DNA of 64,000 bases from Christensenellaceae bacterium (lineage in GTDB: Bacteria; Bacillota; Clostridia; Christensenellales; UBA1242): positions 5,463 through 69,462 of the forward strand of contig JAISKJ010000001.1 of the NCBI GenBank assembly GCA_031260975.1, written 5' to 3'. Under the pieces are notes generated by a model. It did not search any database and was not told the DNA's origin. It saw nothing but the letters and a program-made list of their open reading frames with translations. Both the position numbers and the translations under genes were made by a program. Positions within the stretch are counted from its first letter, which is position 1. Each line of letters opens with the position of its first letter. Below are positions 1-64,000 of the stretch, one piece after another.

Positions 1-1454
1 GCTCCAAACATTTCAGGGTGAAAAGCCTTTGATTTAAACTCCATAGTGTTATAGCCAAAATTATGACCCAAAAAGTGCATTTTCACCTGTTCGGAGGTGT
101 AATAATCCAAAAGCTCCCTAGCTTTAGGCGCCTTATACTTACCGCTGGTAGCGGCTTTTTTGCCGCTCACTAAAATGTGTTTATATGATACGACCGTGCT
201 CATATTAAGGTTCTTAAACTCTTCACCTGCACTCAAAGCTTTAAACATAGCGGGCTGAGCAACATTATAAAAGAATATGTTGTCTTCACCAATAAATTGA
301 TAAGCCTTAGCGTCGCCGCTGCACCAAAAATCCCTTAGAGAATATTTCGAATTGCTTTCCTTAAGATGTGCCTTTACAAACGACAGCGGTGCCCACAGAC
401 TTTCAGGCCACACATAAAACGTAAGCTCCTCTCCTGTGATAGGCACGCCCCACTTTGCATTGCCTGAAATTCTGAACGGTACCAGAGTTTTGCCTGTTCT
501 AAACCTTACACCGTTTGCATTTAAAACTTCTACTGCCCTTTCTCTGTCAGATACCTTGTCAAATTTAAGCGTCAGCACTGTTTTATTTTCAAAAACCTCA
601 TGCTTGGGTAATTCTGCTTTGCAACCTTTATAACCTTCTGTTCCACTCTCATGAATATAAATTTCCGGCACTTTCAAAAACTCGCGCACTTCCTTAAGCA
701 TAGCTTTGCGTGTATCAGAACGCCCTTCTAATTTCTCAATCATCCGCGTCAAATATTCATTATAAACCTCAAGGTCAAAATAATAGTTGTTGACTTCTCT
801 CAAAACCGGTTTAGTTTTAGTGCCTGTGCTCACAGGGTCAATCAACTCGCTAGGCGAATATTGATGCCCCAAAGCGCACTCGTCAGCATAACCCACTTCA
901 CTTTGGCACCCCTCAATAGGGCATTTTCCTTCAACCTGTCTGCCGTTTAAAAAACACTTCGCCTGCTCATCATAAAAACTGAGCGTTGCTAGTTTTTTTA
1001 TATTACCCGTCTTTTTAAAACTGTCAAGAATCTTGTTGGAAATTTCAGTGTGAATATCTCTGGCATCCTTAAGTGCTTTAGTCGCACAAAGACATGACGC
1101 TGAAAATAAGTTGAGTGAAATTCCGTACTTTTTTATCGTCTCTGTCTGAATAACATGAAACTTCATTACCATGTCTTCAACTGTGCCAAAGACTTCTCCT
1201 GCTTCTTTGAGAAGCCTAAATTTTTCTTCGGTTATAGAGCCGTATCCATCGGTACCCGAAACATATATTACGTTTTCATAGCCCAGATTGTCACGTAAAA
1301 ACCTTGCAAAAACATCACTTGAAATAAAAAGTAAAATATGCCCCAGATGCAAATCCTTGTTTCCGTTAGGCATACCCGCAGTCACCACCGCTCTCTTAGG
1401 GAGTTTGGGGCGCTTATCAAAAAGTTCTCCTATAATTTCTTTTACTTTGTCCAT
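1..1454 (-). CDS. metG: class I aminoacyl-tRNA ligase, methionine--tRNA ligase-like (N-terminal part; gene runs off the left edge)
   Basis: My own translation of the minus strand from the ATG at 1454 gives MDKVKEIIGELF...VVTAGMPNGNKDLHLGH (HIGH-type motif), GTDGYGS, the Cys knuckle CPIEGCQSEVGYADEC and YVWPESL. It is absent from the ORF track because it is open at the window edge. Confidence 0.6.
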   Translation of the reverse strand, partial: MDKVKEIIGELFDKRPKLPKRAVVTAGMPNGNKDLHLGHILLFISSDVFARFLRDNLGYENVIYVSGTDGYGSITEEKFRLLKEAGEVFGTVEDMVMKFHVIQTETIKKYGISLNLFSASCLCATKALKDARDIHTEISNKILDSFKKTGNIKKLATLSFYDEQAKCFLNGRQVEGKCPIEGCQSEVGYADECALGHQYSPSELIDPVSTGTKTKPVLREVNNYYFDLEVYNEYLTRMIEKLEGRSDTRKAMLKEVREFLKVPEIYIHESGTEGYKGCKAELPKHEVFENKTVLTLKFDKVSDRERAVEVLNANGVRFRTGKTLVPFRISGNAKWGVPITGEELTFYVWPESLWAPLSFVKAHLKESNSKYSLRDFWCSGDAKAYQFIGEDNIFFYNVAQPAMFKALSAGEEFKNLNMSTVVSYKHILVSGKKAATSGKYKAPKARELLDYYTSEQVKMHFLGHNFGYNTMEFKSKAFHPEMFG

Positions 1455-1546
1455 ATTTTCTCCGTCAAATTATTCTTTATCATTTTTTTCAGGCTTATTC
1501 TTATGGGTTTTGGCTATTTTCTTTTTATATCCTGCCGTTAATTAAA

Positions 1547-2026
1547 TTATCTTTTCTTTTTCAAATCTTCAATAGACTTAACGGGTGAATCCTTAAGGTC
1601 TTTATAAAAATCCAAATCGTCAACACTTTCTGAAATTGACCTTGAAGTTACAGTCGCAGTCTTTGATGTGCCCGCAATCATTGTCGTGACATCCTTTTTG
1701 ATATCAGGCTTTATTGGTTTTATGTTAACAATCTTACTTGCTTTGGTTTTTTCCACTGGCACCACAATCGGTTTTTTGATGGTGGCATAAAACTTGTCAA
1801 ACCACCATTCAGCAATTTTCATAGCAATATCTTGATCGGCCTTACTAAACTTTTCAAAATCGGGCCCTTTTATCAGCGAAACTTCTTTAAGTGACAGGGT
1901 CTTAAGCTTTTTGCCCTCCACCAGCGAATTCCCGGCTCCTTCAGCAAACAGCTCCTGCGGAAGCCTTGAATTTTCATCCTTGACAAACTCCGGCTCAAAC
2001 TTATCCATTATCTTCTTTATATCCAT
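1547..2026 (-). CDS. hypothetical protein
   Basis: ORF 1547..2059. The internal ATG (MDIKKIMDKF) is preceded by AAGGAGG. No recognisable motif. Confidence 0.6.
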   Translation of the reverse strand: MDIKKIMDKFEPEFVKDENSRLPQELFAEGAGNSLVEGKKLKTLSLKEVSLIKGPDFEKFSKADQDIAMKIAEWWFDKFYATIKKPIVVPVEKTKASKIVNIKPIKPDIKKDVTTMIAGTSKTATVTSRSISESVDDLDFYKDLKDSPVKSIEDLKKKR

Positions 2027-2081
2027 TTTAGCCTCCTTGTTGTTTGACAACAAAACCACTCAACCTTCAAATATTCACTCT

Positions 2082-2753
2082 TTATTTTGAAATGCGCTTT
2101 TTTCTTAATTTTTCCCTTAAATAAAACATCCAAACAAGCACAAGCACCTGAAACGCCGCCGCAATAACAAACATCAGCCATAAATAATTTCCGCTTATGC
2201 TCAAAAATACGCTAAGCGCAAGTGACCAGCCAATGACCGAAATCACTATAATGTTAAACAGTTTGTTCCGCCATATTATATTAAAAATATAGAGAACTGT
2301 GGCAGAAATGGGTATAGCGTATATGAATATCAGCCAGAAATTTTCGGGACGCTCTGTAACCCATACAATACACGAATAAATACTAACCGCCATCATCCAT
2401 ACAAAAACAACCGCTAAAACCGAAATAATAAACCGGCGCTTTCTCACGTCCTTCCAATCCATCTTGCCGCTCTTTTCTGCCCTTGTGCTGGGGCTAAGTA
2501 GGGCATCCACCGTGGTTGAATATAGATCAGCAAGTTCCTTTAACGTAGTAACATCAGGAAGCCCTTCACCGCGTTCCCACTTAGAAATGCTTTTGTCTGA
2601 ATATTTTAATTTTTCGGCAAGCTCAAGCTGAGTGAGCCCCGCATGCCTCCTGAATGCCACCAAATTTTTAGCAACGATTTTGGCAAGCACTCTGTCCTTG
2701 CTTTCATTTTCGGTTTTAGGTTCGATTTCAGGCGATTCTTTTATTTCTTCCAT
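2082..2753 (-). CDS. XRE-family HTH regulator fused to a multi-pass membrane domain
   Basis: HTH segment LTQLELAEKLKYSDKSISKWERGEGLPD, followed by about 4 hydrophobic helices. The start is chosen at ATG 2753 (MEEIKESPE); the track start is TTG. Confidence 0.8.
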   Translation of the reverse strand: MEEIKESPEIEPKTENESKDRVLAKIVAKNLVAFRRHAGLTQLELAEKLKYSDKSISKWERGEGLPDVTTLKELADLYSTTVDALLSPSTRAEKSGKMDWKDVRKRRFIISVLAVVFVWMMAVSIYSCIVWVTERPENFWLIFIYAIPISATVLYIFNIIWRNKLFNIIVISVIGWSLALSVFLSISGNYLWLMFVIAAAFQVLVLVWMFYLREKLRKKRISK

Positions 2754-2759
2754 GTGGGT

Positions 2760-2789
2760 ATTATACCATATTATCAAATGCTTTGGCAA
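2760..2789 (-). promoter_or_regulatory. sigma-A type promoter giving a probably leaderless mRNA for the XRE-membrane regulator
   Basis: On the minus strand: TTGCCA (2784-2789), 18 nt spacer, TGgTATAAT (-10 at 2760-2765), then only 6 nt before ATG 2753. No RBS is possible. Confidence 0.5.
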
Positions 2790-2800
2790 ACTATTTTTCA

Positions 2801-2840
2801 AACTCTACTCACACTAGAGTTATGCTTTTTTAACTCTACT
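2801..2840. promoter_or_regulatory. candidate operator: inverted repeat AACTCTA-N7-TAGAGTT plus a third AACTCTAC half-site
   Basis: Read directly at 2801-2821 and 2832-2840, in the divergent region between the XRE regulator and degV. Confidence 0.35.
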
Positions 2841-2942
2841 GCAAGTATACCAAACAGTATAGAAATTTTATGTTAAATTATTTGATTTTTTAAAGCCAAT
2901 TTATTACAATAATAGTACTAAAATATGTCAAGGAGAATTATT

Positions 2943-3785
2943 ATGAAAATAGCAATTTCAGCCGAAACTATGTGCGACCTGTCACCGGAACTTATAAAAA
3001 AATATAATATACACCTTGTCGCTTCAGGTGTAGTTTTGGGTGACGAACATCGACAAGACGGAGAAGTAACTCCTGCCGAAATTTTCAGTTTTGTGACAAA
3101 AACAAAAAAACTGCCCAAAACCAACGCCGTAAACGAAACACAGTTTCATGAACATTTCAGCGCACTTCTCAAAAACTACGACGCAGTGGTACATTTTTCA
3201 ATATCAAATCATTTTTCAACTACCATTGTTCAGGCAAAAGCTGCTGCAGAAAAACTCAGCAATGTTTTTGTAGTTGATTCTCTTAGTTTATCTACCGGCA
3301 TAGGCCTGCTTGCTCTTTGGGGTGCTCAGGAAATAGAACGTAATTCAAATATAACTCCTGAGGAAATTCATAAAAAAGCCAATTCTTTGGCACCAAAAAT
3401 ACAGGCAAGCTTTGTTATTGAACGTTTGGACTATCTATATAAAGGCGGCAGGTGCAACGGTCTACAGTTGCTTGGAGCCAACATATTCGGATTAAAACCA
3501 CAGATATTCTTAAAAGACGGAAAAATGAATGTGGGCAAAAAGTTTAGAGGAAAAATGGATCAGGTCGTAAAACAATACTGCGAAGATATAATACAAAAAA
3601 ACCCTGAGCCCGACCTCACAAACGCTTTTGTGACATATACTACTGCTACACCCGAGATGATAAACGAAGCAAAAACCGCTCTTAAAAAGCTTGGATTTAA
3701 AAATATCTACGAAAGCACTGCAGGTGGCACAATTACCTGTCACTGCGGAGAACACACACTAGGAATACTTTACATAAACAAATAA
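2943..3785 (+). CDS. DegV family fatty-acid-binding protein
   Basis: MKIAISAETMCDLSPELIKKYNI... and ERLDYLYKGGRC are typical of DegV. AAGGAG lies 8 nt upstream of ATG 2943. Confidence 0.85.
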   Translation: MKIAISAETMCDLSPELIKKYNIHLVASGVVLGDEHRQDGEVTPAEIFSFVTKTKKLPKTNAVNETQFHEHFSALLKNYDAVVHFSISNHFSTTIVQAKAAAEKLSNVFVVDSLSLSTGIGLLALWGAQEIERNSNITPEEIHKKANSLAPKIQASFVIERLDYLYKGGRCNGLQLLGANIFGLKPQIFLKDGKMNVGKKFRGKMDQVVKQYCEDIIQKNPEPDLTNAFVTYTTATPEMINEAKTALKKLGFKNIYESTAGGTITCHCGEHTLGILYINK

Positions 3786-3936
3786 CAGATACATCTTACA
3801 GGTCAAAGCCCCGTGTAACAAACAGCAAAAAACTGAGGTGGGTGACCAACTCATCCGCCTCTTTACCCTCCTTAAAAACATACAAAAAACAGCGCAAACA
3901 TCGCTGTTTTTTAATTTTTATTGCAACTATAATTTT

Positions 3937-5565
3937 TTATATTTCGCCGGATAAGGTAACATTTCCCTTGCTTGTGCTTTTTGTTATTACAATCTTTCCT
4001 ATATTATCATTTACTCTTGGGTCGTCCCAGATTGTATAGCCCACCCTATAAGAGTGTGCACCAGACACATAGTCAGGGTCGGATAATGATACCGGACTAA
4101 ACAAACCGTGTGAAGTGTTGGGATTGATTGTTACAGAAGTTGAGCACACCAGCATATATATGTCGCTGCCCACCTTTGAGATTAAATCTATATCATAGCC
4201 TCTGCCCGAAATGGTGCTGCCCTTAACGACATTAATAAACCTCAGTGTCATTTTCTTATCTTTGCCGCTCTCTCCCAAAACCGAAATGGTTACCTTACCT
4301 CTCATATTGTTGGCTTTTATTTCGCCTTCTTTAGTAGTTATGTTAAGCTCATAAGCCGGCGCTGTCTGTTCAAAGGTTATGTCAATTGTGCCGGTCACAG
4401 TGTTGGCCGAAACATTACCTTTTGCACTCCCTACCTTAATGCCGCCCGAAGTAGTGGTAATAATTAAATTTCCAACTGCCTTAGATATAGTCACCTCACC
4501 CTTTCCCGCCTCAATTTCGCTAAGAGCAGGTGTCGTAAGCTCTTCTATAGTATATTTTACTTTAGGCTCTTCACTGTCCATAGGCAGAGACAATATTGTG
4601 CCGTAAACCTTTTTTATATCAATCGTAACATTTGTCGAAAACACCTGCATACCAACCGGACTGCCTTCTGCGCCAAGCTGCCCCACTGTCACAAAGCCCG
4701 TTTTTGATATCACATTCAGGTTGCCGTTTATTATATCCGCCTTAAATCTGGGACCGCCTACGCCTGAGCTTGAAACAATTCTGACGTTTCCGTTTATTGT
4801 GCCGTTCTTTCGTGAGTTGCTTACATCAAACGCACCTGAATTTGTAGCAAACTCTATGCTGGCGTCTATGCTGTTTGTGGTCACCGAGCCTGCGGTGTGA
4901 GCATAATTTTTAAAGCTTGCCGTTCCGCTGTCGGTTTTTAGTATATATCTGTCAAACTTAGGATAATTTATAGTTACATTGCTGCCGCCGCCTTCTATCT
5001 TTGCCATAAAGAGCTTGGTTTCATTTATCGCAAAGCCGCCAACCTCACCCACAAAATCTATCTGACCGCTCTGCGTCTGCACCGAATACAATTTTGGTGT
5101 CATAATTTCAGGCACATATAAAGTAATAGCGTTTTGCTTGGGGAATACCCATCCCTCAGGCTCTTCAAACACCACCATAAGAGTGTTTACGTTATTATAT
5201 GCTCCGCCCGCGTTGTCATTAAACGACCACTGCACAACTTCTGCACTATATGACACTTTAGCACGGTTTACATCCACAAAACCCGAAACGCCTTCTTTAT
5301 AAGAAACAATCAGTTTATCATTTATTTTGTTTGGTTCAATGCTGACTGACATACGGTTGGTTTTTATAAATATAGCATCAACATTTAATATATTTGTTTC
5401 GTCATAAGCAAACTCATGAGACTTATCCAGCTTTATATATCTTACGCCGAATATATTGCTGTTTGGCACAGTCATCAAAACAACGCCGCAGACTAAAACC
5501 GCAGTAATACAAACTCCGATTATAATTCCAAGATACATAAAAAATCTGCCAATAGTCTTTTTCAT
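3937..5565 (-). CDS. membrane-anchored protein with repetitive beta-strand (DUF4097/adhesin-like) body
   Basis: N-terminal TM segment (FFMYLGIIIGVCITAVLVCGVVLM), then Gly/Asn/Thr/Val-rich repeats. GAGGTGG lies before ATG 5565. Confidence 0.65.
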   Translation of the reverse strand: MKKTIGRFFMYLGIIIGVCITAVLVCGVVLMTVPNSNIFGVRYIKLDKSHEFAYDETNILNVDAIFIKTNRMSVSIEPNKINDKLIVSYKEGVSGFVDVNRAKVSYSAEVVQWSFNDNAGGAYNNVNTLMVVFEEPEGWVFPKQNAITLYVPEIMTPKLYSVQTQSGQIDFVGEVGGFAINETKLFMAKIEGGGSNVTINYPKFDRYILKTDSGTASFKNYAHTAGSVTTNSIDASIEFATNSGAFDVSNSRKNGTINGNVRIVSSSGVGGPRFKADIINGNLNVISKTGFVTVGQLGAEGSPVGMQVFSTNVTIDIKKVYGTILSLPMDSEEPKVKYTIEELTTPALSEIEAGKGEVTISKAVGNLIITTTSGGIKVGSAKGNVSANTVTGTIDITFEQTAPAYELNITTKEGEIKANNMRGKVTISVLGESGKDKKMTLRFINVVKGSTISGRGYDIDLISKVGSDIYMLVCSTSVTINPNTSHGLFSPVSLSDPDYVSGAHSYRVGYTIWDDPRVNDNIGKIVITKSTSKGNVTLSGEI

Positions 5566-5659
5566 GTCCACCTCGTTTAAAGTATACAATATTTATCAGC
5601 TTTAGTCAAGAAAGTGTTTTGAATAAAAAACAAGCCCTCATAAGATAAAAATTGTAAAT

Positions 5660-5685
5660 AAAAAGCACAACATTTGTGCCTTTTA
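5660..5685 (-). terminator. rho-independent terminator after 5689..6768
   Basis: The hairpin GGCACAAATGTTGTGC on the minus strand is followed by a T-run. Confidence 0.65.
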
Positions 5686-5688
5686 TTT

Positions 5689-6768
5689 TTATGTCATTCC
5701 CATTTCTGGCTCTTTAATAGGATTACTTTCTGAAACAACTTTCCATCCCATCGCTTCAGCTTCAGATGACAACTTAAAACTCATTTTTATCCCGTTCTCT
5801 TCCCGTGGGTTTTCAGGCTCAACTTGGGCCTTGGGCTGATGCTCAGTCTCTAAAACTCTTTCCTTTTCATATTGCTCCATAGTCATGCCTGCAAGCCTCC
5901 GTTCTTCCTGACTGAGTCCTCCTCCTTCATCTACATATCTGATCGACTGCTCATATCCTTCTATATTCATGTTTTGTGCGGCTGTGCGCTCACTTTCGGG
6001 AATTTTAAAAAGTTTAGCAAGTTCCCTTTTATCACACTCATAACCATACAAACTTATAAGACAACCCAACGAACTCTCCGGTTCATTAAAATACAGATGT
6101 TTAAAATCTTCTATTTGCCACTGCTGCGCAACTGTACGTTTCTCTCTGGGAATCTTTTCAAGTTCTGCAACCTCCTTAGCCAACCAATCAGGAGCTTTTT
6201 CCATAGGCTCAGCAGTTTTCTTATTAAATTCAACAATTTCCTGATCTAGTTTAGCACTTTGCTTATCTAACTCTAGCATTTCCTTAATAAACGGACGGGG
6301 TTTAATTCCTCCCTCAAATATCTTTCTAATTTCTGAGGTTGATATTTTTTTCTCAAACTCCCTTTCCTCATCGGGCGTCGGCTCCGGCTCGCCTTTTTTA
6401 TGCTCCTCTGCCGCGTTTTTTAAAAATGTTTCGTGATTTGGGTTTACTGTCACCTGCGACATAGGCTCTTTGTTATTAATCATGCTTAAAATACGATTAT
6501 AAAGTTTTCTGCCTTTACTCACAGCCTCAACACCCCCTACTCCCCCTTTCTGCTTTACAGTTTTCAAAATTGCACTAGCAACATCAACTCCTACTAAAAG
6601 GTCAGGACCAATTGGGTCAATACTGTTTGTCTTAGCCTTATCAAAAGCCATCTCTAAAATCTTTTCAGCTTCATCCACATCCTTAGTCGGGTCAGTTCTG
6701 ATAATAAGCATTATCACCTTATTGCGCAATCTTATAAGGTCTTCCCACCGATATCCCAAAATACTCAT
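5689..6768 (-). CDS. hypothetical protein with an internal duplicated KIPxxxRTxAQ motif
   Basis: 359-aa ORF with GGAGAG before the ATG and its own promoter and terminator. No family recognised. Confidence 0.7.
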   Translation of the reverse strand: MSILGYRWEDLIRLRNKVIMLIIRTDPTKDVDEAEKILEMAFDKAKTNSIDPIGPDLLVGVDVASAILKTVKQKGGVGGVEAVSKGRKLYNRILSMINNKEPMSQVTVNPNHETFLKNAAEEHKKGEPEPTPDEEREFEKKISTSEIRKIFEGGIKPRPFIKEMLELDKQSAKLDQEIVEFNKKTAEPMEKAPDWLAKEVAELEKIPREKRTVAQQWQIEDFKHLYFNEPESSLGCLISLYGYECDKRELAKLFKIPESERTAAQNMNIEGYEQSIRYVDEGGGLSQEERRLAGMTMEQYEKERVLETEHQPKAQVEPENPREENGIKMSFKLSSEAEAMGWKVVSESNPIKEPEMGMT

Positions 6769-6794
6769 ATAAATTCTCTCCTTTAAACACTAAT

Positions 6795-6826
6795 AGTATA
6801 GCATACTGCCCCCCCCCCCATGTCAA
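6795..6826 (-). promoter_or_regulatory. promoter with a G11 homopolymer in the spacer (drives 5689..6768)
   Basis: On the minus strand: TTGACA (6821-6826), t, a G-run (plus-strand C-run about 6809-6819), cag, then TATGCTATACT (6795-6805). Confidence 0.5.
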
Positions 6827-6835
6827 TATGTAAAC

Positions 6836-6865
6836 GCAAAAAACAGTGTATTAAAATACACTGTC
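6836..6865 (-). terminator. rho-independent terminator after dnaB
   Basis: ACAGTGTA-loop-TACACTGT, then a T-run on the minus strand. Confidence 0.7.
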
Positions 6866-6889
6866 ATTATAATACCCTCTTTTATTTAA

Positions 6890-8335
6890 CTAAAATATAT
6901 CATCAATTTCTTCCGGAACTGGCGGAGGAGGAGGTAGCGGGTCTTCGGGCGGAGGCGGAATATCCTCAGCCTTAGGAATATACTTTTGAGGCTCAGCCCT
7001 GCTGTCAACATCCTTAAACGAAGTAATTTCACCAATCCATCTGAGCTTGACTGTCCCCGTTTCACCGTTTCGGTGCTTGGCTATAATAAGCTCACACACA
7101 CCCGGCGGGTCCTCGCTGACAACATCATTATGCTTGTCAGGGTTATATAAAAACAACACTATGTCGGCATCTTGTTCAATCGCACCGCTTTCTCTCAAGT
7201 CGCTCAGTTGCGGCTTGTGATCCTTTCGGCTCTCAAGTGCACGGCTTAGCTGAGAGAGCAAAATTATCGGCACATTAAGTTCGCGGGCGGCAATTTTCAA
7301 GTTGCGCGTCAGTTCACTTATTTCCTGCTGACGGTTTTCTTTGTTCCTGCTCATGCCGTTCATAAGCTGAAGGTAGTCTATCATAACAAGGTCAAGACCA
7401 TATTTAAGCTTAAGCCATCTGCACTTGCTTAATATATCTACCGGAGTGCTGCCGGACGAGTCGTCTATATAAATCCCCGCTTCACTCAACTTTTTGTTGG
7501 CAGTCCACAAGGCCTTCCAATCGTCCTTAGTGAGCTCTCCGTTAAGCCCCTTGGTCATGCTGATGCCGGCTACGCTAAACAGCGAACGCTGTGCAATCTG
7601 CGTTTTGGGCATTTCAAGTGTAAATACCGCGCACTTCTTTTTATGGTTTAGTGCCGCGTGGTTTATTATATTCATAGCAAAACTTGTCTTTCCCACACCA
7701 GGGCGTGCTGCCAGAAGTATCAGGTCACTGTTTTGAAGCCCTCGAGTTATCTTATCAAGTTCCTTAAATCCGGTGGAAACACCTCTTAGCGCGTTTTTAT
7801 CCCTTGACACCATATCAAGCTTGGCGATAACATCCTGAAGCGGTCTTTCAATTTGCTCTAAGCTGCTGAGCTCATCGCTCTGTGCAATATCAAATATGCA
7901 CTTTTCGGCAAAGGCAATAACATTGTTCTTTTCTTCGTTTGTATAAGCCTTGTCAATAATTTGATTACTGGCTTTAATAAGGTTTCTAAAAACTGAATCG
8001 CGCTTTACAATGTCCACATAATTATCTACGTTGGCAGCACCCGGAACAATATTGGTTAGAGTAGTTATATAGTCAATCCCGCCAACAGCATCCATAGTGC
8101 CCATACGCTCGAGCTCATCGGTAAGTGTCACAAAATCTATGGGGTTATGAGCATTATAAATATGCTCCATAGCATCAAAAATGGTTTTATGTGCTTCGGT
8201 ATAAAAATCCGTAGCCCCTAAGCGCATCATAACACCGATGGATGCCTCATTGTCAATAAGATTACACCCCAGCACCGCCTGCTCGGCTTCAATGTTATGC
8301 GGCATCATTCTTGCTGCTGTTCTTTTCTTCTCCAT
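6890..8335 (-). CDS. dnaB: replicative DNA helicase (DnaB family) with a Pro-rich, acidic C-terminal extension
   Basis: MPHNIEAEQAVLGCNLIDNEA at the N-terminus, Walker A ARPGVGKTSF, and QLSRALESRKDHKPQLSDLRESGAIEQDADIV. Confidence 0.95.
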   Translation of the reverse strand: MEKKRTAARMMPHNIEAEQAVLGCNLIDNEASIGVMMRLGATDFYTEAHKTIFDAMEHIYNAHNPIDFVTLTDELERMGTMDAVGGIDYITTLTNIVPGAANVDNYVDIVKRDSVFRNLIKASNQIIDKAYTNEEKNNVIAFAEKCIFDIAQSDELSSLEQIERPLQDVIAKLDMVSRDKNALRGVSTGFKELDKITRGLQNSDLILLAARPGVGKTSFAMNIINHAALNHKKKCAVFTLEMPKTQIAQRSLFSVAGISMTKGLNGELTKDDWKALWTANKKLSEAGIYIDDSSGSTPVDILSKCRWLKLKYGLDLVMIDYLQLMNGMSRNKENRQQEISELTRNLKIAARELNVPIILLSQLSRALESRKDHKPQLSDLRESGAIEQDADIVLFLYNPDKHNDVVSEDPPGVCELIIAKHRNGETGTVKLRWIGEITSFKDVDSRAEPQKYIPKAEDIPPPPEDPLPPPPPVPEEIDDIF

Positions 8336-8403
8336 AATTTTTCTCCTTTATCTTTCAGCGGCAGTGTGATTTATGAAATTGTGAACACACTTCTGCACTC
8401 ATC

Positions 8404-8718
8404 TTAATCAGAAAATGGGTCACGTTCGTCTTCTTTTGATTTGGGCTTAAGTGCCCTACGCTCGTCAATTTTATTGTATATAATAAGACCGATTAAACAA
8501 GACAACAGTAAAATTCCCAAGTCTATTATAATATACGCCCAAGATTCAAGACCGGTATATGCCTCTATAATAAAGTCAATAACAATCGCAACAGGAACAG
8601 CAAATGCCATTATAAGCAAAAATCTCACGGCATATATTTTGAACAGCAGTTTGTTGTCAATCAGATGCCGCTCACGTTCTTTTCGCAATCTCTCTTTTTC
8701 TGTGTCTTTTTTATTCAT
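8404..8718 (-). CDS. small membrane protein
   Basis: 104-aa ORF with two hydrophobic helices. Its start overlaps the typA stop by 1 nt. Confidence 0.5.
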   Translation of the reverse strand: MNKKDTEKERLRKERERHLIDNKLLFKIYAVRFLLIMAFAVPVAIVIDFIIEAYTGLESWAYIIIDLGILLLSCLIGLIIYNKIDERRALKPKSKEDERDPFSD

Positions 8719-10541
8719 TACGCTTTCCTCATTTTCTCTCGTCCACGAGCAGTGTGCTCCAAAATCATCTTTCTTATTCTTATACTCTTTGGCGTAACCT
8801 CCAGATATTCATCGTCTCCGATAAATTCTATCGCCTCTTCAAGACTAAGTATCTTGGCGGGAGTAAGCCTCAGCGCTTCATCGCTTGCGCTACTGCGCAT
8901 GTTTGTAAGCTGCTTTTTCTTACACACGTTTACAACCAAGTCGTCCTGCCTGCTGTTTGTGCCAACCACTTGGCCCATATAGACTTCTTCACCCGCAACA
9001 GTAAACAATGTTCCCCTCTCCTGTGCGTTATACAGTCCATACTGAACAGCAGTTCCTGTTTCAAACGCTACAAGCGCTCCAAAGTTGCGCCTTTCAATCT
9101 CGCCCCTAAAAGGCTCATAGCCCGCTGCGATATAATTTATTATTCCTTCACCCTTGGTGTCGGTCATAAATTCACTTTTATATCCAAAAAGCCCTCGCGA
9201 CGGAATTAAAAACTCCATTCTCATTCTGCCGTGGCCGTGCGGGCTCATGTGAAGAAGATCACCGCGCCGCACACCCATTTTACTCATAACCACACCCACA
9301 GCATCCTCAGGAACATCCAAAATCAATCGGTCAACCGGCTCACATTTTACGCCGTCAATTTCTTTATATAAAACCCTTGGCATGCTGACCTGAAATTCAT
9401 AGCCGTCTCTTCGCATATTCTCAATAAGGATAGACAGATGCATCTCACCTCGGCCGCGTACGTAAAAAGATTCAGTAGTAGACCCGTCGCTGACTTTAAG
9501 CGACAAATCTTTTGCCGCCTCCCTATAAAGCCTGTCTCTTATATGCCTGCTGGTCACATACTTGCCTTCTTTGCCCGAAAACGGACTGTCATTAACCAAA
9601 AAGGTCATCTCCACGCTGGGCTCGCTTATCTTTGAAAACGGCAGTGCTTCGGGCGCGTCAATCGCGCAAATAGTGTCACCGATTTTAACCTCTTCGCTGC
9701 CCGCAAGACATACAATGTCACCGGCAACTGCCTGCTGCACCTGAATTCTATTAAGTCCGTCAAACTGAAGAATTGATGATATTTTAGCTTTGATATTACG
9801 TTCTTTATTCTCGTGGTTGCAGATAATAATAGGCTGATTAAGGCTCACAGTGCCGCGGTTTATTTTGCCCACCGCAATCTTTCCGACATATTCATTAATT
9901 TCGGTGTTACTCACCAAAACCTGAAGAGGCTCTTTCAGATCGCCTGTAGGCGAAGGGATATGCTTGACAATCTCATCCAAAAGCGGCTTCATGTCAGTGC
10001 CCTTTTTTGCTTTGTCTGTCGTCGCGATACCCAGCCTTGCCGAAGCATAAACTATAGGGCTGTTAAGCTGATCATTTGTTGCATCCAAGTCTATCAAAAG
10101 CTCCAGAACTTCATCCACCACTTCATTTATTCGGGCGTCGGGCCTGTCAATTTTGTTTACCACCACAATAACTTTAAGGTTAAGTTCTAGTGCTTTTTGC
10201 AAAACAAATCTCGTTTGAGGCATGGGCCCTTCATAGGCATCCACCACCAGAAGCACCCCTTCGGCCATCTTCAAAACGCGTTCAACCTCGCCGCCGAAGT
10301 CGGCGTGCCCGGGAGTATCAACTACATTGATTTTATAATTAGCATAGTTCAGTGAAGTGTTTTTGGCCAGAATTGTTATCCCTCTCTCACGTTCAAGGGC
10401 GTTACTGTCCATAACCCTATCCACAACTTCCTGATGCTGCTTAAAGGCTCCGCTTTGTTTGAGCATCTCATTAAGCAGCGAGGTTTTGCCGTGGTCTACG
10501 TGGGCAATTATTGCTATATTTCTTATTCTATCGTTAGTCAT
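8718..10541 (-). CDS. typA: translational GTPase TypA/BipA
   Basis: [35 protein letters not shown] and NKIDR. The start is set at the ATG of MTNDRIRN, preceded by GAAGGA. Confidence 0.95.
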
Positions 10542-11952
10542 TTTTGTCATCCTTCTCTTTTTTAATTCGGTTTTGGGGGCTGTTGATTTCTTTGAGCATA
10601 TTTTCAAGCTCTAATGGACTTAAAGGCGGTGTATCAGGTTCTTCCTCTTCGTCAGACTGTTTTTCCTGCTCAGCAGGTTTCTCAATTTCGGCCTCTTTAT
10701 CTTCAAGCTCATTTGCAGTATTTTCTTTTTGAGAATTGTCAGCGGCTTCCTGTTCTTTGCCTCCGCTCACTTCTCTTAAAAACTGCGAAACATTAAAAGC
10801 AAACAGACCGTTTGCGGCGGAGTTTTGAGGCTGTGATTGAGAGGCGTGGTTTTCCTGCAAGCTGTCAGAACCGGTTTCGGGCTCATCTGAGGGCGGTTCA
10901 GTGGGTGAATTTCTCCAATCCGGATCGGGCGCAGACGGCTCATCCGGGACACCAATTTCAGGTTCCGCGTGAACATCTTCTTTATGCACGCTGTCATTTT
11001 CTTTGGCGGCCTTAATTATATCGGCCATATGAATTCCCTGTGTTGTGCCCGTGCTTGGCGGCGGAATACCCTTGTTAATTTGGTCCAGCATATCGGCAAG
11101 CTCTCTCGGGTCAACCTTCCTTTTACGCGTCTTGTCTAAAGCCAAATATATAAGTGCTGCAAAAACCGTGCTAAACAATACAGCCAAAAGCGCTATAACA
11201 TACCACATACCCGAATTCGCCACCGTTCTGCTGATGGTTATTGTATTATTAGGGTTGTTGACATTCCATGTGTGAACATAATAATCGCCATCCTGATTGA
11301 CCTGACCGTCTGAGTGAAGCCTTCTAAAAGGCGTAATAAACGTAAAAGTCAAATTAGCTTCTGTCGTGGCAAATGCTGTTCCCAGCTCAGAATTTACAGC
11401 GCTGAGTATATCCGCCATCAGCTGCTCCTGCCCGTGATATAGAGTATAGCACTTTTCAATATAGTTTACAATAAATAATTGCTCATCCGTTGTCATATTC
11501 TGAGTTCGCTCAAACGGAACATCCACCAAATGCCCTCTGGGGTCAAAAATGGTGCGGTAGTTATAATACATAAAAGCATTCACATTCCCAAACGCCTTTT
11601 CTACCCTTATACCGTTTGTAATTCTTGCTACAGTAGCTATGCCCGCGTCCGATAAAATTTCCAAGTCACTTAATGAAATCGTGCCGTTCATAAGCCGCTG
11701 ACCCAATTCAGAACTATAAGCATTTTCCTTCTGCTGCAAAAAAATATTTACAACAGTTTCAACCTTGCCCATAAACAAATTAAGGTCATTAAACCCGGCC
11801 GCCTGAACATAAGCTTTATCAAAGACTATGTCCACCCGCTGAACAACCTGGCCGTTCGACATAAGCTTAACGCTGGTGTCAATATTTACGCAACCAAAAA
11901 AGAGACAAACCGTCAAGAATAATATTAAACTGACCGCTACTCTTTTCAGCAT
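10534..11952 (-). CDS. lipoprotein with a C-terminal TM helix and an acidic/Pro-rich cytoplasmic tail
   Basis: Signal peptide with lipobox LFFGC. The late TM is MWYVIALLAVLFSTVFAALIYLAL. The tail is low-complexity. Confidence 0.75.
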   Translation of the reverse strand: MLKRVAVSLILFLTVCLFFGCVNIDTSVKLMSNGQVVQRVDIVFDKAYVQAAGFNDLNLFMGKVETVVNIFLQQKENAYSSELGQRLMNGTISLSDLEILSDAGIATVARITNGIRVEKAFGNVNAFMYYNYRTIFDPRGHLVDVPFERTQNMTTDEQLFIVNYIEKCYTLYHGQEQLMADILSAVNSELGTAFATTEANLTFTFITPFRRLHSDGQVNQDGDYYVHTWNVNNPNNTITISRTVANSGMWYVIALLAVLFSTVFAALIYLALDKTRKRKVDPRELADMLDQINKGIPPPSTGTTQGIHMADIIKAAKENDSVHKEDVHAEPEIGVPDEPSAPDPDWRNSPTEPPSDEPETGSDSLQENHASQSQPQNSAANGLFAFNVSQFLREVSGGKEQEAADNSQKENTANELEDKEAEIEKPAEQEKQSDEEEEPDTPPLSPLELENMLKEINSPQNRIKKEKDDKND

Positions 11953-11980
11953 GCTTCTCCTTTTTTACCATCCCTTTCCA

Positions 11981-12110
11981 CCACAAAACAATTACGCAGA
12001 CCACGCAGTGGTCAAAACCCCAATGAGGGAGTATTCCTGTGTAATCCCACTCCATTCTTGGTTTTGCAAAATTGTTTAAACGAACAAATTGAAGCTTTTG
12101 GCACCAACTG
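11981..12110. repeat. intergenic repeat copy G (module 1 core plus a module-2-like segment) in the leader of 10534..11952
   Basis: cacaaaacaattacgcagaccacgcagtggtcaaaacccc aligns with copies at 13081 and 33921. tgcaaaattgtttaaacgaacaaatt aligns with 13210, 27399 and 46898. Confidence 0.5.
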
Positions 12111-12244
12111 TCATTAATAAATAATTATATCGCAAAACCCGATTATTATCAACTAAAAAATCAAAATCCCCTCTTCTTTCCTTCACTATAAGGATGTAAA
12201 TTGCTGTTTTTATGTTTGTACTTATCACAGGCAACAAAAAATAC

Positions 12245-12273
12245 ACATAAAAAGCAGGGCTACAGCCCTGCTA
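12245..12273 (-). terminator. rho-independent terminator overlapping the stop codon of 12271..13017
   Basis: AGCAGGGC-tgt-AGCCCTGCT, then TTTTT on the minus strand. Confidence 0.7.
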
Positions 12274-13017
12274 AAAATCTCCTTCGATTTGTTCTTTCTG
12301 TTTTTCAAGCTTCATCTTTGCAAGCTCTTCTTTGGTCGGCAGCGGCTTGGTGACATTTACCGCAATTTGATACCTGCTGTCGGTAGTGTATAATATCTCC
12401 TTGCAATACTTTTCTATTCGCTTTATAAAGTCCTCATAATATTGTAAAGTGGTCTCTCCCGAAATGAGCCTTATCTGCAAAAACTCGGTGGTGTTCTTTC
12501 GGTTGGTTTGATAATTTTTGACCTTAAATATTTCGCCGTTAAGTTCGGCCTTAAACCCGCCCGGCCCAAATACTTTATATGTTTCTCTTGGTATATCAAT
12601 GGTGAGCGCCACTTTCATCTGCTCAAACAACTTGTCAGGGTCAAACTTAAGGGCGTTGGTATACATTGAATTGAGTGCATTATTCAAAAAAAAGTAGTGC
12701 TTTGAAAGTGGGTCTTTTGTAGCCACTTTCTGCTCACGCTCATGCTTTCGTAGAGTGTCCGCGTATATAAACTCGGGCGACACAACACTGCGCTTAAGCT
12801 TTATTTCGCTTTTGGCGCCATATATGCGTTTTCGCAGAATAAGGTTGTTTTCGGCCAAAATTTTCTTTTCACTGTCATAATAAACATCTATTATCTTAGA
12901 CCTAGACGGGCCCTCCACCGTATAGGTAGAGAGGTTTTTTATTACTCCTATAAGACGCTTTACCGTCTTTTTGTCAAAAACACGATATCTGCGCTGCGTT
13001 TGTGTAATTTTTAGCAT
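12271..13017 (-). CDS. CYTH-like domain protein (triphosphate tunnel family)
   Basis: The pattern IDVYYDSEKKILAENNLILRKRI...EIKLKR resembles CYTH beta-strand motifs. Assigned by eye only. Confidence 0.5.
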   Translation of the reverse strand: MLKITQTQRRYRVFDKKTVKRLIGVIKNLSTYTVEGPSRSKIIDVYYDSEKKILAENNLILRKRIYGAKSEIKLKRSVVSPEFIYADTLRKHEREQKVATKDPLSKHYFFLNNALNSMYTNALKFDPDKLFEQMKVALTIDIPRETYKVFGPGGFKAELNGEIFKVKNYQTNRKNTTEFLQIRLISGETTLQYYEDFIKRIEKYCKEILYTTDSRYQIAVNVTKPLPTKEELAKMKLEKQKEQIEGDF

Positions 13018-13063
13018 CTATGCTCCTTTTAAAAAACAATCACCACTTTTCTTCACTTCTCTA

Positions 13064-13288
13064 GTGTGATGTAAACCTGTCACTGAACAATTCTGCAGAC
13101 ACCTAAGATACATAAAAGCCTGCCTCTATTCTCTCTTTATATGTGCTGCAATGTGTTATGAAATTATGAGTGCACATAAAATTTTACACTTTCATTAACT
13201 GCTTGTTGCTGTAAAATTTTTGAAACGAATAATTCCATAACACATGTCGCAGCCAAAAGCCTAGTGAAGTGACAGGTGCACAACACAC
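13064..13288. repeat. composite palindromic element A (module 1 hairpin carrying a nested module 2 hairpin)
   Basis: Outer arms gtgtg..cctgtcact (13064-13084) pair with agtgacagg..cacac (13268-13288). Inner arms 13145-13165 pair with 13231-13253. Confidence 0.6.
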
Positions 13289-13345
13289 CTTTATATCTAT
13301 TTTAGTTTAAATATCGGTTTTTAGTCAAGTGTTTTGCTTTGGTTG

Positions 13346-13358
13346 TATAAATTTTATA
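13346..13358. promoter_or_regulatory. 6-1-6 AT palindrome TATAAAtTTTATA upstream of rubrerythrin (PerR/Fur-box-like candidate)
   Basis: The palindrome is read directly. The functional link rests only on the known PerR control of rbr genes in Firmicutes. Confidence 0.25.
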
Positions 13359-13447
13359 TCTCGGGCAATCATTAAATATCAGGCGCACCTTTAAAATATA
13401 CATTGTCATTTCATAAAAAAGGGCTGCGACACAAAATGGAGGATTAT

Positions 13448-14035
13448 ATGGAATTTGAAAAAACCAAAACCTGCGAAAATCTGGCAAGAGCTTTTGCCGC
13501 CGAATGTATGGAAGGGGCCAGATATCAATTCTTGGGCAAAATGGCTATGGTTCAGGGTTATAGCTATTTGCAAACTATTCTGCGAACTATTGCCAAAGAC
13601 GAAATGGGTCACGCTCAGGTATTATGGGACCTAATCACCTCACACGGTGGCGGAAAGATAGCCAATGTAAATATAAACACCGGATATCCGTTTAAAAACG
13701 GCTCCATCGAAGAGCAGCTAAAGTTTGCCAGCGAATATGAAAAATCAGAAAATACCAGCATCTATCCGACTTTCGCTAAGGTGGCAGAAGACGAGGGTTT
13801 CGCTGACATTGCCGAAAAGTTTAAGCTGATTGCCGAGGTAGAAAATACACATTACTTGATTTTAAACCAGCTTTACGAGGGCTTTAAAACCGGCAAGCTT
13901 TATGAAAACCCCAAAGAAACTCCTTGGAGATGCAATATGTGCGGATATATGAAACGCGGCAAAACTGCATTTAAAACCTGCGCTCTTTGCGGAGCAAAAC
14001 AAGGCGAAGTTCAAATTCCAATTAATCAAGTTTAA
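13448..14035 (+). CDS. rbr: rubrerythrin
   Basis: Ferritin-like ENLARAFAAECMEGARYQF and DEMGHAQV, plus a C-terminal rubredoxin knuckle CNMCGY...CALCGA. GGAGGA lies before ATG 13448. Confidence 0.9.
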   Translation: MEFEKTKTCENLARAFAAECMEGARYQFLGKMAMVQGYSYLQTILRTIAKDEMGHAQVLWDLITSHGGGKIANVNINTGYPFKNGSIEEQLKFASEYEKSENTSIYPTFAKVAEDEGFADIAEKFKLIAEVENTHYLILNQLYEGFKTGKLYENPKETPWRCNMCGYMKRGKTAFKTCALCGAKQGEVQIPINQV

Positions 14036-14053
14036 TTCCATATGATTAACTAA

Positions 14054-14085
14054 CAAAAAAAGCCGCCTTACGGCGGTTTCTTTTA
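14054..14085. terminator. bidirectional terminator between rbr and purB
   Basis: A-run, then GCCGCC-ttac-GGCGGT, then a T-run. Confidence 0.75.
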
Positions 14086-15483
14086 TATCTTATTCAAATC
14101 AGAATGGTCTCTTACAATTTCGCCGGCAAGCCCAACATAATTGTACGGGCTGACTCCTCTCAATGCCTCTATATCCTCCGGACTGATATCATAACCTTCT
14201 TCAAGTGTTCCGACAAAGTTCAAAATATCTTCCTCTGTCGTCTTTCTGCCTCTGGTCATTTCTTTCAGCTTGTTATATGCATCAGGGTCTCCGTATTTTC
14301 TAAGCATTGTCTGTATCGGTTCAGCTGTTATTTCCCAATGATTTTCCAAATCTTCATGAAGCTTTTCTCCATTGACTGCAATCTTGCCAAGACCCTTTTG
14401 AGTCTCAAGTATAGCCTGTAATGAATATCCAAAACCCATACCGATATTACGCTGAGATGACGAATCCGACAAGTCGCGCTGCATTCTTGACACCTGCAGG
14501 GCATCTGAGAGTGTTGAAAGTATACCGTTGCTAAGCTCGAGATTAGCTTTGCTGTTTTCAAAGTTAATAGGATTAACCTTGTGCGGCATAGTGCTGCTTC
14601 CCACTTCACCCGCCACCGGTATCTGTTTGAGATAGTCCATCGAAATATACATCCACATGTCATTATCAAGATCAAGCACCACATTATTAAAACGCTTCAT
14701 AGCATCAAACAGACTGCTCATATAATCATGGCTTTCTATTTGTGTAGTCACCGGATTAAACGTCATACCCAAACTTTCAACAAACTCACGATTAAGCTTG
14801 GGCCAATCACTTTTCGAAAAAGCAAAGTTCATAGCACTATAGTTCCCCGTTGCACCGTTAAACTTTCCAAGCATCTTTACGTTTTTGACTTCATCCATGC
14901 AACGTTTCATTCTGGCTGCAAAAACCAGAAATTCCTTGCCCACCGTTGTAGGTGTTGCCGGCTGACCGTGAGTGTGAGCAAGCATAGGTAAATCCGCATG
15001 ATTAACAGCTTTTCCCAAAACCTTCAAAAGCAGTTCCTCAGCTGCCGGCAGCCAAACCTCATTGAGCCCATCCCTCATTGTCATTCCATATGCCAGATTG
15101 TTTATATCCTCCGAAGTGCACCCGATATGAACATAGCTTTTAAGGTTTCCATACCCCAAATTGTCAAGCTTTTCAGCAACAAAAAGCTCAACTGCCTTCA
15201 CATCGTGGTTGGTTTTCTTTTCTATTTTCTTAATTCTATAAAAATCCCGCTCGTCAAAGTTGTTAATACATTCTATAACCCCGCGGGCTTCATTCAGATT
15301 AACCCCTTCCCCAATGATTTTGGGGTCAATTATGTTTTTACTAATCAAAAATTTAAGCCAGCTGACTTCCACCTTTACGCGCGCTTTAATGAGAGCCGCC
15401 TCTGAAAAATAAGGAGACAGCGCATCTCTGATTTTGGAGTATCTTCCATCCAGCGGAGACAACGCATAAATTTCATTTGTCAT
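14083..15483 (-). CDS. purB: adenylosuccinate lyase
   Basis: ALSPLDGRYSKIRDALSPYFSEAAL at the N-terminus and the GSSTMPHKVNP signature. Confidence 0.95.
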   Translation of the reverse strand: MTNEIYALSPLDGRYSKIRDALSPYFSEAALIKARVKVEVSWLKFLISKNIIDPKIIGEGVNLNEARGVIECINNFDERDFYRIKKIEKKTNHDVKAVELFVAEKLDNLGYGNLKSYVHIGCTSEDINNLAYGMTMRDGLNEVWLPAAEELLLKVLGKAVNHADLPMLAHTHGQPATPTTVGKEFLVFAARMKRCMDEVKNVKMLGKFNGATGNYSAMNFAFSKSDWPKLNREFVESLGMTFNPVTTQIESHDYMSSLFDAMKRFNNVVLDLDNDMWMYISMDYLKQIPVAGEVGSSTMPHKVNPINFENSKANLELSNGILSTLSDALQVSRMQRDLSDSSSQRNIGMGFGYSLQAILETQKGLGKIAVNGEKLHEDLENHWEITAEPIQTMLRKYGDPDAYNKLKEMTRGRKTTEEDILNFVGTLEEGYDISPEDIEALRGVSPYNYVGLAGEIVRDHSDLNKI

Positions 15484-15560
15484 AATAGTTAACCTGCCTT
15501 ATTTCTTTATAATTTATTATATTATGAAAAGGCGGCGGTGTCAACACAAAGTTTTCCGTT

Positions 15561-15794
15561 TTAAATTATGATAGCCGGCCGTTTCAGGCTTTTCTTTATC
15601 ATATACTTAATAAATACAGCCGCAGTCCACAATGCTATAAACAAGGCTTCGACAAACCACGGATTTATCGGATAATACCACAATACTATACGGGCCGGAC
15701 ACTGTAAAACATAAATAGGATATGAAACCAAACAAACAAGATTTATCTGTTTACTGCTCCATGTTGTGTGATTAAGCAAATAAATCAACGCCAT
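15561..15794 (-). CDS. possible small membrane protein
   Basis: 77-aa hydrophobic ORF in the gap between sigH and purB. No RBS was checked. Confidence 0.3.
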   Translation of the reverse strand: MALIYLLNHTTWSSKQINLVCLVSYPIYVLQCPARIVLWYYPINPWFVEALFIALWTAAVFIKYMIKKSLKRPAIII

Positions 15795-15811
15795 AAAAAT
15801 AAATCTGATTA

Positions 15812-16405
15812 TTATCTAAGCTTGGTTTTTATACGCCCCAGCGCATTGTCTATACTTTTAGGGTCCTTATGAAGGCGTTTAGCAATTTCAACATAATTAA
15901 GTCCGTCAATATAGAGCTCTATTACTTTCTTTTCAAAACCACTCAAAAGTTTGTTAATTTTATTATAAACCTCAGCTATTGCTTCTTCGCCAATCAAACT
16001 CTCTTCAGGTGAAAGACTTGTTGAGCTTATATATATACCCTTTTCTTCATCGCCCTCTTCTTCGGCACTGGACACCACAATCATGCCCTGATTGTTGATT
16101 GAAAAATAAGTGTTAAGCGGCAGATTTTTGTTGTTGGCGGCACTTCTGATTGCTGAAACAATCTGACGGCGTACGCAAACAGAAGCGTAAGTCTTAAAGC
16201 TTGCCGCCTCACCTTGTTTGTATGTCGTTATCGCCTTATAAAGCCCTATCATTCCTTCCTGCACAATATCATCAGTGCCGGCACCCACCAAAAAATATTT
16301 GCGGGCAATTGAATTTACCAAAGGCTTACAAAAGCTTAAAAGGCGTTCCATAGCCGCCTCGTCCCCTTTTTTTATAAGCGCAAGCTCCTCCAAAATTTCC
16401 ATCAT
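15812..16405 (-). CDS. sigH: RNA polymerase sigma factor SigH
   Basis: YFLVGAGTDDIVQEGMIGLYKAITTYK...SFKTYASVCVRRQIVSAIRSA closely matches the B. subtilis SigH region 2. Synteny mrnC-rlmB-sigH supports it. Confidence 0.85.
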   Translation of the reverse strand: MMEILEELALIKKGDEAAMERLLSFCKPLVNSIARKYFLVGAGTDDIVQEGMIGLYKAITTYKQGEAASFKTYASVCVRRQIVSAIRSAANNKNLPLNTYFSINNQGMIVVSSAEEEGDEEKGIYISSTSLSPEESLIGEEAIAEVYNKINKLLSGFEKKVIELYIDGLNYVEIAKRLHKDPKSIDNALGRIKTKLR

Positions 16406-17130
16406 TTAAAATTCCTTTGTCTGACAATTTCATAAACTATCGCACTTGCAGCACTGCCTGCGTTAAGCGAATTTATCTTGCCAAACTGCGGCAAGCTAAT
16501 TAATCCGTCGCAAAGCTTTCGGGTGAGCGTACTTACACCCTTGCCTTCGTTTCCAATTACTATCGCAATAGGCCCCACACAGTTTGTCTTATATATAACT
16601 TCACCGTTCATAGCGGCAGCATAAACCCAGAAGCCGTCTTTTTTAAGATGCTCTATCTCGGTGTGAATATTTGTAACCTTTGCAATTTTCATGTGCGAGG
16701 CCGCTCCGGCGCTCACCTTTAAAACCGTAGAATTTACAAGAGCCGAGCGTTGCTTTGGGATAACTATCCCATGCACACCCGCGCATTCACAGGTTCTTAT
16801 AATACTTCCCAGATTATGAGGGTCCTCAATGCCGTCAAGAATCACAACAAAAGGCTGCTCGCCCAAATCTGAGGCAAGCTTTTTCATATCACTCACTTCG
16901 CTGTATACAAACTCGGTGACCTCGGCCACAAAGCCCTGATGCCGCCCGCTTTCACTCAACCTGTCCAGCAGCTTTTTGTCAGAAAACGAAATTCGTATCC
17001 CGCGCTCCTTGGCTTCGGTTATTATATTTTCGCCAAGCTCATCATGATGGCCCACCTGCACTACAAGCTTATTAAAGGTAGTCCCCGCCAAAAGAGCTTC
17101 ATAAACACTATTTTTGCCCTCTATAATCAT
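16402..17130 (-). CDS. rlmB: 23S rRNA (guanosine-2'-O-)-methyltransferase RlmB/TrmH family
   Basis: SpoU-type motifs ILDGIEDPHNLGSIIRTCE, IVIGNEGKGVS and LNAGSAASAIVYE. Confidence 0.85.
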   Translation of the reverse strand: MIIEGKNSVYEALLAGTTFNKLVVQVGHHDELGENIITEAKERGIRISFSDKKLLDRLSESGRHQGFVAEVTEFVYSEVSDMKKLASDLGEQPFVVILDGIEDPHNLGSIIRTCECAGVHGIVIPKQRSALVNSTVLKVSAGAASHMKIAKVTNIHTEIEHLKKDGFWVYAAAMNGEVIYKTNCVGPIAIVIGNEGKGVSTLTRKLCDGLISLPQFGKINSLNAGSAASAIVYEIVRQRNFK

Positions 17131-17528
17131 TCTTTTTCTCCCAACCTCAAAATCTCTTTAAGTCGCTCGCTTTGGCCACTCACAAACAAATACCCGAGCA
17201 ACGCTTCATAGGCCGTTGATTTCATATATTCACTCAAACTCGCCTTTTTGCTGGGGGCGTTAACTTTGGTGTTGCGCGCACGCCTGACCAAATCCTGTTC
17301 ACGTTCGGTCAAAAATCCTTCAAGCTTATCAAGAACCTCACTCTGAGCGGTAGCCTTAACCTTAAGCACACTTTGCTTGTGAAGGCTTCCGCTTTTGGCG
17401 GTAGAGCCTATAAACACACATGATTTTATAAACAAACCATAAACTGCGTCCCCCACAAAGGCCAGGCTTTGCGGGTTCAGCATAAAAGCATCCCTTTCTT
17501 CAAGCGTCTTTTTCAAAAATATGTCCAT
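17127..17528 (-). CDS. mrnC: mini-ribonuclease III
   Basis: LAFVGDAVYGLFIK and AYEALLGYL, size 133 aa, plus synteny with rlmB and sigH. Confidence 0.85.
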   Translation of the reverse strand: MDIFLKKTLEERDAFMLNPQSLAFVGDAVYGLFIKSCVFIGSTAKSGSLHKQSVLKVKATAQSEVLDKLEGFLTEREQDLVRRARNTKVNAPSKKASLSEYMKSTAYEALLGYLFVSGQSERLKEILRLGEKE

Positions 17529-17664
17529 GCCCTATTGTAGCACAAGAGCCGGCGCAAAGCAAATGCTTTGCGCTGACCGCTATTTAATCCGCCCATGTGT
17601 TTATGTAATTAATTTGAATGAAAAAGCGAGACTCTCGCCTCGCCAAATGACAAATTGTTTATGC

Positions 17665-17943
17665 TCAAAAAAGATATGGATACAACAGAATAATACAAGC
17701 GATGTAGATAGGCAACAAAATACAGAATGAAATCAAATAGGCCTTAAATGACTTTTGCATTGCCGCAAGCTGCTGCTCGGGTGTGCGCTGATTGCCGGCA
17801 TTCTTAGGACGTGCGTTCCATTGCCCGGTCATAGTCCCCACCACTGTCTTTTGTTTTTCAGATAACTGCTCAAGTGTCTTTTTTACATACGGCGCATACA
17901 TAATAATATAAACAAGCATCACAACAAGTATAACTTCTAACAT
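17665..17943 (-). CDS. small two-TM membrane protein
   Basis: 92-aa ORF with a strong RBS (GGAGGAGG) and its own promoter. Confidence 0.6.
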   Translation of the reverse strand: MLEVILVVMLVYIIMYAPYVKKTLEQLSEKQKTVVGTMTGQWNARPKNAGNQRTPEQQLAAMQKSFKAYLISFCILLPIYIACIILLYPYLF

Positions 17944-17969
17944 ATTCCCTCCTCCTTTGTATATATCAT

Positions 17970-17999
17970 ATTATACCCCCCCCCCGTCGATTTTGTCAA
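17970..17999 (-). promoter_or_regulatory. consensus sigma-A promoter with a G10 homopolymer in the spacer (drives 17665..17943)
   Basis: On the minus strand: TTGACA (17994-17999), aaatcgac, G-run (plus-strand C-run about 17976-17985), TATAAT (17970-17975). The spacer is about 18 nt. Confidence 0.6.
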
Positions 18000-18010
18000 G
18001 CATATTAAAT

Positions 18011-18040
18011 AAAAAAGCAGGGCCATAAGCCCCGCCCTAA
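18011..18040 (-). terminator. rho-independent terminator after the ABC exporter gene
   Basis: GCGGGGC-ttat-GGCCCTGC, then TTTTTT on the minus strand. Confidence 0.7.
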
Positions 18041-19924
18041 TCAAAACGTATCCGCCATAAAAAACTCTTTGAATTCCTGATTGGTTTCAAGCAGCTCTTC
18101 AAACTTACCTTTAGCCACTACCCTGCCGCCATTTACAAAATATATCAGGTCACAAGTCTTAACTGTAGAAAGCCTGTGCGCCACAACAATAATAGTGTGC
18201 TTGCCCGACAACATCTTTATGCTTTCCTTTATATCATTTTGCGAAAGGTTGTCTAGGCTGCTTGTGCTCTCATCAAACAAAATATATTTGCTGCCCTTCA
18301 AAAATGCTCTGGCTATACTAAGCCTTTGTCTCTGACCTCCGCTCAGCATAACTCCGCCCTCACCCACTTTAGTTTCAAGCCGCTTTGGCAGAGTGTTTAC
18401 ATAGTCAAGAAAACTTGCCGATTTCAAAGCTTCAAGCATCTCATTCTCGACAGCGTCGGGTTTGACCATTGCTAGGTTTTGTTTAATGGTTGCGTCAAAG
18501 ATATACGAGCTTTGATTTACAAGTGCGATATTTTTTCGCAGACTGTCCTTTGTCATGGTCTTAATGTCAATTCCGCCAAGCAATACCTGCCCCTCATCAG
18601 CCTCATAAAGCTTTGCAATCAGGTTGAGTATAGTCGTTTTTCCGCCGCCGCTCTTGCCCACAATACCAATGGTCTGATAAGGCTCAACCTTAAAACTACA
18701 TTCACTCAAAACAGGTGTTATGTTGATATCCCTCGTAGTTGCACGTTCCCTTTTTATAGCATTTCCGTCATCATCATAAAGCTCGTCATTTATGCGCTCG
18801 GCAATAGTCTTATAGCTAAAGCCTACGTCCTTAAATTCTATGCTGGGTTCACCTATTATAGCATCCGCATCCCCAAACTTTTCGTCAGGAAAAATCATTT
18901 CATCATACAATTCATTTATTCGTTCGGTCGAAGTTTTATAATCCGTCGACGCTTCACCGAGCATATTTATACGGTTGCTTATCGACCAGAAAATGGATTC
19001 ATTAATCACAATAAACAGCAGCACTCCCACTGACATTCCATAATCCTTCGTGAGGAATATCGCAAGCAAAATAACCGAAAGCAGACCTATGTCAATCAAA
19101 AAGTTTGTAATCAAACCTGAAGTGGCTGTCCATCTCATACGCTTGTATGTGCGGTTTTGCATTGTGTTGATTTTTGGCACAACCACACAACGTACCTCTT
19201 CATCTATATTGAGCGTCTTTATATCTCTTTCACCCTTAACTGTTTCGGTCTGAGCACTTGCCAGAATATCTCTCGATTTTTTAAGCGAGCGCTGAAGCTT
19301 CTTTCGTCTCTTTGCCATAAAGAATCTCACAACGGCCACAATTGAAGTAATAACAAGACACGCAAGTCCTATCCAAATATTTAGCATACACATATACGCC
19401 ACAATCATTATGTCATATAGCAGATATGTGCCCTGTGTCGATATAGTTATAAACTGATCTATTGCAGTCTGCTGCTCACTGCCCATACGTGAAATAAATC
19501 TTCCGGTTGAGTTTTCCTGAAAGGCTCTCGAACTCTTCTGCAAAACAAGATTGAACACATCCTTCCTTGCCGTTCCAACCATTCTCCTGGTGAATATTGC
19601 AAGCAACCAGTCACTAAAATAACTCATAATATCTGCGGCAAAATTTGCACCCACAACCCCAACAAAATACCACATAGCTATTTCAAAATTAAGAAGAGTT
19701 ATTTGTTCCAAAAATATCGCAAACAACGCAGCACGCGCAAGCGCCACAACGTTTGTAAGAACCATAATAATAATGTAGGCAATCAAAGCTCCCTTAGTAA
19801 GTTTGGCGTACTTAAAAACACTAAACTTATCCTTAAGTTTAATGTTCTGCAAGTCTTCTTTTACGACATACGGCTTCGGCAGTTCTTTTACAATTTTTTC
19901 TGCGTCCCCGTCCTTGCGTTTCAT
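18041..19924 (-). CDS. ABC transporter, fused permease/ATP-binding protein (type I exporter)
   Basis: Six-TM N-terminal half, Walker A GKSGGGKTT, signature LSGGQRQR and Walker B ILFDE. The start is set at MKRKDGD, preceded by AAGGAGGAG. Confidence 0.9.
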   Translation of the reverse strand: MKRKDGDAEKIVKELPKPYVVKEDLQNIKLKDKFSVFKYAKLTKGALIAYIIIMVLTNVVALARAALFAIFLEQITLLNFEIAMWYFVGVVGANFAADIMSYFSDWLLAIFTRRMVGTARKDVFNLVLQKSSRAFQENSTGRFISRMGSEQQTAIDQFITISTQGTYLLYDIMIVAYMCMLNIWIGLACLVITSIVAVVRFFMAKRRKKLQRSLKKSRDILASAQTETVKGERDIKTLNIDEEVRCVVVPKINTMQNRTYKRMRWTATSGLITNFLIDIGLLSVILLAIFLTKDYGMSVGVLLFIVINESIFWSISNRINMLGEASTDYKTSTERINELYDEMIFPDEKFGDADAIIGEPSIEFKDVGFSYKTIAERINDELYDDDGNAIKRERATTRDINITPVLSECSFKVEPYQTIGIVGKSGGGKTTILNLIAKLYEADEGQVLLGGIDIKTMTKDSLRKNIALVNQSSYIFDATIKQNLAMVKPDAVENEMLEALKSASFLDYVNTLPKRLETKVGEGGVMLSGGQRQRLSIARAFLKGSKYILFDESTSSLDNLSQNDIKESIKMLSGKHTIIVVAHRLSTVKTCDLIYFVNGGRVVAKGKFEELLETNQEFKEFFMADTF

Positions 19925-20061
19925 ACGCTCCTCCTTTTGTGCTAAATGCTTCTTAAAAAGACCAAACACGCCCACAAAAACATGGGTCTTATTCACAATA
20001 TGTCCACGCCCTTGATTTATCCTCTAAAAAACAAAAAAAGCGGGGCCATCAGAACAATTTC

Positions 20062-20090
20062 ATTATACCTCAACTCTCCGCCGCCGTCAA
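20062..20090 (-). promoter_or_regulatory. sigma-A promoter upstream of the ABC exporter
   Basis: On the minus strand: TTGACG (20085-20090), 17 nt, TATAAT (20062-20067). Confidence 0.5.
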
Positions 20091-20436
20091 CGGGTATTTG
20101 AAAAATATACCATAAAAATCCCCGCCTTTTTCCTTTTATTACTCTAAAGCGGCATATATTTGCTGCTCAATATTTAGATACCAAAAAAACAACCATGTTC
20201 TCCTTTTATGTGCTGTGATACATACCACTTTTACTCTTTACTTTCTCCCTGCTCAGGTGTCCACCTTGGAGTGCAAACAGGAATAAAAACACCCTTGGTT
20301 TTTTCGGTCCAAAAATACCATTCATCTTTGTCAATCAGCACGGCATCGTTTTTTTATTTTAAGCCCCCCCCTCTATACTTAAATATTTTGAAAGTATCTT
20401 CATCAAACTTTTGATAAGTACTCTCTGCTCTACACT

Positions 20437-20688
20437 TCAATTGCCGCAATCAACCGCATGCGGGCTGACACCTCTATCCTCAGCAATAAAAACCTTTTCA
20501 ATGGTTGTGCCTAAGGCCAAAGCAATATTAAAAGCAAGCTCCAGCGAAGGAGTATATTTGCCCGCCTCCACCGCTAGTATTGTCTGACGCGAAACACCCG
20601 TCAGGTCAGCAAGCTGCTGCTGTGTCATTTCATGAGCCAGAAAGCGCAGCTTTCTTATGTTGTTTATGATAACAATATTCTTTGCCAT
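20437..20688 (-). CDS. small XRE-family HTH transcriptional regulator
   Basis: MTQQQLADLTGVSRQTILAVEAGKYTPSLELAFNIALAL. Confidence 0.85.
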   Translation of the reverse strand: MAKNIVIINNIRKLRFLAHEMTQQQLADLTGVSRQTILAVEAGKYTPSLELAFNIALALGTTIEKVFIAEDRGVSPHAVDCGN

Positions 20689-20693
20689 ATCTG

Positions 20694-21176
20694 TTACTTC
20701 CCTACGCCTTTTTCATAACAAACAACAGCAAAAATTCCCTGACACACCGCACTTAAAAAGCACGCTCCCAGAATAACATGTAAAGCTATAACGGGCCCAA
20801 CACCGCAGGCAAGAACAATCAAGGCCACAATAATGCCGAGTCCGGTAATTCCATAGCCCATTCTGTTAGATTTATTATCAATGCTTTTGTCCATCTCATC
20901 CTCAGACATTTCAGATTTCACAATCCGTTCAATCTCTTTTTTGTCTTTGCCCCTCTCTCGTATATTAACCCTAATATGCACAACCACATGAAAAGCGATT
21001 TCTACAACAATGCATACACCAATACCAATGCCCAGCGCAATTAAAATAAGTATCGCCCAGCCTTTCAGGTCCTCTACGCCGGGAGCTGATGAACTCAACG
21101 AATAAATCAAATAGCCTGCCAGCATTCCCAGCCCCGCAACCAGCTCCGTAATAATCTTTTTACTTTTAAATGACAT
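20694..21176 (-). CDS. membrane protein, upstream partner of the small XRE regulator
   Basis: 160 aa with four hydrophobic helices. It lies 5 nt upstream of the XRE gene. Confidence 0.7.
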   Translation of the reverse strand: MSFKSKKIITELVAGLGMLAGYLIYSLSSSAPGVEDLKGWAILILIALGIGIGVCIVVEIAFHVVVHIRVNIRERGKDKKEIERIVKSEMSEDEMDKSIDNKSNRMGYGITGLGIIVALIVLACGVGPVIALHVILGACFLSAVCQGIFAVVCYEKGVGK

Positions 21177-21284
21177 AATCTAATACCTCCCTTGATATTA
21201 TATGCATATAGTACAATATATTTTACATTATGTCAACTATTTTTTACATTTTGTTATAAAAAACTTACAAACGTATTTAATCTG

Positions 21285-22034
21285 TTAAAAATCGTGAGGA
21301 ACTTCTACCTTTCCATCATATTTAAGCACCGTGTGAGCAAGAGTCAGCACAAACACTGCTTTGGACCCGGCTTTCAAAAGTGTCTTTGCAATCTCGTCAC
21401 ATGTGGAGCCCGTAGTCATAATATCATCAACCACCAAAATATTTTTGCCCTTCACTTTAGTTTTATCTGTAACCACAAATGCTCCGTCCAGATTGTGACG
21501 TCTTTCCTCCTGCGTAAGTTTAGCTTGCGTTGGAGTATCTTTTATGCGCTCTAAAATATCAGCGTATTCAATCCCTACAGTTATACTCACCTCGCGTGCC
21601 AAAAGCGCCGCTTGATTATATCCGCGCTCTTTTGCTCTTTGATGACCAACAGGAACCGGCATAATAAAATCAACCTCAAACCCCGCTTCATTAAACTTAT
21701 CCGTCATAAAACTAGCAAGAGGCTTTGCCAAATATTTACCTCCGCCATATTTGAGAGTATGTATCAATGACACCATTTTGCCGCTATAATCAAAACACGA
21801 CACTCCGCGTTCAAACCTGAACTTCCGTTCTTTGCAGGTCAGACAATATTTCCCCATGCCTGTTATACTTACACCGCACTTCTTACATTCTTTAATTATT
21901 TTCGGAAGACGCTTAAGACAATCATAACACATATCATGCGGACGCTCATAACTCAGTTCATCTCCGCAAACAATACATTCAATTTTACTCGGAAACAAAC
22001 ACTCCAACATAAAGTCCTTAAACCTATTCACCAT
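21285..22034 (-). CDS. comFC: ComF family protein (ComFC-like phosphoribosyltransferase)
   Basis: N-terminal Cys pairs (CIVCGDE...CYDC, CKKCG...CLTC) and the PRT motif ILVVDDIMTTGST. Confidence 0.85.
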   Translation of the reverse strand: MVNRFKDFMLECLFPSKIECIVCGDELSYERPHDMCYDCLKRLPKIIKECKKCGVSITGMGKYCLTCKERKFRFERGVSCFDYSGKMVSLIHTLKYGGGKYLAKPLASFMTDKFNEAGFEVDFIMPVPVGHQRAKERGYNQAALLAREVSITVGIEYADILERIKDTPTQAKLTQEERRHNLDGAFVVTDKTKVKGKNILVVDDIMTTGSTCDEIAKTLLKAGSKAVFVLTLAHTVLKYDGKVEVPHDF

Positions 22035-24264
22035 ACAGGAAATCCGCCTTTTTCTTTTGTGTTTTTAAAAATTCACAAAGCATGCTGTTGCGGCTGGCAG
22101 TATAATTGTTGTGTATCATATACGCAATATTTTTACGGCTTCCCACCAGCACCACAATCTTTTTGGCACGGGTCACAGCAGTATACAAAAGGTTGCGCGT
22201 TATTATCTGCCGGCTGCCTGCAACAACGGGAATAACCACCACATCAAACTCACTGCCCTGACTTTTGTGAATAGTTGTAGCATAACAAATCGACAGCTCG
22301 GTTATCTCATTTCGCGGATAAACCACAATTCTGCCGTCCTCAAATTCAACTGTAGTTTCATAAGTCTGAAAATCTATCAGAATAATTTTGCCCATATCAC
22401 CGTTAAATACGCCCTCGCCCTCTTGAGTATATCTGCCTTCAAGCCTAAACCACGCGCGGTTATAATTGTTGCTCATCTGCATTACCTTGTCACCTACGCG
22501 ATAGGTAGTATGTTCAAGAGCTATTTCAGCCTTTTTAACAGACTGAGGATTAATAAGCATTTGCAGCTGCTGATTAAGGTTGTTTACTCCGCACACTCCG
22601 CTTTTCATGGCAGCAAGCACCTGAATCTGCGCGGATTCAAGTCCGGTGTATTTAGGCAGTCTATAAAGCACCAAATCTATCACAGTTTTCAGCATATCCT
22701 CAGTGCTTCCCTTTTCTTCAAAGAAAAAGTCCTTGCTTTTATTGTTAAATTCGGGCATCTTGCCGTTGTTTATAAGATGCGCGTTTGTAACAATCAAACT
22801 ATCCTCATCCTGCCTATAAATCTGCGTAAGACTGACTGATTTTATAACCTCACTTTTAAGTAAATCAAACAAAACATTACCGGCTCCTACGCTTGGCAGC
22901 TGGTCTTTGTCGCCCACCAAAATAAGCTTACAGGTGGGTTTGAGAGAGCGAAACAGATAAAAAGCCAGCGGTATATCCACCATCGAAACCTCGTCAATTA
23001 TAATAACGTCGGCCGGCAACTTGTTCTTTTCGTTATGCACAAATATGCTGTTTGAGTCGTCCTCACTGTGACGCACCTCAAGTGCACGGTGAATGGTGCT
23101 GGCGTCAACTCCGCACGACTGTGAAAGTCTCTTTGCAGCTCTGCCCGTTGGAGCCAGCAGATAAATTTGCTTGCCTTGCGCTTTTAAAAAGTTCAGTATA
23201 CATTTTATTATAGTGGTTTTTCCCGTTCCGGGACCTCCCGTTATCACCGACACGGGGCAGTTCACCGCCATTGTTACAGCTTCCTTTTGGTCAGAGTGCA
23301 GCGTAATTTTATTTTGTTTTTCATAAAGCTCTATTTCGGCAGACAAGTCAATTATCGTACCGTCGCCGTTGGCGTTTAGAGTTGTAAGTTTTTTAGCAAC
23401 AGCATTCTCCATAAAATGCATGCGGCTGAGCATTACAACAGGCCTGCCCTTGCTCTCAAACTGCTTGATGACATTATCCATACTGAGGTTTTCCAGCACA
23501 TTATTCACCAAGACTTGTCCGCTTTCAACTTCAAGATTAATCAAACTCAGCACCTGCCCGCAAAGGTCACCCTGAAACAAAAAGGTATTTCCACCTTTGT
23601 CGGCGGCCTCTTTTAGGGTATGCAAAATCGCAGCCCGCACACGAAACTCACTGTTTGGAGCCACTCCGAGATTAGAGGCAATCCTGTCAGCTGTCAAAAA
23701 ACCCACACCGTCAATATCCTCAATCAATTTATATGGATTTTGCGATATCACATCAACAGTCTGCTGATTATAGATATTAAAAAGCTTTACCGCCATGTTG
23801 GTAGTAATACCGCGGTCCTGTAAAAACATAATGGCACGCTGCATGTTTTTAATCTCGCTAAAAGCTTCCCCAATCATCTGAGCTTTGTTTTCACTCACGC
23901 CCCTGACCTCAGTCAGCCGCTCGGGGCTAAACTCTATTATGCTGAGCGTATCTTTGCCGAACTTTTTTACGATTGCCTCTGCCGTAACAGGTCCTACCCC
24001 CTTAATAAGCCCGCTTGAAAGATATCTTATAATTCCGTCTGCTGTCACAGGGTCACTTATTTTAATATTACTAAACGAAAACTGCTCACCGTATTTATTA
24101 CTTTTAGTATACTCTCCTTCAAGCTCTACAAATTCGCCCTCGTTTATGTTGGCACTCTTCCCAACACATGTAACTAAAATGCCCTCAACATCTATGTTAA
24201 GCACCGTATAGCCGTTTGCGCTATTTTTATATACTACGTCTTCAATGACACCGCTTAGTTTCAT
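22024..24264 (-). CDS. recD2: RecD2-type ATP-dependent DNA helicase
   Basis: ITGGPGTGKTT, IIIDEVSMVD, LVGDKDQLPSVGAGNV and TIHKSQGSEF...AVTRAKK. Confidence 0.9.
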   Translation of the reverse strand: MKLSGVIEDVVYKNSANGYTVLNIDVEGILVTCVGKSANINEGEFVELEGEYTKSNKYGEQFSFSNIKISDPVTADGIIRYLSSGLIKGVGPVTAEAIVKKFGKDTLSIIEFSPERLTEVRGVSENKAQMIGEAFSEIKNMQRAIMFLQDRGITTNMAVKLFNIYNQQTVDVISQNPYKLIEDIDGVGFLTADRIASNLGVAPNSEFRVRAAILHTLKEAADKGGNTFLFQGDLCGQVLSLINLEVESGQVLVNNVLENLSMDNVIKQFESKGRPVVMLSRMHFMENAVAKKLTTLNANGDGTIIDLSAEIELYEKQNKITLHSDQKEAVTMAVNCPVSVITGGPGTGKTTIIKCILNFLKAQGKQIYLLAPTGRAAKRLSQSCGVDASTIHRALEVRHSEDDSNSIFVHNEKNKLPADVIIIDEVSMVDIPLAFYLFRSLKPTCKLILVGDKDQLPSVGAGNVLFDLLKSEVIKSVSLTQIYRQDEDSLIVTNAHLINNGKMPEFNNKSKDFFFEEKGSTEDMLKTVIDLVLYRLPKYTGLESAQIQVLAAMKSGVCGVNNLNQQLQMLINPQSVKKAEIALEHTTYRVGDKVMQMSNNYNRAWFRLEGRYTQEGEGVFNGDMGKIILIDFQTYETTVEFEDGRIVVYPRNEITELSICYATTIHKSQGSEFDVVVIPVVAGSRQIITRNLLYTAVTRAKKIVVLVGSRKNIAYMIHNNYTASRNSMLCEFLKTQKKKADFLYGE

Positions 24265-24362
24265 TTCTCTATTATATGTTAATTAAACTTTTTTGGCAAG
24301 TTTTATGGGCTCTCAATACCTTTTTGCTTGCCAGCATTTTGTATTTTTGATAGAATTAAATC

Positions 24363-25250
24363 ATGAAATTAAACGAAAGAAAAGTTCTGATAACCGGAGC
24401 CAGCAGCGGCCTCGGGCAGGAAATTGCAAAAATACTCATAAATAAATATAACTGCCAGGTTTTGGGCGTTGCCCGAAACGAGCAGAAACTCATACAGTTT
24501 AAAAATGATTTGGGTGAAAAGTCCCAAAATTTTGACTATTATATTATGGATGTGAGCATAGAAGAAAATTGGCATAAGCTACACCAAAAACTTACTGAGG
24601 AAAGCCGTGTTATAGAAATTTTAATCAACAACGCAGGCATTATGCTGCCCTTTAAATCTGCAGATAAAACTGAAACAAGTGAAGTTGAAAGAGTTATGAA
24701 AATAAACTACTTTTCGGTGGTGTATGCCTGCAAAACCTTTATACCTATGCTGATAGGTCAAAAAAATCCCGCCATAATCAATATCGGAAGTCTTGCATCT
24801 CTGTGCTGCCTGCCGGGTGTAGCGGGATATTCTGCCAGCAAGGCGGCTCTTAAAAGCTATAGCGAAGCGCTGAGCGTAGAGCTTGGAAAAAACATTTTTG
24901 TAAGCACCGTTATGCCGGGGTTTGTAAGAACCAATCTCATGAGCGGCGCCATTGCTGAAGGTGAAGAAAAAATAATAAATAAAGTTGCAAGGCCTGCCCC
25001 AAAAGTTGCAAGAATTATTGTGCGGAAAATGAAACACAACTGCCGCCGTATGATATTGGGCGCAGACGCCAAAGCAATGTTTCTTTTCTATAGATACTTC
25101 CCTCGAAGCAGCGGCAGAGTTGCGGGTAGCTTTCTTAGGCTTACCAAAATAAAGACCCTTCAAAATATATACACCGACAAAAACGACTATTGCGAAGCAA
25201 CAAGTTTAATAGATAAGCAGAAATGTGGAAAAGGAGAAGCCGATGACTAA
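24363..25250 (+). CDS. SDR family oxidoreductase
   Basis: TGASSGLGQEIA, NNAG and YSASKAA motifs. Confidence 0.85.
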   Translation: MKLNERKVLITGASSGLGQEIAKILINKYNCQVLGVARNEQKLIQFKNDLGEKSQNFDYYIMDVSIEENWHKLHQKLTEESRVIEILINNAGIMLPFKSADKTETSEVERVMKINYFSVVYACKTFIPMLIGQKNPAIINIGSLASLCCLPGVAGYSASKAALKSYSEALSVELGKNIFVSTVMPGFVRTNLMSGAIAEGEEKIINKVARPAPKVARIIVRKMKHNCRRMILGADAKAMFLFYRYFPRSSGRVAGSFLRLTKIKTLQNIYTDKNDYCEATSLIDKQKCGKGEADD

Positions 25251-26142
25251 ACTTTTAGACGGTGCAGCGCTGGCGCTAAAACTGCGGGAAACTCTTAAGG
25301 AAACAATAAATTCAGAATTCGCACTAAAAAATAGGGCCATGCCGCATATTGTAATCATTAATGTTGGAAACAACAAAAACAGTCAGATGTATATCACCGG
25401 AAAGTTTAAAGCCTGCCAGATGCTTGGCATTAAAACAACGCTGGAGCACTTTAACATCATTCCTACGCAGCAGCACCTTAACAGCGTTATTGAAAAACAT
25501 AATAATAACCCCGGCGTTGATGGAATTTTGGTGCAGCTCCCCCTGCCCCCTGGGCTTAACGCTACCGAAGCCATAAATAAAATTGCCCCCGACAAAGACA
25601 TTGACGGGCTGACCTTTGTTAACCTCGGAAAACTTATAAGCGGTGAACCCAGCGCAGTTTTAAGCTGCACACCTCAAGGTGTCATCGAACTTGTCAAAAG
25701 CTACGGTGTGGGGCTTTGCGGCAAGTCCGTAGCCCTTGTCAACCGCAGCCTGCTTGTAGGAAAACCACTTGCTCAGCTTCTCACTCAAAATGACGCAACA
25801 GTCACAGTTTGTCACACCAAAACAAAAGACCTAGACCATATATTAAAATCAAGTGATATAATTATCACCGCCGTAGGTCTAAAAAACTTTGTAAAGGCCG
25901 AACACGTCAAAAAAGGCACAGTCGTAATCGACATTGGCCTCACCTTTGACAAAGATGAAGGCAAAGTCTTTGGCGACTGCGATTATGAAAACATCAAAGA
26001 CCTGTGTTCATACATTACTCCCGTGCCCGGAGGCGTCGGTCCCATGACCATAACAATGCTTATAAAAAATCTGATAACACTCGCCATTCAACACCGAGAA
26101 GCCATTGAGGCCGCCTCAAAACAAAAGGATTCTAACAACTAA
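25243..26142 (+). CDS. folD: bifunctional methylenetetrahydrofolate dehydrogenase/cyclohydrolase
   Basis: LLDGAALA..., GILVQLPLP, DKDIDGL and ITPVPGGVGPMTI. Confidence 0.95.
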   Translation: MTKLLDGAALALKLRETLKETINSEFALKNRAMPHIVIINVGNNKNSQMYITGKFKACQMLGIKTTLEHFNIIPTQQHLNSVIEKHNNNPGVDGILVQLPLPPGLNATEAINKIAPDKDIDGLTFVNLGKLISGEPSAVLSCTPQGVIELVKSYGVGLCGKSVALVNRSLLVGKPLAQLLTQNDATVTVCHTKTKDLDHILKSSDIIITAVGLKNFVKAEHVKKGTVVIDIGLTFDKDEGKVFGDCDYENIKDLCSYITPVPGGVGPMTITMLIKNLITLAIQHREAIEAASKQKDSNN

Positions 26143-26147
26143 AAAAC

Positions 26148-26179
26148 AAAAAGCCCGCATAAATGCGGGCCTCTTTTTA
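26148..26179 (+). terminator. rho-independent terminator after folD
   Basis: GCCCGCAT-aa-ATGCGGGC, then CTCTTTTT. Confidence 0.75.
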
Positions 26180-26224
26180 TTCTACATAAGGTAAGTATAT
26201 TCACTAATGTTTCTGTAGCTCCCC

Positions 26225-26497
26225 TTATTCAAAGAATATATCTCCGTCCTTACCGTACCCCTGACTGTGATACATATCCTCAAGGGCGCGGGCATTGTTG
26301 AAAAAGTCTATTTGATTTTGAGCATCTGCATTTGAGTCTTTTAATTCCTGCACCTGCCGGTTTAGCTCCGCCGCCTCTGCCTTAAGCTTGCTTAGGTGCG
26401 TAAACTGAAATATCAAACCCACCAGCATACCTACAACGACAAGCACGACCGCAACAGTAATCGCGCTTATCATTCTTTTCATGTTGCTTTGTTTCAT
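26225..26497 (-). CDS. divIC: septum formation initiator (DivIC/FtsB family)
   Basis: One TM plus a coiled-coil (LKAEAAELNRQVQELKD). Position follows yabP-yabQ, as in Bacillus. Confidence 0.7.
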   Translation of the reverse strand: MKQSNMKRMISAITVAVVLVVVGMLVGLIFQFTHLSKLKAEAAELNRQVQELKDSNADAQNQIDFFNNARALEDMYHSQGYGKDGDIFFE

Positions 26498-26934
26498 GCT
26501 TGCCTCCTTTTGTGTTTTTTAAAATATCTCAGGCTAAATCTTTCATCTTTCGCTTTTTGTTTAATTTGATTGTTTTTAAAGTTTTTTATGTATCGCAAAA
26601 ATATTTTGCCTGTACTCCAATTATACCACTTAAAAAGACGATTGTAAAGTAGTTGTAAACCCGCTTTCACAATCTTTCCTCCCAACTTATTCATCAGGAA
26701 AAAACCCAGCAGCATAATGGCTGCAGTCATGACGCCGATTTTGCCGTAGTCACAAAAATTTACGGCCCACACATAAGCAAAACCACAAAACACAATAAAG
26801 GCGAAATCAAATACGTGCCCCAAAACTTTTACACATCTCAAAAAATACAGCGCATTAAATCCAAGCGCAAGCAAAGCCCCCATCCAGAGCATAAAAAAGA
26901 ATATCCAAATTTGAGTCTCGGTTTCAAACAGCAT
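26494..26934 (-). CDS. yabQ: spore cortex biosynthesis protein YabQ-like
   Basis: Multi-TM protein of 146 aa. Assigned by its position between yabP and divIC. Confidence 0.6.
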   Translation of the reverse strand: MLFETETQIWIFFFMLWMGALLALGFNALYFLRCVKVLGHVFDFAFIVFCGFAYVWAVNFCDYGKIGVMTAAIMLLGFFLMNKLGGKIVKAGLQLLYNRLFKWYNWSTGKIFLRYIKNFKNNQIKQKAKDERFSLRYFKKHKRRQA

Positions 26935-27200
26935 TATTTTACAAGTCTCTTAAAGAAGTTGGTTTTGTCGCGAGCAGCGGTGTATTTAAGTTCATTTATC
27001 TGCCCCGCAATATCAATAAAGCCGCCGGCCACATCCAGCCGATCAACATGCATACCCATACCAAAAATATTGAGCATACACCCCGACACAACAATGCAAA
27101 TTCTGCTCTCGTTTGCGCCTATCACCTTTTCAAGCCCCGTAACGCTCAGGTTTGTCCTGTTTACAAGTTTAAGTTCGCTTTTCTTTGTTTCTTCCGGCAT
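26934..27200 (-). CDS. yabP: sporulation protein YabP
   Basis: LVNRTNLSVTGLEKVIGANESRICIVVSGCMLNIFGMGMHVDRLDVAGG is a typical YabP core. GGGAGGG lies before ATG 27200. Confidence 0.8.
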   Translation of the reverse strand: MPEETKKSELKLVNRTNLSVTGLEKVIGANESRICIVVSGCMLNIFGMGMHVDRLDVAGGFIDIAGQINELKYTAARDKTNFFKRLVK

Positions 27201-27243
27201 ATAACCCTCCCAAGTCAGCGCGTCTTTACACACGCCTTCAACA

Positions 27244-27275
27244 TATAGTTATGTTTCCGTAAAATCAATTATGCA
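27244..27275 (-). promoter_or_regulatory. candidate sigma-E type promoter for yabPQ
   Basis: On the minus strand: GCATAAT, 14 nt, CATAACTA. This resembles the Bacillus sigma-E consensus (ATA-rich -35, CATACA-T -10). Confidence 0.35.
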
Positions 27276-27334
27276 AATGGGGCTCAACTAAGAAACAAAA
27301 ATATCCGTAAACATCCTTTTAAATCTGTAAAATC

Positions 27335-27441
27335 ATTCATTGTAAGACATCAAATTTATGAGAGCACCAAAATTTGTGCGTTGAAGCGCAGCGGTTTAGC
27401 AAAATTTTGGAAAAGAATAAATTTGATGTCTTACAATGAAT
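27335..27441. repeat. long hairpin element B (module 2 family)
   Basis: Perfect 24-bp arms attcattgtaagacatcaaattta (27335-27358) and its reverse complement (27418-27441). The 59-nt interior has further pairing, ccaaaattt with aaattttgg. Confidence 0.75.
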
Positions 27442-27477
27442 CATCTTTGGGATTCAAAGGGGCAAGGCCCCTTGCAG

Positions 27478-27508
27478 GGGATTAAAAAGGGAGCACACGC
27501 CCCCTTTT
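27478..27508 (-). terminator. rho-independent terminator after 27516..28139
   Basis: AGGGGG-cgtgtg-CTCCCT, then TTTTT on the minus strand. A second GC hairpin lies at 27457-27475. Confidence 0.6.
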
Positions 27509-27515
27509 TGCTTAT

Positions 27516-28139
27516 TTATTCCTCATCATGCCCGCAGCAGCCGCACCCGCAGTGGTGGTGATAATGTTCACCCCCGCAACAATCGTTTCCGTCATCAGGC
27601 AGCGCCCACACATTTATGTCAAGCATTTTTATCTCAAATCCCGGATAAGCTTTAAGCAGCGTCTCATCATCAGGCAAAAACGGCAGTCCCTCGTTTTTTA
27701 AGATTAAGCTTTCAACCTCGTCGTCAAGCTTATCCTGCAAAAGCTGCATGCACTCGCCAATGCTCGCTATATCCTCAACCGAACAAAATTCAAATCCGGG
27801 CAAAAAACCTACAAACTTCACTTCGCCGTCTTTTGTTTCATTCTTTACCATAGCGGGATATGCCGCCACCATAAGAGTGCGCTTAACCAGACCCGGCATA
27901 CGTACTATATCTCCAAAGTCCTGCTCTTTTGCGACTGTTTGTGATTTGGCTTTTGTTTTGGCCTTCTTTGCCTCTGCCTTTGTGTTCTGCGCTTTAGCTG
28001 ACTTGCTCATTTTGACCCGCTGCGGTGCGGCCTTAGGCTGCTGTTTTTTGGTCTGCGCGCTTACATTTTGTTTTTTGACAGCACCAGCCTTTACATTTCC
28101 TTTTTTAACGTCAGTATTTTGAATTGTTCCTTTACTCAT
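27516..28139 (-). CDS. Lys-rich protein with a HicB-like core and a Cys/His-rich C-terminal tail
   Basis: Start at MSKGTIQ, preceded by AAAGGAGAA. The tail is CCGGEHYHHHCGCGCCGHDEE. Confidence 0.7.
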   Translation of the reverse strand: MSKGTIQNTDVKKGNVKAGAVKKQNVSAQTKKQQPKAAPQRVKMSKSAKAQNTKAEAKKAKTKAKSQTVAKEQDFGDIVRMPGLVKRTLMVAAYPAMVKNETKDGEVKFVGFLPGFEFCSVEDIASIGECMQLLQDKLDDEVESLILKNEGLPFLPDDETLLKAYPGFEIKMLDINVWALPDDGNDCCGGEHYHHHCGCGCCGHDEE

Positions 28140-28183
28140 AAATTTCTCCTTTAAAAGATAATACAATAAAATCAGCCGGCTTG

Positions 28184-28486
28184 TCAAATAAACAAAAACC
28201 ATATAAATGGCAATGCGCAAATTACAATAAAAATACCAATTATAGACACAATTGCCACCCAAAAATTCAGCTCACCAACAAATTTACTTCCTTCTCTTTC
28301 AGCAAGCATCAAACCAATATCACTCAAAACAAAAGAAAAGACTAAAAGCACAACGGAAATAATAAATGAAACAACAAATCCAAATAAGCCGAAAAAAATC
28401 AAAAAAATCAGGGGCAAATACTTCGCTAAACAAAGCGCAACAATGCCTAAACGAAATGATAAACTATGTTCTTGTGAAGATATCAT
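28184..28486 (-). CDS. small membrane protein
   Basis: 100-aa hydrophobic ORF. Confidence 0.45.
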   Translation of the reverse strand: MISSQEHSLSFRLGIVALCLAKYLPLIFLIFFGLFGFVVSFIISVVLLVFSFVLSDIGLMLAEREGSKFVGELNFWVAIVSIIGIFIVICALPFIWFLFI

Positions 28487-28537
28487 GTTTCTCCTTTATT
28501 TGCTAAAATTATACCTTCATCCTCCCCCATCTGTCAA

Positions 28538-28563
28538 ACAAAAAACCACCAAATGGTGGTTCT
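28538..28563 (-). terminator. rho-independent terminator after rpsR
   Basis: ACCACC-attt-GGTGGT, then TTTTTT on the minus strand. Confidence 0.7.
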
Positions 28564-28566
28564 CTT

Positions 28567-28848
28567 TCAATCTCCCTTAAATGGAAGCAGTGCAATATTT
28601 CGGGCTCTTTTTATTTCAACTGCCAATACTCGCTGGTGAGCAGCGCACACACCCGTCTGACGTCTTGAAATAATCTTGCCTTTTTCGGTCACATAACGCT
28701 TAAGCGTTGCAGTATCCTTATAATCTATCGCTTTACTCTTATCCACGCAAAACGGACAAACCTTGCGTTTGGGCATACGTTTCTGCTTTCTCGGAGCAGA
28801 TTTCTCTTCGCCCTTTTCATGCACTTCGGTCTTTATTTCTTCTGACAT
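28567..28848 (-). CDS. rpsR: 30S ribosomal protein S18
   Basis: [43 protein letters not shown]. Confidence 0.95.
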
Positions 28849-28886
28849 TTTATTCTCCTTTTATTTAAGTTTTTATTTTTACCATT

Positions 28887-28933
28887 GTTAACACTTCGAT
28901 GCGCCCTTAGATGGACTGCTTTGAAGTGTTAAC
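28887..28933. repeat. perfect 11-bp inverted repeat (GTTAACACTTC/GAAGTGTTAAC) between ssb and rpsR
   Basis: Read directly. The 3' arm abuts the ssb stop codon and the loop is 25 nt. Confidence 0.6.
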
Positions 28934-29349
28934 TAAAACGGCATAGTGTCATCTTCAATAGGCTGCAGGTCGGTCACATCATTGTCGGAATTGGTGTTTT
29001 TGGGTGCACTATAACCTTCTCCGCCGCTGCTTCCTTTACTGCTTAAAAACTCAACTTCATCCGCTAAAACCTCTGTCACATAGCGTTTGGAGCCATCCTG
29101 AGCGTCATAACTGCGAGTCTGGATTGTCCCTACAACGCCGGCTTTGCTACCTTTTTTAAGATATTTGTGACAGTTTTCAGCCTGTGCTCTCCAAACTACA
29201 ATGGGTATAAAATCTGCCTCTCTCTCGCCCTGCGCATTGTTAAATCTTCGCTGAACAGCCACAGTAAACCTGCAATAGTTTATTCCGCTGTTGGTAGTGC
29301 TGAGCTCCGGGTCCTTTGTTAAGTTACCTACTAAAATTACTTTATTCAT
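28933..29349 (-). CDS. ssb: single-stranded DNA-binding protein
   Basis: MNKVILVGNLTKDPEL...TSWHRIVVW-like core (FIPIVVWRAQAE) and an acidic tip ending DDTMPF. Confidence 0.95.
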   Translation of the reverse strand: MNKVILVGNLTKDPELSTTNSGINYCRFTVAVQRRFNNAQGEREADFIPIVVWRAQAENCHKYLKKGSKAGVVGTIQTRSYDAQDGSKRYVTEVLADEVEFLSSKGSSGGEGYSAPKNTNSDNDVTDLQPIEDDTMPF

Positions 29350-29405
29350 AAAAACTCCTCAATCTTTTCTTCTTTTATAAACGCAAAAACTCAAGTTAAA
29401 CTTTT

Positions 29406-29690
29406 TCAGTCTCTTTTTATAATGATGGTTCTCAAAATTCCGTCGGTTATGTGCATAAGCTTTTCCATTTCAGAGCTGACTTTGGGGTCTGCTGAGTAAT
29501 TCATAAGCACATAAAATCCGTCTTGCTTAAACTTTATCGGATACGCCAAACGTTTGATGCCCATCTTTTCTGTGTTTTCAACAGTGCCTCCGCGAGAAGT
29601 TACATATTCACTGAACTTTTTGATGAGAGCCTCTCTCCCATCCTCGCTGACACTGGGCGTAATGATATAAAGCATTTCGTACTTTGTCAT
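29406..29690 (-). CDS. rpsF: 30S ribosomal protein S6
   Basis: MTKYEMLYIITP..., preceded by AAAGGAGG. Synteny rpsF-ssb-rpsR supports it. Confidence 0.9.
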   Translation of the reverse strand: MTKYEMLYIITPSVSEDGREALIKKFSEYVTSRGGTVENTEKMGIKRLAYPIKFKQDGFYVLMNYSADPKVSSEMEKLMHITDGILRTIIIKRD

Positions 29691-29912
29691 ATTTTTACCT
29701 CCTTTTGGACTAATCGGCCGGGCTTCCCGACAAGGATATGCGGAAAGAAAAAAACAAGTCTGTTTGTTTTCCGCAATCATAAACCAAACGGTTTACTCAC
29801 CTAATATAGCACAACCCAAACAAAAAAGCAAGACAAAAACAAACAAAAAGCGGGGTGCCCTATAGGCAATCCACACGCTTCAATGTTTCATACTTTACAT
29901 TTAATCTTAAAT

Positions 29913-31166
29913 CTATACACTCCCCTGAACATCAACCGTTACCTTAAATGTTATGTGCTTAATATATTCATCTATATTGGGGAGATTGTCAAGGAACTTT
30001 TTAAACTGACGCGTTCTGAACTTATAAAAAGTGTCATAGGCTTCAATAATATCAAAATTATTTTCCTGACTAAGCGTTATAGCTGTGTTAAAATCTTCTT
30101 CTATCTTTTCGGTTATAGCCGCCTTCAAAACCTTGTTTACATTTTCCTTAAGCATATGAAAATTATCAAGGGTATAGCCATCTTGTTTGACTTCAGCCAC
30201 CCTAGCCCTCACTTTAACCTTAAGCTCATATATAGGCGCACCGTCTTCAAAATAGGCCTTTACGTTAGAACTCTTATCCACAATCTCTACACCAACTGTA
30301 GCGTCCTTATACTGTTCACCTGTAACATGTTCAATCATAATGTTTCCGCTTGCGGTATCTTTAAAAAACCATCCGAAAGCTATAACCTCTTCCTTTTCAA
30401 GCATACGCACCTTTTTGCCGTGCTTCAATACAATAGCCTTACCTTCGTTTACAATCTTTTTCTTTCCGCCGCCGCTACCGCCCCCGCCACCTTCACTGCC
30501 GCTGCCGCTGCTGCCGCCCTCACTTCCGCTGCTGCTCTGATCTCCTCCCGATGAACCGGAAGAAGGTTCCTCTTTCACGTCAATACATCCCATACGCGAG
30601 CATCCCGATGGGCTGAAATAGCCTATATAAAAATCGCTCAAAAAAGTCTGCATTCCTCGCAGGTTTACGTTGCTAAACTCTCCCTCTCCTCCCATACTAA
30701 TCGCCAGCGAATTTTGCGTATCAGCGCTGGCATTCAAAAAATCTTTAGCACTCTGCGGTGTATAAATAAGTGCGATATAATTAGTATTAAGCTCAAATCT
30801 AACAAAGTAATCATAAATCTTGGCAATATCACCCTCTGTCACATCTTGGCTTATTACAATAGACTGACAGTGTGAAAACCCTATAGGCTTGCCGAGCTTC
30901 AGTGATAGGTCAGCAATAGTGGCGCTAATATCCCCGTTCTTGCTACTCAAAACATCCACCTTCTTATTAAACTGCCCGCTTGGTGTAGGCACTACATATT
31001 GCAGCGACACCTCATAGCCATTGTCACCGTTTTTATCTATGCCCACACTCGTAATAATCGCATCAGTCTTACTGTCCAAATCCCCAACAAGCACGCCCGG
31101 CAAAAATATTAATATAAGCAGTGCCATTATTATAACTACCTTATATTTTATCAACTTACTTACCAT
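29913..31166 (-). CDS. germinant receptor subunit C (Ger(x)C family), atypical
   Basis: Third gene of a gerA-type operon. The start is set at MVSKLIKYK. It contains a Gly/Ser-rich insertion and has no lipobox Cys. Confidence 0.75.
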   Translation of the reverse strand: MVSKLIKYKVVIIMALLILIFLPGVLVGDLDSKTDAIITSVGIDKNGDNGYEVSLQYVVPTPSGQFNKKVDVLSSKNGDISATIADLSLKLGKPIGFSHCQSIVISQDVTEGDIAKIYDYFVRFELNTNYIALIYTPQSAKDFLNASADTQNSLAISMGGEGEFSNVNLRGMQTFLSDFYIGYFSPSGCSRMGCIDVKEEPSSGSSGGDQSSSGSEGGSSGSGSEGGGGGSGGGKKKIVNEGKAIVLKHGKKVRMLEKEEVIAFGWFFKDTASGNIMIEHVTGEQYKDATVGVEIVDKSSNVKAYFEDGAPIYELKVKVRARVAEVKQDGYTLDNFHMLKENVNKVLKAAITEKIEEDFNTAITLSQENNFDIIEAYDTFYKFRTRQFKKFLDNLPNIDEYIKHITFKVTVDVQGSV

Positions 31167-32346
31167 ATTCACCTCGCTCCCGACCTTGAGGTCGCCGCGG
31201 CGTTCTAAATTTTTGCTGCCCTGCAGCATTACTGTCAAGAGGGTTTTGCGCCTTATCAGTCTTTGCGCCCGACCGGTCGGATTTAAGTCTGAAAGCAAAT
31301 ATCCAAAGCATAAAGGGTATTATAAACTGCACCAGATAATCAAAATACTTACCGTATCTTATGCCAAAGGCAGCAAGCTTTGCTATGTCAAAATTTATGC
31401 CGGCAGCAACTGCCAAAATTATAATACAAATAAGCATGCCTATTTGCCACTTATACTTGGTTCCTATTGCCTCCTGAGCGCAAAACTGCGAGCATACCCC
31501 CACAACAACGCAATATAAAAACATAGCACTGCACCATATAATCGCTATTATCCAATGTATGCTGGCAACATCCGAGCTTCGGGGCAGAATTGAAACTATA
31601 TCAGAATTTGATTCACTATAGTTGCCGGCGTTATAGTGAAAAAGACTTGCGTAAATCACATAGAAAGCAATAATTAATACAACCGTTATAAGAAGAGTAA
31701 GAATCATCGCACGGTTATGATTCTTGCTACGTTTAATGTTTCCCATAACCATTACGTAGACCAGAAAGTTTCCGGCCCACAGCGTATAATCAAGTGCCGG
31801 AACGGTTGAGCTTATAACGCCGTTTTCAAATATAGGCAACATGTTGCTGAAATCCGCGGGTATGCTTGCAAAAATCAGCACAGCCACAATCGCTGCCAGC
31901 ACAATCGGAACAAATATCTCCATAAGCCTGCCAATGCTCCTAAGTCCCATTGTTATGATATAAAACAACACTATAAGCAGAGGAATAGCAAAAGTAATCC
32001 ACTGCAAAGCCGAATAAAGCGTAAAATAAAGATATAAATAATAGCCCACAAACACAGCAATTGTACGCATCAAAAAGTGAACACTGAACAATATCAAAAT
32101 AATTTTGGCAACAACATTACCAAACATTTTGATAAGCATTTCCTTAAATGTCATATCGGGATATTTGTGGCTTAACCACAGCAGTACTATGGGCGCCATA
32201 AGCTCGAGTGTACCCAAAAAGAGCACGGCCACAGGGGTGTCATTATTAACAGCTCCCGAAAGCAGGGCCGGCAGAAACATAAGTTTAAAGGTTATCGCCG
32301 CTAGAATTAGCATAAAACACGCCTGACGGGTAGTTATCAGTTTCAT
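31156..32346 (-). CDS. germinant receptor subunit B (GerAB/APC-type permease)
   Basis: About 10 TM helices. Begins MKLITTRQACFMLILAAI, typical of spore germination permeases. Confidence 0.85.
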   Translation of the reverse strand: MKLITTRQACFMLILAAITFKLMFLPALLSGAVNNDTPVAVLFLGTLELMAPIVLLWLSHKYPDMTFKEMLIKMFGNVVAKIILILFSVHFLMRTIAVFVGYYLYLYFTLYSALQWITFAIPLLIVLFYIITMGLRSIGRLMEIFVPIVLAAIVAVLIFASIPADFSNMLPIFENGVISSTVPALDYTLWAGNFLVYVMVMGNIKRSKNHNRAMILTLLITVVLIIAFYVIYASLFHYNAGNYSESNSDIVSILPRSSDVASIHWIIAIIWCSAMFLYCVVVGVCSQFCAQEAIGTKYKWQIGMLICIIILAVAAGINFDIAKLAAFGIRYGKYFDYLVQFIIPFMLWIFAFRLKSDRSGAKTDKAQNPLDSNAAGQQKFRTPRRPQGRERGEYGK

Positions 32347-32347
32347 A

Positions 32348-33796
32348 TTACCGCCCCCTTGTTTTGTTGGTTTGGCCAAAGCTCATCGGACGTTTTTTCA
32401 TATCCTGCAAGTTTGCCTTCCGCACAAAGTCTTGCATATCGTTTTTCACAAACGGAGAATAGGGCGCAAGATAAGGCGCACCGTAATTGTCAAAATTAGA
32501 TAGATATGCCAAAATTGTTACGGCGCCAAGCATAAGCCCCTGCACCCCCATAATTCCACCCATAAAAGTAAAAAACAAACGAAGTATTGATATCTGCGAG
32601 CTCTGGTCGGGCACAACGTAGGTGGCTATGCCCGACACTGCCACAACCATTACGGCCGGAGGGCTCACCAGCCCCGCCTTTACTGCCGTATCTCCCAAAA
32701 TGAGTGCACCCACAATTGATATGGCAATACCCAAATATTTGGGCATTCGTATGCTTGCTTCAAACAGCATTTCAAAAAGTATCAGTATCAAAAATATTTC
32801 AAGCAAGGGGCTCAGCGGAAGATTTTGAGCGGAGTTCACGATAGTAGTAAGAAACCTAAGAGGTAGCAGCTTATAATGATAAAGCTCCATGGCCACATAA
32901 AGCCCCGGCAGAAGTATTGCAACCGCCATTCCAAAAAGCCGCATAATTCTTAAAAAAGCCGCTCTATAAGGCTCGGTATAATAATCATTACTGCTCTGAA
33001 TATCCTCCAGCATTAAAAAAGGAACCGTCAGAACCATAGGTGAGCCGTCTACAACAATGGCAATCCTACCCTCCAAAATTTTTGAGCACGCAACGTCGGG
33101 CTTTTCGGTGGAGTTTATTTGCTTAAACATGCTAAAGGGACGCTTTTCCAAAAACTGCGCGATATAAAAACTATCTATAATTCCGTCTATGTCAATTTTC
33201 TGTATTTTCTTCTTTACTTCACTTACAATCTTTTTGTCGGCAACATCGCTCAAATATACTATTTTCACAGCAGTTCTGGTACGCCTTCCTACAACCAGAA
33301 TATCCACCTTAAGCTTGGTGGTAAGCAGTCTTTTTCTGATAAGTCCCATATTGGTCTTAATGCTTTCGGTAAACCCCTCTCTCGGGCCCTTAACAACCGA
33401 CGAGGTTGGAGGCTCAATAACAGTGCGGCTTTCAAACTTGGCCACATCAAAACAAATAACCTCGCTAAACCCGTCAACAAAAAGAGCGGCGTTGCCCCTG
33501 AATATTTGTTCCAATGCCTCTTCATCGATTTCAAAAATCTTCAATTTTGAAACAACCGTAAAGTTGTTCATAATTTGTTGGATATTGTCAAACTTACCGC
33601 CGAGTGTGTTAATAGGCGTCAGCACGTCGCGGTTCAGCATGTTGGTGTCGACTATATCTTCCAAAAATATAAGCTTAGCAGATGTTCCGCCTATGACAAG
33701 ATCGCGCGTTTTAAAATCATCATTGTCATTAAGCCACTGCTTAAACTTGTCTGCTCTTTGCTGAGCTGTAATTTTTTGTTTCTGTGTTTTTTTCAT
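32348..33796 (-). CDS. germinant receptor subunit A (GerA family)
   Basis: LIFLEDIVD, GRIAIVVDGSPMVLTVPF and a C-terminal multi-TM region. GGAG lies before ATG 33796. Confidence 0.9.
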   Translation of the reverse strand: MKKTQKQKITAQQRADKFKQWLNDNDDFKTRDLVIGGTSAKLIFLEDIVDTNMLNRDVLTPINTLGGKFDNIQQIMNNFTVVSKLKIFEIDEEALEQIFRGNAALFVDGFSEVICFDVAKFESRTVIEPPTSSVVKGPREGFTESIKTNMGLIRKRLLTTKLKVDILVVGRRTRTAVKIVYLSDVADKKIVSEVKKKIQKIDIDGIIDSFYIAQFLEKRPFSMFKQINSTEKPDVACSKILEGRIAIVVDGSPMVLTVPFLMLEDIQSSNDYYTEPYRAAFLRIMRLFGMAVAILLPGLYVAMELYHYKLLPLRFLTTIVNSAQNLPLSPLLEIFLILILFEMLFEASIRMPKYLGIAISIVGALILGDTAVKAGLVSPPAVMVVAVSGIATYVVPDQSSQISILRLFFTFMGGIMGVQGLMLGAVTILAYLSNFDNYGAPYLAPYSPFVKNDMQDFVRKANLQDMKKRPMSFGQTNKTRGR

Positions 33797-33816
33797 ACCC
33801 AAACTCCAATTATGGT

Positions 33817-33846
33817 TAGTATGTTAAAACACATAAAAAATATCCA
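33817..33846 (-). promoter_or_regulatory. candidate forespore sigma-G/F type promoter for the ger operon
   Basis: On the minus strand: GGATA (33841-33845), 17 nt, CATACTA (33817-23). This matches the Bacillus GHATR-N17/18-CATxxTA consensus. Confidence 0.5.
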
Positions 33847-33869
33847 AAAAATACTACTCAGCAATGCTA

Positions 33870-33905
33870 CAAAAAAATAAGAACAAAGCAAACGCTTTGT
33901 TCTTG
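33870..33905 (-). terminator. rho-independent terminator after gmhA
   Basis: AAGAACAAAGC-gttt-GCTTTGTTCTT, then a T-run on the minus strand. Confidence 0.7.
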
Positions 33906-33907
33906 TA

Positions 33908-33989
33908 ATGGCACAACAGTCACACGAACGCTTCTGCAGACATCGTAGGTGTCAAAACCCTAGTGAGCGTAACTGTTATGCCGTGCCAT
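33908..33989. repeat. intergenic hairpin element D (module 1 family), overlapping the last codons of gmhA
   Basis: The arms atggcac/gtgccat, aacagt/actgtt and acgct/agcgt enclose the conserved core cttctgcagacatcgtaggtgtcaaaaccctagtgag. Confidence 0.55.
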
Positions 33990-34623
33990 ATAATTCATTT
34001 TCTAAAGCCAAGCACAGCAAGTGGTATACCGGCAAATGCAACTCCTGAATCTGATATACAATATCACTCGGCACATTCAGCAACACATCGCAAAGTCCTC
34101 TCAGTTTTCCGCCGCCGCTGCCCGTCAGAGCTATAACCTTCATACCTCTTATCTTGGCTACTTGTGCAGCATAACATACATTCTTTGAGTTTCCGCTGGT
34201 GGATATTGCCAGCAGAACATCTCCATGGTCTCCAAGAGCATTAACAAGCTGCGCAAAAAGCAGTTTTTCATTGCAGTCATTAAGAAAGGCCGTATTAAAC
34301 GCACAAAAAGAAGTGAGCGGAATACATTTGATACCCTGCTGTAAATTGTCAGCAATAAAATTACCCTCTTCGCCAAACTCCCTAACCAACTTATCTCTAA
34401 AATTAGAGCTCACTTGCCGCTTATTCATAAAAGATTTCAACAACTCCCCCGCAATATGCTCGCTGTCGGCAGCACTGCCACCGTTGCCGCAAACCAAAAT
34501 CTTATTTTTGGCAGTTGACTTAAAAAGTAGCTCCACCGCATTCTCCAACTGTTTCTTGAGCTCCGCCAAAGACGGATTTCTTTCAAAAAAATCTCTAAAA
34601 ATTTGCTTGGTTGTTTCTTTCAT
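33976..34623 (-). CDS. gmhA: SIS-domain sedoheptulose-7-phosphate isomerase (GmhA-like)
   Basis: ILVCGNGGSAADSEHIAGEL and ISTSGNSKNV. Confidence 0.8.
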   Translation of the reverse strand: MKETTKQIFRDFFERNPSLAELKKQLENAVELLFKSTAKNKILVCGNGGSAADSEHIAGELLKSFMNKRQVSSNFRDKLVREFGEEGNFIADNLQQGIKCIPLTSFCAFNTAFLNDCNEKLLFAQLVNALGDHGDVLLAISTSGNSKNVCYAAQVAKIRGMKVIALTGSGGGKLRGLCDVLLNVPSDIVYQIQELHLPVYHLLCLALENELYGTA

Positions 34624-34666
34624 ATTGCACCCCTTTTATTTATTACTTGTTTTTAAAAGCACAAAA

Positions 34667-35743
34667 TCATTTTACCTTGTCTCCCGCTTGCGGTATCACC
34701 CAGCTTTCGGCCCCATTGGGCGTAAGCTTAACAGGATACACCTTGCCTATCTCCTCCATACTGTTTTGCAGCTTTTGACGGTTTATAGGGTTACACAGCA
34801 TCAGCAAGAACCCGCCTCCGCCCGCACCTGACACCTTAATTGCCTCCGCTCCGCTTTTCATAGCGTGAGATATAATATCCTCAAGTTTTTTGTTTGAAAC
34901 AAATGACGAGGTTTTCTTCTTGTTTTCCCACGCCTCTCTGAAGGATTGCTTTATACCCTCAAAGTCCCCTATAAGCACGCAGTCTTTCATAAAGGCCGCA
35001 TTTTCTTTTATTTTCTGCATAGCATCCATAGCTGTCGTCTGCTTTTCGGTTTCTGTGTTTTTAATCTGGTCCTTTACAATGTTTTTGGCAAGCTCCAGCT
35101 GCACCTCGGCAGACTTTCGGCTTATTCCACTATAAAACAGCAGCATTGAACTTTCAAGCTCCAGAATACGCTGACGCGACAGGTGGAGCGAATTTACAAT
35201 AACATTTCCGTCTTTTCTAAACTCCATAAAATTAAACCCGCCAAAAACTGCGGCGTATTGATCCTGCTTTCCGCCCGCAAGTTTAAGCTCCTTACGCTCT
35301 ATATCATAAGCCATTGACGCTTTTTGATAATCACTGAGCCCAAGCCGAAGCCACTTGTCAAAGGCCTCAATTATGGCAATCACCATTGTCGACGATGTCC
35401 CAAGCCCCGAACCCACAGGCGCATCATTGCTGGTGCACATAAAAAATGACAGAGGTTTTCCATCGTTAAAATTTTTCACGATATGATTATACACTCCCCT
35501 GTGCAAAATGAGGTGGTCACCTATAATAGGGAGTTCAGTCACCGATTCGGTATCAATTGAATTTTTATTGTCATACGATTGAATTTTAATTCTATTATCC
35601 TGTGACGGATAGATTGTGCAATAAGCATACATACAAATTGCCGAATTAAGCACGCAGCCTCCAAAGCGATTGCTATACGACTCCAAGTCCGTTCCGCCGC
35701 CTGCAAAACCTATTCTAAGCGGTGCCCTGCTTCTTATTTCCAT
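34667..35743 (-). CDS. GHMP-family sugar kinase (heptose-7-phosphate kinase, HddA-like)
   Basis: SRAPLRIGFAGGGTDL, the GHMP motif PVGSGLGTSST and SGAGGGGF. Confidence 0.7.
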   Translation of the reverse strand: MEIRSRAPLRIGFAGGGTDLESYSNRFGGCVLNSAICMYAYCTIYPSQDNRIKIQSYDNKNSIDTESVTELPIIGDHLILHRGVYNHIVKNFNDGKPLSFFMCTSNDAPVGSGLGTSSTMVIAIIEAFDKWLRLGLSDYQKASMAYDIERKELKLAGGKQDQYAAVFGGFNFMEFRKDGNVIVNSLHLSRQRILELESSMLLFYSGISRKSAEVQLELAKNIVKDQIKNTETEKQTTAMDAMQKIKENAAFMKDCVLIGDFEGIKQSFREAWENKKKTSSFVSNKKLEDIISHAMKSGAEAIKVSGAGGGGFLLMLCNPINRQKLQNSMEEIGKVYPVKLTPNGAESWVIPQAGDKVK

Positions 35744-35921
35744 ATTTTCCCCCAAATCCACTGCCAAGCAGCGATTTTATATTCCGTCCAAAAATTCTTC
35801 CCAATCAAGCCCGCATAATAATTATATCACCGCCGCTGCCGCCTTGTCAACAAAGTGGACAGCGCAACAAAAAAATACTAAGGATGTCTTAGTATTTTTT
35901 CTATATCTTTACTATCTTTTA

Positions 35922-37430
35922 TTAAGGAACATATATCGCAACAAATTTGCCGTCGGGGAGGAAGTTCTCTATATATTCCACGCCGCTGAGCGTGCCGCCA
36001 AGGCCGCCATGCGAAAGTATATCGGTGTAACCCGCATTGGTAAGTTTTATTTCAAAACTCACGCTGTGCCCAATGGTGCTTGCCAAGTCAGTATAATACT
36101 CTATCAGTTTATTCAGCTGCACTACGCTACCCACCAAATGACTTACGTCCTCACTGTTGTGATTTACGGTCAGCTTCTCAAAATAATTATAATCAGTCAC
36201 ATTGTTGCTGCCCACTACAAATTCAGACGTGTGGCTCGGAAGGTTGTCGTCTACCAAGAAGTATGACCTGCTTGCGTATTCATACAAGGTGCTTGTGCCG
36301 CTGTCATACCAATAAGCCATTCCCCAAGTAGTATCAACCCAATGATATTCGCCATCCAGACCGATTTCGTTCCATGCGTGCTTGCCCTGAGCACCGGGAT
36401 TGCCGGCCATACCGTTGACCTTAGTTGAGTATATACCTTCAATTCTGCACATAAGCGCAAAAGCCTTACTAAGCCCGTCACACACCGCAACCTGGTCATC
36501 TAAATCATAAAGTACGCCTTCAAGATGAAATACGCCAAAGTTGCCAAAGGAGTATACGCTGTCATCGCTTATCTCATCCATATAATCAAACAATACATGG
36601 TCATAGGTCACATTCTGAACAATATAGTTGTATATATTAAGCGCCTTCTCATAGTCGGTGAGAGCATCGCTGTTGTTGATTTGTCCAAGAATTGTCCGCG
36701 CGTTTTGATATACTGTATACGCCACGCTGGTGGTATTTGTAAATATGGGTTTTGCGCCGTATTGTGCCGCCATAAACAATTGTGTGGTGTTGTAAACCTC
36801 CACCTCAGTCTCTACGTCATCAATCGGGAAAGTTCTTGTATCGGGAGTGCCCTGAATATACTCCATATCAAAGTCATGATCTTTTGTGGGCTGAGAGTGC
36901 GTGGTTCTAAACTGCATAAGGGTGGGCTTGCCACCTGTGCTTATGTGAGAAACATCTGAAGCAGTAGCGTTTGCCGTGCTCAGCGTAAAATCATTATTGA
37001 GATAATATGTGAAGTTTTGAAGCTGCCAAACCTGTCCGCCGGCGTTTTTGACAACTCTTGTATAAATCTTGCCCGCCTGAGACCCTGAGGTATAAAACAG
37101 CACATTCAGTCCGTCATATTCAGGATAAGTGTTTTGATCGTTGTTTGGGTCGTATATAAACTTGCCCACTTGAGTGTTTAGGTCACCAGCCGAATAGTTA
37201 AGATAAAACTTAACATTATTTTTCCGGTAAAGAATGGTGTGCCATACAAGCATCTTAAGCTCTTCGTTGTTATCTATAACATAATCATAAGTCTGCCCGT
37301 TCATATAAAAAGTTTCGGCCTGATATACCTCGGGGCCTTCTCCGTCAAACCAACTGCAGCCTCCAAAGACAAATCCGGACATTAAAACAACCGCAATCAA
37401 CGCAAACATTCCGTTTCTGATTTTTTTCAT
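35922..37430 (-). CDS. lipoprotein with a transglutaminase-like (Cys-His-Asp) core; paralog of the C-terminal module of 38098..45348
   Basis: Lipobox FVFGGC. Core VAVCDGLSKAFALMCRIEGIYSTKVNG...KHAWNEIG...WVDTTWG. Confidence 0.85.
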   Translation of the reverse strand: MKKIRNGMFALIAVVLMSGFVFGGCSWFDGEGPEVYQAETFYMNGQTYDYVIDNNEELKMLVWHTILYRKNNVKFYLNYSAGDLNTQVGKFIYDPNNDQNTYPEYDGLNVLFYTSGSQAGKIYTRVVKNAGGQVWQLQNFTYYLNNDFTLSTANATASDVSHISTGGKPTLMQFRTTHSQPTKDHDFDMEYIQGTPDTRTFPIDDVETEVEVYNTTQLFMAAQYGAKPIFTNTTSVAYTVYQNARTILGQINNSDALTDYEKALNIYNYIVQNVTYDHVLFDYMDEISDDSVYSFGNFGVFHLEGVLYDLDDQVAVCDGLSKAFALMCRIEGIYSTKVNGMAGNPGAQGKHAWNEIGLDGEYHWVDTTWGMAYWYDSGTSTLYEYASRSYFLVDDNLPSHTSEFVVGSNNVTDYNYFEKLTVNHNSEDVSHLVGSVVQLNKLIEYYTDLASTIGHSVSFEIKLTNAGYTDILSHGGLGGTLSGVEYIENFLPDGKFVAIYVP

Positions 37431-37654
37431 ACTATCTCCTCTATCTTTTATGTTTAAAAACAAAAAATAATAACTGTAAATATTATATTTCTAGTATACC
37501 CACAATTCCACATAAAAACAAGTAAATTTACAAAAATCCTAAACAAATCTTGCCGGCCGTCTATTTTCTATTTTAAGGGGTTGTGCATTTATTCTCTCGA
37601 CGGCAAGTGTCTGATTAGCATTTTTTTTTGTAGTGCTGCGTATGCACCACCATT

Positions 37655-37684
37655 AAATAAAAACAGGGCATATGCCCCGCTTTT
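37655..37684 (-). terminator. rho-independent terminator after 37685..38086
   Basis: GCGGGGCATATGCCCTG, then TTTTT on the minus strand. Confidence 0.7.
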
Positions 37685-38086
37685 TTATCTGAGTATAACC
37701 GATTCGTTTTCAGCAACAACTATGTCACCTTCGGCAAACACAACTCCGCTGTCGTGTTCATGATTTCGGCTTACGGCATTTACCTTAAGCGTTATCTTTT
37801 TCTTGGTTGACTGTGGCGACAGTATTGTATACCTGCCGGGCTTGACGGGTCCATCTTTGTTTACGTGATAAGGCTCATCGGCAGCGAGAATAATATCTCC
37901 TTCAACAAACGAAGCATTTACTCCGCCTTCTTTGTTATATATATTATCCTTAATAGTATACCTAACACCCTTCTTTTCTTTGGTGACAGGCTTACTTCTG
38001 CTATTTATTACCTTTGTCACAAGCCACAATATTATTATAAGCTCCAAGACACTTGTAATCAGCAAAACAACTTCTAAAGCACTCAT
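37685..38086 (-). CDS. small N-terminally anchored protein
   Basis: 133 aa with one TM. It lies 11 nt downstream of the giant gene. Confidence 0.6.
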   Translation of the reverse strand: MSALEVVLLITSVLELIIILWLVTKVINSRSKPVTKEKKGVRYTIKDNIYNKEGGVNASFVEGDIILAADEPYHVNKDGPVKPGRYTILSPQSTKKKITLKVNAVSRNHEHDSGVVFAEGDIVVAENESVILR

Positions 38087-38097
38087 ATTTTTTCTCC

Positions 38098-41000
38098 TTA
38101 ATGGCTGAATTCTATATATGTTATACGTTTGTTAACATCGTTCAGAGTATGCATAAAGCGGCTTGCAATAAGCCCCGAAACATTAGAGAACAAACTTGAA
38201 TCAAATGTAACCGCTGAGCTTAGGCGTATTTCTATGCCGCTGATTAAGTTAAAGTTTGGAAGCGCTGCATAAGCATTAATCAATGCAGTAAGCTCAACCT
38301 TGCTTTCAATATAGTGATCAAGCCCCACCTGCCCTGTATAGTTTGCATAATAGTTGTGACTTATCGTGGTATTGTTTCCTATCTTATATGTTGCAGTGTG
38401 CAGCGTCATTTCGGTATCGTTAGATAAGAAGTATGCGTGATTTGCAATTGCAGTACTGCCTCCGTTGTCTCTGATAACACCCCATGTTGCATCCACCCAA
38501 TAATAGTTGCCGCCTATCCCAACTTCATTCCATGCATGATTGCCACCGCTTGCTGTTCCGTTTACCTTGGTGGCGTATATACCTTCAATACGGCAAAGTA
38601 GCACAAACGCCTTGGCAATTCCGTCACAAACCGCAATCTGACTGTCTAGGTCAAGGAATATACTTTCAAGATAAAACACACTGAAGTTTCCCCATGAACT
38701 AACTGTGAAGTTTCCTATGCTCTGCATAAAGCCATACAGCACAATGTCATAACTCACTCTGTTGACCAAATATCTATATATATTAAGCGTCTTTTCATAA
38801 TCAGTCAGACTGTTACTGTTGTTAATCTGTTCAAGTACAATCCTTGCGTTCTGGTATACAGCTTCGGCAACGCTCCCCGCCTCAATATTTGGTCTTGTGC
38901 CATACTGCACTGCCATAAATAGTTGCTCGGTGTTATAAACCGGCAACACAGGAGTTACGCTGTCAATTGCAAAGACTCTGCTGGTGGGCAATGCCGTCTC
39001 ATAGCCCGCATTAAACGTTGTTACTTTAGTAGCCTGAAAGTGTGTGTCTTTCCATGCATCCAACCCGCTATACCAAGCAGGTTTGGGGCTTATCCCCAAA
39101 TAATAATCTTCAATCCCCGCCGTAGTAATTATCCTGTCTTTGTCAAGATAATATACAAATCCGGTTACTATATATACCCGGCTTATGCCTGTAGTGTTAA
39201 CTGTAAGTGAATAAGTCAGTCCGTCATACTCGGGATAGCTGCTTCTGAAAATGTTTACTATTGTGTTATTGAGCGTGCCGCCCGACCATGGGTTTGCAAG
39301 ATAAAATCTCAGTGTTGTCTTTTGATATAAAATAGCATGGTGAATAAGCAGTTCAAGTTCTTGTTCATCTTCTATATAATAGTCTTTAATCTCACCATTC
39401 ATAACATACTTGGCCCGCACAAAATGCTGAACGTCGGTCATAGAAAACATATAAATCTCAGTCTGGTCAAAAATCTTATCAAGTTCTGTGTGATGTCCGC
39501 CTATGTCAAGTGCGTCATTATAAACAATAACCCTCACTTGATAGGTGCCGTCGGCCCACAAATACTGTGTCAAATCCAAACTTGTTTTGGGGCCGTTATA
39601 AACTTCTATACCGTCCACAAATACCGCCATGCCCGTGCTCGTCCCCGTTTGAATTTCCATAAAATCAGTGGTGGTGCTGTCAATATTCTGCACACTCATA
39701 TAAACCGGCGGGTCATAGAAATTTGAACTCAAAACTATTGTTACATTAAGCGTATAAGTTTCTATAAAAATTTCATCAACTCCGTCGCCGTCAAGGTCAT
39801 AAGAGATAAATACCGTCATCAGCACCAGCGCTATTGTATAGTCTGACCCCGAAAAAGCCGTTTGAAGAGCAACTAGGTTTGTAACAGTTAGAGTGTATGT
39901 GTCGTCACTGTCGTCATAGGGTGTGCTGTTGTCGTTGTGAACAATTGACACATTGCTCAAAATCGCAGAGGTATTATTTATTGGGTCAAGCTCAAACGTA
40001 ACATGCTGAATGTCGTTGTCAGTGGTTCCATCATTGTCAAAGTCTACACTCGGGTCATGGTCACCCGTAGAATCTAGATATATCGCATATCTGTTTTGCT
40101 GAGACTGAAGATAGGAATTTATGTCATTTAACACAACCTGCAACAAGTCCGGCCCGTTGCTTTGAACTCCAAGATTATTCTCAAGAATAAACTCAATGGG
40201 CGCAAACGTAATAGTCTTGGTTATATCAGCAGCTCCGCCGCCCGTAAAGTATATAGTCATATTAACGTCAACACTGAACGAAACAGTCATTTCATAAGCT
40301 TTTAACTGAATTATGTTGTTAACAACTCTATGCTGCACTCTGTCAGCATCAACTCCCGTTATGCTGTTTACAACAACACCAACAACTGTCTGACCGTGCT
40401 TGCCATTAAAGCTATCCAGACTATACCATGTGTTGTCGCTTGGCAGTGTAACACTTGCGCTTTGGTTAATCGTCACGTCCCCGCTGCCCCAAACCGAATT
40501 CAAAACAACTTTCATTTCTATAGTATAAGTTATCACATACTTTACCTCAGCCGCGTCATAAACCGGAACATGAATAAGCACCGGCAAAATAATGTAGTTT
40601 ACGTTGGGATTTGCCAACAGAATTGAGGCATAGTTTATAGCAAGCGTATAGTTGTCTCCGCTCAAATTAATTTGAGCGTCGCCCGGACCAAGGTTGGTGC
40701 CCGTTCGGTCAACCTCAAACGGGTTAGTTCCGCTAAGGTCAGCATACAAAATTGCCTTTTCAATATAATCAGCAAGCAAATCGTCATGGCCCAAAGTGTC
40801 AAATCCGTAGGTCTGGGTTATGATGAGGGGGTTAAGCAATCTTGTTTGGTCTCCAAGCCCCATCTCATCGTCTAAAAACCAAAAGGTATCAAGATTTGGC
40901 TCAACGGTTATAACTTTGGTAATTATTACTTCAGCCCCGTCAACAAAGTGAAGAGTTACAACAAGCGTCACTTGATATTCTTCAGTAGCTTCAAAGCCTC

Positions 41001-44000
41001 TCACCTTCAAAATGTTGCCGGTTGTAGTATAATCCACCCTACCGGCATAAGTGCCCTGTTTTGATACGTTTATATAACTAAGCCTTGCGCTCTGTCCGTG
41101 AAGGTCAATATCAAGCGTATTATAAACTCCGTCGCCCGTAATTGCTATGTCAGAGTTACTCAAAAGAGTTATATCTTGTTCACTCCACAGGTTATTTAAA
41201 ACTATGACGCATGGCAAGCTGACTTCTTTTGCGCTCAGCACGGCCCCGCCGCCAAGGTTAACTTCTGCAATAACAGTCCTGACATAAATCTTTATCTCGT
41301 TAGTTCCCGTAAAGTTGTTTATCAAAAGCATAGGGTCACCGCTGTTATATACGATTTTAACAAGCCCCACAAAACCTGCATCAACAAGGCCTTGCAGGTT
41401 ATTAAACCCTGCACTAATGAGATTTTGTGCACTGACAGATAAGGCAGCAACAACGCCTGCATCAACAAGATTCTGTGCACCAATAACTCCGATATCAAAA
41501 AGGGTCTGCACATTTATGAGAGTTTGCAGATTTATGCTGCCGGCAATAAGGAAGCCTTCGTCAATAAGGCGCTGCTGAGTGGTAAGCCCCTTATTAATAA
41601 GAGTTTGCGCCGTAACAGTTGTAGAACTGATAACGCCCTTATTAACAAGACTTAGCGCATTAATAATTCCGACATCTATAAGCTCCTGCACATCTATAAG
41701 CTGCTGTATATCAATAAGCCCTGCAGCAGTAAGACTTCCTGCGTCAAGCTGATAGGTAATCTCGCTAGGACTAACACCGGTAAGTCCGTTAAACATTTCA
41801 AATACTGTATTAAGGTCAATTCCGCCAAGGTCGGGCGCGTCAATCACGGCCTTGCCGGTAAATACTCCGTCCGCTTCATGCTGATAAGCCCCATCTATGT
41901 CAAGGCTGAAAGGTGTTGTAAAGAGTATATTGTGATAAGCAATACTGAAGCTGCTGAGCCCTATTTTTAATCCCACAACCACAGTTGTGTTAGATGGGAT
42001 ATCCTGCAGAACTTCTATCATAAGATTTCCATCCAGCGCAAACACTCCGCCACCTGATATGCTTAAGTTGATAAGTCTGCTGAGTGTTACGTTGCTATAC
42101 CCGCCCTGAACAACATTGTTCATCATAACAGGTGTGCCATTGGCGGCTGTAATATTAAAGTTTATTCGGTTAAACAGGTTCACCACAGCGCTTTCTGACC
42201 CGACATATTCTGTTGCTGTATCTGTTTCAGAAGCGGTTATCTCAAAGCCGTAAACCGTGAAAGTATATGAAGCCACAGCCTCAGTGTAAACCTGCCATGA
42301 ATAAGTAGTTGTTCCGGTATACACAAATCGTCCGTTTCCGCTGGCGGGCCTCACAGTAACAACAATTTCATATCCGTTTACGTTATAAGGAACATTGCCT
42401 ATCACCAGAATATATCTGCTGCCGTCAAAAATCACATTAGCTATCGAGGTATCAACATTCAGTTCAAATATCGGGGTCATACCATCCACAACGCTTCCGC
42501 CAAGCTCGCTATAAAACCTGTGTTCAAGAGCCGTTAGGTCCACAACAGTTCCATTGAATGTTGTGGGTAAGCCTTCAACCGCTAAATTCCACACAATGCT
42601 GCCGCCTGAGTTCATATTGGCAGCCCAAATGCTCTTTGAACTGCTGCCCTCAGACACACTGCCGTTATAAAAGTCCAGCACCGCTGCTTTTATAACTCTA
42701 TCCTCAACGGTCATAAAATAATCTTTAATAGCTGTATATTCACTTCCATACTGAGCACCTACTGCAATTTTAAATATCGCCGGAACAGAAGTTGTAGTGT
42801 TACCGTTGTTATATTCAATGGTGTCAATATCTCCTATATCAATTTTATAGCTATATCCTATCAGAGTACCCGTGGCAGGATTTCCGTTGTCATAAACCTC
42901 TGTCCAGCTGTTAATGTCAAGGCTTAACTTGCCGCCGTTTTGCAAAATTCCATAAGCCGAACTATAGCTTACGTTCAGGCTCATAAAACCCGTTCCAACC
43001 ATTTGTGTCAAAAGACCAATCGGAGTACTTGTATTTTCAACCGACAGCACCAGATAATATGTTTCACTCTCAGCTACCGTAAGAGGCAGATATACCGTAG
43101 GATCTCCTGCGCCGCTGTCAATCTGATCAAGCTTGACACCTGCTCCGTCGGTCAAATAAATATTAAGCTGATCAATCTTGTTAGTCACCACTACACTCGT
43201 TTCGGCTGACTTATATTGAATATAATCACCGTTTATGTCTCTTATGTTGGCACCCTGTCTGGTTGTTGCCACAATCACAGCATAAACCCTAAACTCACCG
43301 TAACCCTTTGCACTGAAAGTAGCATCGGTAGCATCAATCAGTCCTGTTGAGCTGTTAAACTGTTCGTTTGGAACATACAGCGTAATCCATCTGTTGGTGT
43401 TTACAAAGTCTTTATCCTTAACCTTAAGGTAGGGGTAAGTATTATATACTATTGATGGTGCAACACCGACGCCCTCATAGAACTTAACGTTGCGCATAAT
43501 TTCGGGGTTACCCAAAACATGGTTAACGCTGTCGGCAACTGAAGACTGTCCGCCCGAAGTGGTTATGGTAATGTCATTGCCATATTGTGCCTTAACCCAA
43601 TCGGTAAGGTTGCTTGCACTGTCAGCCCATGTAAATGTAATACTTACATTGCTGGGGTTGGTCAGCCCCTCACACACTGCCCTAATACGTCCGCTCGCCC
43701 CTACCAGCGCACTCGTTCCGATTACGCCGCCGGTTGTGTTGTCAGTGTTAATATAATGCCACGAAACATTAGCAAAGCCAACACCGCCCTGCATAACCTG
43801 AGGGCCGATGCCGTCGGTCTTAACAAAGTCAAACGTAGTTTTATATGTCCCTGCAGCTGACGGAATATAGTCAATGTCAGCCGGATTTAGATAGAACATA
43901 AGATTTGAGAATGTAATAATTCCGCTGCCGTCATCCTGAATAGTTACATACTTCTGACCGGCCTGAGAGCCACCCAACGACAGCTGCTCGGGGTTTTGGG

Positions 44001-45348
44001 TTATATCCTTGCTGCCGTCAATCACAAAGTTATTCATGCCCTTATAGTTTATATTCACTATGTCTATGCCCGGCAGTCTGGGTTTTATGTTCACAGTTAT
44101 AGTCTTTTCAATAAGCGTCCCTTCAAAGGTAGTAAAGCTTGCCTTAAGCGTCACGTTAAGTCCAACGGGGCTCAGCATAGCCGCATCAAAATTAATCGGT
44201 TCCACACGCCACTTGGTGCCTGTCCCCGAGGTGCCCGCAACTTTGGTTATGTTAAGATATGTGGTATCCTGCTCGGTGATTGTCACTCCGCCCAAAAACT
44301 TATCTAGCACACTTGCGTCATAGTTGTTGTCAACAGGAATGAGCCTGAGACCAAAGTTTGGCAAAGAGTTGTCGGAGATATAAGCCAGAAAATCCGTTTC
44401 TTCATAAAGGTAAAGCGGCAAAACACTGCCTGTTGCTTCAAGGTCGTCAACTCTCACATCCTGAACCGCAAATTCTTCGATGGAAGTCATTACAAAAAGG
44501 TCAGTTGAACGCTCTCTTAAAAGACCAAAAATATCAGCATTTGAATAAGTGCTGTAATAATCGTTATCCTTAAAGTTTTTAAACATACAGGCCTGAACAT
44601 AAAAATATCTCTGTTCATCGCGCACCTGCAAAACTGTATTGCTTGTCACCTGCGTGCTGTTTATGGCATTTATCCAAGGTTGGCCGTTGATGCTAAACCC
44701 TGCCACATTGCTACCTGTGTTAAGAAGCATGCTTCCTGCGTTGTCTTCAAGCAAAAAATAGTATATCGTTTTGTTTCGGTCAAAGGGACTAACTCCTACA
44801 TCTAAATGACCGGGGTTTCGCGCGTTTGACGGAAGCACTTCAATGCGACTGTTAAAAAAGCCGTCAAAATTCACCCATGAGTTGAGAGAAAAGATATTGT
44901 TGTCAAAATCATCAAACCCTAACTCATTGGCAGTAGTGTCCACATAAATTACCAATTCCTGAGATTGCACAAGCTGATTCTCGGTATAGGCCGTAATTCG
45001 GGCCACTCCGCCGTGGTTATTCCCGTTTTGGTCTTTGGTTGCAAAAACCTGAAAGTGCCTGCCAACTTCCGCCGTAGGCGGCACCTGCAAAACCTCAGGC
45101 TTGTCTACCCTGAGCATAATTTTGGTTTCAGTCACATCCGCCGTAGTTGTAATAACAAGCAAGTCAAACCCGCCTGTTATGATTGTGCCGCTGCTTGTCG
45201 TAAAACTCAAATCGTGCGGAGCTACAACCGGTTTATTGTTGCCAAACAACAACACTCCGCCAAAAATCAAGGCAAACGCACCTACAACGCAAGCAGCCAC
45301 AATTCCCACAACCTTAAGAACTTTTTTGGCGCTTAATTTTACTGCCAT
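38098..45348 (-). CDS. giant (about 2416 aa) membrane-anchored surface protein with a C-terminal transglutaminase-like module
   Basis: Uninterrupted 7.3-kb ORF with AAAGGAGGAG before ATG 45348. N-terminal TM VVGIVAACVVGAFALIFGGVLLF. C-terminal IAVCDGIAKAFVLLCRIEGIYATKVNG...NHAWNEVG...WVDATWG. Confidence 0.9.
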   Translation of the reverse strand: MAVKLSAKKVLKVVGIVAACVVGAFALIFGGVLLFGNNKPVVAPHDLSFTTSSGTIITGGFDLLVITTTADVTETKIMLRVDKPEVLQVPPTAEVGRHFQVFATKDQNGNNHGGVARITAYTENQLVQSQELVIYVDTTANELGFDDFDNNIFSLNSWVNFDGFFNSRIEVLPSNARNPGHLDVGVSPFDRNKTIYYFLLEDNAGSMLLNTGSNVAGFSINGQPWINAINSTQVTSNTVLQVRDEQRYFYVQACMFKNFKDNDYYSTYSNADIFGLLRERSTDLFVMTSIEEFAVQDVRVDDLEATGSVLPLYLYEETDFLAYISDNSLPNFGLRLIPVDNNYDASVLDKFLGGVTITEQDTTYLNITKVAGTSGTGTKWRVEPINFDAAMLSPVGLNVTLKASFTTFEGTLIEKTITVNIKPRLPGIDIVNINYKGMNNFVIDGSKDITQNPEQLSLGGSQAGQKYVTIQDDGSGIITFSNLMFYLNPADIDYIPSAAGTYKTTFDFVKTDGIGPQVMQGGVGFANVSWHYINTDNTTGGVIGTSALVGASGRIRAVCEGLTNPSNVSITFTWADSASNLTDWVKAQYGNDITITTSGGQSSVADSVNHVLGNPEIMRNVKFYEGVGVAPSIVYNTYPYLKVKDKDFVNTNRWITLYVPNEQFNSSTGLIDATDATFSAKGYGEFRVYAVIVATTRQGANIRDINGDYIQYKSAETSVVVTNKIDQLNIYLTDGAGVKLDQIDSGAGDPTVYLPLTVAESETYYLVLSVENTSTPIGLLTQMVGTGFMSLNVSYSSAYGILQNGGKLSLDINSWTEVYDNGNPATGTLIGYSYKIDIGDIDTIEYNNGNTTTSVPAIFKIAVGAQYGSEYTAIKDYFMTVEDRVIKAAVLDFYNGSVSEGSSSKSIWAANMNSGGSIVWNLAVEGLPTTFNGTVVDLTALEHRFYSELGGSVVDGMTPIFELNVDTSIANVIFDGSRYILVIGNVPYNVNGYEIVVTVRPASGNGRFVYTGTTTYSWQVYTEAVASYTFTVYGFEITASETDTATEYVGSESAVVNLFNRINFNITAANGTPVMMNNVVQGGYSNVTLSRLINLSISGGGVFALDGNLMIEVLQDIPSNTTVVVGLKIGLSSFSIAYHNILFTTPFSLDIDGAYQHEADGVFTGKAVIDAPDLGGIDLNTVFEMFNGLTGVSPSEITYQLDAGSLTAAGLIDIQQLIDVQELIDVGIINALSLVNKGVISSTTVTAQTLINKGLTTQQRLIDEGFLIAGSINLQTLINVQTLFDIGVIGAQNLVDAGVVAALSVSAQNLISAGFNNLQGLVDAGFVGLVKIVYNSGDPMLLINNFTGTNEIKIYVRTVIAEVNLGGGAVLSAKEVSLPCVIVLNNLWSEQDITLLSNSDIAITGDGVYNTLDIDLHGQSARLSYINVSKQGTYAGRVDYTTTGNILKVRGFEATEEYQVTLVVTLHFVDGAEVIITKVITVEPNLDTFWFLDDEMGLGDQTRLLNPLIITQTYGFDTLGHDDLLADYIEKAILYADLSGTNPFEVDRTGTNLGPGDAQINLSGDNYTLAINYASILLANPNVNYIILPVLIHVPVYDAAEVKYVITYTIEMKVVLNSVWGSGDVTINQSASVTLPSDNTWYSLDSFNGKHGQTVVGVVVNSITGVDADRVQHRVVNNIIQLKAYEMTVSFSVDVNMTIYFTGGGAADITKTITFAPIEFILENNLGVQSNGPDLLQVVLNDINSYLQSQQNRYAIYLDSTGDHDPSVDFDNDGTTDNDIQHVTFELDPINNTSAILSNVSIVHNDNSTPYDDSDDTYTLTVTNLVALQTAFSGSDYTIALVLMTVFISYDLDGDGVDEIFIETYTLNVTIVLSSNFYDPPVYMSVQNIDSTTTDFMEIQTGTSTGMAVFVDGIEVYNGPKTSLDLTQYLWADGTYQVRVIVYNDALDIGGHHTELDKIFDQTEIYMFSMTDVQHFVRAKYVMNGEIKDYYIEDEQELELLIHHAILYQKTTLRFYLANPWSGGTLNNTIVNIFRSSYPEYDGLTYSLTVNTTGISRVYIVTGFVYYLDKDRIITTAGIEDYYLGISPKPAWYSGLDAWKDTHFQATKVTTFNAGYETALPTSRVFAIDSVTPVLPVYNTEQLFMAVQYGTRPNIEAGSVAEAVYQNARIVLEQINNSNSLTDYEKTLNIYRYLVNRVSYDIVLYGFMQSIGNFTVSSWGNFSVFYLESIFLDLDSQIAVCDGIAKAFVLLCRIEGIYATKVNGTASGGNHAWNEVGIGGNYYWVDATWGVIRDNGGSTAIANHAYFLSNDTEMTLHTATYKIGNNTTISHNYYANYTGQVGLDHYIESKVELTALINAYAALPNFNLISGIEIRLSSAVTFDSSLFSNVSGLIASRFMHTLNDVNKRITYIEFSH

Positions 45349-45430
45349 AACTCCTCCTTTGTGTAGTATGAGCAAGTTGCCTACCCGTTATTATAAAACG
45401 ATAAAATGCCATATAACTATATACAATATA

Positions 45431-45460
45431 ATTATATATAATATAGTGCCTGCAAGTCAA
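45431..45460 (-). promoter_or_regulatory. sigma-A promoter of the giant gene
   Basis: On the minus strand: TTGACT (45455-60), 18 nt, TATAAT (45431-36). Confidence 0.5.
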
Positions 45461-45471
45461 ATTAAAAAGGC

Positions 45472-45503
45472 AATAAAAAGACGGCCATCACCGTCTTTTT
45501 TTC
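45472..45503 (-). terminator. terminator after 45611..46861
   Basis: GACGG-tgatggc-CGTC flanked by A- and T-runs. Confidence 0.65.
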
Positions 45504-45610
45504 TATATATATGCAAGCAACTGAAGCCCCGTTTTCTTCTTATTAACAGGGGGCTGGTATATATGTCTCTGAACTATACTACAGGCAGCAAACTGTCATA
45601 CTAAAATATT

Positions 45611-46861
45611 TCAGATGTCAGCAGTGCTGAATGCAATCGGTACTGCCACCGGAGTGTCCTCATTCGGATATATAAGCGGCCCGCCGTTGGCTTTTTCGCG
45701 CTCCTGCATAAGCTTGTTGTGCTTCAAAACGCTCTTAACTATTGCTTTTGCGGCAAACTCTCTGAATTCATCAGCACTAAGCTCATTATTCTCGCTCAGG
45801 TGTTTTTTGAGCGTCAAAAAGTATTTATACACAAAATTAAGCCGAAGGTTTGTGTTACACCCCACCAATTTTCGCACTTCCGACCAAATATCTGTGCCGG
45901 CAAAATCACTTAAATCTGCCATAAGAAGCCTGACAAACCTATTAAATAAACTGCGCAAAAGTGCCGTGTTGCTTACAAATTTGCCGTTTGATTTATAAAA
46001 CTGATGCATATCTACTTCAACAACCGGAAGCCCCAGCCTCTGAGCAACGGGCTCTAAAACCTTTCTCAGTCTGCTCGTTTGAAGCAGACCAAACCCATAA
46101 TAGAATACCGCAACGGGTCTTGTGGTTTCTCCGTCCAAAACCACGGTGTTATAATTTTGCGTAAATCTCTTTGAGCTGTTGTTTCTGATAATCTGCTTGG
46201 GCGTTTTAAGTCTGGTGGCAAGCCCATTTACAAACAGATATTCTTCGCCCTTGTTTGCTGTTATAAAATCGCCGTCAGAAATTTCTTCAGACTTTTTGAT
46301 GCTGACAACCCCCAGACTGTCGGTTGCCGCAACAAAGTTTTTGTCTATACCATAAACAAACCCATACGGCGGAACATCACTGATGGCACAAGTAATATCG
46401 CGCGGGTCAGTCAGCGTAATATTGCTGTTGCTGACAAGCACAGAGGTTATGAAGTTTGGCCTTAAATTATAGGCTTCGGCAAGCTTAGATATAACCTCAC
46501 CTATAGTTCCTGCAAAAATCGGTTTGATACAAAGCTTAAAATCACCGTTTCTAAATTTTTTAATATCGGTTATATCTTTTTTCCATATGTTTTTTATAAG
46601 CTCGGCGTTTTTGCTTTCAACGCTGATAATATCATTCACAAGCTTTTCAACCCTTTTGGTTTCATCTGCTTTCTTGTCAAAATAGCCTGTCTTTGCAATC
46701 TCATTAATAAGGTTTTTTACATACTCATAGTCACTGAGTACTCCCTCAGCGGCGCTCTTTTCCAGCTTTTCATCCACGGCAATACTCTCAAGCTCACAGC
46801 AAATACCTTGAACGGTGTCCCGTACCTTCCAAAAATTATTAAGCTGTCCTGCCGTAATCAT
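45611..46861 (-). CDS. hypothetical cytoplasmic protein (orphan by eye)
   Basis: 416-aa ORF with its own promoter, leader hairpin and terminator. No motif recognised. Confidence 0.75.
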   Translation of the reverse strand: MITAGQLNNFWKVRDTVQGICCELESIAVDEKLEKSAAEGVLSDYEYVKNLINEIAKTGYFDKKADETKRVEKLVNDIISVESKNAELIKNIWKKDITDIKKFRNGDFKLCIKPIFAGTIGEVISKLAEAYNLRPNFITSVLVSNSNITLTDPRDITCAISDVPPYGFVYGIDKNFVAATDSLGVVSIKKSEEISDGDFITANKGEEYLFVNGLATRLKTPKQIIRNNSSKRFTQNYNTVVLDGETTRPVAVFYYGFGLLQTSRLRKVLEPVAQRLGLPVVEVDMHQFYKSNGKFVSNTALLRSLFNRFVRLLMADLSDFAGTDIWSEVRKLVGCNTNLRLNFVYKYFLTLKKHLSENNELSADEFREFAAKAIVKSVLKHNKLMQEREKANGGPLIYPNEDTPVAVPIAFSTADI

Positions 46862-46883
46862 CGCCCTTTTCCTCTCTCTTTAG

Positions 46884-46941
46884 GGTCACACTTTAAGTAT
46901 AAAATTTTTGAAGTAAATGATTTTATACTTAAAGTGTGACC
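46884..46941. repeat. hairpin element C (module 2 family) in the 5' leader of 45611..46861
   Basis: Perfect 22-bp arms ggtcacactttaagtataaaat (46884-46905) and reverse complement (46920-46941). The 14-nt loop is ttttgaagtaaatg. Confidence 0.75.
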
Positions 46942-46950
46942 TACTCTTTC

Positions 46951-46979
46951 ATACTACCAAAGTTTATTTTAAAAGTCAA
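46951..46979 (-). promoter_or_regulatory. sigma-A promoter placing the transcription start just upstream of hairpin C
   Basis: On the minus strand: TTGACT (46974-79), 17 nt, TAGTAT (46951-56). Confidence 0.5.
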
Positions 46980-47032
46980 AGAGATTTTGCATATTCTTTA
47001 TTTTTTATACATTATTGTGCATAAATATGCCA

Positions 47033-47062
47033 AACAAAAAAAGGGCTACTGCCCTTTTTTCT
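47033..47062 (-). terminator. terminator after the lipoprotein gene
   Basis: AAGGGC-agta-GCCCTT, then a T-run. Confidence 0.7.
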
Positions 47063-47081
47063 TATTTACCAAATCTTTTTA

Positions 47082-47594
47082 TTATACAATGCCGCCTATA
47101 GCACTCATATCTCCATATCCTTCAATAATTATGAAATTGCCGGATAATTGAACAAAAGTACTCATATCTTTTTCCTCAACAGTACCTGAAACAGTAATGT
47201 TGTCTGAACCAAACGAAAAATTTAATTTCTTAATCGTTTGCATCTGTTCATAGTCGGCATCTTCCTCGTCCAAATCCGCCCATTTTGCATAATCAACCAT
47301 TCCCTGAAGCATTCCTCTTACCATAAAGAATGTCATTCCAGCTTCTTCTTTGGTGTCAAAGCACATAACGGTTACCATGTAGTCTTTTTCGTCTACAGTT
47401 TTTGTGCCGGTGATTGTGTTGTCAGACAATGTTGCATTTTCATATCCGTTGTCAATTAAAACCTCCACCATCTCTGTTGCTGTTTCGGGCGGATTTTTCG
47501 CCCAACCTGGAATTGATACACTACTGCAAGCACTAAATGCGAAGGCTGCTACCAACAAGACTGCCATTACACTGAAGATACTAAGTCTTTTCAT
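47082..47594 (-). CDS. lipoprotein, unknown function
   Basis: Lipobox AFSAC. AAAGGAGAA lies before ATG 47594. Confidence 0.75.
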   Translation of the reverse strand: MKRLSIFSVMAVLLVAAFAFSACSSVSIPGWAKNPPETATEMVEVLIDNGYENATLSDNTITGTKTVDEKDYMVTVMCFDTKEEAGMTFFMVRGMLQGMVDYAKWADLDEEDADYEQMQTIKKLNFSFGSDNITVSGTVEEKDMSTFVQLSGNFIIIEGYGDMSAIGGIV

Positions 47595-47645
47595 ATTTGT
47601 TCTCCTTTTTTTGTTATGCATTTTTTATGCATAAATCATGTGTAT

Positions 47646-47675
47646 AGCATATAACATTTTTATACACCATGTCAA
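47646..47675 (-). promoter_or_regulatory. sigma-A promoter of the lipoprotein gene
   Basis: On the minus strand: TTGACA (47670-75), 18 nt, TATGCT (47646-51). Confidence 0.45.
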
Positions 47676-47747
47676 ACAAAAAATGCAATTTTAAAAGATT
47701 TTTTGCATCTTTAAGAGTATTTTACGCAGTTTTTGAATAATTATCCT

Positions 47748-47774
47748 TAAAAACCACCGGATTGTGATCCGGTG
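47748..47774 (-). terminator. terminator after 47791..48564
   Basis: CACCGGAT-caca-ATCCGGTG, then TTTTT. Confidence 0.7.
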
Positions 47775-47790
47775 ATTCTTATATTTTATT

Positions 47791-48564
47791 TTATCTTGAT
47801 CTAAAACTGAAATTATAAACATCCCCGCCGCTGAGCGTAAGAGTAATTGCATTTCCTTCAAACGTAATTACATTGTCACCTTGGTCGGTGAAGTTTGCCG
47901 TCACATATCTATAACCCAAACCAAACAAGTTATAATCAATTTCGCCGGCAAGAGATACAATTTCAGAGCTGCCGGTCTTTAGGGCAAGAATACCGCCCAG
48001 AGTTGAAAAGCTTATGCCTAAAGCATTTGTAGTGTCAACATCGCTTGACTGCAGCTGATAAATACTTGCGCCCGACAAAAGATACTCCTCTTTTATGCAG
48101 TCAGTAGTAGTCAGCAGATAATGGGCAAATCCCTGCGACAAATCAATGCCGCTGTCTATGATCGTTTGCTGGTCACTTTCGGTGATTTTACGATAAACAG
48201 TTTTATATTGCTCAGCAAAACCCTCTGTATCCTCAAAGGTAGCATTTTCAAACACAATCCTGCTTGTTAGCTGCCCTCCGGCAAAATTAAACTGTTCGCG
48301 ATGCCATGTGGCGCCAAGATTACTATACTCTATTTTGGCGCTTTGATATTTTTGAGTGCTATAATCTTCAAGTATACTCTGATAGGCCTCTCTTGCAGCT
48401 TCTCCTTCAAGAGCTATGTCTTTATTAAGACGGTTTAGCGAAAATACCACAAACGGGATAAGTATGGCTAAAATCAATACAACCGCAACCATAGTAAGAA
48501 TTGTGTTTTTGTATGCATCCAACACTATGGGCTTAAGTGGCCGCTCTTCTTTCTGCTTTTTCAT
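47791..48564 (-). CDS. single-pass membrane protein, unknown extracytoplasmic domain
   Basis: 257 aa with TM ILTMVAVVLILAILIPFVVF. Its start overlaps the stop of the upstream gene by 4 nt. Confidence 0.75.
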   Translation of the reverse strand: MKKQKEERPLKPIVLDAYKNTILTMVAVVLILAILIPFVVFSLNRLNKDIALEGEAAREAYQSILEDYSTQKYQSAKIEYSNLGATWHREQFNFAGGQLTSRIVFENATFEDTEGFAEQYKTVYRKITESDQQTIIDSGIDLSQGFAHYLLTTTDCIKEEYLLSGASIYQLQSSDVDTTNALGISFSTLGGILALKTGSSEIVSLAGEIDYNLFGLGYRYVTANFTDQGDNVITFEGNAITLTLSGGDVYNFSFRSR

Positions 48565-51500
48565 TTGCCGCCTCCCTTGTTTGGTTTACCTTTGCTGTTA
48601 ATCTCCTTTTCTATCCTGTCAAGAATATCATCTATGGTGTCTTTTTCAGCTGTCTCTTCTTCTATAACTTCTTTTATGACCTCAGCCGCGCTCTGCTCAG
48701 CCTCTTTTGATTTTGAAACTTTTGCCGCCTTTTCTTTGACCTTTTTGGGTTCAGCCTCACTCTTGGTTTCGGCTTTCTTATCTTCTTTGGGCTCTTTGGG
48801 TTTAGCGGGCTTTTTCTTTTTTGCTTCAGCTTTTTTATTGCTTTCTGTTTCAGCGGGCAATTCCTCCGCTTTTTTACTGTCTTCAACCTGTGTCAAAGTT
48901 GTTTCCGATTGTGTTGATGCTGTTTCCAAAACTGCGGCATTGTTTAAATCTTCTGCTTTGTTTTCCTTCGGTGCTTCCAGACTATCTTCTGCCGCACCAA
49001 TATCCTGAGTTTCAGTGGCAACACTTCCGCCGCCCAAAACAACTGTCTCTTCATTATCCTGAGTTCCAGACTGTGCCGTCACTTGAGCCTGAGCTTCTTC
49101 CTGCGGCCAATATTCAGTTTCCGCATTTTCCATTGGTTGTTGAGGCTGCACAAAATTCTGTGTTTGCGGCTCCCATGTTTGTTGCGGCTGCCACTCCTCA
49201 GTCTGCCGGGGCAGTTCAGCCGGCCCTACATACGCGTTAAAATTATCATCAATATCTGTTTGCGACGTTTCTTGAACTGCTGCATCGCCAACTGCAGCCT
49301 CACGGCTGCGGGCTAAATCCTCACGCGCCTGCGTAAAGCTTTGTTTGGTTTTGTTTTCTTCCAAAATTTTATTCAACGCTTCGGGGCCTGACGCTCCGTG
49401 AGTTCCGTGCAGGTTACCCTCCTTGTCAAACGACAGCCACAGCCGCGGATCCTCTTCACCGCCGTCCGTTGGCTCAAAACATTTATACAGTCTTATATAT
49501 ATAGTAAGCTTATAGGCAGCAAGTGCACCGACAACAGTCAATATTATAAGCACACCATACTCATGGGCAAACCATGTGTTTTGATAGTCACCGAATATAA
49601 GACCCAGCAATGTTGCAAACGCCGCTATATATAAACCGGCTCCTATGCCCAGATTTGTTATGCCGTGCCGTCTTATCGGCCTAAGTTCCTTGGCAGTATG
49701 CGGCTTTTCATCAAAACTCCCGCGGGCCAGCTTCTTATATAATAAGATATTAGAAATCTGCAGGCCCAAAATGCCGAGTATTACAATGCCCATCAACACT
49801 ATCAAAACATAATGCCCCAAAAGCATAGCCACGAAACCTGCAAACAGTTCGGCCAACCACCAAAGCTGAGCACTTGCAACACCTATCTGCTGCAAAACAT
49901 TATGACCGCTAATAGTCTGAATAATTCCGATAGCAACAAACAGTGCAAGAACTACCCAAAGTACTATGGTTATAATCGAGGTGATAAGCAAGGCATTTTT
50001 GGAGTAGTTGTTTTCCATCTGATAGCTGTTATGCCTTATGATTGCTCTCTTTTTTGAACCTACTTTGGCGCGCCTCGTCAATACCGCAATTAAAATACAT
50101 GAGAGTGCAAAGAAGAATTCTACAACACCAAGCACAATCATACCAAGCTCAAAGTCACCAAGGCTTAGGACCAACAAAGCCACAACCAGAGCTAATGAAA
50201 ATACTGCATATATAATGCTGTTTCGTCTTATATTCATAGCAAAACGTTTATCTACAATGTTTTGTGCCGCAAGCACCTTATATTGCATCACCGAAATATC
50301 TATCAAAAATGCTACAACCATAACAGCCAGCACAACTACCAGAATTGCTCTTATTATATCAATCTCAAACAAGGCAAATCCCATAAAGGTCTGCCCACCT
50401 GATCTAACCAGCGGCAAAAAGAGTGACAGAAGCAGCACAACCGAAAGACATGTTGCAATAGCAATAGGATTGTCATTTGTTGTATATATATTCTTTATAT
50501 ACTGCGGCTTGCCATTCGACCCTGCTGCTACAGCAGTTGCAGCTGCGGCTGCCTGAGCATCATGGCTCTGGCCCTCAAAACTGTTGAGGTCATAGCTTGC
50601 AACTTCCTTATTGGGTTGCGTGAGCACTTCAGTCTGAAGCGGCTCTGCCTCGGGCTGAGTTACTTCCGGCTGATATACACCTGCTTCTTCTGTTGATTTA
50701 TCAACAAACGCAACAGGTTCCTCATTAAACAAGCTGTGCTGCCCCACAATGGGAGTATTAAGCTCTTCTTCACTTTGCACCACACGGTTATCCTGATATA
50801 TAACCGTCCAACCTTCGGCGTTTGCAGGCTGACCCTCTGCTTGACCTATAGACTGCATTTCGGTCTGAACAGGCTGAGACATAAACTGCTCAGTCGTTTG
50901 AACCTGCGGACCTACAAAATTAAGCTGCTCCTGTATCGGCGCCGAAATTTTGTCAAAGTCGCTTTCCTTGTTTTCGGCAAGCATAGCGTCACCCCTTATA
51001 GTGCCGCTACTTGGCGTCATTGTGTCAAAATATTCACTAAGACTAGTACCGCCCCCAGCAGTAAGGTCTGTTCTGCCTCCGGTGTCAACATCAAAAGAGC
51101 CCGTTTGGTTTTTATCTTCATACGGAAGTGCGCTCTTAGACGGTGCTGTGTCCGAATTATAATCTATCTGCTTGCGCTCAGGCTTAAATAGATCAGGGTC
51201 TATGTTCATATCAGGCATATCATATGCCGTCATGTCATATTCATTGATACCTATGCGGCTTATGTCCTCGCTGGATATCACATCATCCTGATAATCCTCT
51301 TTGACGGGCGCATATTCCCGCTTGGCAGAAGTGCGATTTTCCAAGCTGCGGACAGCCTTTTGAGGCACAACAGTATTTTCCTCATCCTCCAAAACTGCCC
51401 GTCTGATTTTTTCATTTGTTACCACCTGCTCCCAAAGCGGCGATTGTGAATCGCGGACTTTTGACACTCTGGCTCGGCTCTTGGGCTTTTTGCTCACGCG

Positions 51501-52136
51501 CTTTTGGGGTTTAGGTTCAGTTTTTGTCTTCTTAGAGCTCCTGCGTCCGATAGGCACATACATTTCTCTCTCGATTGCCACATATTCACCATCATCTTTG
51601 GCATGAACCCGCACACGCGGAGGCTTTTGCTCTTCTTCTTCATCTGCATCCAAATATCTGCTGGCAGGCTTTCTGCTGCGCCTAATTATGTCTCTTGGAA
51701 CATACTCCTCCTCAGGTTCTTCATCAAGCTCTTCTTCATAAGGCTCTTCATATTCCTCTTCTTCAGTTTCTGGTTCTTCTTCGTCATATCCCTCTTCAGG
51801 CTCATATTCTTCTTCAAGTTCTTCGTCACTAAAAACTTCCTCATCAGAATATCCTTCATCGGGCCTTCCTTGATATTCACTACTGTCAGGGTCAAAAAAA
51901 GTGGCCTCGGGGTGCACAAAAACATAGTCTTCTATAAAAGTCTTAGAAAACACTTCTTTAATATCCAATTCATAAAAATCTGTAAGTTTCTTCAGCTGCT
52001 CTGCCTGAGGAAGCGTATCGCCTCGCGCCCATTCCAGATAGTCATCAAGAGACACTCCCGCAGCGTCCACCAAAGCCCCAATACTTAGCCCGGCAACTTC
52101 TCTTAGAAACTCTAAGTTTTTGGCAAGAATATTCAC
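48561..52136 (-). CDS. 1191-aa protein: N-terminal XRE-like HTH, acidic low-complexity region, polytopic membrane domain, and a Gln/Glu/Lys-rich tail
   Basis: HTH-like NLEFLREVAGLSIGALVDAAGVSLDDYLEWARGDTLPQ. About 10 hydrophobic helices lie between residues ~560 and ~900. GTG start. Confidence 0.8.
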   Translation of the reverse strand: MNILAKNLEFLREVAGLSIGALVDAAGVSLDDYLEWARGDTLPQAEQLKKLTDFYELDIKEVFSKTFIEDYVFVHPEATFFDPDSSEYQGRPDEGYSDEEVFSDEELEEEYEPEEGYDEEEPETEEEEYEEPYEEELDEEPEEEYVPRDIIRRSRKPASRYLDADEEEEQKPPRVRVHAKDDGEYVAIEREMYVPIGRRSSKKTKTEPKPQKRVSKKPKSRARVSKVRDSQSPLWEQVVTNEKIRRAVLEDEENTVVPQKAVRSLENRTSAKREYAPVKEDYQDDVISSEDISRIGINEYDMTAYDMPDMNIDPDLFKPERKQIDYNSDTAPSKSALPYEDKNQTGSFDVDTGGRTDLTAGGGTSLSEYFDTMTPSSGTIRGDAMLAENKESDFDKISAPIQEQLNFVGPQVQTTEQFMSQPVQTEMQSIGQAEGQPANAEGWTVIYQDNRVVQSEEELNTPIVGQHSLFNEEPVAFVDKSTEEAGVYQPEVTQPEAEPLQTEVLTQPNKEVASYDLNSFEGQSHDAQAAAAATAVAAGSNGKPQYIKNIYTTNDNPIAIATCLSVVLLLSLFLPLVRSGGQTFMGFALFEIDIIRAILVVVLAVMVVAFLIDISVMQYKVLAAQNIVDKRFAMNIRRNSIIYAVFSLALVVALLVLSLGDFELGMIVLGVVEFFFALSCILIAVLTRRAKVGSKKRAIIRHNSYQMENNYSKNALLITSIITIVLWVVLALFVAIGIIQTISGHNVLQQIGVASAQLWWLAELFAGFVAMLLGHYVLIVLMGIVILGILGLQISNILLYKKLARGSFDEKPHTAKELRPIRRHGITNLGIGAGLYIAAFATLLGLIFGDYQNTWFAHEYGVLIILTVVGALAAYKLTIYIRLYKCFEPTDGGEEDPRLWLSFDKEGNLHGTHGASGPEALNKILEENKTKQSFTQAREDLARSREAAVGDAAVQETSQTDIDDNFNAYVGPAELPRQTEEWQPQQTWEPQTQNFVQPQQPMENAETEYWPQEEAQAQVTAQSGTQDNEETVVLGGGSVATETQDIGAAEDSLEAPKENKAEDLNNAAVLETASTQSETTLTQVEDSKKAEELPAETESNKKAEAKKKKPAKPKEPKEDKKAETKSEAEPKKVKEKAAKVSKSKEAEQSAAEVIKEVIEEETAEKDTIDDILDRIEKEINSKGKPNKGGGK

Positions 52137-52429
52137 TTTTGAAACCTGCTTTGTTTAGTTTGACTTAGTATACCAAACCCCACCGTTTATGGCAAGTAAA
52201 CTCACAAGGTTTTGAGCAAAACAATCCGCCATTATTTTGAGACTTATTACACTGCCATAAAACTATTATGAGCGTTTGCGGCAAAAATACCCTGCCGACT
52301 ACGAAGTCGGTCACATAAAACCACATATTCGTCAATCAAAAATAGTCAAAATCTCCTCATTCTAGTAGAGTTTCATCCAAAAAACAAAAGCCCGTCTGAC
52401 TGTTCGAAGTTTTGTCGGACTTAAGCTCT

Positions 52430-52987
52430 TTATTTCTTTGATTTAATCTTTGCAATTATTTCTTCAACACGCTCTATCAACTGCTCCTGCGTTCCGTTGT
52501 TCAAAACAAAATAATCAGCAACAGCTATGGGCTCAGCCTTGTCAAGGTTTTCTATTTCACTCTGATCCCGCGCTGCAGCCTGCTCCAAGGTAAGAGGGCG
52601 GACCGGACGTGCGGTGAGCCTGTTATATCTAATTCTCTTGTCTGTCACCACCGCCACTGCTTCAAAATCAGCGCCGAATTTTTGTTTTATAAACTCATAT
52701 TCGGCCCATGAATACATACTCTCAAGAGTAACATCACCGCTCTTATATGCCTTTTCAATTTTATCAAGGCTCAACTTTGCATAAATTGCCTTATCGCCGC
52801 CAGCCCGAAGGCTTTCGCGGATTTTCTTTTCGTTTTCCGGCGTTAGCTCAAGTTTTTGTCTTTTCATCTCGTCAAAGGTAGCCTCACCAAAATAGACATT
52901 TAAAAACCCATGTTTGTTAAACACTTTGGCAACCTCGCTTTTGCCACTGCCGCACATTCCCACAATTGCAATAATTTTGTTTCCCAT
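52430..52987 (-). CDS. P-loop nucleotide/nucleoside kinase-like protein
   Basis: IIAIVGMCGSGKSEV Walker A at the N-terminus; 185 aa. Confidence 0.6.
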   Translation of the reverse strand: MGNKIIAIVGMCGSGKSEVAKVFNKHGFLNVYFGEATFDEMKRQKLELTPENEKKIRESLRAGGDKAIYAKLSLDKIEKAYKSGDVTLESMYSWAEYEFIKQKFGADFEAVAVVTDKRIRYNRLTARPVRPLTLEQAAARDQSEIENLDKAEPIAVADYFVLNNGTQEQLIERVEEIIAKIKSKK

Positions 52988-53017
52988 ATTTACTCCTTTG
53001 AAATAGTAGACATATCA

Positions 53018-54481
53018 CTAAATCTTTTCAACAGTTATGGTATAAGTCTTAAGCAAGCTGCTCCCGTCAAATACTTCAAGCGTAAATATATAAGTCGTTG
53101 CAATCTGGTCAAGCTGCCAAAAACTTCCTGTAAATATTTCAGGCGTTTCATCAAAGTTGCCCGCATCCGCCGTGAACGCATAAAGATAATTATTATACCC
53201 TTCAAAATAATCAGTAAGGTCAATAGCGTCATACTCGGCATCTATAAACATATCATCACCAACAAGAACTGCTCCATACGAAATGCTCTTTAAAAATTCA
53301 TTCAGCACAACAGTATAGTTAACATATATCTCAATACTACCAAGACTGTTGCCATATTCTATTGTCAGTTGCCGGTCTCCTGTTGCGGCGCTGTTAAAGC
53401 CTGTTATCATAGCGGATGTAATATCTATTATCTTATGTGTTCCGCCCTGATAATTCACTCTAAATCTTCCGCCGATTACGTCTAAAACTTCACCTAAGAA
53501 GTATTGTGTTTTAAACGCAGTATCAACACTTATTGAAGTTATCTGAATTTCCATTACTCTATAAAACAGTTCTATGCTAAGTCCGCCGAAGTGAACAAAG
53601 CAGCTGAAATCGTCACCCAAAACGCTTGTGTCAAAACCGGTTATGCTAATACGTGCGTCACTCAGCGGGACTATTTCAATATCCTCAGGCCCTGTGTTAT
53701 ATAAAACTCTCAAAGAGCCGCGGCTAAGGTCCAGCGAACCGTCAAGTGCGTATATATTAAATGGATACTTCCCGCTTTGGTCTTGGGTCAAATTTATCTC
53801 AACAGCCAAAACCGCAAGTATTTGATAAGGTATATTTAAACTACTACCGCCATATTCCAATCTGAAATTAAAATTTCCAGCTGTCAATGTGCTCATAGGC
53901 ACAGTAATAATGTCACTCGTAAACTTAACCTCAAGCTCGGTGCCCCCCTCCAACACAACTGTCAGCACAGCCCATTCGGGCACAACGGCATTTTTGTTTT
54001 GATAGAACGTCAGAGAAGGAATATTAGTTGACAGTGAAAGCACAGTTTTGTCATATTCATCAATCTCCACTACACTATAGTCAAACTCATAACCCTTCTG
54101 CTCATACGTTACTACAAAAATTTTCTGTCCGGTTGTTGCAGTGTCCACTCCGTTTACCCCAACAATCGGCTCTAAAATCTCTTCACCATCAACTGTAACG
54201 GTGACAGTAACTTCCTCTACCATCTCATTTAATAAATACATAGTCTTAAGGCCGCTTACACTCACACTTATTACAGGGTTTGGATCGGGGTCGGGGTCCG
54301 GGTCAGGTTCACCTCCGGTGAGAACAATCGGCAGCACAACAGCAGGTATAATCAAAAGCAAAAACAGAAGATAGAGCAGCTTGAACTTAGACTTATATTT
54401 AGGTTTATATTCTTTTTGCATTATTTCCTGTTCGATTTTGTCAGCAGAAATTTCCTCGTCATCAAACTCTTGTGTTTTCAA
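53018..54481 (-). CDS. membrane-anchored protein with a (Pro-Asp)n linker and repeated Ig-like modules
   Basis: TM LLYLLFLLLIIPAVVLPIVL, then PDPDPDPDPNP. There are four recurring ..Y.GS.L.I.Y.V.. strand patterns. TTG start after GAGGAGG. Confidence 0.75.
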   Translation of the reverse strand: MKTQEFDDEEISADKIEQEIMQKEYKPKYKSKFKLLYLLFLLLIIPAVVLPIVLTGGEPDPDPDPDPNPVISVSVSGLKTMYLLNEMVEEVTVTVTVDGEEILEPIVGVNGVDTATTGQKIFVVTYEQKGYEFDYSVVEIDEYDKTVLSLSTNIPSLTFYQNKNAVVPEWAVLTVVLEGGTELEVKFTSDIITVPMSTLTAGNFNFRLEYGGSSLNIPYQILAVLAVEINLTQDQSGKYPFNIYALDGSLDLSRGSLRVLYNTGPEDIEIVPLSDARISITGFDTSVLGDDFSCFVHFGGLSIELFYRVMEIQITSISVDTAFKTQYFLGEVLDVIGGRFRVNYQGGTHKIIDITSAMITGFNSAATGDRQLTIEYGNSLGSIEIYVNYTVVLNEFLKSISYGAVLVGDDMFIDAEYDAIDLTDYFEGYNNYLYAFTADAGNFDETPEIFTGSFWQLDQIATTYIFTLEVFDGSSLLKTYTITVEKI

Positions 54482-54521
54482 ATTATACCTCCTCTTTAGA
54501 AGTTCTTTACTTTAGTTTTTA

Positions 54522-55112
54522 TTAATATGCCAGCTGCTCAGTAACGGTAAACACAAGGTCCTCCAAAAAGTCCTTGCCCTCGTCACTGTTCAAGTCAAAG
54601 TCTTCTTCCTGCAAAACACTGCTGATTTCACCCGCAATGCCAAAGAAAATAAATCTTATTTTATACTCATCAAATTCGGCAACCTTTTCTTCTTCCTGCC
54701 CCACTTCACAAATGTTTTCAAGCAGCGATATCATCATCTTCTGGCTTTTTTGCAAAAGCTTGCTCAGAGTATTTGCATCGGCCTCACCAAGATACTTTAA
54801 ATAGCTTTCAAATGTCCAAGGGAAAACCATCCAGAAATTTGCGCTCATACAAACGCAAAGCGACTTTAAATATACCCTCAAACTCTGGTCAAAGGTAGTT
54901 ACCTTAAAGCCTTGCGAAAAAAACTTTATCATACGGTTGACATAATATAAAAAGCTGTTGTAAATCATTTCGTCTTTGCTGTTAAAATAATCATAAAGTG
55001 TGCTCTTTCCCACTCCGCATCTTCGGGCCACTTCGCTAAGCGTAACAGCCTGATAATCAGCTCCGTCGTTCAGCATCGCAAGCACTTCTTTGTATACAAA
55101 TTCTCTTTTCAT
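54522..55112 (-). CDS. TetR/AcrR family transcriptional regulator
   Basis: VTLSEVARRCGVGKSTLYDYFNSKDEMI. Confidence 0.85.
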   Translation of the reverse strand: MKREFVYKEVLAMLNDGADYQAVTLSEVARRCGVGKSTLYDYFNSKDEMIYNSFLYYVNRMIKFFSQGFKVTTFDQSLRVYLKSLCVCMSANFWMVFPWTFESYLKYLGEADANTLSKLLQKSQKMMISLLENICEVGQEEEKVAEFDEYKIRFIFFGIAGEISSVLQEEDFDLNSDEGKDFLEDLVFTVTEQLAY

Positions 55113-55354
55113 TTAAACCCCTCTTTTTGCTCATAATTATATTTATTATTCTACATTATAGCCTATAATCTATGCGCTTGTAAAGGAAATTGAATAAAAA
55201 GAGCTCCTCCAAACGTCAAATCCGACCGTTCGGACGCCAAAAAATAAAGAATTATGACAGCTGCTTATAAATTTCTTATAATACACTTAAATTAGGTAGA
55301 TTTTTTTTGAAAAAAATATTAGAATATTGATATTGAAAGGAAGTAAAAAATAGT

Positions 55355-56764
55355 ATGAAAAAAACAAAAACAATCTGCACTTTAGGACCTGCCACAAGTG
55401 ACTATCAAACAATTTTAGGTCTTATTAAAAACGGTATGAATGTGGCAAGACTGAACATGAGTCACGGAAATCTCAGCACTCATCAAAAATCCATTGATAT
55501 GGTAAAGCAAGCACGCCTCGAGCTTGGAGTGCCGTGTGCCATTATGCTTGACACACGAGGGCCTGAAATTAGAATAGGACATTTCAGCTGCGACAAGATT
55601 ATCCTCAAAAGAGGTGATTTATTTACTTTCACCTCACGCCAGATTGATGGTGACCAAAACGAGGTTTCAATAAATTTTCCTCCCATAATTAAGGGCGCCA
55701 AGGTCGGCGGGTCGGTTTTTGCAAACAGCGGGCTTCTGGAGTTTAAAATTATTGAAGTCACAAAAACAGATATTATATGTAAGGTCGTTGAAGGCGGAGA
55801 ACTTTCCTCCTATAAAAACTTTGCTGTCCCCAGAGCCAAGATTGATATGCCCTATCTTAGTGAAACCGACAAAGAACACATAAAGTTTGCTGCCCAAAAC
55901 AATTTGGAATTTGTGGCATGCTCGTTTGTGGGCGGAGCTGAGGACGTAAGGGTTGTCAAAAAATATATTGCGAGCCTTGGCGGAGATATGGAAATCATAT
56001 CCAAAATAGAAAGCGAAGAAGGCATAAACAATCTTGAAGAAATTATTGATGAAAGTCACGGCATAATGATAGCACGCGGCGACATGGGAACTGAAATACC
56101 TATCGCACAAATACCGTCAGTTCAAAAACATATCATTAACTCCTGCACCATTAAAGGCAAGCCTGTTATTGTAGCCACCGAAATGCTGGAGTCTATGACC
56201 GAAAAAACAAGGCCCACCAGAGCCGAAGCTGCCGACGTGGCAGCAGCCGTGTTTGACGGCACCTGCGCTACAATGCTGTCAGGTGAAACCGCTGTGGGAG
56301 TAAATCCTGTGGGAGCTGCCAAAACCATGAGCAGTATTGCAGATGTTACCGAACAAAACATAGACTATGATGAAGCATTTGTCGGCCACTTTAAATATCA
56401 CAACGCACTTGATGCCGTGTCATACTCGGCCTGTGCTGCTGCAATGGCACTGAAAGCAAAAGTCATTGTATGCTTCACTCAAACAGGCCGCACGGTTAAA
56501 CGCCTCAGTCGATTTAGACCCGCAGCCACAATCCTTGCTGTCACCTACAATCCCCAAGTATACAACACTCTGTCTCTCAGCTGGGGAGTACTTCCGGTTC
56601 TGACGCCTGCTGAAATCAAATTTGACAATATGTTTGAAACAGCCAATCAGCTGGTAAAAGACCTCAAACTTGCCAAGCGGGGAGATGTAATAATCATCAC
56701 TACGGGCTCCCCCACTGTACACATGGGTCCGACCAATATGATAAAGATATCCGAAGTTGAATAA
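55355..56764 (+). CDS. pyk: pyruvate kinase
   Basis: KTKTICTLGPAT, ARLNMSHG, MIARGDMGTEIP, ATEMLESM and ETAVG. Confidence 0.95.
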   Translation: MKKTKTICTLGPATSDYQTILGLIKNGMNVARLNMSHGNLSTHQKSIDMVKQARLELGVPCAIMLDTRGPEIRIGHFSCDKIILKRGDLFTFTSRQIDGDQNEVSINFPPIIKGAKVGGSVFANSGLLEFKIIEVTKTDIICKVVEGGELSSYKNFAVPRAKIDMPYLSETDKEHIKFAAQNNLEFVACSFVGGAEDVRVVKKYIASLGGDMEIISKIESEEGINNLEEIIDESHGIMIARGDMGTEIPIAQIPSVQKHIINSCTIKGKPVIVATEMLESMTEKTRPTRAEAADVAAAVFDGTCATMLSGETAVGVNPVGAAKTMSSIADVTEQNIDYDEAFVGHFKYHNALDAVSYSACAAAMALKAKVIVCFTQTGRTVKRLSRFRPAATILAVTYNPQVYNTLSLSWGVLPVLTPAEIKFDNMFETANQLVKDLKLAKRGDVIIITTGSPTVHMGPTNMIKISEVE

Positions 56765-56823
56765 GACAGTCAAAAAACAATAAAGTATTGATTTTCTGTT
56801 CATTTGATAGTATAATACTCTAT

Positions 56824-57702
56824 ATGGAAAAAAGATATTACTCTCCTGTTCTCAGCCAACAGGAAATTGACAAAATTATATCAGAACTTGACCCTAGTGG
56901 ACCCATGACAAAAGTGGGCATTGATAAGATTTGCTACTACAACAACTTTGATAATGATAAGGTGCTTTTAGTAAGCAACTTGTTTAATGAAGAATTTGAA
57001 TATGTGAATGATAAACTTTTAGATTTAAAAGCACATGGTATAAATGTTTGTCCTACACTTGGGGCATTTATTCCACATGCTAACAAATTAAATAAACATA
57101 AACTGCTGGATGTTTATGGAAGAAAAGCATTTATTATTCAACAAAAAGCAAATGGTATACAGCTCGATAACGCTTGCGGACGAACATCAGTACATGATGA
57201 AATTTGGTTAACAACAGCAAGCAATAATTCACTTGAAATATTGGCCGGCGCGACCTTACCACAATACAAAAAATTTATAAACGATATGTTGACAATTCTT
57301 AACAGTGGAATAGAAATTGATTTTAAGAGAAAATCAAATTTCTTCTATGACCCAAATGACGGATTTACCATTATAGATTTAACGAATAAAAAGAACCCTG
57401 AAGAAAATAAATTTAATAATTATACTTTTATTAAACAAGTTTTTGGACTTATTTGTTATAGACCGAGCGCAAAGCGTGGGACATATGAATTTGAGCAATC
57501 AAGAGAGAGTGCCCTTATGATTGCAGAAAAAATGGCAAATGCCTTGCTTGATTGCGACAAACCATTCACCAAAAAAGAAGTTGGTGAAGGTATAGACCTA
57601 TTAAAAAGTTACGGTTTTGATTTTTATGAAAAAATTAGTATGAATAAAATAATAAACAATGCAAAGACAAAACAAGAGCCTTCGGAACCCGCTTTTATTT
57701 AA
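56824..57702 (+). CDS. orphan protein with a kinase-like catalytic-loop pattern
   Basis: IEIDFKRKSNFFYDPNDGFTIIDL resembles the (H/I)xDxxxxN...(I/V)IDL segment of APH/protein-kinase-like phosphotransferases. The gene is visibly more AT-rich than its neighbours. Confidence 0.6.
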   Translation: MEKRYYSPVLSQQEIDKIISELDPSGPMTKVGIDKICYYNNFDNDKVLLVSNLFNEEFEYVNDKLLDLKAHGINVCPTLGAFIPHANKLNKHKLLDVYGRKAFIIQQKANGIQLDNACGRTSVHDEIWLTTASNNSLEILAGATLPQYKKFINDMLTILNSGIEIDFKRKSNFFYDPNDGFTIIDLTNKKNPEENKFNNYTFIKQVFGLICYRPSAKRGTYEFEQSRESALMIAEKMANALLDCDKPFTKKEVGEGIDLLKSYGFDFYEKISMNKIINNAKTKQEPSEPAFI

Positions 57703-57704
57703 TA

Positions 57705-57735
57705 TAAAAAACCACGATTATGTCGTGGTTTTTAA
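57705..57735. terminator. bidirectional terminator between convergent genes
   Basis: ACCACGA-ttatg-TCGTGGT flanked by A- and T-runs. Confidence 0.75.
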
Positions 57736-57738
57736 TTT

Positions 57739-58689
57739 TTATTCTTTATTTTCATCCTTGGGCTCAACTACAAATATAGTTTTTGGAGTTGCGACCTTTT
57801 TTGCAGCCGGTTTTTTGGCCGCAGGCTTTTTAGCCGTAGTTGAAGAAGTTTTCTTTTTAGGTGCTTTTTTAACCTCTACTTCAAACTCGCCAACTGCCAT
57901 CGTAACTTTAGTTTCTTTAGATGTAGCTTTTTTAGCCTTTGCTTTTTTAGCTGCTGTTTTCTTTTTGGCAGCTTCCTTTTTTTCCTTTTCCTTAACTATA
58001 TCAGCAACTTCATCCATTGCGTCCTTAGTCTTGGGAGCAGCTCTCTTCTTTGCGTCATCCTTAATGATAATAACCTGTGTGGTGCCTTTGCCTGCTTCTG
58101 CTGCCTTAACCTGCTCAGCGGACTTAGCATCCTTTTCTTTACCGGCATCCACAATCTGGTGCTGTTCATCGCTTGAAGCAAGAACCGTCACAAGCAAACT
58201 TGTAAATGTGTTTACAAACAAGTAAGCCGCAGTCAGCAGATAAAGCTCTGTCTGGTTGTTAAAGTTCTGAACAAACAGCATTACACCAAATATAAGGTTT
58301 ATGCCTCCGTCAATCATAATTCCGGCAAACGGTGAGCGCTCTATTACATACTTAATAGACATTGCAAGCTCTACAACTCCGGCAGTAAGCAGCCAAATTC
58401 CAAATATCAGAGGAAACAGTCCGGTAGTAGTTATCAGCGCCAGAGCAATTATGCCCCAAACGGCATCCATCGCTCCCAATACAAAGTTTGGAATACTATC
58501 CTTTTCATGTCTCGCAAACCAGCCATAAAGCAGACGGGCCACACCAATAGCCAACACACCAAGACCCATAACGAGTAGCAGCGTAATTTCATTGGCAAAC
58601 CCTGCAATTGCCGACATTATTATACCAAGAACAAACAGCAGCAGCGCGCTTCCAATCGGCAAAAGTTTAAATTTATTTGCAACCTTCAT
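57739..58689 (-). CDS. HdeD/DUF308-like multi-TM protein with a Lys/Ala-rich (histone H1-like) C-terminal tail
   Basis: Six hydrophobic helices, then KKRAAPKTKD...AAKKKTAAKKAKAKKATSKE...TTAKKPAAKKPAAKKVATPK. Confidence 0.7.
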   Translation of the reverse strand: MKVANKFKLLPIGSALLLFVLGIIMSAIAGFANEITLLLVMGLGVLAIGVARLLYGWFARHEKDSIPNFVLGAMDAVWGIIALALITTTGLFPLIFGIWLLTAGVVELAMSIKYVIERSPFAGIMIDGGINLIFGVMLFVQNFNNQTELYLLTAAYLFVNTFTSLLVTVLASSDEQHQIVDAGKEKDAKSAEQVKAAEAGKGTTQVIIIKDDAKKRAAPKTKDAMDEVADIVKEKEKKEAAKKKTAAKKAKAKKATSKETKVTMAVGEFEVEVKKAPKKKTSSTTAKKPAAKKPAAKKVATPKTIFVVEPKDENKE

Positions 58690-58893
58690 ACTTTTCTCCT
58701 TTTGTTTTCATATATTTTACTACAAAATAAAGTTTATTGCAAACGATTGCACACAATTTGTCAAACCTAGTCTTTTAAAAATCCTACCCCTCCTTATCAC
58801 ATAATGGTGCACAGTTTTGAGTTTTTATAAATGATAATAACGTATAAAAACTTTATATTGAAATGTAAAATGGTTTTATAAGATAAAACTTAT

Positions 58894-59122
58894 TTATCCA
58901 CAGTTGGCCTCATTTTTTGTGCACAAAATCTGTGAAACTCAAACATTTTGTCATACCCATTGTGGACAACTTTTGATTTTTTGTGGATAAGTGGATAACT
59001 TTTGTATAAAACCACCCATATATGCATGAAAATGATTAAACATAAACAATTTTAATATTTATAAATCATAATGAATAATTATACCATTGTGGATTGGTGG
59101 ATAACTTTTTCTGTTTTCCACA
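58894..59122. other. DnaA-box cluster with an AT-rich core (oriC-like or DnaA-binding element)
   Basis: Two perfect boxes: TTATCCACA at 58894-902 and TGTGGATAA at 58982-990. Four one-mismatch boxes: 58961-969, 58990-998, 59096-104 and 59114-122. An AT-rich stretch spans 59004-59086. Confidence 0.7.
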
Positions 59123-59202
59123 AATGCACAAAACATAACCCTAATTCCTCCAGAATTATACAATATATTGAATATATGTTAAAAGCTCTCACTTAACAAG
59201 CC

Positions 59203-60630
59203 TCAGCTCTTCTTTGGCCCGATTATGCTCACTTCACTTTTAGGCAACGTCATACCTTGAGGAAGCTCATCAGCACCTTCATAAACTATGCCGTATTGCG
59301 GCATATAGCTCTCACGCCTCAGCGGAATTTCTTTTATAAGCTTCCCCTCTTCATAATAAGCAATATAGCTCTGAACTTCATATCCCACTTTTGGGTAACT
59401 TTCTCTTATATATTCACCCTTAAACATTATCCTATCAGCATACTTCCCTTCAAGGTCAAGCACAACACTGTCTCCGTTGTGCGGAATTTCTTTAATCACT
59501 TTTGAGCTTGTTTTAATTGTCTGTCCTTCTTCAAGAGTGTTTCCGAAAATAGTAAAAGTCAGTTTGTTGTCAACATTCTCGGCTTTTATAAAAGCGGGAT
59601 ATTTGCTGATGTTTTTAAATTTGAGATCGGCAGTACTGTAACTCACCATAGCATCAAGCGCAAGAGGCGCATAACTTATAGGCAGTGAATGTTTGTGTAC
59701 CTCCACAATATCTATGCCGGCAAGAACCAGAGCATTATACAGTGTAGTAGAAACCTGACACACGCCGCCGCCCACGCCCTTTTCAAATTTTCCGCCGGTG
59801 ATAATATTTGCCTCGGCATAACCGGCTTCCCCTGTTCTTACGCCCACAATCTGGTTGAATGAATATGTCTTATCAGGTTCCAGCATCAGTCCGCTCAAAG
59901 CACTGCTGGCAAGTTTAATGTTATTTTTACGCTCTGTTATAGATGATCTGTAGTCGGTAGTGAAGCTTGATATCTTACGCGTTGCATTTTCAAAATACTC
60001 TTCGTTGTGCTCAGGCTGTATTTCAGTGGCCACTACATAAACCACCACATGCGGGCTGAGCTGCAAGCCTGTTATAATATCATCAATAAGCTGGGCTTTG
60101 TCCACCTTTATAGCAGGCTGGCTTTTGGTTATCTTAAAAGGCTCTTTCAGTTTCGGGTCAAATGTAATAGTGCTCTCCACTTCTTCCTGTTCAATTTCCG
60201 AAAGAATTGCCTCCATCTTTTCTTCAATGTTGTCAAATATATAATTTAAAACAAACTTATCCTCAGCCCCCAAACCGCGAAGCTGTCTGATTGCCTGAAG
60301 GCGTCTAAAAAAGCTGTCGTCAAATTCCCTGCTATATACATCGTCAATCAACTGCTTTGCATTGTGCTTAGTGCTGAAGTTGGCACCATTAAACTGCCAC
60401 ACCTTGTCTTTATATATTATGTCTAAAGTGGCCTCACCTGCAAGCTCCTTAGCATACTCATCAAGCTTGTTATAAGCTTGCGTTCTAGAAAGCCCGCCAA
60501 TGTCCACTCCGCCTACGGTCGTGCCTTCATTAAACACCTGAGAACTGCTTTTGTCCGTGGCAAACAAAAATATAGCGCCGAACACCAGCACTGCCACAAC
60601 CAAAATGCTTGCTATAATCCTCGTTTTCAT
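59203..60630 (-). CDS. VanW family protein
   Basis: N-terminal TM, then YSFNQIVG...GYAEA..I.GG....GVGGGVCQVSTTLYNA, typical of VanW. Confidence 0.85.
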   Translation of the reverse strand: MKTRIIASILVVAVLVFGAIFLFATDKSSSQVFNEGTTVGGVDIGGLSRTQAYNKLDEYAKELAGEATLDIIYKDKVWQFNGANFSTKHNAKQLIDDVYSREFDDSFFRRLQAIRQLRGLGAEDKFVLNYIFDNIEEKMEAILSEIEQEEVESTITFDPKLKEPFKITKSQPAIKVDKAQLIDDIITGLQLSPHVVVYVVATEIQPEHNEEYFENATRKISSFTTDYRSSITERKNNIKLASSALSGLMLEPDKTYSFNQIVGVRTGEAGYAEANIITGGKFEKGVGGGVCQVSTTLYNALVLAGIDIVEVHKHSLPISYAPLALDAMVSYSTADLKFKNISKYPAFIKAENVDNKLTFTIFGNTLEEGQTIKTSSKVIKEIPHNGDSVVLDLEGKYADRIMFKGEYIRESYPKVGYEVQSYIAYYEEGKLIKEIPLRRESYMPQYGIVYEGADELPQGMTLPKSEVSIIGPKKS

Positions 60631-61070
60631 ACTAAACTCCTTAAAGTTAGTATGTAAAACCTAAAAATAAATTATACAGGGGAATTCCCTTGAACAACCC
60701 CGATCAGTGAAAATAATTTTCTTTTTGTCAGAAAGAAAAAATCACCCTCTATAGTTGACTTACAATAAAGCTAATACCCCTCTTTATTATATATTCCACG
60801 ATTTATTTAACTTAATTATAGAACATTTTGACAGCTTTTGCAAATTTTTCCGCTCTTTTTGATGCAACCAATTTGGACAAAAGCATTGACACAGCAGACA
60901 TAATTTGTTAAACTGTTATTATTGATTCTAAGAGACTTATCAAACTTTTTTAAAACCGCGCTGGAAAACCAATGATAATGGCAACTCGCCACTATAGTCA
61001 ATAAATCCGAATATTTCCAAGATAGACAATTATGACAAGTCAACGCAGAAACCAAGCAACTTTAATATGT

Positions 61071-61161
61071 GGAGAGGTACTCAAGAGGCTCAAGAGGATG
61101 CCCTGCTAAGGCATTAGTACGGGAAACCGTAGCGCGGGTTCAAATCCCGCCCTCTCCGCCA
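61071..61161 (+). tRNA. tRNA-Ser (anticodon GCU), CCA encoded
   Basis: Folded by hand. Acceptor GGAGAGG/CCTCTCC, anticodon stem ATGCC/GGCAT with loop CTGCTAA, long variable arm TACGG-gaaa-CCGTA, and T arm GCGGG-TTCAAAT-CCCGC. Confidence 0.95.
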
Positions 61162-61163
61162 TG

Positions 61164-61188
61164 AACCACAACATGTTGTGGTTTTTTA
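61164..61188 (+). terminator. terminator hairpin immediately after tRNA-Ser
   Basis: AACCACAAC-at-GTTGTGGTT, then TTTTT. Confidence 0.7.
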
Positions 61189-61240
61189 TTGAGTGGCACA
61201 AGATGTTGATTTAGAATTGTTACTATACAGAAAAAACCGA

Positions 61241-61293
61241 GGTAGAAAAATTGGTAGAAATGCAAAATTTTTGGTAGAAAAGATTTTTCTACA
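61241..61293. repeat. three direct GGTAGAAA repeats plus one inverted copy (candidate integrase arm-type sites)
   Basis: GGTAGAAA at 61241-48, 61253-60 and 61273-80. The inverted TTTCTAC overlaps the int stop codon. Confidence 0.55.
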
Positions 61294-62533
61294 TTTCAAA
61301 GCTTTTGTTCTTTTTTGCTTTTAATGCTACAAGTTCGGCTTCGAGACGGGCTATTTCGTTATCTTCATCAGTGGTAATTTTGTCTTCGAAAATTTTCATA
61401 ACTTGTTTTGCTGTTTCGGTTTTGGAGGTGGTATCCAGATGCGAATAAATATTTGCTGTGGTTTCGTAGGTACTATGACCAAGCCATTCCTGAATTTGCT
61501 TCATGGGGATTTTATATGCTAACAGTAGGCTTGCACAACTATGACGCAGTTCGTGAAAGCGGATTCTAGGTAAGCTTGTGTGTTTAATAATCCTATGGAA
61601 ATTATCGGAAAGGTATTGGGCTTTTAGCCGCTCACCCATGTCATTTATACAGATGTATTCTTGAAACTTTTTGGAGTATGCATTCTTGTATCTTTCTTTG
61701 TTTTCATTTTGTCTTTGTTTTTCATTAAGCAGAAGTTCTTTGATAAATGGCAATAGAGGATAGGAACGATAACTTGAATTGTTTTTTGTTGAGTCCTTAG
61801 CGAGCTCAATTCTTTTGCCGTCAATTTTAGTTTCTACAATAGTATGCTCAATCAAAATTTCGTTGGTGTGAAAATTGATGGCGTTCCAACGCAGTCCTAA
61901 AACTTCACTTCGCCTGAGTCCGTAAGCTACGGTTAGTTTGTAGATATAGTCATATCTATTTCTTTCGGTGGCTTCAAATAATACCTTTAACTGTTCGTAG
62001 TTGTAAAACTTTGAATTATACTTCGGGCTTCTTGGGCGTTCAATTTTATCTGCCGGATTAGAGGGAATAATTTCTCCGATTACAAGAGATTGCAGGCACT
62101 TTCGTATATTGACATGGAAATGTTCACAGACCTGTATGGACTTGCCTAAATCCTGCATATCTTTGTAGAACTTTTGCAGGTGAAATGGTCGCAGGTCTGC
62201 AACCTTAATTTGAATGGGTTTAAAATATTTCGTAATCTGTGCCACTTGCAATTTGTATGAGTTGTATGTAGTTGCCTGTAAGTTCCCGCGAAGGTTATCT
62301 AACCATAAATCCAGATACTCATGAAACATCAAGTCTTCAAGTGGTGATGATTCTCTCTTACTTTTGATTTCAAAATTGTTAAGTTCTTTGCGCAGCATGT
62401 CTTCTGCTTTTCTTTTGTTCCCTTTTTCATCAAGCCCGGTAGCTATCCATTTTTGTTTTGTGTTATCTTCTAAATCCTTGTATTTAATGACGGCATAATA
62501 TTTGCCGTTTTTTACTGCCAAATATCCGTTCAT
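61289..62533 (-). CDS. int: tyrosine-type site-specific integrase
   Basis: GLRRSEVLGLRW, HELRHSCASLLL and LGHSTYETTANIYSH (R..H-x-x-R..Y catalytic pattern). Confidence 0.9.
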   Translation of the reverse strand: MNGYLAVKNGKYYAVIKYKDLEDNTKQKWIATGLDEKGNKRKAEDMLRKELNNFEIKSKRESSPLEDLMFHEYLDLWLDNLRGNLQATTYNSYKLQVAQITKYFKPIQIKVADLRPFHLQKFYKDMQDLGKSIQVCEHFHVNIRKCLQSLVIGEIIPSNPADKIERPRSPKYNSKFYNYEQLKVLFEATERNRYDYIYKLTVAYGLRRSEVLGLRWNAINFHTNEILIEHTIVETKIDGKRIELAKDSTKNNSSYRSYPLLPFIKELLLNEKQRQNENKERYKNAYSKKFQEYICINDMGERLKAQYLSDNFHRIIKHTSLPRIRFHELRHSCASLLLAYKIPMKQIQEWLGHSTYETTANIYSHLDTTSKTETAKQVMKIFEDKITTDEDNEIARLEAELVALKAKKNKSFEM

Positions 62534-62733
62534 TTTTTAACCCCCATAAAAAAATATTCAATAACATCTGTTTTGGCTATCAAATATTTCTTTCCTATTT
62601 TCTTTGAGTAAATCAGTCCTTTGTTTACAAGTTTGTACGCATAGTTTTTTCCTATCTTTAACATGGCAGCAAACTGTTGCATATCAAGCACATCCGGATA
62701 CTCATTAAATATTTCATGTTTTATGATGCTCAT
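62530..62733 (-). CDS. xis: excisionase-type small HTH DNA-binding protein
   Basis: 67 aa. LDMQQFAAMLKIGKNYAYKLVNKGLIYSKKIGKKYLI. Overlaps the int start by 4 nt. Confidence 0.7.
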   Translation of the reverse strand: MSIIKHEIFNEYPDVLDMQQFAAMLKIGKNYAYKLVNKGLIYSKKIGKKYLIAKTDVIEYFFMGVKK

Positions 62734-63315
62734 AATAGTTAACCTCGCTTTTATTTATTTTGCTTTATTAGGGCATAAAAAAGAAGTGGGTGTCCCACTT
62801 GCGATGTATTGGGAATGTGGCTCAAAATTGGTTCAGGGGGTTGTTCAGAATGAATCACCCTGAACATCAGTATTTTAAAGAGATTTATCTCTTTAAAATC
62901 TGATTTTGAGCCAAATGCTTATCCTGCTTGGAATAAAATGCATAGCTATACCATAGTTTTTCTTTCCTCCTTAATTATTTTTTTGAAAAGATAAACAGCG
63001 AATTTTTAATTCGCTGTTTGGAGGGTAATAATTTTTAGGTTTAAACTTTTACAAAGCTCGATGTTTTTTTGAACTTATTTCGTTGTCCTATTGAAATTTC
63101 TTTTCTAAAAAACAAATACCCCTCTACTATATAACTACATTTTTTTGTCAAAAGGTGTCCCGCTTTTTCATGTTTTTACAAAAAAAGTTGAAAAAAGACT
63201 TTTTTTCTCCCTTTCCTTTGGCGCGAATAATTAACAAATTAAATACAAAAATATTACAGAAAAATATAGGAACTCAGTCAGATTGGATTTAATGACAAAT
63301 TTAAAGGGGGCTTGT

Positions 63316-63411
63316 ATGTTTTATGAACTATGTCGCAAAAAAAGATTTAATCCTTTGATTTGTGATGGAGGATTCTTTGACCAACTATTAATCAATTTAA
63401 TAAAAGTTTAA
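63316..63411 (+). CDS. possible 31-aa peptide
   Basis: ATG preceded by AAAGGGGG. Translation MFYELCRKKRFNPLICDGGFFDQLLINLIKV. No other support. Confidence 0.2.
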   Translation: MFYELCRKKRFNPLICDGGFFDQLLINLIKV

Positions 63412-63496
63412 TTTGTAAAATGTAATAATTCTGCTATAATAAGAAATATAAAATAATGATAGAAGAATTAAATTTGAGATAAAAGGGGAATTTGAT

Positions 63497-64000
63497 ATGA
63501 AACTTATATTGGCGAGTGATTTTAATAATATTCAAAAAGATCAACAAGGCAATAAGTATGCTGTGCCATTTGCTGACTCTAATTTATTTTTAACAAACAT
63601 AAAAAAATATACATTGCGATATAAAAACCTTGTATTTATTGTCAGCAATCCTGAAACATTAGAGATTAATAATTTTTATGGTAATTTGTTATTTGAATCT
63701 CTAAAACTTTCAAAAATTGATTTTGAAAAGAAAACTATTCTTGACAATCGAAATAAGAATGATGCTCCAGAGATAATAAAGGATGCGGATTTAATTTTTT
63801 TGTCTGGAGGCAAAGTTGATATACAATCAAAATTTTTAAATGAAATAAATTTAAATGAACATTTAAAAAATTACACTGGCTTGCTAGTTGGTGCATCTAG
63901 CGGTGCAATGAATTTATGTAATAGAGTGGTAAGTTTCCCTGAAAATTTAGAGGAAATTAACAAGAATAGCTTATCAAAGTATTTTTTGAATGGTCTTGGT
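63497..64000 (+). CDS. peptidase S51 (dipeptidase E)-like / class I glutamine amidotransferase-like protein (partial)
   Basis: My own translation from ATG 63497, after AAAAGGGGA: MKLILASDF...ADLIFLSGGKVD...LLVGASSGAMNLC. Open to the window end. Confidence 0.55.
   Translation, partial: MKLILASDFNNIQKDQQGNKYAVPFADSNLFLTNIKKYTLRYKNLVFIVSNPETLEINNFYGNLLFESLKLSKIDFEKKTILDNRNKNDAPEIIKDADLIFLSGGKVDIQSKFLNEINLNEHLKNYTGLLVGASSGAMNLCNRVVSFPENLEEINKNSLSKYFLNGLG

Follow-up and report, generated by a model that had tools for sequence, protein, structure and literature searches.

A run of eleven guanines fills most of the promoter spacer of a 359-codon orphan gene in an uncultured gut Clostridia genome. 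As far as can be judged from its sequence, this G11 tract probably acts as a slipped-strand contingency switch or dimmer of the monocistronic gene, which would currently be in a low state. The mechanism itself, promoter-spacer slipped-strand phase variation, is already known; what is new is the present locus as part of a genome-wide phasome. The locus lies in a window of 64,000 nucleotides (C4:5463-69462) of a 1,186,791-bp assembly with seven contigs and approximately 40% G+C (genome G000). Its features, with window coordinates, are as follows.

8335-6890, minus strand: dnaB, the upstream neighbour.
6865-6842, minus strand: intrinsic terminator of dnaB with a 10-bp stem and a T-run to about 6832 (terminator scan and sequence).
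6843-6741, minus strand: promoter, leader and N-terminus module of 103 nt (blastn, E = 2e-23).
6826-6821, minus strand: -35 hexamer TTGACA, a perfect consensus match (sequence).
6820, minus strand: single t between the -35 box and the tract (sequence).
6819-6809, minus strand: G11 homopolymer in the promoter spacer (C11 on the plus strand), a putative hypermutable element (sequence).
6808-6806, minus strand: cag between G11 and the -10 region (sequence).
6805-6800, minus strand: proximal candidate -10 box TATGCT, the weaker of the two, with a 15-nt spacer at G11 (sequence).
6803-6795, minus strand: candidate extended -10 box TG-c-TATACT (TG 6803-6802, TATACT 6800-6795), with a 20-nt spacer at G11 (sequence).
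6784-6778, minus strand: ribosome-binding site (RBS) AAAGGAG, with a 9-nt gap from GGAG to ATG (sequence).
6768-5689, minus strand: the 359-aa orphan open reading frame (ORF list).
5688-5656, minus strand: terminator after the orphan gene (terminator scan).
17976-17985, minus strand: sibling tract ahead of the gene for a 92-aa membrane protein, TTGACA-aaatcgac-G10-TATAAT (18-nt spacer).

The minus-strand sequence of the locus is ...gacagtgtattttaatacactgtt-ttttgcgtttacata-TTGACA-t-GGGGGGGGGGG-cag-TATGCTATACT-attagtgttt-AAAGGAG-agaatttat-ATG..., with the RBS and ATG located 27-40 nt downstream of the poly-G promoter. The tract thus sits between the -35 and -10 boxes of the orphan-gene promoter, and at 11 bases it belongs to the length class of G/C runs (approximately 8-9 or more) that is prone to hypermutation. 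The two -10 candidates, TATGCT and TG-c-TATACT, overlap (6805-6795, minus strand); a TGn extension is typical of Gram-positive promoters. Re-reading of the sequence showed that the initial annotation had given correct coordinates for the promoter parts, for the C11 run on the plus strand and for the upstream terminator, as well as spacers of about 15 nt for TATGCT and about 20 nt for TATACT, and it agreed that the tract occupies a promoter spacer, here that of a near-consensus sigma-A promoter. The motif near 47646 that had been used for comparison is also present (TATGCTATAC, 47642-47651, minus strand), 18 nt past a TTGACA. We rejected two other roles for the tract: a G-quadruplex, which one G-run alone cannot form, and an mRNA element, as the tract lies upstream of both predicted transcription starts.

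The dnaB terminator (6865-6842) insulates the promoter from upstream transcription and, because a second terminator follows the orphan gene (5688-5656), the gene is monocistronic. The DnaB protein itself carries a proline-rich acidic tail (...EDIPPPPEDPLPPPPPVPEEIDDIF) past its helicase domain (6890-7000, minus strand). On the other side, the downstream gene has its own promoter (TTGACT-17-TATACT, 5609-5581, minus strand) and encodes a 550-aa protein (3937-5589, minus strand) with one N-terminal transmembrane helix and a beta-rich body, for which the only match was a weak, LiaG-like one, far below the cut-off (E = 5e-6).

By composition, the orphan protein is hydrophilic, rich in Glu and Lys, and has a pI of 5.2; no signal peptide, transmembrane segment or lipoprotein signal was detected in its 359 residues. 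Searches against Pfam, PHROGs and NCBIfam returned no match, and PDB sequences gave two non-significant ones (E = 0.28 and 0.38). No homologue but the protein itself was found among 5.8e9 and among 1.84e9 proteins, and an AlphaFold (AF2) model was unusable (pLDDT 38). When 41 relatives were included, the matches were confined to its own genome (n = 2), namely the gene itself and a paralogue of 572 aa on contig C6. The public protein record begins at Met20 (340 aa; affected region 6712-6768, minus strand). The RBS and the N-terminal sequence MSILGYRW-DL, which is conserved with the paralogue, indicate that translation in fact begins at the ATG at 6768.

The similarity to the paralogue extends upstream of the coding region. 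The 103-nt module, with its T-run and A/T-rich upstream stretch, -35 box, G tract, -10 boxes, 5′UTR, RBS and first nine or so codons, is 84% identical to the paralogue copy at G000:C6:58969-59069 (blastn). Only three gap positions interrupt the alignment: two extra G's in the paralogue (G13 versus G11) and a single base near the 3′ end. With its G13, the paralogue places the proximal box, TATGGT, at exactly 17 nt. A third related promoter (C3:422536), upstream of a lipoprotein gene, has the core TTGACAt-G12-taTATGCTATATT, and a promoter in a relative (G129) reads TTGACAt-G9-tagaTGcTATAAT, with the same architecture as the present locus and a spacer of exactly 17 nt. Paralogous and related modules therefore carry tracts of G11, G13, G12 and G9.

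A block of this kind, common to two otherwise diverged paralogues, raises the question of whether promoter and tract are a copied or recombined module that spreads together with gene 5′ ends, the tract being a passenger and its promoter position the result of copying and not of selection. Near-identical promoter cores that occur in groups, such as the tgctgtgttataat class at four loci, and many-copy, genus-specific cassettes in relatives would fit this. We nevertheless regard it as improbable, given that the present genome has at least four unrelated tract-bearing promoter cores, in both G and C orientation, and that tracts of at least 9 bases are retained across 35 genera although mutation pressure erodes unselected homopolymers. 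Copying is, moreover, compatible with switching: the vlp genes of Mycoplasma show both.

Long G/C tracts stand apart from the remaining homopolymers of the genome. G/C run lengths are bimodal, with 619 runs of length 5, 59 of length 6 and 4 of length 7, followed by 29 runs of 8-15 bases, compared with fewer than one (about 0.3) expected from the decay at or above length 8. By contrast, A/T runs decay smoothly to a maximum of 10, despite 60% A+T. Within the window, eight G8 words were observed versus 0.67 expected. A -35 and a -10 box framed 14 of the 29 tracts, as opposed to 1.04% of 169,434 virtual 10-nt tracts (binomial P = 1e-20). By eye, 13 of these 14 are convincing and one, C3:396373 (intragenic, 25-nt spacer), looks spurious; the scan also missed a G15 tract at C6:62264 (TTGACAaaaatgc-G15-ATAAT), and the curated total of promoter-spacer tracts is about 14. 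These fit with base precision between TTGACA-like and TATAAT-like hexamers, the latter often as TGnTATAAT. About 15 tracts remain, approximately five at an RBS or in a 5′UTR and nine within genes. The initial annotation had argued that two such promoters within 12 kb could not be due to chance and had proposed a genome-wide scan; the 29 tracts, against fewer than one expected, bear out the argument, and the scan ties long G/C runs to promoters very strongly and non-randomly. Where the same annotation envisaged a small phase-variable regulon, the scale was set too low, with about 14 tracts in promoter spacers, about 15 at RBSs or inside genes, and a design that is family-wide. The tract loci are probably independent contingency loci, with no sign of one common regulator.

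Behind the promoter tracts are genes for three lipoproteins, several membrane proteins and lineage-specific orphans, which are typical contingency genes; the excess of long tracts is concentrated at promoters and 5′ ends of genes with accessory or surface roles. One target is unusual for a promoter of this kind: a C11 promoter-spacer tract with an 18-nt spacer precedes the gene of a 409-aa protein whose N-terminal domain is ThyX-like (PF02511; C3:187232-188508). Outside promoters, G8-G10 tracts lie 5-9 nt ahead of start codons at C3:237920, C3:282518 and C3:612140, where they could serve as, or space, the Shine-Dalgarno sequence and possibly act as translational dimmers. At C3:79251-79259, a G9 tract joins two open frames, of 153 aa upstream and 171 aa downstream, and the locus looks like a phase-OFF frameshifted gene.

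In 27 of the 29 tracts of at least 8 bases, it is the leading strand, locally the G-rich one, that bears the G-run (P = 1.6e-6). Examples from the window are 6809-6819, 17976-17985 and 20364-20371, which all read as C on the plus strand, and the genes behind the three promoters whose sense strand has a C-run (C3:188498, 687293 and 708684) lie on the lagging strand. Both observations indicate that tract orientation appears to follow replication and not transcription. Mismatch repair is intact, with stop-free open frames for mutS (906 aa) and mutL (615 aa), so that mutability would depend on tract length alone, which counts against the switch.

Tract length was compared with a second assembly. 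Exact-protein look-ups with the orphan, DnaB and three other tract-adjacent gene products pointed to one public run only, SRR14710919, whose Logan contigs match the metagenome-assembled genome (MAG) in length at all four tracts compared (G11, G13, G12 and G10). This agreement is a point against switching. At two of four tracts examined, a Logan contig ends at the tract: the G11 locus, on both sides, and the G12 tract. At the present locus, one contig ends in ...G11-CAGTATGCT and another starts with C-G11-CAG.... Such breaks fit a tangled assembly graph, but could equally be an effect of coverage or of errors at homopolymers. Two pattern scans of metagenome contigs yielded no further copies. 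The breaks at the present tract, together with poly-G at contig ends in some relatives (for example, G009:C44:1-43), are what would speak for a sequencing or assembly artefact, such as two-colour Illumina poly-G, or for a chance homopolymer. This reading is effectively refuted: the tract sits inside unique sequence and is equally long in both assemblies, and neither the base-precise placement between -35 and -10 boxes (the P = 1e-20 above) nor the leading-strand G-runs in 27 of 29 cases would follow from it.

For the ordinary promoters of this genome, we counted TTGAC[AT]-N-(TATAAT, at least 5/6) pairs without long G/C runs. There were 116 pairs at 17 nt, 34 at 16 nt and 35 at 18 nt over a background of about 20, and 40 of the 116 pairs at 17 nt bore a TGn, compared with about 1-2 at other spacings. 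From this sharp peak it follows that the RNA polymerase of this organism obeys the usual spacer rule. In the same count, poly-G promoters had spacers of 17-23 nt, so tract length would decide the register of the -35 and -10 boxes. Poly-G promoters of Neisseria likewise follow the ordinary 17-nt rule. The two spacings at the present locus, 15 and 20 nt, had been called off-optimum before, which the 17-nt peak of the ordinary promoters bears out; because both miss this optimum, the sequenced (majority) G11 allele is probably low or OFF, making the earlier idea of a low or OFF allele a reasonable and probable one. Changes in tract length could have a modest dimming effect instead of an ON/OFF one, since promoters with an extended -10 box do not necessarily need a -35 box. 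A spacer of 20 nt occurs in 5 of 14 poly-G promoters, the present locus included (by our own assignment), and none in this genome has a spacer below 17 nt. The latter is a point against the switch, as unbiased switching around an optimum would not obviously predict it. We also considered that A-form shortening of poly(dG) might make 20 nt act as about 18 nt, and dropped this idea as pure speculation.

On the preferred reading, slipped-strand mispairing during replication would add G's to the tract or remove them, altering the distance and rotational phase between the -35 TTGACA and the TATGCT/TG-c-TATACT region, and promoter strength would change heritably yet reversibly. The predicted register is 17-18 nt for TGcTATACT at G8-G9 and 17-18 nt for TATGCT at G13-G14. 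A G8-G9 allele would thus turn the promoter ON through TGcTATACT, and a G13-G14 allele would perhaps do so through TATGCT. We infer both the high frequency of such switching and its effect on transcription from these features.

The architecture recurs widely in the family. Relatives identified through DnaB are MAGs labelled "Clostridia bacterium" from the gut of roe deer, Hadza humans, mice and rabbits. G9 runs were present in 38 of 61 sampled family genomes, and the pattern TTGAC-N(1-9)-G9 was found in 66 of 201 family genomes, at hundreds of sites, versus four matches in total for a reversed control pattern. The genus of the present genome is monotypic in the reference set (this genome only), and in 12 relatives from other genera no G/C run of at least 8 was found at the dnaB-syntenic position. 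Promoter cassettes are genus-specific. In genus g15 (G014 and G173), the cassette TTGACAAAAATGC-Gn-TAGAAT/TAAAAT, with gcTTGACAAAAATGC before Gn, is found at a minimum of 13 loci in each of these genomes of approximately 1 Mb. Among the 13 loci listed for G014, which have identical flanks, eight have n = 9, two have n = 8, and n = 7, 10 and 12 occur once each; the commonest value, n = 9, gives a 16-nt spacer. The 13-mer gcTTGACAAAAATGC also precedes the G15 tract upstream of a lipoprotein gene in the present genome (G000:C6:62264-62278).

Such regularity could mean that this promoter class is stereotyped and that its G tract has a fixed function and is no switch, whether as a site recognised by a dedicated regulator or sigma factor, as a structural feature or as a rigid GC-rich spacer on which promoter strength depends, with length differences reflecting slow evolutionary tuning. 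Cassettes are indeed stereotyped within genera, for example as gcTTGACAAAAATGC-G9-TAGAAT, mostly with exactly G9; the 20-nt spacing recurs at several promoters of the present genome, and the two assemblies have identical tract lengths. However, copies with identical flanks span G7-G12 in one genome, and those in the present genome span G9-G15. Tracts of similar length also lie at RBSs and in ORFs, one of them at an apparent frameshift junction, which fits a general strategy based on hypermutable tracts better than a binding site specific to promoters, and it is established that G/C homopolymers of at least 9 bases are slippage-prone in every bacterium tested (PMC5953494). We therefore consider a fixed element unlikely. 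For the family as a whole, we lean towards the view, with only modest confidence, that these uncultured gut Clostridia of approximately 1 Mb possess a large poly-G phasome working chiefly through promoter spacing, with G7-G16 cassettes, up to about 20 loci per genome, intact mismatch repair and a G-run that is almost always on the leading strand. If true, the leading-strand bias would suggest a replication-strand rule for the origin or upkeep of the tracts.

Several known systems resemble the present one. In Neisseria meningitidis porA (poly-G) and opc (poly-C), a tract between the -35 and -10 boxes sets the spacer through its length, resulting in high, intermediate or no expression. The porA, opc and fetA promoters share with the present locus a G/C homopolymer of about 9-14 bases in the -35/-10 spacer of a sigma-70-type promoter, and both organisms combine intact mismatch repair with many tract loci per genome. 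SSRs in promoter regions cause transcriptional phase variation in Neisseria, as with the intergenic C(10-14) tract of fetA, and the many such loci per genome make up a phasome (PMC5953494). The differences are that the present host is a Gram-positive-type uncultured gut Clostridia member with a genome of approximately 1.2 Mb, that the target is a cytoplasmic-looking orphan and not an outer-membrane protein, and that its promoter offers an extended TGn -10 box together with a second -10 candidate that overlaps it. Furthermore, most SSRs are intragenic in Neisseria, whereas about half of the long tracts here are in promoter spacers, and switching with its effect on expression is established there and predicted here.

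The vlp lipoprotein genes of Mycoplasma hyorhinis have a poly-A tract in the promoter spacer and a conserved cassette of promoter, 5′UTR and N terminus ahead of diverging bodies. Both systems place a homopolymer between the -35 and -10 boxes, have several lipoprotein genes downstream and belong to small genomes of the Firmicutes lineage, and the shared 5′ cassette of vlp corresponds to the 103-nt module of the two MSILGYRW paralogues. They differ in that the tracts here are poly-G/C (A/T runs do not exceed 10), that the present orphan lacks a lipoprotein signal and that the present organism has a cell wall and probably forms spores (a Logan contig of the species carries spo0A).

In Campylobacter, tracts are mostly intragenic and MutS/MutL mismatch repair is lacking. 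Unlike in that genus, mutS and mutL are intact here, and promoter spacers hold about 14 of the 29 tracts; the lack of repair thus does not extend to the present organism. The poly-G phasome of Campylobacter jejuni (PhasomeIt, PMC6321876) is otherwise similar, with about 30 G/C tracts of at least 8 bases in a small A+T-rich genome, bimodal tract lengths, and surface or accessory targets. With mismatch repair intact, the closest parallel is therefore with Neisseria and Haemophilus and not with Campylobacter.

The literature searched describes phasomes in Campylobacter and Neisseria, invertons in gut bacteria and, in Bifidobacterium, a poly-G switch within a coding region; it contained nothing on promoter-spacer poly-G tracts in gut Clostridia or Firmicutes. 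Promoter-spacer homopolymers are a textbook device for immune and phage evasion in mucosal pathogens and mycoplasmas. Here, the device occurs at about 14 promoters of a single commensal-type gut Clostridia genome of approximately 1.2 Mb and in a third of the sampled family genomes. The probable contingency control of an orphan without homologues makes it likely that its partner is variable, be it the host, phage or competitors. If the tracts do switch, consensus MAGs would capture only one of many expression states. Because poly-G tracts also break assemblies, loci of this kind are systematically under-represented. Our findings suggest that uncultured gut Firmicutes make major and under-described use of stochastic, heritable expression switching by slippage, beside the well-studied invertible promoters.

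Follow-up and report, generated by a model that had tools for sequence, protein, structure and literature searches.

A candidate slippage-tuned promoter with a ten-guanine run in its spacer, upstream of a putative small envelope protein gene in an uncultured clostridial bacterium

Gene context and promoter anatomy

The window, that is the whole 64-kb stretch of DNA that was analysed, carries between positions 17625 and 18041 (minus strand) a small gene for a 92-aa protein, situated downstream of an ABC transporter gene (Table 1). The transporter gene ends in an intrinsic terminator and a terminator-like hairpin follows the 92-aa ORF, so that the latter lies in an insulated, monocistronic-looking cassette and probably forms a transcription unit of its own. 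Ahead of its Shine-Dalgarno sequence is a promoter with perfect hexamers, which scores 12/12 in a consensus scan of the window and whose -10 box is 26 nt from the ATG. The 3′ ten bases of the spacer form an uninterrupted G run (G10) abutting the -10 hexamer, an arrangement of the spacer type, with a homopolymer of at least about 8 nt between the -35 and -10 hexamers of a sigma-70-type promoter. The initial annotation had described TTGACA, a G10-filled spacer, TATAAT, a ribosome-binding site and the 92-aa gene in this order directly after the ABC gene terminator, and had put the spacer at about 18 nt with counts possibly off by one; the order is exact on the minus strand, the run lies within the spacer as described, and the counts are exactly 18 nt and exactly G10.

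An invertible promoter of the Clostridioides difficile or Bacteroides type was also considered for this locus. This was ruled out as no inverted repeats flank positions 17970-17999; the only integrase gene of the window is found at a distance of 43 kb. A search of the window against Rfam returned a tRNA and no other RNA element.

Table 1. Features of the G10 promoter cassette and of the two other long G tracts in the window
Feature	Position	Strand	Basis or remark
ABC transporter gene	18041-19996	minus	upstream neighbour of the G10 promoter
Intrinsic terminator of the ABC gene, then U6	18038-18014	minus	11-bp GC-rich stem, -16.3 kcal/mol, z = -3.3
-35 hexamer TTGACA	17999-17994	minus	sequence; collinear TTGACA in homolog L223
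Spacer, exactly 18 nt (AAATCGAC + G10)	17993-17976	minus	sequence
G10 homopolymer, abutting the -10 hexamer	17985-17976	minus	sequence (C10 on the plus strand)
-10 hexamer TATAAT	17975-17970	minus	sequence
Shine-Dalgarno sequence GGAGGAGGG	17955-17947	minus	sequence
92-aa ORF, ATG at 17943	17665-17943	minus	two hydrophobic segments (N- and C-terminal)
Terminator-like hairpin and U5 after the 92-aa ORF	17644-17625	minus	-13.1 kcal/mol
Second G-tract promoter, TTGACA-T-G11-CAGTATGC-TATACT	6826-6795	minus	sequence; 11-12/12 class match
-35 hexamer of the second promoter	6826-6821	minus	sequence
G11 of the second promoter	6819-6809	minus	sequence (C11 on the plus strand)
-10 hexamer TATACT of the second promoter	6800-6795	minus	sequence
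359-aa gene downstream of the second promoter	5689-6768	minus	
550-aa membrane-anchored protein gene downstream of the second promoter	3937-5589	minus	
Third tract, G8	20364-20371	minus	C8 on the plus strand; no recognisable promoter

The 92-aa protein and its promoter in related loci

The 92-aa ORF appeared to be an orphan in a word-index search, which found the protein itself alone, but an exhaustive HMMER search of 1.84 billion representatives then identified a small family of 13 proteins including the query (E ≤ 1e-3). Its members are about 83-99 aa long, the best relative being 48% identical over the full length, and their alignment shows the motif MLE...RGK...LS.KQ...RT.E(E/Q)QL...QK between two hydrophobic segments. 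The existence of a family with a conserved motif shows the gene to be real. No Pfam family scored above cut-off for the protein, and the conserved hydrophobic N- and C-terminal segments suggest that the product is an envelope protein.

The closest homolog (L223, the relative with 48% identity) has a collinear promoter consisting of TTGACA, 17 nt (...AAAAGGGCA), TATTAT and then 27 nt with GGAGGAAGGG before the ATG, and this promoter is without a G run. A G/C run of six or more was likewise absent upstream of the gene in all seven homolog loci. The position of the promoter is thus common to the window and L223, and the unbroken G tract is a trait derived in this species. The sister species, whose ABC protein is 78% identical, does not have the 92-aa cassette and carries a 324-aa gene at this place.

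The G10 promoter itself is probably real, judging from its sequence and setting. The distance of 26 nt from -10 box to ATG recurs at the second G-tract promoter of the window and in a related mouse-gut Clostridia MAG (L036, described below). In addition, three of the four perfect promoters of the window, this one included, have 18-nt spacers; with perfect hexamers and the commonest spacer length, the assembled G10 state is predicted to be ON.

Rarity of long G/C runs

The window has a GC content of 40.8%, and the lengths of its G/C runs fall geometrically up to 5-6 nt. Just three runs of at least 8 nt are present over the 64 kb (Table 1), all of them intergenic and all with C on the plus strand, and thus G on the gene strand. 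Based on Markov simulation and geometric extrapolation, 0.28-0.55 runs of this length would be expected, while for runs of at least 10 nt two were observed against 0.013-0.02 expected, an excess of about 100-fold. This bears out the suggestion of the initial annotation that a 10-nt G/C run is very unusual in this genome, and the excess of long runs is one that extends over several loci, with three runs of at least 8 nt within the window itself.

For comparison, 80 loci from the nearest GTDB genomes (1.33 Mb in total) possess only two runs of at least 8 nt, the density in the window being about 30-fold higher. The genomes in question are MAGs of Christensenellales-like bacteria and of other Clostridia; RlmB identity in the GTDB scan did not exceed 61%, so the species is without a close reference genome.

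Two of the three tracts lie inside the spacers of promoters scoring 11-12/12. Arithmetic from the promoter scan shows such spacers to make up about 0.2% of the available positions, so the association between tract and spacer is not accidental. Both the promoter architecture and its non-random occurrence in the window can be regarded as solid results.

Spacers rich in G or in purines on the sense strand can also be found elsewhere in the window, at 20062-20090 (gcggcggagagttgagg), 28508-28537 (gatgggggaggatgaagg) and 35821-35850 (aggcggcagcggcggtga). Uninterrupted runs may arise from G-rich spacers of this kind.

The second and third tracts

The initial annotation had noted a second promoter of the same architecture at 6795-6826, and this holds with regard to the G run in its spacer. 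However, the spacer is 20 nt in length, the G11 tract adjoins the -35 box side (separated from it by a T) and is away from the -10 box, and TATG-c immediately before TATACT forms an extended -10; TRTG is the extended -10 motif of Gram-positive bacteria, which the sequence fits. The distance from -10 box to ATG is also 26 nt here. The two genes downstream encode proteins without recognised relatives in the searches performed, with no homolog for the 359-aa protein among 5.8 billion proteins in the word-index search, and no Pfam match for the 550-aa membrane-anchored protein. At G11, with its 20-nt spacer, this promoter is predicted to be in a low (weak) state, while G8-G9 would bring the spacer back to 17-18 nt.

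The third tract, G8, was examined as a promoter element and rejected as such, since no -35 match better than 3/6 is present and the homologous tract of the sister species is intragenic. It borders a stretch of about 110 nt with homology to the 3′ half of a 124-aa ORF of that species (L085 2814-3188), in which an in-frame G10 (L085 3017-3026) encodes Gly-Gly-Gly, so that the homologous tract is G8 in the window and G10 in the sister species. The window copy of the ORF (20230-20371, minus strand) differs from it in the common 3′ half mostly by synonymous changes. A TAA codon closes the reading frame of the window copy, whose 5′ half has given way to genes for an HTH protein and a 160-aa membrane protein; the G8 tract is therefore a relic at the 5′ edge of a small ORF. 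No within-species frame variants of this tract were seen between the window and one Logan assembly.

With tracts in promoters of the window and in an ORF of the sister species, poly-G in this lineage is found in promoter and coding sequence alike. The G10 locus seems to belong to a limited group of poly-G contingency loci in the organism.

Tract length in assemblies of the species

Only one other assembly of the species was found (Logan SRR14710919), and no difference in tract length was seen between it and the window, with G10, G11 and G8 in both; it should be mentioned that this assembly possibly derives from the same reads as the window. Exact-protein look-ups with the 92-aa, ABC, 359-aa and DnaB proteins each led to this one Logan sample, and a search of the metagenome contigs collection with the exact flanking DNA and a variable gap gave no match. 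Comparison of tract lengths in related genomes had been proposed as a check by the initial annotation; the tract is the same G10 in the only other assembly. Differences in length were seen in metagenome families with the same promoter design (see below).

The Logan contigs stop exactly at the G10 and G11 tracts, while G8 is read through; one contig spans from the second tract to G10. Such contig ends are an indirect sign of heterogeneity in that they fit assembly-graph tangles arising from differing tract lengths, and they also fit Illumina homopolymer errors or low coverage. At the second tract, the gene-side Logan contig begins with C-G11 (L083 1-12), in place of the T-G11 present in the window (6809-6820) and in the other Logan contig. 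This difference could reflect a minor variant, or else an error beside the tract.

The same promoter design in metagenomes

Metagenome contigs were scanned with the pattern TTGACA-N(0-12)-G9-N(0-12)-TATAAT, which was found at 120 loci or more. The matches listed comprise 121 sites in 91 families defined by their flanks, on contigs with GC contents of 26-66%, the human gut being the source of many. These loci are analogues, not orthologues, of the G10 locus. The typical layout among the matches listed is TTGACA, about 8-9 nt, and then G9-15 against TATAAT; the run abuts TATAAT in 56 of the 91 families listed versus about 10% expected, this being the same layout as that of the G10 promoter. Spacer lengths among the matches listed peak at 18 nt (34 sites) and 19 nt (27 sites), although the pattern itself favours 21. 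Spacers of 17 nt are under-represented among the matches listed.

Strongly hydrophobic N-termini resembling signal peptides or lipoboxes are encoded by 61 of 105 downstream ORFs among the matches listed, and many of these have LTGC, LAGC or LAAC. In IMG/VR, the version of the promoter with G on the sense strand was found 13 times and that with C three times. Rfam identified no RNA element in ten of the metagenome loci. With regard to the hosts, NCBIfam analysis of the neighbouring genes was not decisive, and the class is therefore not taken to consist of Firmicutes throughout.

Tract length varies within a number of the families among the matches listed. In families D and E, both 200-nt flanks are 98-100% identical and the tracts are G9/G9/G10 and G9 (three times)/G10, respectively. 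Families G (G9/G10) and H (G9/G11) have one flank that is 100% identical and another that is low in ungapped comparison. Among the other families, A ranges from G9 to G11 over eight contigs, B from G10 to G13, C has G11/12/15 and F has G10/G12. In all of these families, some of the length differences could stem from errors in the consensus of contigs with low coverage.

A C-run counterpart is present in the related mouse-gut Clostridia MAG (L036 16911-16975), where TTGACA-ACT-C10-ATGC-TATACT, with a 17-nt spacer and a sense-strand C run, is found 26 nt ahead of a gene for a 282-aa lipoprotein with a signal peptide ending in LVGC.

One further contig, L151, has at 12600-12632 an upstream half belonging to promoter family A and a downstream half belonging to family I, joined at G13. 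Either the contig is a chimera that was formed in assembly at the homopolymer, or a real recombination has swapped promoters at the tract.

Taken at the level of the class, these observations support selection for G-run promoters and polymorphism of their tract lengths, and for the G10 locus they provide evidence by analogy. A broader reading is put forward tentatively, and with somewhat less than even confidence, namely that gut anaerobes, Clostridia included, have a widespread, stereotyped and previously undescribed class of promoters with runs of 9-15 G, switched by slippage and mostly serving lipoprotein or surface genes, with the present lineage perhaps possessing a Campylobacter-like set of poly-G loci.

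Proposed function of the G10 tract

It appears rather probable that G10 is a hypermutable homopolymer in the spacer of a strong sigma-A (sigma-70-type) promoter, acting through slipped-strand mispairing as a dial on the 92-aa gene. For this locus we infer the transcription start, the relation of activity to tract length, and switching from the sequence and from comparison with other promoters. Slipped-strand mispairing during replication would add or remove G residues, and each change in length would shift both the spacing of the -35 and -10 hexamers and their rotation relative to each other. High activity would be expected at G9-G10 (17-18 nt), reduced activity at G8 or G11, and little activity at G7 or shorter and at G12 or longer; this prediction draws on the preference of promoters in the window for spacers of 17-18 nt. 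A population would then contain cells at differing levels of the envelope protein, under a graded, heritable and reversible "volume control".

The initial annotation had proposed a slipped-strand ON/OFF candidate. Of this, the slipped-strand component is retained as probable, while strict ON/OFF switching is replaced by a predicted graded dial, given the perfect hexamers and the 18-nt spacer. Hexamers of this quality may tolerate a change of one nucleotide, in which case the phenotypic effect would be small.

Two features of the class are left unexplained by slippage alone, these being the abutment of the run on the -10 box and the modal spacer of 18-19 nt where 17 nt is expected. Potentially, A-like, under-twisted poly(dG).poly(dC) may need about one extra bp to bring the hexamers into register, and a run ending at -13 would always supply a favourable G at -14.

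Alternative explanations

The most serious competitor to the slippage dial is that the promoter is functional while the G run is a fixed, G-rich spacer kept stable by mismatch repair and without a role in heterogeneity, which we regard as rather unlikely but deserving of weight. The occurrence of G10 in both assemblies would agree with this, as would the G-rich spacers of other strong promoters in the window (e.g., gatgggggaggatgaagg and gcggcggagagttgagg), the ...gaggggaggggg against the -10 box in homolog L228, and the fact that 18 nt is the commonest length among the perfect promoters of the window. Against a fixed spacer stand the about 100-fold over-representation of uninterrupted runs of at least 10 nt, the length polymorphism of the same design between near-identical metagenome strains, and contigs that break exactly at the two long tracts. 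The run could instead be a recognition or structural element, either the site of a regulator or a rigid, A-like poly(dG).poly(dC) segment, which acts by sequence and not by length. The stereotyped placement against the -10 box and the sense-strand preference for G point in this direction, given that slippage alone predicts neither. No candidate regulator was found, though, and the variation in tract length within families of the class (9 to 15) is a poor fit with a defined binding site; a structural role, for its part, is compatible with length switching. We consider a purely sequence-based role improbable.

Less credit still can be given to a chance match, in which the hexamers are coincidental or belong to an inactive promoter, the 92-aa gene is transcribed from elsewhere and the tract is neutral. 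The promoter scan as a whole returned 13 consensus-like sites in the window versus 13.5 in shuffled sequence, but this promoter scores 12/12 directly between a terminator and an RBS-ATG, has a collinear counterpart in L223 and shares its distance to the ATG with the second tract and L036, which makes coincidence very improbable. Hardly credible is an artefact of sequencing or assembly, such as the poly-G of two-colour chemistry or a mis-join, despite the Logan contigs that end at the tracts and the resemblance of L151 to a chimera. Both flanks are unique and unbroken in two assemblies that agree in tract length, the tract is just 10 nt in length and sits exactly between two promoter hexamers, and the same design occurs with conserved flanks in many independent samples.

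Comparison with known phase-variable systems

Homopolymer promoters are textbook examples of phase variation in Neisseria, Treponema, Bordetella and Mycoplasma. Mycoplasma hyorhinis vlp, with poly-A in the spacer, and Bordetella fim, with poly-C, have promoter homopolymers before lipoprotein and fimbrial genes, respectively; in the case of fim, the upstream element is an activator site and not a -35 hexamer. Like these, the metagenome G-run class is found, among the matches listed, mostly before lipoprotein-like genes, while the nucleotide (A or C as opposed to G) and the lineages differ.

In Neisseria meningitidis porA, poly-G lies between -35 and -10 and changes in its length modulate transcription of an envelope protein gene, as outlined in PMC7864442. 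Both porA and the G10 promoter have a G tract in a sigma-70-type spacer, where it sets the spacing of the hexamers. However, porA belongs to a Gram-negative pathogen and its variation has been shown experimentally, whereas the G10 promoter, with perfect hexamers and an 18-nt spacer, is known from the sequence of an uncultured Clostridium. Treponema pallidum tp0126 also has poly-G between -35 and -10, with the best activity at 17-nt spacing, and tp0126, tprL and tprE, G and J have promoter poly-G of 7-11 G varying within isolates ahead of surface-protein genes (PMC7864442). In that spirochaete data on tract length and reporters exist, while the G10 locus is described from its DNA and has a 92-aa protein with two transmembrane segments downstream. 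The G10 locus is a probable example of the porA, tp0126 and vlp type of promoter in kind.

With regard to the genome-wide pattern, Campylobacter jejuni NCTC11168 is described as possessing 29 loci with G/C tracts of at least 7 nt and a modal length of 9. It resembles the window in being low in GC with an excess of G/C runs of at least 8 nt. In C. jejuni the tracts are mostly intragenic with measured switching rates, whereas the window has three tracts in 64 kb, two of them in promoter spacers; the tracts of the window lie between genes and that of the sister species in an ORF.

The genes for GerA, GerAC and SigH are encoded in the window, in line with the earlier labelling of the organism as a spore-former, which it plausibly is. 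Homopolymer switches in which a reversible indel controls a phenotype are known in spore-forming Firmicutes, namely Bacillus subtilis swrA and Paenibacillus glucanolyticus flgG. These switches work by frameshift in intragenic poly-A (A7-A8), in contrast to the poly-G in a promoter spacer at the G10 locus. For Clostridia, as for gut commensals at large, the known mode of phase variation is DNA inversion. No description of promoter-spacer poly-G in Clostridia was found in the literature searched, which agrees with the initial annotation, to which no description for a spore-forming Firmicute was known, bearing in mind that the absence of a match is not proof.

If the tract does switch, an uncultured spore-forming gut Clostridium would be using the same trick as Neisseria, Treponema, Bordetella and Mycoplasma, and the metagenome survey suggests that many gut bacteria use G-run promoters, mainly for lipoproteins. 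Were this true, slipped-strand promoters would rank beside invertible promoters as a major source of surface variation in gut Firmicutes, and conclusions drawn from metagenomes on strain-level surface heterogeneity, phage sensitivity and immune recognition would be affected. On a practical note, short-read assemblies break at G tracts, where chimeric joins can arise as well. The survey also provides new facts of promoter geometry that can be tested, these being the run against the -10 box, the modal spacer of 18-19 nt and the strand bias for G over C.

Other features of the window

Upstream of mrnC (17483-17600, minus strand) there is a near-perfect palindrome, GCGCAAAGCA-TT-TGCTTTGCGC, together with TGcTACAAT, an extended -10. 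Rather than 17528, the start of mrnC is probably the internal ATG at 17483; the protein then has 118 aa, in agreement with the Logan contig.

Also present are two giant ORFs, one of 2425 aa (38098-45375) and one of 1191 aa (48561-52136), the latter with no Pfam match. As a 487-aa protein encoded near them has a Big_3 domain, they may be surface proteins. Finally, a tRNA gene (61071-61158) adjoins a tyrosine-integrase gene (61289-62533, minus strand), and an integrated element may begin here at the end of the window.

Follow-up and report, generated by a model that had tools for sequence, protein, structure and literature searches.

How does a long, perfectly paired hairpin come to lie in the spacer between two bacterial genes, and does it have a function there? 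This is the question raised by an inverted repeat between yabP and the gene of a 207-aa protein in a Christensenellaceae bacterium, an uncultured spore-former that encodes GerA/GerAC-type germination proteins as well as YabP. We have analysed the repeat within a stretch of 64,000 nucleotides from one contig, hereafter the window, and compared it with contigs from more distant relatives and from a sister species, whose YabP is 77% and whose CYTH protein is 91% identical. The first-pass annotation of this DNA had described a family of hairpins with arms that differ between copies and a core that is conserved, and took this as a sign of selection for structure.

The hairpin, B in what follows, is a perfect inverted repeat in which 25 of 25 arm positions are complementary, with 57 nt between them (Table 1). 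The perfect arms had been recognised before, but their size had been put at 24 bp and that of the interior at 59 nt. There is not one G·T pair among the 25. In the predicted folds the stem gives way to a 7x6-nt internal loop (GAGAGCA // GAAAAGA), then to an inner stem of 9 bp, in which ccaaaattt (27367-27375) pairs with aaattttgg (27402-27410), and finally to an apex in which 27377-27380 and 27387-27390 form a hairpin of 4 bp. Both inner pairings that had been suggested by eye, ccaaaattt with aaattttgg and tgcg with cgca, recur in these folds. On the outside the 25-bp stem has an abrupt edge, where complementarity drops from 100% to the 65% of the outer 20 nt. Taken together, the 45-nt arms, which reach outwards to 27315 and 27461, are 84% complementary.

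Could such a hairpin have arisen by chance? The fold has z-scores of -9.5 to -10.2 against shuffled sequences on either strand, and a perfect stem of 25 bp has a chance expectation of ~1e-8. An exhaustive scan of the window for perfect stems returned B with 25 bp, a hairpin with 22 bp at 46884-46941 (C46) and then stems of 13 bp, most of which are terminator-like hairpins. The fold scores and the scan of stem lengths together show that B is a real feature and not a chance one. An assembly artefact is also unlikely, because B lies within the interior of a 77-kb contig and a second assembly, possibly of the same sample, is identical. A minus-strand ORF of 35 codons that spans B exactly was considered and rejected, as it has no Shine–Dalgarno sequence and its frame is not common to the related copy at 13100-13253. 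Nor does B look like an intrinsic terminator, with a stem of 20% G+C, a 57-nt interior and the tail GAUUUUAC.

Table 1. Features of the hairpin locus, its relatives in the window and the neighbouring genes and signals (positions in the window)
Feature	Position	Strand	Description
B left arm	27335-27359	.	25 nt, ATTCATTGTAAGACATCAAATTTAT; perfect complement of 27417-27441
B right arm	27417-27441	.	perfect complement of left arm; stem without G·T pairs
B interior, 57 nt	27360-27416	.	from folds; resembles 13168-13228
B outer left-arm extension, decayed	27315-27334	.	13/20 complementary to 27442-27461
B outer right-arm extension, decayed	27442-27461	.	13/20 complementary to 27315-27334
B-locus repeat unit (left flank, left arm, interior)	27285-27420	+	alignable to 13100-13232, score 28; nhmmer profile
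A13, related copy	13100-13253	+	imperfect hairpin in ~275-nt 5′UTR of CYTH-domain gene
D12, related fragment	12055-12097	+	matches 3′ part of B interior and start of right arm
C46, separate 22-bp perfect hairpin	46884-46941	-	5′ end of mRNA; not a sequence relative of B
yabP, 88 aa, downstream of B	26934-27200	-	PF07873
207-aa gene upstream of B	27516-28139	-	no Pfam domain; Cys/His-rich C-terminus
Intrinsic terminator of 207-aa gene	27484-27509	-	AAAAAGGGGGCGTGTGCUCCCUUUUU on minus strand; 11-bp stem and U-tract, from fold
sigmaE-type promoter of yabP	27246-27273	-	GCATAATT-13 nt-CATAACTA; kept in three species, from alignment

Two tests bear on whether B belongs to a family. In the first, the 74-nt interior of B was compared with all other spacers of the window, using dinucleotide shuffles as the null. 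The best match was the spacer at 13018-13402, which holds A13; its score of 22 was reached in 0.3% of the shuffled sets (p ~0.003). The second match was the spacer at 11953-12270, which holds D12, with a score of 19 that was never attained as a shuffled second-best. The remaining spacers scored 14 or less, that of C46 scoring 13. In the second test, local alignment of whole inserts was compared with a null. Here 13100-13232 aligned with 27285-27420 at a score of 28 (null maximum 21), and 12060-12097 with 27393-27432 at a score of 20 (null maximum 16). Each of the three possible pairs has a shuffle p-value of 0.005 or less and is a reciprocal best match, and the strings that are shared, such as TTATGAG.GCAC and GAAA.GAATAA, are not of low complexity. 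The copies are only ~65-70% identical, and what similarity there is sits in the core and the left flank, not in the ends.

Judged from these alignments, the family in the window appears to comprise B, A13 and the fragment D12, three diverged copies. The relative that had been proposed at 13145-13253 is thus upheld. For the one proposed at 12065-12110 the sequence fragment stands (score 19-20, p<0.005; nhmmer E=0.054), but the hairpin does not, as D12 has no significant fold (z 0 to -1.4). The third proposed member, 46884-46941, drops out, its score being in the background of unrelated spacers. The first-pass annotation was right that a core is conserved between differing arms: two other loci share the core and have arms of their own. 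An nhmmer profile built from B and A13 found no more copies in the window, in a further 8 kb of DNA from the same genome or in ~90 kb from relatives. By-eye matches in the shared core to sigma70, sigmaH and sigma54 promoters, and to CodY, PerR, CIRCE and Spo0A boxes, were dropped, as none was consistent across the copies.

A13 is the more informative of the two relatives. Its hairpin (fold z ~ -5 to -6) has arms at 13151-13167 and 13229-13245 and an inner stem formed by 13178-13188 and 13210-13220, and it has a common layout with B, consisting of an outer stem, an internal loop, an AAAATTT inner stem and an apex of 21-25 nt. In both copies the internal loop has GAG[A/T]GCAC opposite GAAA[A/C]GA between flanking stems that differ in sequence, and AAAATTT boxes lie 32-35 nt apart. 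The two copies can also be aligned in their left flanks, and this flank is part of a palindrome only in B. We also note that an outer inverted repeat of 21 nt (13064-13084 and 13268-13288, 86% complementary) encloses the A13 hairpin, so that nearly the whole 5′UTR of the CYTH-domain gene is a nested quasi-palindrome. A second shared module of ~46 nt (13030-13075 and 12154-12200; score 20, p 0.005) is common to the two species-specific insertions that flank this gene, which suggests that the extra spacer DNA is modular.

C46, the other long perfect hairpin of the window, is a different case. It has a 14-nt loop and, like B, no G·T pair, here among 22. It begins a few nucleotides after a conserved promoter (TTGACT-17-TAGTAT), at most a few nt from the predicted transcription start, precedes the ribosome-binding site and leaves 22 nt to the ATG of the gene, which encodes a conserved protein of 416 aa without a Pfam domain; this position between promoter and ATG points to a 5′-terminal mRNA hairpin. 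C46 is in this respect like the 5′-terminal mRNA stabiliser hairpins of Firmicutes, which also lie near the transcription start and before the ribosome-binding site. B is unlike these, since it is not in the 5′UTR of a recognisable transcript. Compared with the copy at 13145-13253, C46 reaches only p=0.03, uncorrected. Relatives have different, unstructured 5′UTRs at its position, and a homology seen by eye between its arms and the UTR of the sister species was not significant.

Is B transcribed? The genes on either side are both encoded by the minus strand; in their direction, B follows a strong terminator and precedes, by ~60 nt, a conserved yabP promoter, which we take to fit the sigmaE consensus. 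The terminator was recognised from its fold, a consensus terminator scan of 27150-27600 having returned no site; it has a G·U pair on the minus strand, where the plus strand has an A·C mismatch, and is followed by a small G+C hairpin. Lying between a terminator and a conserved promoter, B is probably barely transcribed. It thus probably sits outside recognisable transcription units, in DNA that we would expect to be poorly transcribed. A weak promoter-like site on the plus strand at 27238-27265 is probably coincidental, since its sequence is that of the sigmaE promoter in reverse complement. On the far side of the terminator, the 207-aa protein ends in a Cys/His-rich tail (…CCGGEHYHHHCGCGCCGHDEE), and its gene adjoins yabP in the sister species too.

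The orthologous spacers of relatives are informative about the age of the family. The B spacer is 315 nt long here and 211 nt in the sister species, 104 nt less, and the D12 spacer 318 nt against 106 nt; for these two the further relative is not comparable. The A13 spacer measures 385 nt here, 207 nt in the sister and 95 nt in the further relative. These three are the most expanded spacers with respect to the sister, the differences in the others being mostly below ~50 nt and in no case above ~70 nt. At the A13 locus a promoter (TTGACT-18-TAAAAT) is conserved and the 5′UTR that follows shrinks from its ~275 nt here to ~115 nt in the sister and ~25 nt in the further relative. The promoter at the D12 locus (TTGATA-17-TATAAT) is conserved as well; the extra DNA here consists of a species-specific insertion of ~135 nt in the 5′UTR, within which D12 lies, and of ~77 nt upstream.

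None of the extra DNA at the family loci is significantly similar to the spacers of the sister. An alignment of the B spacer with its counterpart reaches only p ~0.1, and the homology seen by eye between the A13 UTR and that of the sister was not significant. The B-locus spacer of the sister has only the terminator and small stems and no hairpin, the presence/absence pattern at an orthologous site that is looked for in MITEs. The sister is without a hairpin at the A13 and D12 loci too. Three relatives in all lack the structure in their orthologous spacers, and ~90 kb of DNA from relatives contains no family motifs and no perfect stem of more than 13 bp. This absence indicates that the elements are young and lineage-specific and are not conserved structures. 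The family sequences would then have been added to the non-coding spacers of this species after its split from the nearest known relatives. Two long perfect hairpins in 64 kb, against none in ~90 kb of relatives, hint at something systematic in this genome. Among the coding sequences, two large minus-strand ORFs are kept in the sister at 53-68% identity: one of 2425 aa (38098-45375), whose homologue there has only a weak Transglut_core match, and one of 1191 aa (48561-52136) without a confident Pfam domain.

Searches of wider collections returned little. At gathering thresholds Rfam matches only a tRNA in the window, and at relaxed thresholds the best match over B is a plant miRNA model with 28.8 bits against a threshold of 144, which is long-hairpin noise; the earlier statement that this is not a known family agrees with the Rfam search. 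Two viral scans gave no match, and plasmid and phage collections had none to B in blastn. Scans for YabP in the GTDB representative genomes and JGI metagenomes found no relative, from which we conclude that the lineage is absent from these collections. It is thinly sampled in general: of 5.8 billion proteins, only three YabP homologues have words in common with the query. A consensus of the three cores had 120 matches in metagenomes, all of which a profile check showed to be chance. B therefore matches no known family, yet the kind of element is familiar, namely a palindromic interspersed spacer repeat or a corrected quasipalindrome.

Pfam scans of the window proteins that were scanned, in ~72 kb of covered genome, found no transposase and no Y1 or RAYT protein. 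A single recombinase, a phage-type integrase, lies 34 kb from B. It belongs to a series at 61071-62533 and beyond, in which a tRNA gene is followed by genes for a tyrosine integrase and an excisionase-like HTH_17 protein. G+C falls to 34% there, and the series is probably one border of an integrated mobile element. A little before this, the spacer at 58690-59202, flanked by a VanW gene and the gene for a 316-aa protein of unknown function, contains six TTATCCACA-type DnaA boxes in 230 nt (58894-59122), two of them perfect and four with one mismatch. As the GC skew keeps the same sign throughout the window, we describe this as a DnaA-box cluster and not as a demonstrated oriC.

What kind of process yields long, perfect arms that differ from locus to locus? 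Quasipalindromes become perfect through template switching (PMC7202029), and the same process has been invoked for perfect inverted repeats of bacterial genomes (PMC5941160). It also homogenises the arms of inverted repeats (PMC8604942). We see an even chance that B, as one copy of a small AT-rich family, is a lineage-specific, quasi-palindromic spacer repeat of this origin, perfected by template switching and without a dedicated function. During replication, intramolecular template switching would have turned an imperfect inverted repeat into a perfect one; one arm would be copied onto the other, which would make the arms complementary yet leave them free to differ between copies. The core itself may have arrived at the three loci by transposition or by ectopic duplication.

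Several features of B point to such a DNA-level origin. In the absence of G·T pairs both strands are equally perfect, which is the signature of a process that acts on DNA, and C46 shares this property. The sharp step at the end of the stem, from 25/25 to 13/20, is the transition from perfect arms without wobble to imperfect outer arms that template switching is expected to leave. The left flank is shared with A13 and mirrored to the right only in B, so the palindrome appears to have grown outwards in B; this, and a site away from transcripts, argue in the same direction. The paralogous copy, A13, is imperfect. Because the spacer of the sister cannot be aligned, the ancestral, imperfect state of B is not visible, and template switching is inferred from the pattern only. 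The selection for structure proposed by the first-pass annotation does not hold up, as the hairpin is missing from the sister spacers, lacks G·T pairs and is outside obvious transcription units.

B resembles corrected quasipalindromes, as in the Ripley model, in thyA and lacZ reporters of E. coli (PMC7202029) and genome-wide (PMC5941160). They too have no wobble pairs, and a perfect inner part that yields sharply to an imperfect outer part; the arm sequence may vary by locus and no protein or RNA function is required. However, the events described are usually shorter than ~15 bp, whereas B has 25 bp round a 57-nt spacer and a precursor that cannot be observed.

Other readings of B have to be weighed against this one. 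It is unlikely, in our view, that B is a non-autonomous mobile element (a MITE, foldback or hairpin element) moved by a transposase encoded elsewhere, whether of DDE type or a Y1/HUH enzyme acting on single-stranded hairpins, with A13 and D12 as decayed older copies. Such an element would account for the terminal inverted repeats (25 bp perfect, or 45 nt at 84%), the AT-rich, intergenic setting and length of 107-147 nt, the related copies, and the empty orthologous sites with a spacer excess of 104 nt that is close to the element length. However, there is no target-site duplication at the 107-nt boundary (...aaaatc/B/catctt...) or at the 147-nt boundary (...aaacat/../gcaagg...), the termini are the part that differs between copies of such low identity, and neither a transposase or Y1 gene among the scanned window proteins nor a copy in the further 8 kb of this genome or in relatives was found. 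By description, B is like MITEs and palindromic repeats such as Correia/NEMIS, ERIC/IRU, RUP and BOX in its size of 100-200 nt, its AT-richness and its intergenic, hairpin-forming nature. Such repeats frequently form part of transcribed UTRs, vary in their presence from one relative to the next and are modular; here, too, a second module is shared. They occur in many copies with conserved ends, and the true MITEs among them have target-site duplications; the B family has three copies at 65-70% identity, variable ends and no duplication. REP/REPIN-RAYT systems (Y1/HUH), which had been suggested as a model, share with B two inverted units of ~25 nt that lie ~60 nt apart and form one long hairpin. 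Their arms are the conserved part, however, and they number tens to hundreds of copies beside a RAYT gene, whereas the arms of B and A13 are the variable part, the copies are three and diverged, and no Y1 or RAYT gene was seen in the scanned proteins, so the idea gains no support. It is very improbable that B is a DNA regulatory site, either a symmetric operator or cruciform for yabP or a phase-variable switch inverted between its 25-bp repeats. The sigmaE-type promoter nearby, the perfect symmetry and the regularly spaced AAAATTT boxes in B and A13 are what one would look for in such a site, but relatives that conserve the yabP promoter have no B upstream of it, and 25 bp of perfect symmetry is far beyond the needs of an operator. 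For an invertible switch, a 57-nt spacer is atypically short for recombinase-mediated inversion, the scanned proteins include no invertase nearby and the two available assemblies are identical.

Could B be an RNA? A structured RNA, acting in cis as a stability or processing hairpin of yabP or read-through transcripts, or forming a plus-strand sRNA from ~27272 to a bidirectional terminator at ~27510, is distinctly unlikely. Either strand folds very stably, B and A13 share their stem and internal-loop architecture with conserved loop sequences, A13, D12 and C46 all lie in 5′UTRs downstream of conserved promoters, and the promoter-like site at 27238-27265 is on the appropriate strand. Set against this are the missing Rfam match, the lack of conservation in any relative, the absence of G·U from 25 bp and the location of B between a terminator and a conserved promoter; the plus-strand site itself probably owes its form to the sigmaE promoter on the other strand. 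Conserved internal loops between differing stems are nevertheless also the look of a selected structure. We allow a small chance that B and A13 belong to an undescribed structured class, in which the loops (GAG[A/T]GCAC // GAAA[A/C]GA) and the AAAATTT stem would be recognised and the outer stem would be free in sequence but perfectly paired. This could be, for example, a DNA or RNA hairpin acted on by some unknown enzyme specific to hairpins and spreading in the lineage, or a new RNA. It is equally improbable that there is no family at all and that the similarity of B, 13100-13253 and 12055-12097 is a compositional coincidence of AT-rich spacers with AAAATTTT tracts, which would leave B as a one-off palindrome. 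In plain BLAST the family similarities of 28-30 bits are equalled by several unrelated pairs of window spacers, the nhmmer E-value of D12 is only 0.054 and the three-way consensus has 120 chance matches in metagenomes. This would leave unexplained the shuffle p-values and reciprocal best matches of all three pairs, the matching strings that are not of low complexity and the fact that the three copies lie in precisely the three most expanded spacers.

If B is a spacer repeat perfected by template switching, any effect would be incidental at most. It might insulate the sporulation promoter from the operon upstream, or hinder read-through from one to the other. RNA that reads through B would form a very stable double-stranded stem, which could block further read-through or serve as a substrate for RNase III, and the DNA could extrude as a cruciform. 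We note in this context a 133-aa protein with a single RNase III domain, of Mini-III type, at 17127-17528 on the minus strand, since long double-stranded stems are candidate substrates of enzymes of this family.

The finding would be of greater importance only if the complete genome held many copies or a dedicated enzyme. If the template-switching reading is true, B is a clean natural case of long perfect palindromes arising and persisting in bacterial spacers without selection, and a caution against taking arms that are variable but complementary as proof of a functional RNA. It would also mean that the UTRs and spacers of a poorly sampled lineage of spore-formers expand through the addition of hairpin-forming DNA.

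Follow-up and report, generated by a model that had tools for sequence, protein, structure and literature searches.

A conserved, origin-like module of DnaA boxes next to vanW in uncultured Clostridia is probably a secondary DnaA-box cluster

The intergenic region between vanW and the gene of a DUF308/HdeD-like membrane protein contains a conserved module of DnaA boxes (58869..59126, no strand assigned), which was delimited with an nhmmer profile derived from alignment A1. All coordinates refer to the window, i.e., the whole 64-kb stretch of DNA that was analyzed. The module is predicted to bind DnaA, and it is probably a self-contained chromosomal unit, a secondary DnaA-box cluster that resembles the part of a Firmicute origin in which the boxes lie and does not mark the point of divergence of the replication arms. 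Secondary DnaA-box clusters are already known; the present family appears to be undescribed, unusually structured and deeply conserved.

Results

DnaA boxes are enriched between vanW and the DUF308-like gene

The gap between the gene for the 316-aa membrane protein and vanW, in which the box cluster lies, has a length of 513 bp and a GC content of 27% (72.5% A+T over the whole 513 bp). Six DnaA boxes with at most one mismatch, two perfect and four with one mismatch, are found within 229 bp of this gap, and they represent 6 of the 24 such boxes of the 64-kb window. An earlier note on this DNA had listed the perfect and the one-mismatch boxes, and every one of them was recovered at the coordinates given there. 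As a null model, the sequence of the 513-bp gap was shuffled 5000 times with its dinucleotides preserved. The shuffles contained on average 0.31 and at most three boxes with up to one mismatch, and none of the 5000 reached the observed six. When two mismatches were allowed, 10 boxes were observed and 3.2 expected, and 10 were reached in 1 of the 5000 shuffles. A box density no higher than in AT-matched shuffled sequence, which the note had named as an argument against any DnaA-related function, was thus not found. Four boxes with two mismatches were detected (58917 and 58918 on the plus and the minus strand, respectively, and 59001 and 59088, both on the minus strand), two more than previously counted.

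The window contains one other perfect DnaA box, at 30274-30282. It is isolated, without a surrounding cluster, and lies within a gerAC-like ORF about 500 bp upstream of rpsF.

The module consists of two tandem box pairs, an AT-rich spacer and outer boxes

Box B2 of the module is a perfect TTATCCACA on the plus strand (58894..58902). It is followed by B3 on the minus strand (58961..58969), which has one mismatch and reads TGTGGACAA on the plus strand. Tandem box pair 1 (58982..58998, minus strand) is formed by TGTGGATAA and GTGGATAA, which follow each other with a step of 8 bp and have one base in common; the second perfect TTATCCACA box of the region is at 58982-58990 on the minus strand, and a one-mismatch box starts at 58990. 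Tandem box pair 2 (59088..59104, minus strand) combines a weak box and a strong box, TGTGGATTG and GTGGATAA, and the strong box is the one-mismatch box at 59096. Box B8 (TTTTCCACA, one mismatch) is again on the plus strand (59114..59122).

The two pairs are contained in 23-mers (58981-59003 and 59087-59109) that had been described as direct repeats at a distance of 106 bp, and the repeat analysis led to the same result. They had also been called iteron-like. As the 23-mers are DnaA-box pairs, this label was abandoned, and the term tandem DnaA-box pairs fits better. Each 23-mer comprises a weak box and a strong box that overlap by one base (TGTGGATnn followed by GTGGATAAC, 8-bp step). At unrelated loci that were recovered by a pattern scan of metagenomes, the step between tandem boxes was mostly 11-12 bp. 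Pairs with an 8-bp step were rare among these loci, and three of them directly followed DnaA-trios of the TAGTAGTAG type and a GC cluster. At one locus (L010), the 8-bp-step pair, directly after the DnaA-trios, is located downstream of a dnaA gene, at a distance of about 285 bp. The occurrence of 8-bp-step pairs after trios indicates that the 23-mers match the box pair of origin unwinding sites (PMC8287927), and not plasmid iterons.

The spacer between the pairs (59004..59087, no strand assigned) had been described as an almost pure A/T core of about 85 bp. The length was nearly exact, with 84 bp, and the purity was overstated, with an A+T content of 81%. A/T-tracts recur about every 10 bp, a phasing that was judged by eye from the sequences of the lineages, and they might confer intrinsic curvature. 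A nearest-neighbour stability scan identified the least stable 30-mer of the module at 59053..59082 (no strand assigned), which is a candidate melting segment. Among the 30-mers of the 64-kb window it shares the second rank for low stability and belongs to the top 0.02% of positions, a low stability that is matched comparably by other intergenic segments of the window.

Most triplets next to pair 2 lack the bases that are captured by DnaA

Pair 2 is oriented correctly toward the AT-rich spacer. At the expected position of DnaA-trios, 13 nt from the strong box, the plus strand reads AAT AAT TAT (59074..59082), i.e., three NAN triplets. A distance of 13 nt is the commonest box-to-trio spacer in a published search for origin-unwinding modules, and the module formally satisfies the pattern used in that search, namely a box, at most 16 nt and three NAN triplets (PMC8287927). 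The triplets at the trio position, (A/T)AT AA(T/A) (T/A)AT, are kept across every lineage.

DnaA captures the 3′-GA-5′ dinucleotide of the trios, and 3′-AA-5′ is tolerated (PMC10721633). Canonical DnaA-trios were not found in the module, and most of its triplets contain neither of the two dinucleotides (PMC10721633). When trios were defined as at least three repeats of 3′-[G/A]A[T/A]-5′ beside the box pair, none were scored. Runs of the strict trio motif, of up to three repeats, occurred in two copies of the module, elsewhere in the copy and at non-homologous positions. True origins that were matched by the metagenome scan carry TAGTAGTAG beside the same type of pair. The strict trio scan was non-discriminating on dnaA-linked controls, where the pattern probably matched mostly the rpmH-dnaA side, and therefore the trio comparison made use of individual canonical examples (L010, L110, L027, L115 and L120).

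The alignment of the relatives did not reveal a conserved promoter inside the module, a terminator was not found there, and the Spo0A-box-like 18-mers of repeat family D1 showed no conservation. Just past the vanW stop, a near-consensus promoter of the sigma-70 type (TTAACA-16-TATAAT, 11/12, 59182-59155, minus strand) is aimed at the module and the DUF308-like gene. A structured RNA or riboswitch was considered as well and rejected, as an Rfam scan of 58600-61300 (E<=1) returned only the tRNA and chance overlaps of the tRNA.

The module is conserved in diverged lineages

Relatives were gathered by a VanW search of genome collections and of contigs encoding VanW homologues. The module of about 260 bp adjoins vanW in eight diverged lineages of uncultured Clostridia, with VanW identities to the window of 81% (L134-136), 56% (L004), 46% (L143), 45% (L147) and 41% (L002 and L003). 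The nhmmer profile matched L002, L003, L004, L134-136, L143 and L147 with E values of 1e-33 to 1e-67, and it matched in part L038, which has a shortened form of the module. VanW homologues with 37-44% identity that reside in another gene neighbourhood are not accompanied by the module.

In relatives without the module, a transglutaminase-like gene of about 680 aa immediately follows vanW. The window contains a 2425-aa ORF (38098-45375, minus strand), the sole Pfam match of which is a C-terminal transglutaminase-like core, and a second transglutaminase-like gene at 35922-37463.

Box positions were counted from the strong box of pair 2, which was set to 0. The offsets of B3 (-135), of the two boxes of pair 1 (-114 and -106) and of the strong box itself are fixed in all seven full-length copies. 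The strong box of pair 2 is invariant in all lineages, and its distance from pair 1 is 106 bp (104 bp in L038). The outer boxes are placed less strictly. At the B2 position, a box is found at -200 to -202 in six lineages and at -211 in L134, and it is absent in L038; at the B8 position, three lineages have a box at +18 and two have one at +28. The spacer has a length of exactly 84 bp in each of the six lineages tested, and its mean ungapped identity among six lineages is 0.67, versus 0.35 for shuffles, which shows that the sequence is constrained, and not the A+T content alone.

Metagenome and viral sequences were searched for pairs of GTGGATAACTTT(T) at a distance of 88-98 nt. More than 120 matches were obtained, and nearly all of them were unrelated DnaA-box regions, including many dnaA-linked origins. 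L038 was the only match of the module type, and the remainder served as positive controls.

Flanking genes and orientation of the module

The gene to the left of the module (57739..58689, minus strand) encodes the 316-aa DUF308/HdeD-like membrane protein and is transcribed away from the module. The protein shares 32-36% identity with the proteins that L002 and L003 encode downstream of the module. Its previous designation as HdeD-like is loosely supported, by a weak DUF308 match of the homologue in L147, while the window protein itself is without a Pfam match. To the right, vanW (59203..60630, minus strand; VanW and PG_binding_4 domains; protein MDR0849909.1 of a Christensenellaceae metagenome-assembled genome, MAG) points with its 3′ end toward the module. 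The module is linked to vanW in 8 of 8 lineages, and the order vanW, module, DUF308-like gene is preserved in 6 of 8. Across lineages, the module is located 25-205 bp upstream of the start of the DUF308-like gene.

Relative to vanW and the DUF308-like gene, the module of the window and of L134 is inverted compared with L002, L003, L143 and L147, and both flanking genes retain their order and strand despite the inversion. In L004, the module is located between spoIIE and queH, and in L038 its neighbour is hup. The inversion, the different neighbours and the lack of a conserved internal promoter suggest that the unit would function independently of its orientation and of the adjacent gene.

Between tRNA-Ser and vanW, the window and L134 differ. 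The tRNA-Ser gene is present in L134 with 96% identity, and a gene for a 143-aa protein and rmuC lie between it and vanW. A comparison of window positions 60631-61070 with L134 523-2990 showed that about 2.3 kb, comprising these two genes, are missing in the lineage of the window. The 143-aa protein has no Pfam match. No rmuC was found in the window by tblastn; in most of the recovered relatives, rmuC is located directly upstream of vanW.

The module probably lies within one replication arm

Left of the cluster, 36 of 42 genes are on the minus strand, so that the strand bias pointed out earlier was confirmed, and the rpsF-ssb-rpsR genes and dnaB, which had been cited together with it, were located as well (dnaB 6890-8335, rpsR 28567-28848, ssb 28933-29349, rpsF 29406-29780). 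In B. subtilis and C. difficile, spoIIE, tilS, rpsF-ssb-rpsR and dnaB are origin-proximal, and the module itself may also be origin-proximal. A parS site, as a marker of origin proximity, was not found within the window.

The GC3 skew left of the module is -0.17 for minus-strand genes and -0.24 for plus-strand genes. For vanW of the window it is -0.12, and vanW has the same sign and the same strand as the minus-strand genes on the left; its total skew is -0.18, versus -0.195 ± 0.07 for the left neighbours. In L134, genes on either side of the module have a positive GC3 skew, namely +0.54 for rmuC, +0.15 for vanW and +0.16 to +0.44 for the right-hand genes. A switch of the GC3 skew across the module was not observed in the window (judged by vanW), in L134 or in L147. 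In L002, L003 and L004 the GC3 skew is near zero, and the gene strand was used instead. A gene-strand switch at the module was not found in six relatives, for which flanks of several kb to about 10 kb were recovered. The flanks of L002, L003 and L038 are predominantly co-oriented on either side of the module. In L147, spoIIE, tilS, cca, rmuC, vanW, the module, the DUF308-like gene, a gene for a 178-aa protein and an ABC transporter gene follow one another on one strand, and L143 has the same gene order on a single strand, beginning at tilS.

A side observation is that in L147 (5954-18548) most genes on the plus strand have a strongly negative GC3 skew (-0.17 to -0.47), and those on the minus strand a positive one. 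This sign is opposite to that in L134, and the relation of GC3 skew to the coding strand differs between lineages.

A cumulative skew analysis, which the earlier note had proposed as a check, gave a minimum at about 61-62 kb of the window. This is the edge of the low-GC island at tRNA-Ser and not the cluster. The turn at about 61 kb coincides with a drop of the GC content from 39% to 30% at the integrase-bearing island, and to the right of this boundary the plus strand carries the tRNA-Ser gene and the genes of the island, and the skew is positive. The strand switch near the module is 1.5 kb away in the window, at tRNA-Ser, and 3.9 kb away in L134.

The earlier statement that no dnaA is in view also held. 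A tblastn search with a DnaA sequence as query was positive in 43 unrelated control loci, which validated the query, and gave no match in the window, in L001 (to the equivalent of window position 68.6 kb) or in any locus of the family. The search covered 59 kb to the left and 9.6 kb to the right of the module, and up to ±10 kb around the module in the relatives. The module most likely lies inside one replication arm and not at an arm boundary, and its distance to oriC exceeds the DNA in view.

An integrative island starts at tRNA-Ser

The adjacent integrative element that had been noted earlier was verified: tRNA-Ser(GCT) (61071..61161, plus strand), outside the module, is the attachment site of an island with a GC content of about 30%, versus about 39-40% for the chromosome, and a tyrosine integrase gene and an HTH_17 excisionase-like gene occupy 61289..62733 (minus strand), so that all three features fall into 61071-62733. 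The island begins at the 3′ end of the tRNA gene, extends over the window from 61071 to 64000 and continues in L001 from 1 to 7400. A 16.9-kb Logan contig reaches 4.6 kb past the end of the window and is still inside the island. In addition to the integrase and the excisionase-like protein, the island encodes an S51 peptidase, a 323-aa protein and two radical-SAM proteins. In L134, a different low-GC gene, which is lipoprotein-like, follows the same tRNA.

Discussion

A probable secondary DnaA-box cluster that would dock DnaA well and open DNA poorly

A secondary cluster of the B. subtilis kind was one of the readings offered by the earlier note, and it is favoured by the box enrichment, the conservation, the lack of an arm boundary at the module and the absence of dnaA. 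Several boxes of the high-affinity type were found, in an intergenic region and outside the location of oriC, as is typical of such clusters. In B. subtilis, secondary clusters restrain initiation and regulate neighbouring genes, and they have been argued to be widespread among Firmicutes (PMC3245932).

What we infer for the module is that DnaA binds to it, that its DNA is bent and poorly unwound, that the origin is near and that initiation is affected. DnaA would bind cooperatively at eight or nine boxes in a fixed register. As the distance of 106 bp between the two pairs corresponds to about ten helical turns, the pairs would lie on the same face of the helix. The 84-bp spacer between them, with its phased A/T-tracts, is probably bent and would be melted easily. 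Since same-face pairs would thus flank a bent and meltable spacer, a compact, possibly looped DnaA oligomer could assemble on the pairs and the spacer. The AAT, AAA and TAT triplets are mostly devoid of 3′-GA-5′, and, because trios that DnaA could capture are lacking beside pair 2, the complex would be expected to dock DnaA well and to open the DNA poorly. The role of the module may be to hold or modulate DnaA near the origin, like the clusters of B. subtilis and datA of E. coli, and the transcription of the adjacent DUF308-like gene may be set at the same time. Counting against a simple sink, the module has a more origin-like build, as shown by its origin-type pairs, the very unstable AT-rich segment next to pair 2 and the triplets at a distance of 13 nt.

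Alternative explanations

The module could instead be mainly transcriptional. Bound DnaA would then repress or activate the DUF308-like gene, or block read-through from vanW, and thereby couple expression to the replication status. We regard this explanation as unlikely. The clusters at yydA, ywlC and sda of B. subtilis are analogues, and such clusters regulate their neighbours (PMC3245932). The placement of the module between vanW and the DUF308-like gene in 6 of 8 lineages, the short distance of 25-205 bp to the gene start and the promoter-like site at 59182-59155 (11/12), which reads into the module, would all suit an operator. However, two lineages have the module in the reverse orientation with respect to the gene, it has different neighbours in L004 (queH) and L038 (hup), a conserved promoter element within the module is absent, and the 106-bp phasing together with the conserved 84-bp spacer goes beyond the usual needs of an operator. 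It is plausible that a transcriptional effect is combined with a titration role, and hence this explanation and the preferred one, a secondary DnaA-box cluster, do not exclude each other.

A more specific function has a small probability in our view. In Firmicutes the module, conserved at a single syntenic site in a broad clade of uncultured Clostridia, might correspond to datA or DARS. As a stereospecific mimic of an origin it would not merely absorb DnaA; it would load DnaA onto the tandem pairs around a bent and meltable spacer and thereby change its oligomeric or nucleotide state. Alternatively, it might be a conditional second origin.

That the module is the true chromosomal origin, uncoupled from dnaA, is very improbable. 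The dense boxes, the tandem pairs of the origin type, the unstable AT-rich core and the divergent orientation of the boxes are all features of an origin, and deep conservation is expected of origins. The strand distribution also looks suitable at first, with nearly all genes on the left on the minus strand, and with tRNA-Ser and the island on the right on the plus strand and having a positive skew. However, the skew turn at about 61 kb is the GC drop at the island. Moreover, vanW, and in L134 also rmuC, lie on the wrong side of the module for an arm boundary and have the strand and the GC3 skew of the other side, and the recovered flanks of six relatives are without a strand switch. DnaA-trios with 3′-GA-5′ are absent, and neither dnaA nor dnaN is in view. 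The oriC reading of the earlier note is therefore not supported, as there is no switch of skew or strand at the module, no dnaA and no canonical trios.

It is highly doubtful as well that the module acts as an auxiliary or conditional origin, or as the distal half of a split origin with widely separated parts. In the former case, the spacer would be opened and helicase loaded only under certain conditions, e.g., during spore outgrowth; in the latter, the module would loop to a dnaA-linked cluster. This would agree with the match to the unwinding-module pattern, including the modal 13-nt spacer (PMC8287927), and with the highly unstable 30-mer beside pair 2. Precedents are bipartite origins in B. 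subtilis and C. difficile (PMC7561715) and oriCII of Pseudomonas, an origin-like region that has now been shown to be transcriptional (PMC13438810). However, most of the triplets do not offer the bases captured by DnaA (PMC10721633), skew analysis of the window and of L134 found no compositional trace of forks starting at the module, and the two parts of the split origins known so far are separated by dnaA alone, at a distance of about 1.4 kb.

Finally, an integrated plasmid, phage or conjugative element could have contributed the module as its iteron-bearing origin. The origin of an integrated replicon had been considered in the earlier note, and it is suggested by the integrative island 2 kb away and by the iteron-like first impression of the 23-mers. 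This reading can be dismissed with near certainty: the 23-mers are DnaA-box pairs, the module lies between two chromosomal genes and on the chromosomal flank of tRNA-Ser, the attachment site, seven other lineages have the module as well, among them relatives without the island, and in none of the seven is this integrase found beside it, blastn gave no match among 72,556 plasmids and 50,697 phage records, and 0 of 9 pattern matches on viral contigs passed the module profile.

Comparison with known DnaA-binding regions

The secondary-cluster reading places the module next to the clusters of B. subtilis (PMC3245932), with which it shares intergenic boxes of the high-affinity type on a Firmicute chromosome, off the origin. 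Like them, it lies beside a possibly regulated gene and may be origin-proximal, and it would be expected to restrain initiation by holding DnaA. In contrast to the module, the Bacillus clusters precede different genes in different species (PMC3245932). The module is one unit of about 260 bp that keeps its register at the level of single bases across lineages in which the flanking protein is only about 41% identical, and, unlike the Bacillus clusters, it has origin-type tandem pairs with a conserved AT-rich spacer between them.

The datA, DARS1 and DARS2 regions of E. coli (PMC5742627) are likewise short and non-coding, and have a few boxes of fixed spacing and orientation around a bendable segment, to which the box register and the possibly bent spacer of the module would correspond. 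They act on DnaA and are not origins (PMC5742627), and the same is proposed for the module. A sequence relationship between the module and datA or DARS does not exist. To our knowledge, IHF and Fis are absent from Firmicutes, and therefore any bend of the module would be intrinsic or HU-dependent; no site of a bending protein could be assigned in the module. In B. subtilis, DnaA is controlled mainly via cooperativity factors and not via its nucleotide state (PMC4447404).

The unwinding module of Firmicute oriC, with boxes 6/7, trios and AT-rich DNA (PMC8287927, PMC10721633, PMC7561715), shares with the present module the pair of a weak and a strong box with an 8-bp step (as in L010), the 13 nt to three NAN triplets and the unstable AT-rich stretch beyond. 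In contrast to it, the present module has no GC cluster and no 3′-GAT-5′ trios, most triplets being 3′-TAA/TAT-5′; it carries a second identical pair across the spacer in direct orientation, and it is located away from dnaA and without a skew switch. The oriCII region of P. aeruginosa (PMC13438810) is also an origin-like DnaA-box region distinct from the working origin; DnaA binds to it for a different purpose, as would be the case for the module. It differs in phylum and sequence, and it is located at gidA beside the true origin region.

A search of the literature retrieved nothing that links DnaA boxes to vanW or describes origins of Christensenellaceae. Initiation control is poorly known in Firmicutes beyond B. 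subtilis, and we know of no datA- or DARS-like site that has been defined in Firmicutes outside this species. As a non-coding element that keeps an exact register across diverged lineages, the module is a ready test object, and it could show how pairs, spacing and missing trios separate the docking of DnaA from the opening of DNA. It is also a warning, because predictors that score box clusters and AT-rich DNA would call the module oriC in fragmented metagenome-assembled genomes.

Another arrangement of box pairs was observed on an unrelated metagenome contig of the Ga type (L110, about 9620-9735), the 14-kb locus of which is without dnaA. Two modules, each with a box pair plus trios, face each other symmetrically around an AT-rich centre of about 40 bp, in the order TTATCCACTTATCCACC, CTACTAC..., AT-rich centre, ...TAATAGTAATAG, and then GGTGGATAAGTGGATAA.
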